Of a stretch of 20,000 nucleotides of DNA, positions 1 to 20,000 are shown piece by piece. This DNA comes from an uncultured virus (IMG/VR IMGVR_UViG_3300025122_005875). Taxonomy: Duplodnaviria; Heunggongvirae; Uroviricota; Caudoviricetes. Each line of letters opens with the position of its first letter. Position 1 is the stretch's first letter. The position numbers were made by a program, and so were the translations under genes. The notes beneath the pieces are model-generated. The model saw only the letters and a program-made list of their open reading frames with translations, made no database searches and was not told the origin of the DNA. The stretch is from IMG/VR virus record IMGVR_UViG_3300025122_005875, one strand, 5' to 3'.

Positions 1-723
1 GGCGGCCTCGTGGAATCTAGTTTTAAATTGAGGCATCACATTGCTCCCGTCGATCTCCTTAAACGCTGTATTGTGCTGCCAATCTTTATAGGATTTGATG
101 GCCGGGATGTGTGGGGGCAATACATGCACTAAATTATAACATACTGATATCTTGCTTTGAGCAACCACCTCCACTTTTTGAGCAAATGACAAGTTTACGT
201 TTGTAGCCAGCGGCAGACATTTGTAAGTTAATTCGTTAATATGGTGGGTCATCGTCACATAACGATAATTAAATTCCCTCATTACCATTAAACACGTCGC
301 ATGCTCGCGGCCATGAATCCCTCCATGATATATAACATCATATTTCTTTTGGATTCCAGGGGGTGGGATAATACTTTTGGCAAAAGGATAAAAAACAGGC
401 TTATAAACCCTTTCCAAGCCTAAGCTATTAAGCCACTCAGTAGTATAGGGACAAATAGAATAGATTTCGTCAAACAAATCATCATATTCCAGAGCGCTAT
501 GGCCGTGATGGTCTGTGAATTGGGCAAACTCGCAGGGCGCCCAATTATTAAAATAGACCTTGCGTTTATACAACCCGAATTCTTCCTGAAATTTTGCATT
601 TCGCGCAGAATTATAGCCATACATCAAAACCTCCTCTTGAGAATCCTGAGAATCTTCTGCTAGCTTCCAATGGTGCGTATTGGTGTCAGGAACTTCGCCT
701 GATAAATCTTCTACGATTCGCAT
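1..723 (-). CDS. CgeB-like GT-B glycosyltransferase (Glyco_trans_1_2-like), partial, runs off the left edge
   Basis: Not in the ORF track. Hand translation from ATG at 723 (TAATG overlap with the upstream stop) stays open to base 1: MRIVEDLSGEVPDTNTHHWKL...KKYDVIYHGG...VVAQSKISVCYN...PQFKTRFHEAA. The SKIS.N and R.(F/H)EAA segments resemble the CgeB-type donor-binding domain. Confidence 0.7.
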   Translation of the reverse strand, partial: MRIVEDLSGEVPDTNTHHWKLAEDSQDSQEEVLMYGYNSARNAKFQEEFGLYKRKVYFNNWAPCEFAQFTDHHGHSALEYDDLFDEIYSICPYTTEWLNSLGLERVYKPVFYPFAKSIIPPPGIQKKYDVIYHGGIHGREHATCLMVMREFNYRYVTMTHHINELTYKCLPLATNVNLSFAQKVEVVAQSKISVCYNLVHVLPPHIPAIKSYKDWQHNTAFKEIDGSNVMPQFKTRFHEAA

Positions 724-1478
724 TAATTCTGACCTCGGACGGCTGTGTCTATATCGTATTCGCTCACAATATCTTGCATCACATGAGGATATTCAGACAT
801 ATTCCATTTCCCCTTAACCAGCGCAGTGGCAACATGAGGAAACACTATACTATCATAATGATAGAGGCCACGTTTAGGTTCCCCATGATAACAATGAGCC
901 CCGCGAATATCTAATTCACGACACGTGGTGGTGGCCTGATATTCAAATGAATTTTCCCAGTCGTTATTTCCTATATGGAGGTTGGGCCCACGAACGTGGA
1001 TCTTCTCCAAATCACGGGTGCGCCAGATCGCGGCTTGATTGGTATAAAAATAAGGAAAACTGTGGTGTAGTTCGCGGACGTCTTCGTAGCTTTTAAACTG
1101 AGGGTATAAAAGATCAGTCAGTCCACCTTTCATAAAACGTATGAACGATAATTCCTTATTGGCCTCAAGCACATCTAAATATCTAGATATAAGGTCCTCG
1201 CGTACTGTGTCATATAAAATATAATCTTCAGAAATATAGATGCAATATTCTTCTTGTACTTCTTTAATACATGTGCTGAACTGCTCCTTATAAGTTTGTT
1301 CTCTGTCAAATTGTACAACATGGCACGCGGGAGGGATATCTTCATCGGGGCAATCCACAAAAACATATATTTTATTAAACAGATTAGTTGTTGTGTATCT
1401 GGCAATACGATCAAAAAAAATGGGCCATAAATCCCGATTCTTAGAAACAGTATTAACTACCAAGCTCAGTGCAGTCAT
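723..1478 (-). CDS. Putative GT-A-fold glycosyltransferase-like protein
   Basis: 251 aa. Has an N-terminal beta-strand (LSLVVNT), YCIYISEDY as a DxD-like acidic motif after a hydrophobic strand, and QAAIWR..L. It sits in the glycan cluster with an ATGA overlap to its neighbour. Confidence 0.5.
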   Translation of the reverse strand: MTALSLVVNTVSKNRDLWPIFFDRIARYTTTNLFNKIYVFVDCPDEDIPPACHVVQFDREQTYKEQFSTCIKEVQEEYCIYISEDYILYDTVREDLISRYLDVLEANKELSFIRFMKGGLTDLLYPQFKSYEDVRELHHSFPYFYTNQAAIWRTRDLEKIHVRGPNLHIGNNDWENSFEYQATTTCRELDIRGAHCYHGEPKRGLYHYDSIVFPHVATALVKGKWNMSEYPHVMQDIVSEYDIDTAVRGQN

Positions 1479-2455
1479 GGATGCCCCAAAAAATATCTTT
1501 TAATAAAAGTACAATCTTTGTCTTCCCTCAATTTATTATAAATAATATCGAATATGGCTGTATTAACTTCTATAATATCTTGACACGCGAGCTCGAAGTT
1601 CCACGGATCTTTGGGATTGGAAGAAGGATACCAGTGGCGATACCGCGCCAGCGAAACACGTCCATAGGCATCGAAACCCGTATAGCACTGTCTTTTTGTA
1701 TTAACGCCTGCTCCGCCGGTTTCGTGGGGGCGCCCCACAATAGCGCGGCTGCCGCATTGTTGATGATAAATCATATTACCATAAACTCCAAACATTACGT
1801 TATGTGCATTAAAAACATTACTCCGAGTAATCTCAGCTACTTTAAGATTCGCGGCAATAATACGATCTTTCATCCCATAGCCTGGATTTTGTTGCCACAG
1901 TTGAAAAAGACCCCAGCGCAAATTGTGTGTATCCATCACGTGTTTAGTAGTGGCAAAAAAACACAAGTCGGGGTAAGGATGATAGCCGGGTCGAGTAAAA
2001 AGTGGATCCGGTTCGTTCTCCGGCATGTGCAAACATACAACGTCACAGAGCGGTACGTGTTCGTCAGCCATACCGGAAAGAAGGTTCGCGCGAGTTGTTG
2101 CAGAGACTTCGTCTGGTGATAGCGTCAGCAGAATATTCTGAGTCCAGTCTTCCACACAGGGAAAGGCATCGCTATCCAAAAAAATAAGAACGTCATCGGG
2201 GGACATCTGGGGCCCAACAACATTTTCGTACATCCAGTTCATCTGAAGGTAATGTTCATTTTTGGCGTTAGAAGGGTAAACAGTATCTAAGTCAATCCAT
2301 TCCCAATGGGAGGGTATTTTAAAATCTTCAGGAATTTCTACTTTATACTTTGCGATCCAGACCTTATGCTCAGCATCTGTATATTTTAATAGATGTCGTT
2401 TCTGAATCTCTAGCCACGCGGGGGTGGCATAATGCAAGGTTATTATATGAATCAT
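1475..2455 (-). CDS. Putative GT-A-fold glycosyltransferase
   Basis: 326 aa with N-terminal IHIITLHY and a DDVLIFLDSDAFP DxD motif; glycan-cluster context. Confidence 0.6.
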   Translation of the reverse strand: MIHIITLHYATPAWLEIQKRHLLKYTDAEHKVWIAKYKVEIPEDFKIPSHWEWIDLDTVYPSNAKNEHYLQMNWMYENVVGPQMSPDDVLIFLDSDAFPCVEDWTQNILLTLSPDEVSATTRANLLSGMADEHVPLCDVVCLHMPENEPDPLFTRPGYHPYPDLCFFATTKHVMDTHNLRWGLFQLWQQNPGYGMKDRIIAANLKVAEITRSNVFNAHNVMFGVYGNMIYHQQCGSRAIVGRPHETGGAGVNTKRQCYTGFDAYGRVSLARYRHWYPSSNPKDPWNFELACQDIIEVNTAIFDIIYNKLREDKDCTFIKRYFLGHP

Positions 2456-3181
2456 TTAGTTGTCTATTTTCTTGATGTAGGGATATCGAGGCTCTGGTGT
2501 GGAAACAGGAAATTGAAAAGAGTTCTTGTGGTCGATTCCTCGCTCCAGAAAAAATTCTTCGATTGCTGCCTGGGCTTCTGTTACACCCCAATCATCAAAG
2601 ATAATGTATCCTCCTGGCACTACTTTATCATAAAGTGCTTCTAAAACTTCTTTTGTGGCAGAATATGCGTCGACATCTATGCGCAAAAGCGCGATTTTTT
2701 CGATAGGACAATTCGAAGGCTCTAAAACCTCATTTGCAAATCCTTTTAAGTATTTAACGTTACTTTTTTCGTTAATCCCATAGTGTCCTAAATTATTCTT
2801 AACTCTCTGAAGAGATACCTGCAACGACGGTGCATACCTGATATAAACAGAGCCTGCTAGATGCTGATGAAGGGACGGCGTGTGGCGTTCTCCCGGATAA
2901 TTATAGGTCGAAGACTCAGGGGGCTGGAATCCCTCATAAGAGTCAACGGCCCAAACTGTGCGATCGGTTTTTTCAAATAACTTGGCCAAAAAAGCCACGC
3001 AGCCGCCCTCCCAAACTCCTACCTCAACAATGTCGCCTTCAACTTCATTCATCAATACATCATTGGCCATTCCTTGCATCGACAGAACACCCGAAATCTG
3101 TACTTGAGTGTGAACGTTCTTCCATAGCTCCATCGCTAGTTGCACGAAGTCTACATCTCGGTTTATTTCACGGGCGCTCAT
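2456..3181 (-). CDS. TylF/MycF (macrocin-type) sugar O-methyltransferase
   Basis: VEGDIVEVGVWEGG, DSYEGF, LKGF and IALLRIDVDAYSAT...LYDKVVPGGYIIFDDW are hallmark TylF/NovP motifs. Confidence 0.9.
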   Translation of the reverse strand: MSAREINRDVDFVQLAMELWKNVHTQVQISGVLSMQGMANDVLMNEVEGDIVEVGVWEGGCVAFLAKLFEKTDRTVWAVDSYEGFQPPESSTYNYPGERHTPSLHQHLAGSVYIRYAPSLQVSLQRVKNNLGHYGINEKSNVKYLKGFANEVLEPSNCPIEKIALLRIDVDAYSATKEVLEALYDKVVPGGYIIFDDWGVTEAQAAIEEFFLERGIDHKNSFQFPVSTPEPRYPYIKKIDN

Positions 3182-3790
3182 CTAATATTTCTCCTTTTTA
3201 AATAATGGAAACTCAGTTAAGTCTTTATAGGGAGGGTCCTCGAGTAGGTCAGGGACATTAGCCGGGTAATTTTGCAATAGCATTAAGCCTCGGGCAGCTT
3301 GCTCGGGGGTCATATATGCATTCCAGCCATTAATATTAACAGTGTCATCATGATATTTAACCTCTTGGCGACCTTCATATCTCCCTTTCTTAAACCATTC
3401 ATAAGCCTCTTTGTTGTCACACAAAATCATACCGCCTTTTCCAATTTTAAGATGCTTTTTAATATGAAACGATAAACACATATATGTGCCAGGGATATAC
3501 ATGCCTCCTGTCAAACGTTTGGCGGCGTCATAAATTGGATAAGGCTTTAGTTGATAAATTCCTTTCCAGGTAATATCACTAAATCTCACAGTGCCGCCGG
3601 CATGAAGGATAGATTGTGGTACTGATAAATAGGTTCTTTTAGGAATAGTAACTTCTTCCACTTTTAAATACTCACAACACAATAATAGAGCATCAGTGCA
3701 ACTGTCTGTAGAAATAGCATACGGCGCTGCAGTATAGTGGGCGATTTCTTCCTCAAACATACGAACGATTTTGTAGGGATTATGAAGCAC
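3182..3790 (-). CDS. Short DegT/DnrJ/EryC1/StrS-family PLP aminotransferase-like protein
   Basis: FEEEIAHY...SCTDALLL, YDAA, CLSFHIKKHLKIGKGGMI (PLP-lysine loop) and GWNAYMTPEQAARGL. Only 202 aa; GTG start. Confidence 0.85.
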   Translation of the reverse strand: MLHNPYKIVRMFEEEIAHYTAAPYAISTDSCTDALLLCCEYLKVEEVTIPKRTYLSVPQSILHAGGTVRFSDITWKGIYQLKPYPIYDAAKRLTGGMYIPGTYMCLSFHIKKHLKIGKGGMILCDNKEAYEWFKKGRYEGRQEVKYHDDTVNINGWNAYMTPEQAARGLMLLQNYPANVPDLLEDPPYKDLTEFPLFKKEKY

Positions 3791-3793
3791 TTT

Positions 3794-4828
3794 TTATCCT
3801 TCAGATTCATCCTGATAGCGTTGGTAGCACTCCTCAGTAATCTCGCAAGGATTTTCGGGCCCGAAGGTATAATCAAAGGCAGTAACATCCTCATAATAAT
3901 ATTTATACACTTTATAAATCAAGTCTTTGGTTTCGTACATTAATCTAAAATCTTTATCTTTATTGGCCGATCGGCGCATCGCGGCGGCGCTGGCCGCGGC
4001 GAAGGCCCGAAAGTCGGGACGCACATCATATAGGCGCCATAGCGCGTCCGCCAATTGTTTAAAATCGACATAGTTAAGTGGATGTTTAACATTCTTGATG
4101 GTTAGATAAGGATCTTCTCTAAATTCTTGTATTGCGTCACAAATTTTCTCTATATCCTCTTCTATATTTTCAACGCGGCCGATAGAATCCAGAGGAAGAG
4201 CATTGCTGCGACTATCAGCGGCAACAAATCTCCCGTCGGATCGCCCCTTATTAAAAACATTTTTACTTTCCGGATCATAAGTTAAATATTCAACCTGTGT
4301 AATAGCTAAGGGGTGTACCTTCTCGGGGTTCGAACGATCAAACCAACCCCTTTGCTGATGCAGTTCCTCGACAAATTGAGAAAAACTTTTTTCCTGAACA
4401 TATGGGTCAGGTTGCAAACTGTGATAATGATGATAAATAGAAGAAAACCTATCCCAAGGATTTCGAACAAAAGCAAACTTATAGGCTGTTTCATAAATGT
4501 CAATTTGTGGGTTATCATAAAGGCCAAACATAATTCGTAGTTTGGTATTAACGACGTCGGTGGTATAAGAGGCTAGCCAGGAGGTTGAGATTGCTTCTTG
4601 GACAGCCTCCGAGTTCTCGTCTTCAATCGAAATGGAGGGCCACGGGTTTTTTGTAAAAAAAGTATCCCAATCAACAGCATCTCCCAAAGACGTATAATCT
4701 TCATACATGTCTTGGAGTGTTTTATGACAACTTTCTCGGATGGCAAAATAACTTTTGACGATCGTTCCCGCTGTTTTTGGGATATGAATAAAAATCACAG
4801 GTCGGGTACCTATAAAATCGTAAGGCAC
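3794..4828 (-). CDS. Sulfotransferase family 2 (carbohydrate sulfotransferase-like)
   Basis: 5'-PSB motif IFIHIPKTAGT, 3'-PB motif FAFVRNPWDRFSS, GRVENIEED and C-terminal YYEDVTAFDYTF. Start reassigned to GTG at 4828, which has GGAG upstream and lies just after the stop of the previous gene; the ORF track extends to 4882. Confidence 0.85.
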   Translation of the reverse strand: MPYDFIGTRPVIFIHIPKTAGTIVKSYFAIRESCHKTLQDMYEDYTSLGDAVDWDTFFTKNPWPSISIEDENSEAVQEAISTSWLASYTTDVVNTKLRIMFGLYDNPQIDIYETAYKFAFVRNPWDRFSSIYHHYHSLQPDPYVQEKSFSQFVEELHQQRGWFDRSNPEKVHPLAITQVEYLTYDPESKNVFNKGRSDGRFVAADSRSNALPLDSIGRVENIEEDIEKICDAIQEFREDPYLTIKNVKHPLNYVDFKQLADALWRLYDVRPDFRAFAAASAAAMRRSANKDKDFRLMYETKDLIYKVYKYYYEDVTAFDYTFGPENPCEITEECYQRYQDESEG

Positions 4829-4830
4829 TC

Positions 4831-5718
4831 TTAACTCTCCTTTTCGTCGACAGTCGTTTTCGGGCTTCCTGCCCGGTTCCACCCCACTATCTCGTCTATA
4901 ATCTCTGCATCTGATTTCTTGCTCGTCAATGCCGCGGCGCCTGTCAGCGCGCTGAGGTCCGTTTGAATTCCAGGTTGGCGAGCGTGGCCGAAAAACATAT
5001 TATTTCCTGTCCGGACAGGTACAAAATATTTTATTAAATAACTTATAAGGTCATCTTGTGTTACGTTGCCAACAAGGGGGCCCGGGACACCATGAACCTC
5101 TACCGCAATTGTCCTAATATTTGACAGATCCTCATTGTATAAGAATTCGAATTCAGCCCCTTCAATATCTACTTTAAGATAATCAATGATGTCGTCATCA
5201 TATTCTTCTATGATATGCTCGCGCAATGCACGCAAGGACAAGACCGGAGTGCTCTGTTTATCCTCCTCCGATGCCCCGGGGTGTATATTATAAAAATTAC
5301 AATCTCCAGAGGCTGTATCGCCGTCTGTGTAGATAAAACGGTGGCCGGTCTCTTTGCCCACAGCTGCTTCTATAACTTCTACATTATTTACATTTTCAAG
5401 AGAAATTACTTTTTCCAAAAATCGCAGGTTAGCTACAACAGGCTCGACTGCGATAACTCGTTGATATATTTGTGATGCAATATACGTCAGTCCTCCGACA
5501 TTTGCCCCAAGATCTACAAAGATTTGGTCTCTGTAGACCGGAAAGTAGACGCCGTGGTCGCTCGCCCCTACAATTATCTGCGGCAGCGGATAACAACTTA
5601 GTGACTCCCCAATCATGGTAGTAAAGAATGTTTTTTCCTCTTCCGTAATTTCTGGAATATCGTTCCTTACCTCGGTACGAAAGGAGGCAGAGGGCTCTTT
5701 GTTGGGTTTTATCGCCAT
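4831..5718 (-). CDS. FkbM-family SAM-dependent methyltransferase
   Basis: FVDLGANVGG, VIAVEPV..N, IEAAVG, IDYLKVDIEGAEFEFL and AVEVH. Confidence 0.9.
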   Translation of the reverse strand: MAIKPNKEPSASFRTEVRNDIPEITEEEKTFFTTMIGESLSCYPLPQIIVGASDHGVYFPVYRDQIFVDLGANVGGLTYIASQIYQRVIAVEPVVANLRFLEKVISLENVNNVEVIEAAVGKETGHRFIYTDGDTASGDCNFYNIHPGASEEDKQSTPVLSLRALREHIIEEYDDDIIDYLKVDIEGAEFEFLYNEDLSNIRTIAVEVHGVPGPLVGNVTQDDLISYLIKYFVPVRTGNNMFFGHARQPGIQTDLSALTGAAALTSKKSDAEIIDEIVGWNRAGSPKTTVDEKES

Positions 5719-6500
5719 GGAATAAATTTTCCTTTATCGGGGAGTAAGTACTTCATGAATTCTATCTCTTCGGGGCTCCCACGCTTTGTATAATGTCGTG
5801 TACTCACATTAAAATAAGAAACCGCTTCATTATCAAAATTCACCTGGTGCGCGCCCTTTACAATTTGTATTGTAGCACATGTGGGCTTAAAATTGTTTAA
5901 ATAGACGCACATTTTCTTATATTTTTCCTCCATAGAAGTTTCTTTGAATTGAGGACCAATCTTATCAGTCATATCTTTGGCTGGCGAGCCTCCATAAATA
6001 TGATTTGCCTCCATATCCCGAGTTATCACGGAGCCGACTAACGCCATTGACTTGTCTTGTGCGGTGATCGGAGATACTATACAATGGCCGACGAGCCACA
6101 CATCATTTCCTATAGTGAGGGGAGCATCCGATAAAAAACGACAACCCTCCAAAGTATCCCCATATTTGATGTGACTCCACAACTGAGAGTGTGCGCCGAT
6201 TCCACAGTTATTCCCTATAGTGGTTCCTCCAATTGTATCAATAATACAATACTGACCAATCCAGGCATTGTGCCCTATCTTGCACGGTTTATAACCATGT
6301 ATATTGGTATGATGATGAATTTTGCAATAATCCCCAATCGTTAGATTATTACATATAATCTGGACATCTGCTCCAATATAGGTGTTGTCGCCAATTTCGA
6401 TATACTCCGCCGGGCCATCGGTGCCTCGAAGGACCGCCGAGGGCTCAATTACTACATTTTTACCTAATTTCAAAGTTTTAACATTTATATTGTTTCCCAT
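5709..6500 (-). CDS. Hexapeptide-repeat (left-handed beta-helix) acyltransferase
   Basis: Repeated IGDNTYIG, IGDYCKIH, IGHNAWIG, IGNNCGIG and IGNDVWLV units, then GSVITRD...IYGGSPAK. Confidence 0.9.
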   Translation of the reverse strand: MGNNINVKTLKLGKNVVIEPSAVLRGTDGPAEYIEIGDNTYIGADVQIICNNLTIGDYCKIHHHTNIHGYKPCKIGHNAWIGQYCIIDTIGGTTIGNNCGIGAHSQLWSHIKYGDTLEGCRFLSDAPLTIGNDVWLVGHCIVSPITAQDKSMALVGSVITRDMEANHIYGGSPAKDMTDKIGPQFKETSMEEKYKKMCVYLNNFKPTCATIQIVKGAHQVNFDNEAVSYFNVSTRHYTKRGSPEEIEFMKYLLPDKGKFIPWR

Positions 6501-6506
6501 AGGTCT

Positions 6507-7331
6507 TTAACTTCCTTTTCCTGGTAGCCCCATTAAAGGATGAACACATCTTTTGTGTAAATCAGGATGGGGCTCCCGCTGCCAATAAGCTTGAAGGTAA
6601 TCGCGACTAATAGAAAGACCCAACTGCTTATGAAGTGTGGTTCCAATATCGATGTAAGTGTTATGAGGGAAATCTTTATAGAGTTCATAAATCAAGATTT
6701 CAGAGAGAGAGGCCGCCGAAAACAAAAAAAGATGATTGTTGATATTGTGTTGTACAATATATTCTTTAATTTGTTCAATCAGATTTCTATCATTTACAAA
6801 ACAATTATATCCCACCGAGAAAAACTCTTTAACTTGAAGATCGACCGCAGGAAGATCTATAGATTCATTGCCTATCAAGATAACGTCCTGGCGATCTTTT
6901 ATAACCTTATATATATGTTGCAAAAAATATACATAATTTGAATTTACAAATTGATTGGCCCACACAATATGCTCTGTATCCCTATCTCCGTGTAACTCCC
7001 ACAATTGTTTGACCCGCTCATGTGGTACGCAACAAGGGCACGAAAGACCTTTAAAATAGTTCTTTTTACAGAACTGTAAAGCCTCCAACAGTAACTCGCG
7101 ACTTTTCTGGTGGTTTTCTTGGGTAGGGTCGAATATTTTATGATCTTCTACGGGATATGAAGGTACTGAAAGATACTCTGAGCCGCGCTGCACCCTGTCA
7201 GCACTCAATTCAACATATAAATTTTGTAAAATGTCGAGTTCCCCATCTGAGAATCGCACAAAAGCAAAATTTTCCTTAGTGAGAAGCTTCCTCAGGAAAA
7301 AGAAAAAAGTCTCGTTAAACTCATAAAGCAT
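6507..7331 (-). CDS. GT-D fold (DUF1792-like) glycosyltransferase
   Basis: N-terminal FAFVRFSDGE and C-terminal YIDIGT resemble the R(F/Y)GDGE and IDIG motifs of GT-D proteins. Confidence 0.65.
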   Translation of the reverse strand: MLYEFNETFFFFLRKLLTKENFAFVRFSDGELDILQNLYVELSADRVQRGSEYLSVPSYPVEDHKIFDPTQENHQKSRELLLEALQFCKKNYFKGLSCPCCVPHERVKQLWELHGDRDTEHIVWANQFVNSNYVYFLQHIYKVIKDRQDVILIGNESIDLPAVDLQVKEFFSVGYNCFVNDRNLIEQIKEYIVQHNINNHLFLFSAASLSEILIYELYKDFPHNTYIDIGTTLHKQLGLSISRDYLQAYWQREPHPDLHKRCVHPLMGLPGKGS

Positions 7332-8334
7332 TTTTAGCTACCATTGCTGCGGCTACTTTGGCGGCCGCATAGCCATCGCCATAAGGGCACTCCTCTGCCG
7401 GGTCGGCCACATAATTATTATCCGAGTTAAGCCATGTAAACAAATGCGGCAATTCCTCCGGCATTACGCACATAAAAGAAAATGTACCCATTCCTTCCAC
7501 GCGCTCAGTGAGTTTCCGGCACACAATACACTTTTTACCTAAGAAGGAGGCCTCTTCTTGAATTCCTCCGCTATCGGTAATAATAAATCTGCACGCGGCG
7601 ATCATCCTTATAAATTCTTCATGAACTACAGGCTCTACCACCCGCACTTTCTTAAAAATATGTTTGTACTGTTGAACATTAGGATTGGGATGTAATGGAA
7701 TAATAAATTCATATTCAGGATGTTGAACTGCAAGCCTCTCCATCTGTGTGAACCATCGATCTAGCAAATGATGATTCTCTCGGCGATGCATCGTTATTAA
7801 AATACTATTCCCATATGTAGAAGAAACAGTGTTCAAATTATCTAGCACGGTATTCCCTACTACATGAACGCCCGCTGTTATATTCTCTGCTTTGAGATTG
7901 GATTTTGCCACATCTGTAGGACACAAATGAACCTGAGCAATACGCGAGATAGCCTGACGATTAAATTCCTCGGGATATGGATTCATAAGATCATAAGTAC
8001 GGAGGCCGGCTTCCAAATGAACAACTTTAATTTTTCGATGAAAGGCCGCCAAGGCCACTGCAAACGCGGATGTAGTATCTCCTTGCACCATAACAGACGT
8101 AATGTTTGCAAATACATGATTGCTATTCATAATTGAGGCCACGATAGAATCGAGTCGGTTCTCCCCACTCTCAATAGAAAGACGTCTAATATCTGTGGTA
8201 TTTATAACATCCTTTAACAAACTCGTGTGCTGCCCCGTAAAAAGTAAAGCATATGGTATTTTTCTATCGAATTCCCGAAGCAGAGGCTTAATTTTAATGT
8301 ACTCGGGTCGTGTTCCAAACGAGATTAAGAGCAT
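7321..8334 (-). CDS. wecB: UDP-N-acetylglucosamine 2-epimerase (non-hydrolysing)
   Basis: FGTRPEYIK, TGQH, VQGDTTSAF, HLEAGLRT, PYPEEFNRQ, TMHRREN, TDSGGIQEEA and PYGDGYAA. Confidence 0.96.
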   Translation of the reverse strand: MLLISFGTRPEYIKIKPLLREFDRKIPYALLFTGQHTSLLKDVINTTDIRRLSIESGENRLDSIVASIMNSNHVFANITSVMVQGDTTSAFAVALAAFHRKIKVVHLEAGLRTYDLMNPYPEEFNRQAISRIAQVHLCPTDVAKSNLKAENITAGVHVVGNTVLDNLNTVSSTYGNSILITMHRRENHHLLDRWFTQMERLAVQHPEYEFIIPLHPNPNVQQYKHIFKKVRVVEPVVHEEFIRMIAACRFIITDSGGIQEEASFLGKKCIVCRKLTERVEGMGTFSFMCVMPEELPHLFTWLNSDNNYVADPAEECPYGDGYAAAKVAAAMVAKNAL

Positions 8335-9920
8335 TCTTCATCCTTCACTAATTTCCATCCGTTTTTTATAGCATTACGAACTACCAAATCTCTTTCAGGA
8401 TAAAAAATATGATGATTGGCAGCCGAAGAGGTCGCTTTGTCATCTACCCCTAATTCATACCCTTTTAAAGAACTACTTCGAGAAGGGTCCCCTTGTGGAT
8501 GTGGAGGAACATAACTGCCAATACCCCCATATTTTTGAGCCAAATACGCAAACTGAATATCTTCACCGTTTTCCCAAGTTACTGGCTTTTCCGTCCAAAG
8601 ATGTGATAGCCACTCGCGTTTAAAAAACCACGCATGGCCGACGAGATCAACTTTTTTAATTTTGTCATTGTGGCTGGCCCAGCCAAAGCGCTCGTGATCT
8701 GCATAAGAATCGCTGTGTAATTTAACGCCGATACCTCCCAAAATTCCTTCCTGAATCTTCATTGTTTCCATACAATTCTTCAGCCAATTTTCTCCCGGCA
8801 TAGTATCATCATCGAACAGCGCCACATATTCTGTATCTGCCAGCAATGCAGCTGCAAAACGGCCGTAGAATTTCCAGTTATAATCATTATTAAAAACCCG
8901 GTCGACGCCTAGAGTGTTATAGTCAAATCCTGCAGCGTCTTCGTGATAATTGGCCCAAATCCAAATTTGTTTAGGTGCGATAGTCTGATTACGCACACGT
9001 TCTACCTGCTCTTGGAGTAAATGAGTGCGGCGGTAAGCATTCAATATAACTGTTATCCCCGGATTAGAGTCCGCAGGAACAGTCAATAAATCTTCGACTT
9101 TAGAGACAATATTGGCGCGTGCATTTCGCACAAAATGAATTAAATCAGCTCCCTTCAGCTTAAACCATTCTTCGCTGGTTGCGCCCACAAGTTCATTTGT
9201 GTATACTTTACAACCGAGCATGCGAGCTTCTACTACTAATCTACAACAAGTTTCCAAGGTAGTAGGAAAAAAGGCTAGACCTTCACACTCTGCGAGGCGT
9301 TCCATTAATTCATCATAGGGAAGGTCCCCAAATAAATTATATTTTAAATTTCGAGTGGCGCAAAACTCTAACGCCTTAGCAGTATTCTTAATAGGGTTGT
9401 TCGATTTAATTACCGCACAGTCAAACTGTCGATTTGAGGACACAACAGCTTCTATTTTTTGAAGTTGTTCCTCGGTCCACAAGCTGCAGCCTAAATTAAT
9501 AATGTTACATGTAGAAGGAAGATTTTTTCTCATCACTTCAGCATGAATCTTTGTCTGAGCTAAGACCGCCGCGGCGTTTTCATAAAACGAGACATTACGC
9601 AATAAATCTTTAGGTAAAATAAAGTCTTTAAATGGAGACGGATCGCGGGTGGCAGCATACTTATGATCATGCTCAAAAATAAGATATTTTTTAGTTCTTA
9701 GTACCTGTTTACAGTCTTCCGCTAAAGATACAAAATTCGAAATTATATACACTGTATCCGACGCAGAAATCTCTGCGGCGGTTATTTGCTGTGAGCGTAC
9801 TTCTAAAACTGTATGCTGGCGCGATCGTAACTCACTCACCAAAATAGTATTACAAATCTCAGCGCCGCCGGGTACTTTTAAATCGGCAAGGAGAAAATCC
9901 GAAACAAAAGTTATTTCCAT
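8325..9920 (-). CDS. Two-domain glycosyltransferase (N-terminal GT-B/GT4-like, C-terminal GT2-like)
   Basis: N-terminal half has GGAE and FFPTTLETCCRLVVEARMLGC (EX7E-like). C-terminal half has ITVILNAYRR...QT and EYVALFDDDTMPG...GEDI. Confidence 0.8.
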   Translation of the reverse strand: MEITFVSDFLLADLKVPGGAEICNTILVSELRSRQHTVLEVRSQQITAAEISASDTVYIISNFVSLAEDCKQVLRTKKYLIFEHDHKYAATRDPSPFKDFILPKDLLRNVSFYENAAAVLAQTKIHAEVMRKNLPSTCNIINLGCSLWTEEQLQKIEAVVSSNRQFDCAVIKSNNPIKNTAKALEFCATRNLKYNLFGDLPYDELMERLAECEGLAFFPTTLETCCRLVVEARMLGCKVYTNELVGATSEEWFKLKGADLIHFVRNARANIVSKVEDLLTVPADSNPGITVILNAYRRTHLLQEQVERVRNQTIAPKQIWIWANYHEDAAGFDYNTLGVDRVFNNDYNWKFYGRFAAALLADTEYVALFDDDTMPGENWLKNCMETMKIQEGILGGIGVKLHSDSYADHERFGWASHNDKIKKVDLVGHAWFFKREWLSHLWTEKPVTWENGEDIQFAYLAQKYGGIGSYVPPHPQGDPSRSSSLKGYELGVDDKATSSAANHHIFYPERDLVVRNAIKNGWKLVKDEECS

Positions 9921-9921
9921 T

Positions 9922-11190
9922 TTACCTAAACTCTATAACGTTATCCTCAGCAGCTGCGTTGCCCTCCATGGGGCCCCATTGAGGAAGCCAAAAAGACTCG
10001 CAGAAATGAGCTAACATTTTTTCTTCAGCAAAATCACGTAACACCGTCTTTTTAAGCTTCCGCGCCTGGGATTCCAGGATCTGAGGGTTTTCGTAAAACT
10101 CTCGGATTTTCGTTTTATAACTCGTTTCTGATGGGTAGCACCACATCGAATCCTTTTGGAGGACGCCGTCCCATACAGCTCCCTCAGGGACAGCCTGAAT
10201 AGTGTAGTCCACCTTTGATATCATCGGTCGGAGCTTCCCTTTTTTATTTTTAGCTGTCAAAAAATCCGTTTGGCCGCTCCAAAAGGGCGCGATAATAGGG
10301 AGTCCATTATATGCAGCCTCAAATAAGGGAAGACCGAAACCCTCTCCATGAGTTAAAGAAATCATTGCTTTGACCTTATCGTGTTGATAGAGCCACGTCA
10401 TCTCGGAATCATTTAGAGTTCCATGGAGCAAATATATCTTACACTTCCGATTAGGATGCAGTGTATCTAACTTTAACTCTTTTTTTACTTTTGTAGTCAA
10501 ATTCCAATGATCATTAATAGAATCATTCGCAATGTTGGTCTTAACAATAAGACCAACCTCAGTATCATGAAATTCTTCTATAAACCATCGAATAGTGTTC
10601 CCCAAATTTTTTCTGGGGCCCCACTGTGCCACTGTCAAAAAATTAAAATCTGTAGTAAGGTCCAATTCTAATGAACTTGGAGTGTATGTACGTACAGGAT
10701 AGTTAGTAACAGTAACAGGAGTCTCTAGCTTATAGTCATCCACTACCTCGCCTGTTTCTCTGTTCTCCGCGCGGTACCTCGTATGCTGATATACATGTTT
10801 TGCATGGTTCGATACAACCAAAATTGAGTTAACCATGTTGTTCCCTAATTGGATCCACGCCGGGGCAACCTTAGTGGTTTCAATGCCGGCGGTGAAGCCA
10901 ACATTATATTCACACATCTGTTGCCATTCATTGGGAATAGTTACTTGCAGAGAACACATACATTTTTGGCCATTCTGCATGAAGAAATTAGTCTTTTGCT
11001 GTAAGAAATGAACCCAATTAATAAACTCTTCATCATCATATACCTGGCCTGTATGACCCCATGGAACATTAATCAAATATATATCAAATAAATCTTCGCG
11101 ACTACGTAAAGCACGTAGCGCGAAGCGCGTTTGCTCGCCGTATCCAGAGCGAGACAAGGCCGGCCCTCTAACTAATACAGTTTTTCTCAT
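9922..11190 (-). CDS. GT4-family glycosyltransferase
   Basis: SGYGEQTR, FLTVAQWGPRKN and HGEGFGLPLFEAAYNGLPII (EX7E). Confidence 0.9.
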   Translation of the reverse strand: MRKTVLVRGPALSRSGYGEQTRFALRALRSREDLFDIYLINVPWGHTGQVYDDEEFINWVHFLQQKTNFFMQNGQKCMCSLQVTIPNEWQQMCEYNVGFTAGIETTKVAPAWIQLGNNMVNSILVVSNHAKHVYQHTRYRAENRETGEVVDDYKLETPVTVTNYPVRTYTPSSLELDLTTDFNFLTVAQWGPRKNLGNTIRWFIEEFHDTEVGLIVKTNIANDSINDHWNLTTKVKKELKLDTLHPNRKCKIYLLHGTLNDSEMTWLYQHDKVKAMISLTHGEGFGLPLFEAAYNGLPIIAPFWSGQTDFLTAKNKKGKLRPMISKVDYTIQAVPEGAVWDGVLQKDSMWCYPSETSYKTKIREFYENPQILESQARKLKKTVLRDFAEEKMLAHFCESFWLPQWGPMEGNAAAEDNVIEFR

Positions 11191-12440
11191 ACCAACTCTC
11201 CAAACCTATAAGACTTATAATTCTTACGCGTCTCCCAAGAACCACAGGTTTCATGAACATTGGTTAAAACCTCATCCCATTGCTCCGCAAACTTTTCCAT
11301 TGAAAAGCTTTTTAGTGTCCAATTACGGGCGCGTAAACCCAAGGCTCGGCGCTCTTCAGCTGGCATTTGATACATTTTCTCAAGGCCGGCGACAAAATCC
11401 TCCTTCTTAAGTCTATCCTCATAAATATAAGGAACCTGTTGAGAACCAATTATAGCCTTCGATGTAGGTTCGAGGCCTACACCAAAGCTTTCGTTCCCAT
11501 CGGAAATTTGGTCCTGCATACCGCCTGTAAGGGTGACCATAATTGGAGTCCCACAAGACATCGATTCTAGAGTAGCTAAACCAAACCCTTCCGCATCGGA
11601 TATATTCACCGTCAAGTCTGCCATATTATACACCATAGCTAAATCCGGGGCGCCTATCTTATCGCGAGAAAATAAAACTTCGCCATTTGTAAGACCCAAT
11701 TCATCAATAATTGCCTCCAAATCCTGTCCATGCTGGTCCTTTACATCCGTATGCATAATAAGAGTAGCCTTATCATGACCAACCTTGTCTAAAAATTCTT
11801 TAAACCACCAAATCAAAGTTCCCGATTGTTTGCGGCGGGCGTTACGATTATTCCAGAAACAAATAAACTTGCCGTCCAGATTTTTTTCTTTTTTGAAGTT
11901 GGCCACCATGTCTTCTTCATATGGTTTAAAAATGTCAGGATCGACGGCATGAGGAATATAGCTGCTTTCAACCTCCGGAGTAACAGTCTGAACTATATCA
12001 TAGGTAAGTTTCGATATACACGATACATGATCATTAGACAAATACCACGGCCGGTTAAACTTAGGGTAAGGATAATTGTCCCACACATGATAATATACCA
12101 TTGGTACATTGGGTCGAATTTCGTTTTCTATCTGCCATAGCCATCCATAGAAGCGGGGATCTGTCATAAACCATAAAATATCTGGTTTCTGTTGATGAAT
12201 CATCGCTCGCACCATATCCGCCGTACCATAACCATCAACTGGCCAGATTACCCAGTCGTCTCCCCATTGTTCGGTCTTCTGAGGGTCATGATTGGGGTGC
12301 TGCACGGCGCCGCCGAAAGACAGAAATTGATACCTTCCGGTTTTTAGCATGCCTTCGATCATATACTTAGTTTGAGTGCCCACCCCGGATGGCGATAAAG
12401 GGTGATCGCTGATCGTAAAAATTTTAATTTTTTCTGTCAT
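11187..12440 (-). CDS. GT4-family glycosyltransferase
   Basis: SDHPLSPSGVGTQ, IPHAVD...F.P, NRNARRKQ and DAEGFGLATLESMSCGTPI (EX7E). Confidence 0.92.
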   Translation of the reverse strand: MTEKIKIFTISDHPLSPSGVGTQTKYMIEGMLKTGRYQFLSFGGAVQHPNHDPQKTEQWGDDWVIWPVDGYGTADMVRAMIHQQKPDILWFMTDPRFYGWLWQIENEIRPNVPMVYYHVWDNYPYPKFNRPWYLSNDHVSCISKLTYDIVQTVTPEVESSYIPHAVDPDIFKPYEEDMVANFKKEKNLDGKFICFWNNRNARRKQSGTLIWWFKEFLDKVGHDKATLIMHTDVKDQHGQDLEAIIDELGLTNGEVLFSRDKIGAPDLAMVYNMADLTVNISDAEGFGLATLESMSCGTPIMVTLTGGMQDQISDGNESFGVGLEPTSKAIIGSQQVPYIYEDRLKKEDFVAGLEKMYQMPAEERRALGLRARNWTLKSFSMEKFAEQWDEVLTNVHETCGSWETRKNYKSYRFGELV

Positions 12441-12449
12441 GAGTATTCC

Positions 12450-13229
12450 TTATGAACAATGTTCGGTTTTATATAGTTTACACGGATAGGGCTTATGACA
12501 AGCCAGCCGGTTCTTAATCGTGAATCTTTTAGAAATATTATAGATTGCCTGGTAAAGAAGTTTAAGAGCATTCTCTGTTTTTCTGGTACCACTGGTTACC
12601 CTAAAAATTTCTACCCGGTCTTTTTTGGCTGTTCTCTTTAGTAATGCAAAGTGTGTTTCAACGTTTTTTGGATCAATATCGTGTTTCTGACAAAAAAAGT
12701 GTTTATATAGCGTAAGCTGATATGTGACGATTTTTTTAGCTTTCCGTCTCGAGTCCCAGCCCCAAGAACAAGTCTTCCAGTCAAACAAATGATATGTGTC
12801 CCCTACTTTCACCACTGCATCCACAAAGCCTTTAAAATATACATTGAAGTTCTCAATAGGAACATAAAGTTTTTCCTCCGACGAGAAAACTTCATACTCT
12901 CCAAAATACTGTTTTAAAGCATCGTCAACTTCAGCCAGGATTTGTGGGCCGGCAACGCGCATCTGCTGCACATTTTCCTCGTTTATTGCAATGTTTTTTT
13001 CCAAAAGCTCTGATATGTTCTTGGAAAACCCAATTTGAAATAACTTAGTCTCATCGACTTGCTCTTTGAGAAGCTTTTTCTCACAAATATCATGAATTGC
13101 TGTCCCAAAAGCAGTATATTCATTGCCTTCAAAAGTCGCTACTTTTTCTATCCATGTTTTTTTATGATAATGAGGACACGTGGCCCAATCTTTTAATTCC
13201 GAATACGAAATATGTTCTCGTTTAGCCAT
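12450..13229 (-). CDS. PD-(D/E)XK nuclease, Cas4/AddB/RecB-like exonuclease
   Basis: ISYSEL..W..CP, FGTAIH, E, KGFVDAV, FDWKT, YQL.LY and three C-terminal cysteines (CHKPYPCKLYKTEHC). Confidence 0.9.
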   Translation of the reverse strand: MAKREHISYSELKDWATCPHYHKKTWIEKVATFEGNEYTAFGTAIHDICEKKLLKEQVDETKLFQIGFSKNISELLEKNIAINEENVQQMRVAGPQILAEVDDALKQYFGEYEVFSSEEKLYVPIENFNVYFKGFVDAVVKVGDTYHLFDWKTCSWGWDSRRKAKKIVTYQLTLYKHFFCQKHDIDPKNVETHFALLKRTAKKDRVEIFRVTSGTRKTENALKLLYQAIYNISKRFTIKNRLACHKPYPCKLYKTEHCS

Positions 13230-13836
13230 TAACTATTTCTTCAATCTTCCTATACAGGACTGGGCTTACATCTTTTACAACCGCTGCATCGCCCAAATAA
13301 TATTTTTCAAATCCGTTGGCAAAGTATTCTTGCAACGACGTGGCACCATAGGGCGACGCAAAGAGCCCTAATGTAAGAGTAAGAAGCAAAGGATACCCCA
13401 CCTCATCAGCTAAAAATCTATCAAATTTCGGATTATACTCTACTTCTGAATACAATCGTGGGTTTATGTGATAACCCTCAGCGTTTAAAAGATGATATAA
13501 GGTATGACGCTTTGCTAAAAATTCTCGGCGCAGATCTTGGCTAAAGATTTGTTCCGCATACGGAATTTCCAAAGAGTGGGCCAATTCGTGGATAAAGTTT
13601 TCTAACATATCTTCAATAGTGGGTTCAGCCGCTTTCATATAAATAGCACCATCAGTAAAAGCTGCATTTCGATCCAAAAGCTCCTTAAAATTACCAATGT
13701 ACACTACATCGACGTTAGTTAACATCGATGGACGCACATATTTTTCTACCTCGGCGCAGAATTCAGGAATACTCACACCATCTTCCACCTGATCTATTAC
13801 AAAAACAGGTAGATGATAAATATAATATTCCATCAC
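13222..13836 (-). CDS. Zincin metallopeptidase-like protein (ATLF/MtfA-like)
   Basis: FIHELAHSLE (HExxH) plus distal YGATSLQEYFANGFE, a Y....E.FA third-ligand motif. Start is GTG 13836 or ATG 13833. Confidence 0.7.
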   Translation of the reverse strand: MMEYYIYHLPVFVIDQVEDGVSIPEFCAEVEKYVRPSMLTNVDVVYIGNFKELLDRNAAFTDGAIYMKAAEPTIEDMLENFIHELAHSLEIPYAEQIFSQDLRREFLAKRHTLYHLLNAEGYHINPRLYSEVEYNPKFDRFLADEVGYPLLLTLTLGLFASPYGATSLQEYFANGFEKYYLGDAAVVKDVSPVLYRKIEEIVNG

Positions 13837-14117
13837 TCTTCAGCGTTCGAAGTAACCTCAACGCGCGGCTGGACGACCGTATGGTCGGTTCCAGTGACGT
13901 CATCCAACGCCTGCTGGTAACCTCGAAGGAAATTCTCTTCTGCAACCGCGAGAAGAAACTCTGGAAATTCTGCGGCAAATACCGAAACTGCCATGGCCAC
14001 TGTTACGTCGCCATCGGCTGCTTCTTCCTTTTCGCCGATATAATTAACTATCATTTCTTTTAACGGGCTCTCTGCAACAACAGGGAGGGCTAAGGTGGGG
14101 TTTTCTATTTCTTCCAT
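13833..14117 (-). CDS. Acidic hypothetical protein
   Basis: 94-aa ORF filling the gap between neighbours; its stop overlaps the next start. Confidence 0.7.
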   Translation of the reverse strand: MEEIENPTLALPVVAESPLKEMIVNYIGEKEEAADGDVTVAMAVSVFAAEFPEFLLAVAEENFLRGYQQALDDVTGTDHTVVQPRVEVTSNAEE

Positions 14118-14124
14118 TTTTATC

Positions 14125-15441
14125 TCACAAATTCTGAGCGGCGAAGGTAGCGACTTTCGATCGTTCTCCTTTATGAAGAGTTACGTGCGATGCTAATTCG
14201 AAATTTTTAAATTTCTCGACCGCATGTGTTAATCCATTGGAGGTTGCATCGATATAAACATTATCAATTTGTTCGATATCTCCGGTTAACACAATCTTCG
14301 TTCCTTCACCTACTCTAGTTATTATAGTCTTTAATTCATGAGTTGTCAAGTTCTGTGCTTCATCAATTATGATGAAAGCATTTGAGATTGATCGACCACG
14401 AATATAAGTCAATGCTTCTATCTCTATTGTACCCTTTTGTCGGTAAATGTCAAGCGTTAATTTATTATTTCCCATTAAAAACTGTAAATTATCCTGAATA
14501 GGCATCAACCACGGGGACATTTTTTCTTCTAGGGTTCCAGGGAGAAAGCCCAGGTCTTTCCCCAGCGGCTGTACGGGCCGTGAGACGATTACTCGGGAGT
14601 ATTCAGCCTTGGCCTCATCTATAGTCTGTTCGAGGCCTGCAGCGATCGCACAGATCGTCTTACCGCTACCTGCTTTACCTATGGCGGTAACAATTTGTAT
14701 CCGAGGGTCCATGAGAGCATCCATTAAAAATTGTTGCTCTTTATTCCGAGGCTTAATCCCCCAAATCTTTTGGCTTTTTAACAGCTGCCGAATAGGATCC
14801 ACATGATTAATATAACGACCCAGCGCTGTTTTTTTTTCATTGGAGCTGGAAACCATCATTACATATTGATTGGGAACAAGACCGCGATCCTCTAAATATA
14901 CGTTTTGTTTTTCATAAAAACGATCGATTATTTGATCATCAACCAAGACCATTGCACATCCTTCAAAAATATTTTCACTGTTATCAACAACTTGATTATT
15001 CTGAAAGTCCTCAGACGTAAGGCCCACAGCATCTGCAATTACTCTCATATTAATATCGCGAGATACTAATATCACTTTTCGCGCGGATTCTCGCTGTGCC
15101 TTTAGTGCTGTCGCAATAATCAAATGGTCAGGAATCTTTGTATCTAAATCGCGAGGAAGGTCATCAGAAGTAATGCCTGCAGCGCTAATAGACTTAATAA
15201 TACCTTGGCCACGCCGGATTCGTACGCCTTTAGCTAGCGAACCGGCGCTCCGGAGTTCATCCCATAAGCGGATAATCTTTCTTGCTTGTGCGCCGACTGC
15301 ATCTTGACGTTTTTTATGCTTATCAATTTCCTCAAAAACCTTTAAAGGAACGTGAATATCATTATTTTTGAATGCGTAGATACAGTCAGCGTTTGTTAAA
15401 TAGACACTGGTGTCTAAAACATAGATTTTCTTTCGGCTCAT
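14125..15441 (-). CDS. phoH: PIN-PhoH fusion (PhoH2-type RNase/ATPase)
   Basis: PIN domain: YVLDTSV, EEIDKHK, D..II, LVSRDINMR. PhoH domain: GKAGSGKT Walker A, LGFLPG...EK..PW, YIRGRS, IIDEAQN, TGDIEQID and ERS. Start reassigned to MSRKK at 15441, with GAGG upstream. Confidence 0.95.
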   Translation of the reverse strand: MSRKKIYVLDTSVYLTNADCIYAFKNNDIHVPLKVFEEIDKHKKRQDAVGAQARKIIRLWDELRSAGSLAKGVRIRRGQGIIKSISAAGITSDDLPRDLDTKIPDHLIIATALKAQRESARKVILVSRDINMRVIADAVGLTSEDFQNNQVVDNSENIFEGCAMVLVDDQIIDRFYEKQNVYLEDRGLVPNQYVMMVSSSNEKKTALGRYINHVDPIRQLLKSQKIWGIKPRNKEQQFLMDALMDPRIQIVTAIGKAGSGKTICAIAAGLEQTIDEAKAEYSRVIVSRPVQPLGKDLGFLPGTLEEKMSPWLMPIQDNLQFLMGNNKLTLDIYRQKGTIEIEALTYIRGRSISNAFIIIDEAQNLTTHELKTIITRVGEGTKIVLTGDIEQIDNVYIDATSNGLTHAVEKFKNFELASHVTLHKGERSKVATFAAQNL

Positions 15442-15480
15442 AAAGACCCTCTGCTTTATTAAATAGGGGACCCCTTTAAT
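15440..15480. promoter_or_regulatory. Palindrome and hairpin in the phoH leader
   Basis: Palindrome AGGGGACCCCT at 15465-15475, flanked by ATTAA...TTAAT. A second inverted repeat ATAAAG/CTTTAT at 15440-15459 covers part of the start codon. Confidence 0.3.
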
Positions 15481-16006
15481 AGTCACCGTTCTTTGGAACG
15501 TCACCGGCCGAAATGATGGCGATTCTGCTGGGCGTTATCTCCACCCCATCAATCTCTGTGACCCCTACAGAAGGGGAAACCACCCCTGAATCATTAACCA
15601 AGGTGGAAGAGCTTTGAATTTTACTTCCTCCAATTTCCCATAATAGATCTATCCCTAGTTCTTCGCACACATCCATTTCGGGGGTGTTGTTTGTTCTACG
15701 ATCGCCTCCATTAGCAAAAAAAGTGGGATTTATTCTTTTAAGTGCCTCACAAACAGTGCCATCTGTATCATCTACATGGGTTGTTTCACTAACACAGGCG
15801 AATCCTTGCAAAATTTCACAACGCTCAGCAAAGGGCATAAAAATATATCCCTTTTTTCTCATGAGCCATTCATCTGAGTTTACGACTGCAATTACATGAC
15901 CATGTTGAGATGCTTCCTCCATCATTCGCAAATGTCCGATGTGGACCGGATCGAAACCGCCGGAAACACACACGGTGTCATAGGGAGTGCGCGGTAATTT
16001 AGTCAT
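15476..16006 (-). CDS. Cytidylyltransferase-like nucleotidyltransferase (TagD/RfaE/RibL family)
   Basis: VSGGFDPVHIGHL (HIGH motif), VNSD...KKG, ER.EIL, FANGGDR and SSSTLV. Confidence 0.9.
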   Translation of the reverse strand: MTKLPRTPYDTVCVSGGFDPVHIGHLRMMEEASQHGHVIAVVNSDEWLMRKKGYIFMPFAERCEILQGFACVSETTHVDDTDGTVCEALKRINPTFFANGGDRRTNNTPEMDVCEELGIDLLWEIGGSKIQSSSTLVNDSGVVSPSVGVTEIDGVEITPSRIAIISAGDVPKNGDY

Positions 16007-16274
16007 CTTCGGCGGCGCTGTCGGGGCCGCTGACCATATTGTCCGAATTGTCGACTTGAGCGCGTAAAAAGTTACGATCGAGGCTATCTAAAGCTTCTTC
16101 GGCTGCAGCTAATTTAGTTACGGCGCCGGCTAATTCGCTCACTACGTTCGGATGTTCGCTGACGCCCACTGCTGCATTAAGATATAATTCAATGGTTGCT
16201 AAAGATTCTTGGCGGGCGGCCTCGAAACGAGCCAACGTCGCTCGTACGAGCTGATTTCCAATTGGGTTTGTCAT
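15999..16274 (-). CDS. Small helical hypothetical protein, phage-type
   Basis: Start reassigned to MTNPIG at 16274, with AAGGA upstream. IELYLNAAVGVSEHPNVV resembles, from memory and unverified, a small protein of T4-like marine phages (VYL.NP.GIGEH). Confidence 0.65.
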   Translation of the reverse strand: MTNPIGNQLVRATLARFEAARQESLATIELYLNAAVGVSEHPNVVSELAGAVTKLAAAEEALDSLDRNFLRAQVDNSDNMVSGPDSAAEDD

Positions 16275-16311
16275 AATTTTTCCTTTCTTTTCTGCCTGAC
16301 GGCACAAATTA

Positions 16312-16572
16312 TTAATCTTTTTGTAAGTATACTACATTTCCTTCGTGTTTATAAGATTTTATTTCCTCTACCAGTTCTTCGACTTCTTCTATTTCCCATG
16401 GCATTGGTATCATACCGTGATAAGACATCCCTACTTCTAAATAATTTAGTCTATCCCAAGCCCTTTTGCTTACCTCTCTTTGTTCGTTTCGAATGCGCAT
16501 AATAGCCCAAAAACTAATGAAGTTAAGCCCAATGGCCAGGAACGATATAAATAAAGCTAGTTCAACAAGCAT
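16312..16572 (-). CDS. Small membrane protein with N-terminal transmembrane helix
   Basis: Hydrophobic LALFISFLAIGLNFISFWAI followed by a charged tail; fits between its neighbours. Confidence 0.65.
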   Translation of the reverse strand: MLVELALFISFLAIGLNFISFWAIMRIRNEQREVSKRAWDRLNYLEVGMSYHGMIPMPWEIEEVEELVEEIKSYKHEGNVVYLQKD

Positions 16573-16575
16573 AAA

Positions 16576-16983
16576 TTACCATCGATGGTCTCGGCCGGAC
16601 CAATCTTTGAAGCTTTCTTTTCCACCCCGGATCGACCAATCAGAATCAATTGTAAGTTTGGATGATAAGCCGCCGCGGGGGTTAAAATCCATCTCAATTC
16701 GTAAACGGTTGGGTGCATAGACCTCCATCAAATCCTCATAAATGACGTTAATAAGCCTTTCATAAGAAACCAGTATATTACGAAAGCTTTGAAAGTATTT
16801 CTTTAACGATTTCAGCTCTATAATTGTATCTTTGGGATAAAAGACAATCCAAACCGTAGCAAAATCTGGCTGGTCCTTGACTCCAATAAACGTTACCTCA
16901 GGATTTTTAATATTTACTTCATAGCCATCACCCGATGGATTTGGGAGTACCTCCAAAAGTGTCTTTTTACTCCATTGTGCCAT
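16576..16983 (-). CDS. queF: QueF-like unimodular T-fold protein lacking the catalytic cysteine
   Basis: LE.LPNP, PE.T, QPDFA, ELKSLKKYF.SFRN (QueF motif), YE..IN.I..DL and F.PRGG align with type I QueF. The CPxTGQPD segment reads GVKDQPD. The symbol marks family membership only; nitrile reductase activity is doubtful. Confidence 0.85.
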   Translation of the reverse strand: MAQWSKKTLLEVLPNPSGDGYEVNIKNPEVTFIGVKDQPDFATVWIVFYPKDTIIELKSLKKYFQSFRNILVSYERLINVIYEDLMEVYAPNRLRIEMDFNPRGGLSSKLTIDSDWSIRGGKESFKDWSGRDHRW

Positions 16984-16994
16984 ATATTTACTTC

Positions 16995-17237
16995 CTAACT
17001 AAGATTGGGATCATAGAGGGGGGCATCATCTTCCTCGGCTTGCGAATAAATTACCAACACGTATAGACCCTCCCACGTGGATGGAATCTTTTTGCGGGCA
17101 ATTCGAGCGTTGTCCGGTGTTCCGGCATCTACCACCAGAGTCCGGCCGAGGCCCCCGTTCTTTATAGTATACAGGTATTCTGATCCTAATTCAATAGCTG
17201 CTTTAAGTTTAAGAGTATCTTCTTTTAGGTGTGTCAC
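16995..17237 (-). CDS. Hypothetical protein
   Basis: 80 aa; its GTG start abuts the upstream stop and it fills the gap. Confidence 0.6.
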   Translation of the reverse strand: MTHLKEDTLKLKAAIELGSEYLYTIKNGGLGRTLVVDAGTPDNARIARKKIPSTWEGLYVLVIYSQAEEDDAPLYDPNLS

Positions 17238-17426
17238 TCAATCCTTCTTTCTTCGAGTCTTTCGATGAAGCTTCTCAAACAGAAGCTTTTTCCATAAAGT
17301 GTCTTCTATCTCTTCAGGAGGCATTTTCAGTGAATAGAGCCCAGCTAGAAGGAGTCGAATTTCCCGATTAGATAGATAAACCGTCTTTAAAAAAGGTGGT
17401 AGTTTTTTTCTCGACTCGAAAGACAT
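17238..17426 (-). CDS. Small basic hypothetical protein
   Basis: 62 aa; abuts the next gene on the same strand. Confidence 0.55.
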   Translation of the reverse strand: MSFESRKKLPPFLKTVYLSNREIRLLLAGLYSLKMPPEEIEDTLWKKLLFEKLHRKTRRKKD

Positions 17427-17467
17427 TTATATACTCAACCCTTAAGCGGACTCCTTTCTTTAATTAG

Positions 17468-18001
17468 TTAGTTGGCCGCTATTTTCCGTTGAACCTCGTA
17501 TTGATTAACGGCCTCATACAACAAAATATTAGCTGCCTGTGCTGTGTTAAGACAATATCCTACGCCGGGCATTGGAATATATAATATCTCAGAATGATGA
17601 ATTATTTCAGGGGGAATTCCGGATTGCTCGTTACCCACCACCAAAGTAATAGGGCTATTAAAATTGAAATCGTAAGAAGAGAGGGGTCTAGCCCCATCCA
17701 CCAACTCTGCAGATATAATTTGAATGCCTTCTTTTTTGGTATGATCCAAGAAAGCGCGCGGTGTGGTAAACTGAATAATTTCCACATAGTCAACCAAGCT
17801 GCCCGAGGTTGCCTTTATCCGGCTTCGTTCAGGAACGTGTCCAACCACATAAAGCCGTTCTGCACCAAAGCAAGCAGCACTCCTAACCAAATACCCAAGG
17901 TTATCATCAACGCGGAAATTGATAGCGCAGAGACTAATCGGATACTTTTTGGCAGTTGTAAGTTTTTTATCATACCGTTGGCGCCGAGTTTCAATTCTCA
18001 C
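17468..18001 (-). CDS. SpoU/TrmH-family RNA 2'-O-ribose methyltransferase
   Basis: SPOUT motif 1 NLGYLVRSAACFG, motif 2 LVVGNEQSGI and motif 3 IPMPGVGYCLNTAQAA.ILLYE. Confidence 0.93.
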   Translation of the reverse strand: MRIETRRQRYDKKLTTAKKYPISLCAINFRVDDNLGYLVRSAACFGAERLYVVGHVPERSRIKATSGSLVDYVEIIQFTTPRAFLDHTKKEGIQIISAELVDGARPLSSYDFNFNSPITLVVGNEQSGIPPEIIHHSEILYIPMPGVGYCLNTAQAANILLYEAVNQYEVQRKIAAN

Positions 18002-18273
18002 TTCTTACGGCGCTTTTTGTTGAGTTTAGCTTTACGACGTTTTTTCTCCTCACGCCGTAGTTTTGCCTCTTCCTCAAACGCCAATGCGGGATCTAGTCGC
18101 GTTTTAACCATGAAATCATCTCGCAATCGCGACCACTTAATTTTCACCTGTAAGCCTTCTTCTGCTAATATCTCTATTCTTTTACTGTTGGCCTCTTCAA
18201 ACGTAGCACATCGATTTCTAATTTTCCAAGGCATACCTTCGGTATGCTTCGTTTCTTCGTTTTTTTCTGTCAT
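17998..18273 (-). CDS. Hypothetical protein with basic C-terminal tail
   Basis: 91 aa. Strong SD AGGAGGT (18279-18285) 5 nt before the ATG. Ends KKRRKAKLNKKRRKK. Confidence 0.75.
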   Translation of the reverse strand: MTEKNEETKHTEGMPWKIRNRCATFEEANSKRIEILAEEGLQVKIKWSRLRDDFMVKTRLDPALAFEEEAKLRREEKKRRKAKLNKKRRKK

Positions 18274-18392
18274 CGTTTACCTCCTTTCTTTTTTTTACTT
18301 CCTTTGGAGCGGCTCTTTCTCTTTCTCTGGCCTAAGCTGCGCCGGCCTTTCTTTGAACCATTTCCTCTATGCTGGAACGCGCATATCTTCAT
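18270..18392 (-). CDS. 40-aa highly basic peptide
   Basis: Not in the ORF track. MKICAFQHRGNGSKKGRRSLGQRKRKSRSKGSKKKKGGKR, with ATGA overlaps to both neighbours (18389-18392 and 18270-18273). Confidence 0.65.
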   Translation of the reverse strand: MKICAFQHRGNGSKKGRRSLGQRKRKSRSKGSKKKKGGKR

Positions 18393-18616
18393 TTTGTTTC
18401 CTTCCATAAATAAGTTGCGGTATCTGGCCAATAGAATATTTCACCAGTATCCACTACTTGTATTTTATAGACTGTGATAGATTTGTCAAGTACTAATCCA
18501 ATAAATTTTCTTGTGTGGCCATGGCGGTCAGTGCGTGCGGCATCCGTGCACACCACCAGATCTCCTATTGTCGCCTGCTTTCGAGTCCGTTTGTATCCCA
18601 ACCGCCCTGTGTCCAT
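18389..18616 (-). CDS. Small SH3/KOW-like hypothetical protein
   Basis: IGDLVV...FIGLVLDK...YKIQVV...W pattern suggests a small beta-barrel. Start is uncertain because it overlaps the upstream gene by 52 nt. Confidence 0.55.
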   Translation of the reverse strand: MDTGRLGYKRTRKQATIGDLVVCTDAARTDRHGHTRKFIGLVLDKSITVYKIQVVDTGEIFYWPDTATYLWKETK

Positions 18617-19155
18617 TTTGAGTTCATTAAATGATTAATTTTATTATAATGTAAATAACCTAAAGCGTGTCCTATTTCATGTTCTAAAACTGTGTCCCGC
18701 ATATCATTTTTCAAGTAAATTATCGCCCAATCAACTTCCTTTGTGTCGTTATCTACATAAAAATGGGTCACCGCCAAGGAGTCTTCCCCTATCTCTATTC
18801 CTTGTCCTATAAGCCGTATGATAATATATCCTACAGGGTCGCTCTGTCTGCACTTATTTAAAGGATCGTGTTTAAATTGTGTTGTAAAAAAATGATGCCC
18901 CAAATCTTCCCAAAATTTTACAGCCTTTTTGACGGGAGCCTCTTTTATGGGGGCCGCATCGCATACTATCACAGTCGGAGCTCTTTTCCATGAAGCAACC
19001 CGAATAGGGCGATCATTAATAGCTGGGATTTTATCAAAGTTTGATTTATAATCACTGCCGCGGACATCTGAGACCATGGCCAACAGCAGAAAAACAGCCG
19101 CCAAAACAATACCCACCAAATAACCAGTTATAATGTGTTGTCGTTTACACCTCAT
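18565..19155 (-). CDS. Membrane-anchored or exported matrixin-like (metzincin) zinc protease
   Basis: HEIGHALGYLH (HExxHxxGxxH) followed by the Met-turn HLMN. N-terminal basic stretch plus hydrophobic LVGIVLAAVFLLLAM. ATG at 19155 preferred over TTG at 19173. Confidence 0.85.
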   Translation of the reverse strand: MRCKRQHIITGYLVGIVLAAVFLLLAMVSDVRGSDYKSNFDKIPAINDRPIRVASWKRAPTVIVCDAAPIKEAPVKKAVKFWEDLGHHFFTTQFKHDPLNKCRQSDPVGYIIIRLIGQGIEIGEDSLAVTHFYVDNDTKEVDWAIIYLKNDMRDTVLEHEIGHALGYLHYNKINHLMNSKWTQGGWDTNGLESRRQ

Positions 19156-19162
19156 GATATAT

Positions 19163-19672
19163 TTAGTTCTCAATATCTGTTTTATAATAAACAGGGGACC
19201 TAATAATCACGTCATAAGCGGCCTTTTCTATCACCAGCGTCATGACTTTATAAGATTCATCATCGGGGCGCCATATAAATTGAAGTATATTTTCAGAATT
19301 GCTCCATGACCAATCAAAATCGTTTCCTTTGTTTCTATCTTCAGTGATATGCAAACAATTGAATCTATCTTTGGTTAAAAGTTTTATTAGATTGTCATAA
19401 ATGGCTACGCCGCTGTACAGCACCAAATCAGTCCCGCACAAATATAAGCTTTCCGAATGTTCTAGCTCTAAAAAAATGTATCCCTTTAAAAGATCGTTAT
19501 CAAGCGTTTCAGAGCATCGCCACAATGCGGGTCGTTCAGGTGCTTCAGGATCAGCCCATGCACAATCAAGCTCAAAATATAGTTCTCCAAACTCATGATC
19601 TGGAGGAGGATCACACTCATCAGTACATCCGCTTATTATTAATAATATTATAATTAAATATAGTCTATACAC
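19163..19672 (-). CDS. Putative lipoprotein
   Basis: MYRLYLIIILLIISG|C signal peptide II with lipobox; the mature part is acidic and Cys-containing. Confidence 0.7.
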   Translation of the reverse strand: MYRLYLIIILLIISGCTDECDPPPDHEFGELYFELDCAWADPEAPERPALWRCSETLDNDLLKGYIFLELEHSESLYLCGTDLVLYSGVAIYDNLIKLLTKDRFNCLHITEDRNKGNDFDWSWSNSENILQFIWRPDDESYKVMTLVIEKAAYDVIIRSPVYYKTDIEN

Positions 19673-19695
19673 CCTATAATAGATAGGGAATAGTA

Positions 19696-19878
19696 TTATA
19701 AACTGGAATCTACAGTATCAATTTCTGCGTCAGCGGTTTCGAACAAAGCTTTAATCTTACCACCAAATTGTACAGTAATAGCGATGCAGATAATTGCAAT
19801 TGCAACCAAAATAATAACATATTCGGTCATTCCCTGACCGGCTTCATCTTTGTGAAATTTGGATAAAAAATTGCCCAT
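19696..19878 (-). CDS. flp: Flp/Fap (Tad-type) pilin
   Basis: MGNFLSKFHKDEAG|QGMTEYVIILVAIAIICIAI..FG..I...F: short leader, Gly at -1, Glu+5/Tyr+6 Flp motif, hydrophobic helix, 60 aa. SD AGGAG lies 7 nt before the ATG at 19878. Confidence 0.92.
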   Translation of the reverse strand: MGNFLSKFHKDEAGQGMTEYVIILVAIAIICIAITVQFGGKIKALFETADAEIDTVDSSL

Positions 19879-19912
19879 AATAGCACTCCTTAAAGTAACT
19901 ACTATGGGCAAT
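19870..19912 (-). promoter_or_regulatory. RNA hairpin sequestering the SD and start codon of flp
   Basis: Perfect 10-bp inverted repeat ATTGCCCATA (19870-19879) / TATGGGCAAT (19903-19912), extended inward in the mRNA by G-U, UAG/CUA and UACUU/GAGUG pairs. Confidence 0.7.
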
Positions 19913-20000
19913 CTAGTTTAGGATTGCGAAGTTGTTGTTGTTTTGTTATAAACTACATACAAAGTCATTAAGACTGTAACATTCGGCAGTTTGGCCGACA

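Follow-up and report, generated by a model that had tools for sequence, protein, structure and literature searches.

The window, by which we mean the whole 20,000-nucleotide stretch of viral DNA analysed here, carries on its minus strand a gene for a 135-residue protein of the QueF (T-fold) family. The gene and the features of its product are listed in Table 1. The open reading frame starts at an ATG, runs to a TAA and is free of internal stop codons. Its translation contains no cysteine, as the first-pass annotation of this DNA had stated, and the uninterrupted frame agrees with the further statement that no in-frame TGA is present. A putative Shine-Dalgarno element precedes the start codon and shares bases with the TAG that ends the open reading frame upstream (16995..17237). 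Three methyltransferase genes also lie within the window.

Table 1. The Cys-less QueF-family gene of the window, with the features assigned to it and to its product
Feature	Position	Strand	Basis
Gene for a 135-aa Cys-less QueF-family (T-fold) protein	16576..16983	-	ORF, PF14489, TIGR03139, AF2, Foldseek
Shine-Dalgarno-like AGGAAG, 7 nt 5′ of ATG (putative)	16991..16996	-	Read from the sequence
Substrate loop P28-F41 (PEVTFIGVKDQPDF), with F32, G34 and Q38-P39-D40	16861..16902	-	Alignment to 4f8b
G34, in place of Cys55	16882-16884	-	Alignment to 4f8b
D40, equivalent to Asp62 of QueF	16864-16866	-	Alignment to 4f8b
QueF motif E56-Y63 (ELKSLKKY), NADPH-binding signature of the family	16795..16818	-	Alignments
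S73-Y74-E75-R76 (SYER); E75 equivalent to the substrate-anchoring Glu97 of QueF	16756..16767	-	Alignments
R103-G104-G105 (PRGG), common to canonical QueF	16669..16677	-	Alignments
C-terminal extension, residues 108-135, three Trp	16579..16662	-	A2 consensus, A1 rows, pLDDT

The 135-residue protein matched the Pfam QueF family (PF14489) with an E value of 1.6e-22 and 79.9 bits, against a cutoff of 27.3, and the NCBIfam model TIGR03139 (QueF-II) with 95 bits, against a cutoff of 86.9. At E <= 1 the only Pfam matches were QueF and QueF_N, and there was none to PF02219, the MetF family. When the protein was aligned by HMMER with Bacillus subtilis QueF (4f8b, 4fgc and 5udg; E about 1e-15), the segment PEVTFIGVK-DQPDF was paired with PEFTSLCPKTGQPDF. 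Gly34 thus falls at the position of Cys55, with a one-residue gap in the loop, which is the shortened, Cys-less loop described in the first reading of the sequence. The other residues named in that reading, the Asp of QPD (D40), ELKSLKKY, the Glu of SYE (E75) and PRGG, were likewise found in the alignment to 4f8b. The QueF motif has been defined as E(S/L)K(S/A)hK(L/Y)(Y/F/W) (PMC13740343). An AF2 model of the window protein had a pLDDT of 89.3, with values of 60-88 in the C-terminal extension, and its best Foldseek matches were B. subtilis QueF 4f8b and 4fgc (37% identical, with an rmsd of 1.5 A across 111 columns). By family thresholds, by the NADPH motif and by the equivalents of Asp62 and Glu97 the window protein is therefore a member of the QueF family, and the catalytic Cys is what it lacks.

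More distant T-fold relatives were compared in the same way. The archaeal QueF-Like archaeosine synthase (5jyx) ranked 49th in the Foldseek search, with an rmsd of 1.6 A and 15% identity. That enzyme keeps the Cys, which forms the thioimide intermediate in 5jyx, and is described as having no NADPH site (PMC5699537); the window protein is the reverse. GTP cyclohydrolase I (FolE), a T-fold enzyme of pterin/purine chemistry, gave a Foldseek TM of about 0.6-0.67, and the match to its model TIGR00063 was weak (E 0.036; 13.6 bits, where the cutoff is 181.6). The zinc site of FolE includes Cys ligands, and a site of this type is therefore impossible in a protein with zero Cys; FolE, for its part, is without the QueF NADPH motif that the window protein has. 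DpdL, a phage 7-deazaguanine decarboxylase candidate, was considered as a possible QueF relative and rejected, as it is described as QueD-like (PMC10516641).

To place the protein within its family, we used the best 120 of 1608 database relatives found at E <= 1e-3, all of them full length and 61-82% identical to it. No Cys at all was present in 107 of these 120, so that the loss is not due to chance or to a sequencing error. The opposite outcome, closest homologues that keep the Cys, had been named in advance as one that would speak against a separate subfamily. Among the Cys-free best relatives that fit the motif pattern, 101/101 had Gly at the Cys55 position. In a tree of 108 representatives, a single branch (SH-aLRT 90) separated the 56 rows with Gly from the 48 with Cys, so that one change accounts for the split; position 34 was Gly in 56/56 rows of the Gly clade and Cys in 48/48 canonical rows. 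Further positions separate the two sides. Phe32 is found in 93% of the Gly clade, against Ser, Ala or Cys in canonical QueF; Ser73 is found in 98%, against 73% Phe at the same site (Phe95 of B. subtilis QueF); and Arg76 is found in 89%, against variable residues. Arg76 and Phe32 have thus been gained by the Cys-less clade, and Cys99 of the B. subtilis enzyme is replaced by Leu.

Other residues are shared by both. In an alignment of 123 sequences (A2), E56 and K61 were invariant, and D40, E75 and the NADPH motif were invariant or nearly so. The Trp-rich C-terminal extension reported in the first-pass annotation was confirmed, and follows the consensus DSDWxxRGGxExxKDWxGxxxxW, which is kept in the near subfamily (A2); among deeper members many rows of alignment A1 end or diverge soon after the DSDW position, and the extension is missing in many. 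Comparisons within the set of the window gene and orthologous phage genes gave a pN of 0.06-0.15 and a pS of 0.75-1.0, the latter saturated. The Gly/Cys split of the tree, together with a pN well below saturated pS, indicates that the Cys-less homologues make up one conserved side of the tree under purifying selection, and the distinct T-fold subfamily that had been proposed for the window protein is real. The Cys-less form is a large conserved sister clade of unimodular QueF.

Tailed phages and giant-virus bins both contain members of this clade, which are named 7-cyano-7-deazaguanine reductase in the databases. Among 50,697 records of cultured phages there was no close relative, the best matches being canonical QueFs with 31-41% identity, and in the literature we found no paper describing the Cys-less clade. 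Three assemblies checked, those of Marinilabilia, Thermophagus and a Bdellovibrionota MAG, also contain a canonical bimodular QueF with its Cys. The Cys-less gene is therefore a paralogue, and not the queuosine enzyme.

Gene context was surveyed at 107 loci, found by a degenerate DNA pattern, with Pfam annotation of the neighbours. At 15 of these loci the QueF-like gene lay between split metH halves, preceded by the Hcy-S-methyltransferase and followed by the rest of MetH. Two genomes (G457 and G472) had the order AhcY, MetK, QueF-like, DUF6580, MetH_N, MetH_C, and a third (G412) showed the same order until its contig ended at the start of MetH_N. Elsewhere the gene was flanked by a MetY-like gene and MetE, in the order MetY-like, QueF-like, MetE (L110), adjoined MetY, MetX or homoserine dehydrogenase (L051, L092 and L109), or followed MetK (L113). 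ThyX was directly upstream in 3 Syntrophorhabdus-type loci, and at two loci (L091 and L102) metF itself was in the same operon. Phage loci showed the order QueF-like, MetK, AhcY in five cases, and locus L018 had AhcY. At the 18 loci of Marinilabiliaceae the gene was found next to tRNA-modification and selenium genes instead of methionine genes. Neither metK nor ahcY was present in 5 partial records of the window's own phage lineage. Placement in methionine/SAM operons thus holds for bacterial members of the clade, and the phage window is without such neighbours.

Rfam searches detected SAM riboswitches upstream of the gene on the same strand, SAM-I at 9 loci, SAM-I/IV at 4 and SAM-V at 1, and an nhmmer profile found SAM-I in 10 further loci. 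At L092 the riboswitch was 298 nt upstream and the QueF-like gene was the first gene after it. No riboswitch was found at the loci of Kangiellaceae, Myxococcota and Saccharibacteria; a weak nhmmer SAM match directly upstream of the gene in one Saccharibacteria locus (L038) was not confirmed by Rfam and was discarded.

We then compared the distribution of the gene with that of MetF in genomes that were mostly MAGs. MetF was scored by PF02219 only, a model that does not cover Mfr-type reductases; the flavin-independent Mfr is reported to give no PF02219 match (PMC7857596). Sampled across the phylum, 301 Bacteroidota genomes included only 3 strong carriers, too few for a profile test, and order-level samples were therefore used. 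Among the 151 genomes from the order of G319, MetF was present in 0/7 carriers and in 122/144 non-carriers (Fisher p 5e-6, uncorrected for phylogeny), and in the order of G307 it was present in 3/22 carriers and in 19/20 of the non-carriers tested (Fisher p 6e-8, also without phylogenetic correction). MetF and the Cys-less gene are thus largely mutually exclusive in these two bacterial orders. Carriers that lack MetF keep FolD and DHFR (5/5 tested) and MetH or MetE (18/22), and the gap is therefore specific to the MetF step. Outside the two order samples MetF was also present, in 18/40 carriers of one set and 4/5 intact ones of another. Isolate genomes among the loci include Chitinophaga, Aliikangiella, Pleionea, Marinilabilia and Syntrophorhabdus aromaticivorans, and of these five only S. 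aromaticivorans (G310), which has MetE, was without a PF02219 match; MetF-less carriers also include those of the L085 and L046 type. Because many carriers keep MetF, and two loci hold metF in the QueF-like operon, the gene is not a strict replacement for MetF. In the G319 order, five larger genomes had MetH and lacked both MetF and the QueF-like gene, so that a MetF gap can exist without it. Viral records with the gene contained MTHFR in 0/10 and MetH in 0/15 cases, but all of them are fragments and these counts carry no weight.

Since the bacterial gene belongs to methionine operons under SAM control, in genomes that mostly have no MetF, the clade probably feeds the methyl cycle and not queuosine synthesis. 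Gene context and co-occurrence together give roughly even chances that the protein is a flavin-free, NADPH-dependent 5,10-methylene-THF reductase, which the phage would use to increase its methyl supply. The clade as a whole may or may not be, with the scales about level, a third class of methylenetetrahydrofolate reductase with no structural kinship to the others. It would be a flavin-free T-fold of ~135 aa that displaced MetF in many Bacteroidota and in members of several other phyla, and that phages and giant viruses picked up as a compact module, sometimes with metK and ahcY. The first-pass annotation had suggested a chemistry other than that of QueF, for example reduction of a non-nitrile deazaguanine or a pterin. 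With the NADPH motif, Asp and Glu all kept, different chemistry is the natural reading, and of the two examples it is the pterin that agrees with the findings here.

From these observations we infer a substrate and a mechanism for the Cys-less protein. It would not accept preQ0 for reduction; its substrate would be a folate, most likely 5,10-methylene-THF, which it would convert to 5-methyl-THF as a non-homologous stand-in for MetF, supplying MetH or MetE. Of the QueF features it keeps the T-fold and the NADPH motif, together with the Asp that would serve as general acid and the Glu that would anchor the 2-amino-4-oxo-pyrimidine ring, and exchange of the thioimide-forming Cys for Gly would have gone with a pocket remodelled by F32, S73, R76 and the shorter loop. 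On chemical grounds, the carbon on N5 of a bound pterin would occupy the place of the nitrile carbon on C7 of preQ0. Hydride from NADPH could then be added to the N5-iminium form in one direct step, D40 serving as acid, without the need for a covalent Cys adduct. For the phage, this would be an auxiliary metabolic gene, as more 5-methyl-THF would mean more methionine and SAM for its methyltransferases. Counting against this role, a drain on methylene-THF could compete with the synthesis of dTMP, which the phage needs.

MetF is FAD-dependent and folds as a TIM barrel of some 290-320 residues. The likeness of the Cys-less clade to MetF/MTHFR (PF02219) is unproven and would be functional only, extending to the proposed reaction, the place in the pathway and SAM control. 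There is no kinship in sequence or fold, and the window protein, a 135-aa T-fold, has no sign of a flavin site. Mycobacterial Mfr, which is described as passing hydride straight from NAD(P)H to methylene-THF with no flavin (PMC11094777, PMC7857596), offers a precedent. It differs from the window protein in its fold, a (beta-alpha)8 barrel with a distant relationship to MetF and not a T-fold.

The same regulation and neighbours (metH, metE, metK, ahcY and thyX) would also fit an NADPH-dependent enzyme of the methionine/folate regulon that acts on another folate or pterin. Candidate reactions are the re-reduction of oxidised 5-methyl-dihydrofolate, the reduction of 5,10-methenyl-THF or dihydrofolate, or a reaction with another pterin. 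Such an enzyme would also explain why MetF is kept in many carriers and why metF occurs in two of the operons. We consider it unlikely, as the FolD and DHFR steps are not missing in the five MetF-less carriers tested, and as the strong anticorrelation is specific to MetF; a repair role would not predict MetF loss.

Position between the two halves of MetH, and loss of the covalent nucleophile, could instead point to a non-catalytic partner that binds folate or NADPH, for instance by carrying or sequestering methyl-THF for methionine synthase or by regulating that enzyme. This is rather improbable. The near-invariance of the NADPH motif, D40 and E75 exceeds the needs of a passive binder, the gene is also found with MetE, with MetY only, with ThyX or alone in phages, and the loss of MetF would be left unexplained.

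There is only a slight chance that the protein still belongs to 7-deazaguanine metabolism, by Cys-independent reduction of preQ0, as a preQ0/preQ1 sponge or as a dominant-negative QueF subunit. Its score lies above the TIGR03139 equivalog cutoff, QueF is its closest fold, and it has kept both residues by which QueF holds preQ0, the Glu and the Asp. However, C55A and C55S mutants of QueF are reported to be without activity (PMC13740343), and the clade, unlike B. subtilis QueF, has no queuosine context, is regulated by SAM and not by preQ1, and adjoins methionine/folate genes. Pfam searches of the 28 window ORFs found no queC/D/E, tgt or folE, as had been noted from the sequence, and none was found among annotated neighbours; a link to queCDE or tgt/dpdA was also missing from both. 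TGT and QueC were absent from 5 related phage records, and a preQ1 riboswitch was found in 0/34 scanned stretches. A canonical QueF is moreover present beside the Cys-less gene in the three assemblies checked. Nothing therefore ties the clade to deazaguanine metabolism, and the sponge or dominant-negative subunit proposed in the first-pass annotation finds no backing here, leaving its interpretation as a whole partly supported. Finally, a decaying or artefactual QueF copy without function, for which nothing speaks beyond the missing Cys, has a negligible probability and is already ruled out by conservation, namely by the number and full-length identity of the relatives, by low pN at saturated synonymous sites and by invariant residues of the clade's own.

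MetF is described as the sole known route to 5-methyl-THF (PMC7857596), and yet MetF (PF02219) is missing from many of the sampled bacteria that possess MetH or MetE. If the proposed methylene-THF reductase activity is true, a small T-fold enzyme would be a new solution to this central one-carbon step, a nitrile reductase scaffold would have been re-tooled through loss of its covalent nucleophile, and thousands of database entries for '7-cyano-7-deazaguanine reductase' would be misnamed. Because the clade passes the QueF-II equivalog cutoff and receives that name, reconstructions of the queuosine and methionine pathways, and lists of viral auxiliary genes, are probably wrong for the genomes that carry it. 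For phage biology, the results suggest that tailed phages and giant-virus bins carry a compact gene that would boost the supply of methyl groups.

Three unusual domain combinations were found among QueF-like sequences. A search for longer proteins gave 2, one of which, a single sequence of 452 aa, joins a SAM-methyltransferase domain to a QueF-like domain. A Lar zinc ribbon joined to a QueF-like protein and a chimera with FliM, both among the representatives, look like artefacts of gene calling or assembly. All three were set aside and support no conclusion drawn here.

The window encodes a QueF-like protein that matches Pfam QueF (PF14489; E 1.6e-22) and exceeds the cutoff of the NCBIfam QueF-II equivalog (TIGR03139; 95 bits versus 86.9). 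Its top solved relatives are the B. subtilis QueF structures 4f8b, 4fgc and 5udg (E about 1e-15). In the HMMER alignment to B. subtilis QueF, PEVTFIGVK-DQPDF of the window protein lies opposite PEFTSLCPKTGQPDF, which places Gly34 at the position of the catalytic Cys55 in a loop shorter by one residue. The same alignment keeps D62 (D40 in the window protein), E78 (E56), E97 (E75) and PRGG, and has C55 changed to G34, S79 to L57, F95 to S73, H96 to Y74 and C99 to L77. An AlphaFold2 model from a 123-sequence alignment (mean pLDDT 89.3) matched 4f8b and 4fgc best in the PDB (rmsd 1.5 Å over 111 columns, 37% identity), followed by V. cholerae QueF, GTP cyclohydrolase I and QueF-L. The reading frame, family profiles and alignment thus confirm the first-pass annotation of a QueF homologue devoid of cysteine.

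When 5.8 billion proteins were searched by word index, 1608 relatives were obtained at E <= 1e-3, the best 120 of which show 61–82% identity over full length. Cysteine is absent from 107 of these 120, so its loss is not private to this gene, and all 101 of the best 120 that matched the motif pattern carry TF(L/I/E)G at the nucleophile site. Exhaustive phmmer comparison with 1.84 billion cluster representatives yielded 1805 matches at E <= 1e-3. A maximum-likelihood tree was built from 108 rows, all but nine of them representatives, and rows were classed by the column aligned to G34 (56 Gly, 48 Cys, four fragments). One branch parts all Gly rows from all Cys rows (SH-aLRT 90; one state change). 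Clade and canonical QueF share E29, T31, QPD, the ELKSLK motif, R68, E75 and RGG; they differ at F32 (93% of the clade versus S/A/C), G34 (100% versus 100% Cys), S73 (98% versus 73% Phe) and R76 (89% versus variable residues). Comparison of the window gene with seven orthologues from phages shows saturated synonymous sites (pS 0.75–1.0); within the group made up of this gene and the six orthologues nearest to it (L001–L006), pN is 0.06–0.15. The single-branch split, the signature and the low pN therefore indicate a conserved clade under selection, which is the check that the first-pass annotation had proposed. Its members are called 7-cyano-7-deazaguanine reductase at source (JGI; NCBI for a Lloydbacteria MAG), apparently a systematic misannotation, the TIGR03139 cutoff being passed without the catalytic Cys.

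Eighteen IMG/VR loci, three giant-virus bins among them, hold close relatives, as do bacterial genomes. A degenerate DNA pattern for E.TF.G...QPDF, run on species-representative genomes, found at least 120 stretches, and tblastn confirmed 118 of 120 among the matches listed. Hosts among those matches, going by the record titles, include Flavobacteriales, Cytophagales, Chitinophagales, Marinilabiliaceae, Kangiellaceae, Syntrophorhabdus, Myxococcota, Bdellovibrionales, Saccharibacteria, SAR202, Neomarinimicrobiota, Actinomycetes and one Nitrosopumilales MAG. Overall the gene is uncommon, with a strong match in only 3 of 301 sampled Bacteroidota genomes. Genomes of Marinilabilia and Thermophagus, as well as a Bdellovibrionota MAG, each encode a canonical bimodular QueF with its Cys besides, so the Cys-less gene is a paralogue serving another purpose. 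Giant-virus metagenome bins (GVMAG, L014–L017) also hold clade members, and in L017 the QueF-like frame is continuous with zinc-finger domains (RING and ZZ), through either a genuine fusion or an artefactual upstream start. Locus L019, from a Bdellovibrionota MAG, has 16 tRNA genes, phage endonuclease I and DNA ligase around the QueF-like gene, and appears to be a phage contig that binning assigned to a bacterial MAG.

ORFs were called in 107 loci, neighbours were clustered, and representatives were annotated with Pfam. The commonest conserved order, in 15 loci of Flavobacteriales and Cytophagales, places the QueF-like gene between a homocysteine S-methyltransferase (the MetH N-terminal module) and the remainder of MetH, which carries the pterin-binding, B12 and activation domains. 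Other arrangements are listed in the table. DUF6580, a membrane protein with 5–6 transmembrane segments, always follows the QueF-like gene in operons of MetK, QueF-like and MetH (L104, L113, L166–L168) and is a possible transporter of a vitamin, B12 or folate. The methionine context does not extend to all lineages: Marinilabiliaceae neighbours (18 loci) are a TrmA-like methyltransferase, SelU-like rhodanese, TusA/DsrE, class-V aminotransferase and SelD, and the Kangiellaceae and Myxococcota loci have unrelated neighbours. In the phage lineage of the window the gene is isolated amid small uncharacterised ORFs; metK, ahcY, TGT and QueC were not found in five partial records (27–82% complete).

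Coordinates and gene orders of window features and compared loci
Feature or locus	Coordinates	Strand	Content
QueF-like gene (window)	16576..16983	-	135-aa ORF, ATG start, TAA stop, zero Cys
Sugar-modification cluster (window)	2456-12440	-	TylF-type O-methyltransferase, short DegT-like aminotransferase piece (202 aa), sulfotransferase, FkbM methyltransferase, hexapeptide acyltransferase, UDP-GlcNAc 2-epimerase, one GT2 and two GT4 glycosyltransferases
PIN-PhoH fusion (window)	14125-15504	-	459 aa; phrog_2765 E 2.6e-107
ATLF domain, weak Pfam (window)	13222-13836	-	20 bits vs curated cutoff 27.4
Flp/Fap pilin, weak Pfam (window)	19696-19911	-	26.6 bits vs curated cutoff 32.2
L110 (Bdellovibrionales)			MetY-like, QueF-like, MetE
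L051			MetY-like, QueF-like, homoserine dehydrogenase
L092			QueF-like, MetY-like, MetX-like
L109			MetY-like, QueF-like
L113			MetK, QueF-like, DUF6580
L050			full-length MetH, divergent transcription
Three Syntrophorhabdus-type loci			ThyX directly upstream of QueF-like
Three Neomarinimicrobiota loci			285-aa protein, weak pterin-binding match, directly upstream of QueF-like
Five phage loci (L008-L011, L013)			QueF-like, MetK, AhcY
L018			QueF-like then AhcY
L104	8281-8892		DUF6580
L007 (viral contig with QueF-like gene)	13139-15924		malate synthase and isocitrate lyase (glyoxylate shunt), DnaJ
L015 (GVMAG bin)	8473-9279		rhodopsin gene two genes upstream of QueF-like
L162 (Cytophagales, MetH without MetF or QueF-like)	8723-10691		metH flanked by patatin-like genes and small Pfam-less ORFs
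L160 (Cytophagales, MetH without MetF or QueF-like)	1398-8487		metH flanked by patatin-like genes and small Pfam-less ORFs
L161	6860-11107		1415-aa MetH with DUF559/endonuclease-like insert between B12-binding modules
G001 (Flavobacteriales MAG, metH-sandwich operon L020)	C3:537078-537628		sole MTHFR matches, two short fragments, stop-interrupted

SAM riboswitches precede many of these operons on the same strand. Rfam placed SAM-I ahead of the operon in nine loci, SAM-I/IV before MetK and then QueF-like in four, and SAM-V upstream in L110; an nhmmer profile made from the Rfam hits added SAM-I in ten further loci. The L092 riboswitch is separated by 298 nt from the QueF-like gene, the first gene downstream of it. 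A weak nineteenth nhmmer match, in L038, was unconfirmed by Rfam and was rejected. No preQ1 riboswitch was detected in the 34 stretches scanned with Rfam, and the suggestion that the protein is a preQ0/preQ1 sponge found no support. The clade probably serves the methionine, SAM and folate cycle and not queuosine.

MetF was scored by PF02219 matches only, a model to which Mfr-type (flavin-independent) reductases are invisible according to the available part of PMC7857596; the genomes compared are mostly MAGs. On this measure only 18 of 40 carrier genomes have MTHFR. In an unbiased sample of 151 genomes from the order of G319, a Cyclobacteriaceae MAG (Cytophagales), MetF is present in 122, and the Cys-less gene (E <= 1e-40) in seven, none of which has MetF (Fisher p = 5e-6, ignoring kinship and counting PF02219 only). 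Among 251 genomes sampled likewise from the order of G307, a Flavobacteriales MAG, 22 are carriers; MetF occurs in 3 of these 22 versus 19 of 20 non-carriers, the first 20 in listing order without selection on any property (Fisher p = 6e-8, with kinship again ignored and PF02219 only). FolD and DHFR are present in all five MetF-less carriers tested (3.4–6.1 Mb, several of them single-chromosome assemblies), and the 22 MetF-less carriers from the 40 have MetH in 17 and MetE in one more, so that the gap is specific to MetF. In two small genomes of the G319 order (G457 and G472, 1.5–1.6 Mb) the operon reads AhcY, MetK, QueF-like, DUF6580, MetH_N, MetH_C, which is the whole methyl cycle minus methylene-THF reductase; G412 has the same order from AhcY to DUF6580 on a 6.3-kb contig ending in the start of MetH_N.

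The best-supported function for the clade is that of a MetF-independent methylene-THF reductase, a prediction to which we give an even chance. Counting against replacement of MetF, in two operons of the split-MetH arrangement (L091 and L102) metF comes next in the same operon as the QueF-like gene. Beyond the two order samples many carriers keep MetF (the same 18 of 40, and intact in four of five checked). Both MetF and the QueF-like gene are missing from five larger genomes of the G319 order that do have MetH. At L162, one of two such loci examined, a SAM-I riboswitch is followed by a patatin-like gene, a 215-aa unknown and MetH; the patatin-like genes and small ORFs beside metH there and at L160 may be candidates for another solution to the MetF gap. 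The MTHFR fragments of G001 may be a decaying metF, and the L161 MetH insert an intein or homing-endonuclease insertion.

In the protein the motif for NADPH is intact, as are the acid Asp and the Glu anchoring a 2-amino-4-oxo-pyrimidine ring; the covalent nucleophile is lost and the pocket is remodelled. In the mechanism proposed here, the N5 atom of a pterin in the pocket would take the place of C7 of 7-deazaguanine, and the methylene carbon on N5 would sit where the preQ0 nitrile carbon receives hydride. D40 could protonate N10, opening the imidazolidine ring to an N5-iminium ion that NADPH could reduce directly. The clade-specific Arg76, beside the anchoring Glu, is a speculative candidate ligand of the p-aminobenzoyl-glutamate tail. 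Mfr offers a precedent, in that hydride passes straight from NAD(P)H to methylene-THF (abstract of PMC11094777). In the phage, such an enzyme might increase the 5-methyl-THF available to host MetH or MetE, and with it methionine and SAM; other phage lineages carry the gene together with metK and ahcY of their own. The earlier proposal is partly right: the protein belongs to a separate subfamily whose chemistry is new and probably acts on a pterin. Its sponge option is without support.

A 2026 review, in the sections available, recognises only the YkvM and YqcD subfamilies of QueF and treats Cys, Asp and Glu as invariant, C55A/S being inactive (PMC13740343). According to excerpts of PMC10516641, the QueFs examined to date in phages are canonical and DpdL is QueD-like, and the accessible passages of GapMind 2026 (PMC13759103) mention no deazaguanine or MetF alternative. 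In the full-text literature open without subscription we found no Cys-less QueF clade, no link between a QueF homologue and methionine operons and no T-fold MTHFR.

The window genes form a phage-like array, every one on the minus strand, with the sugar-modification cluster, a PD-(D/E)XK nuclease, the PIN-PhoH fusion, a cytidylyltransferase and a SpoU methylase; its methyltransferases are TylF-like, FkbM-like and SpoU. A Pfam scan of 28 other ORFs detected none of QueC, QueD, QueE, FolE and TGT, in agreement with the first-pass annotation that deazaguanine genes are absent here. The ATLF and Flp/Fap pilin matches are probably not meaningful. The PIN-PhoH fusion adjoins the cytidylyltransferase also in the related phage loci L001–L006, a kept arrangement.
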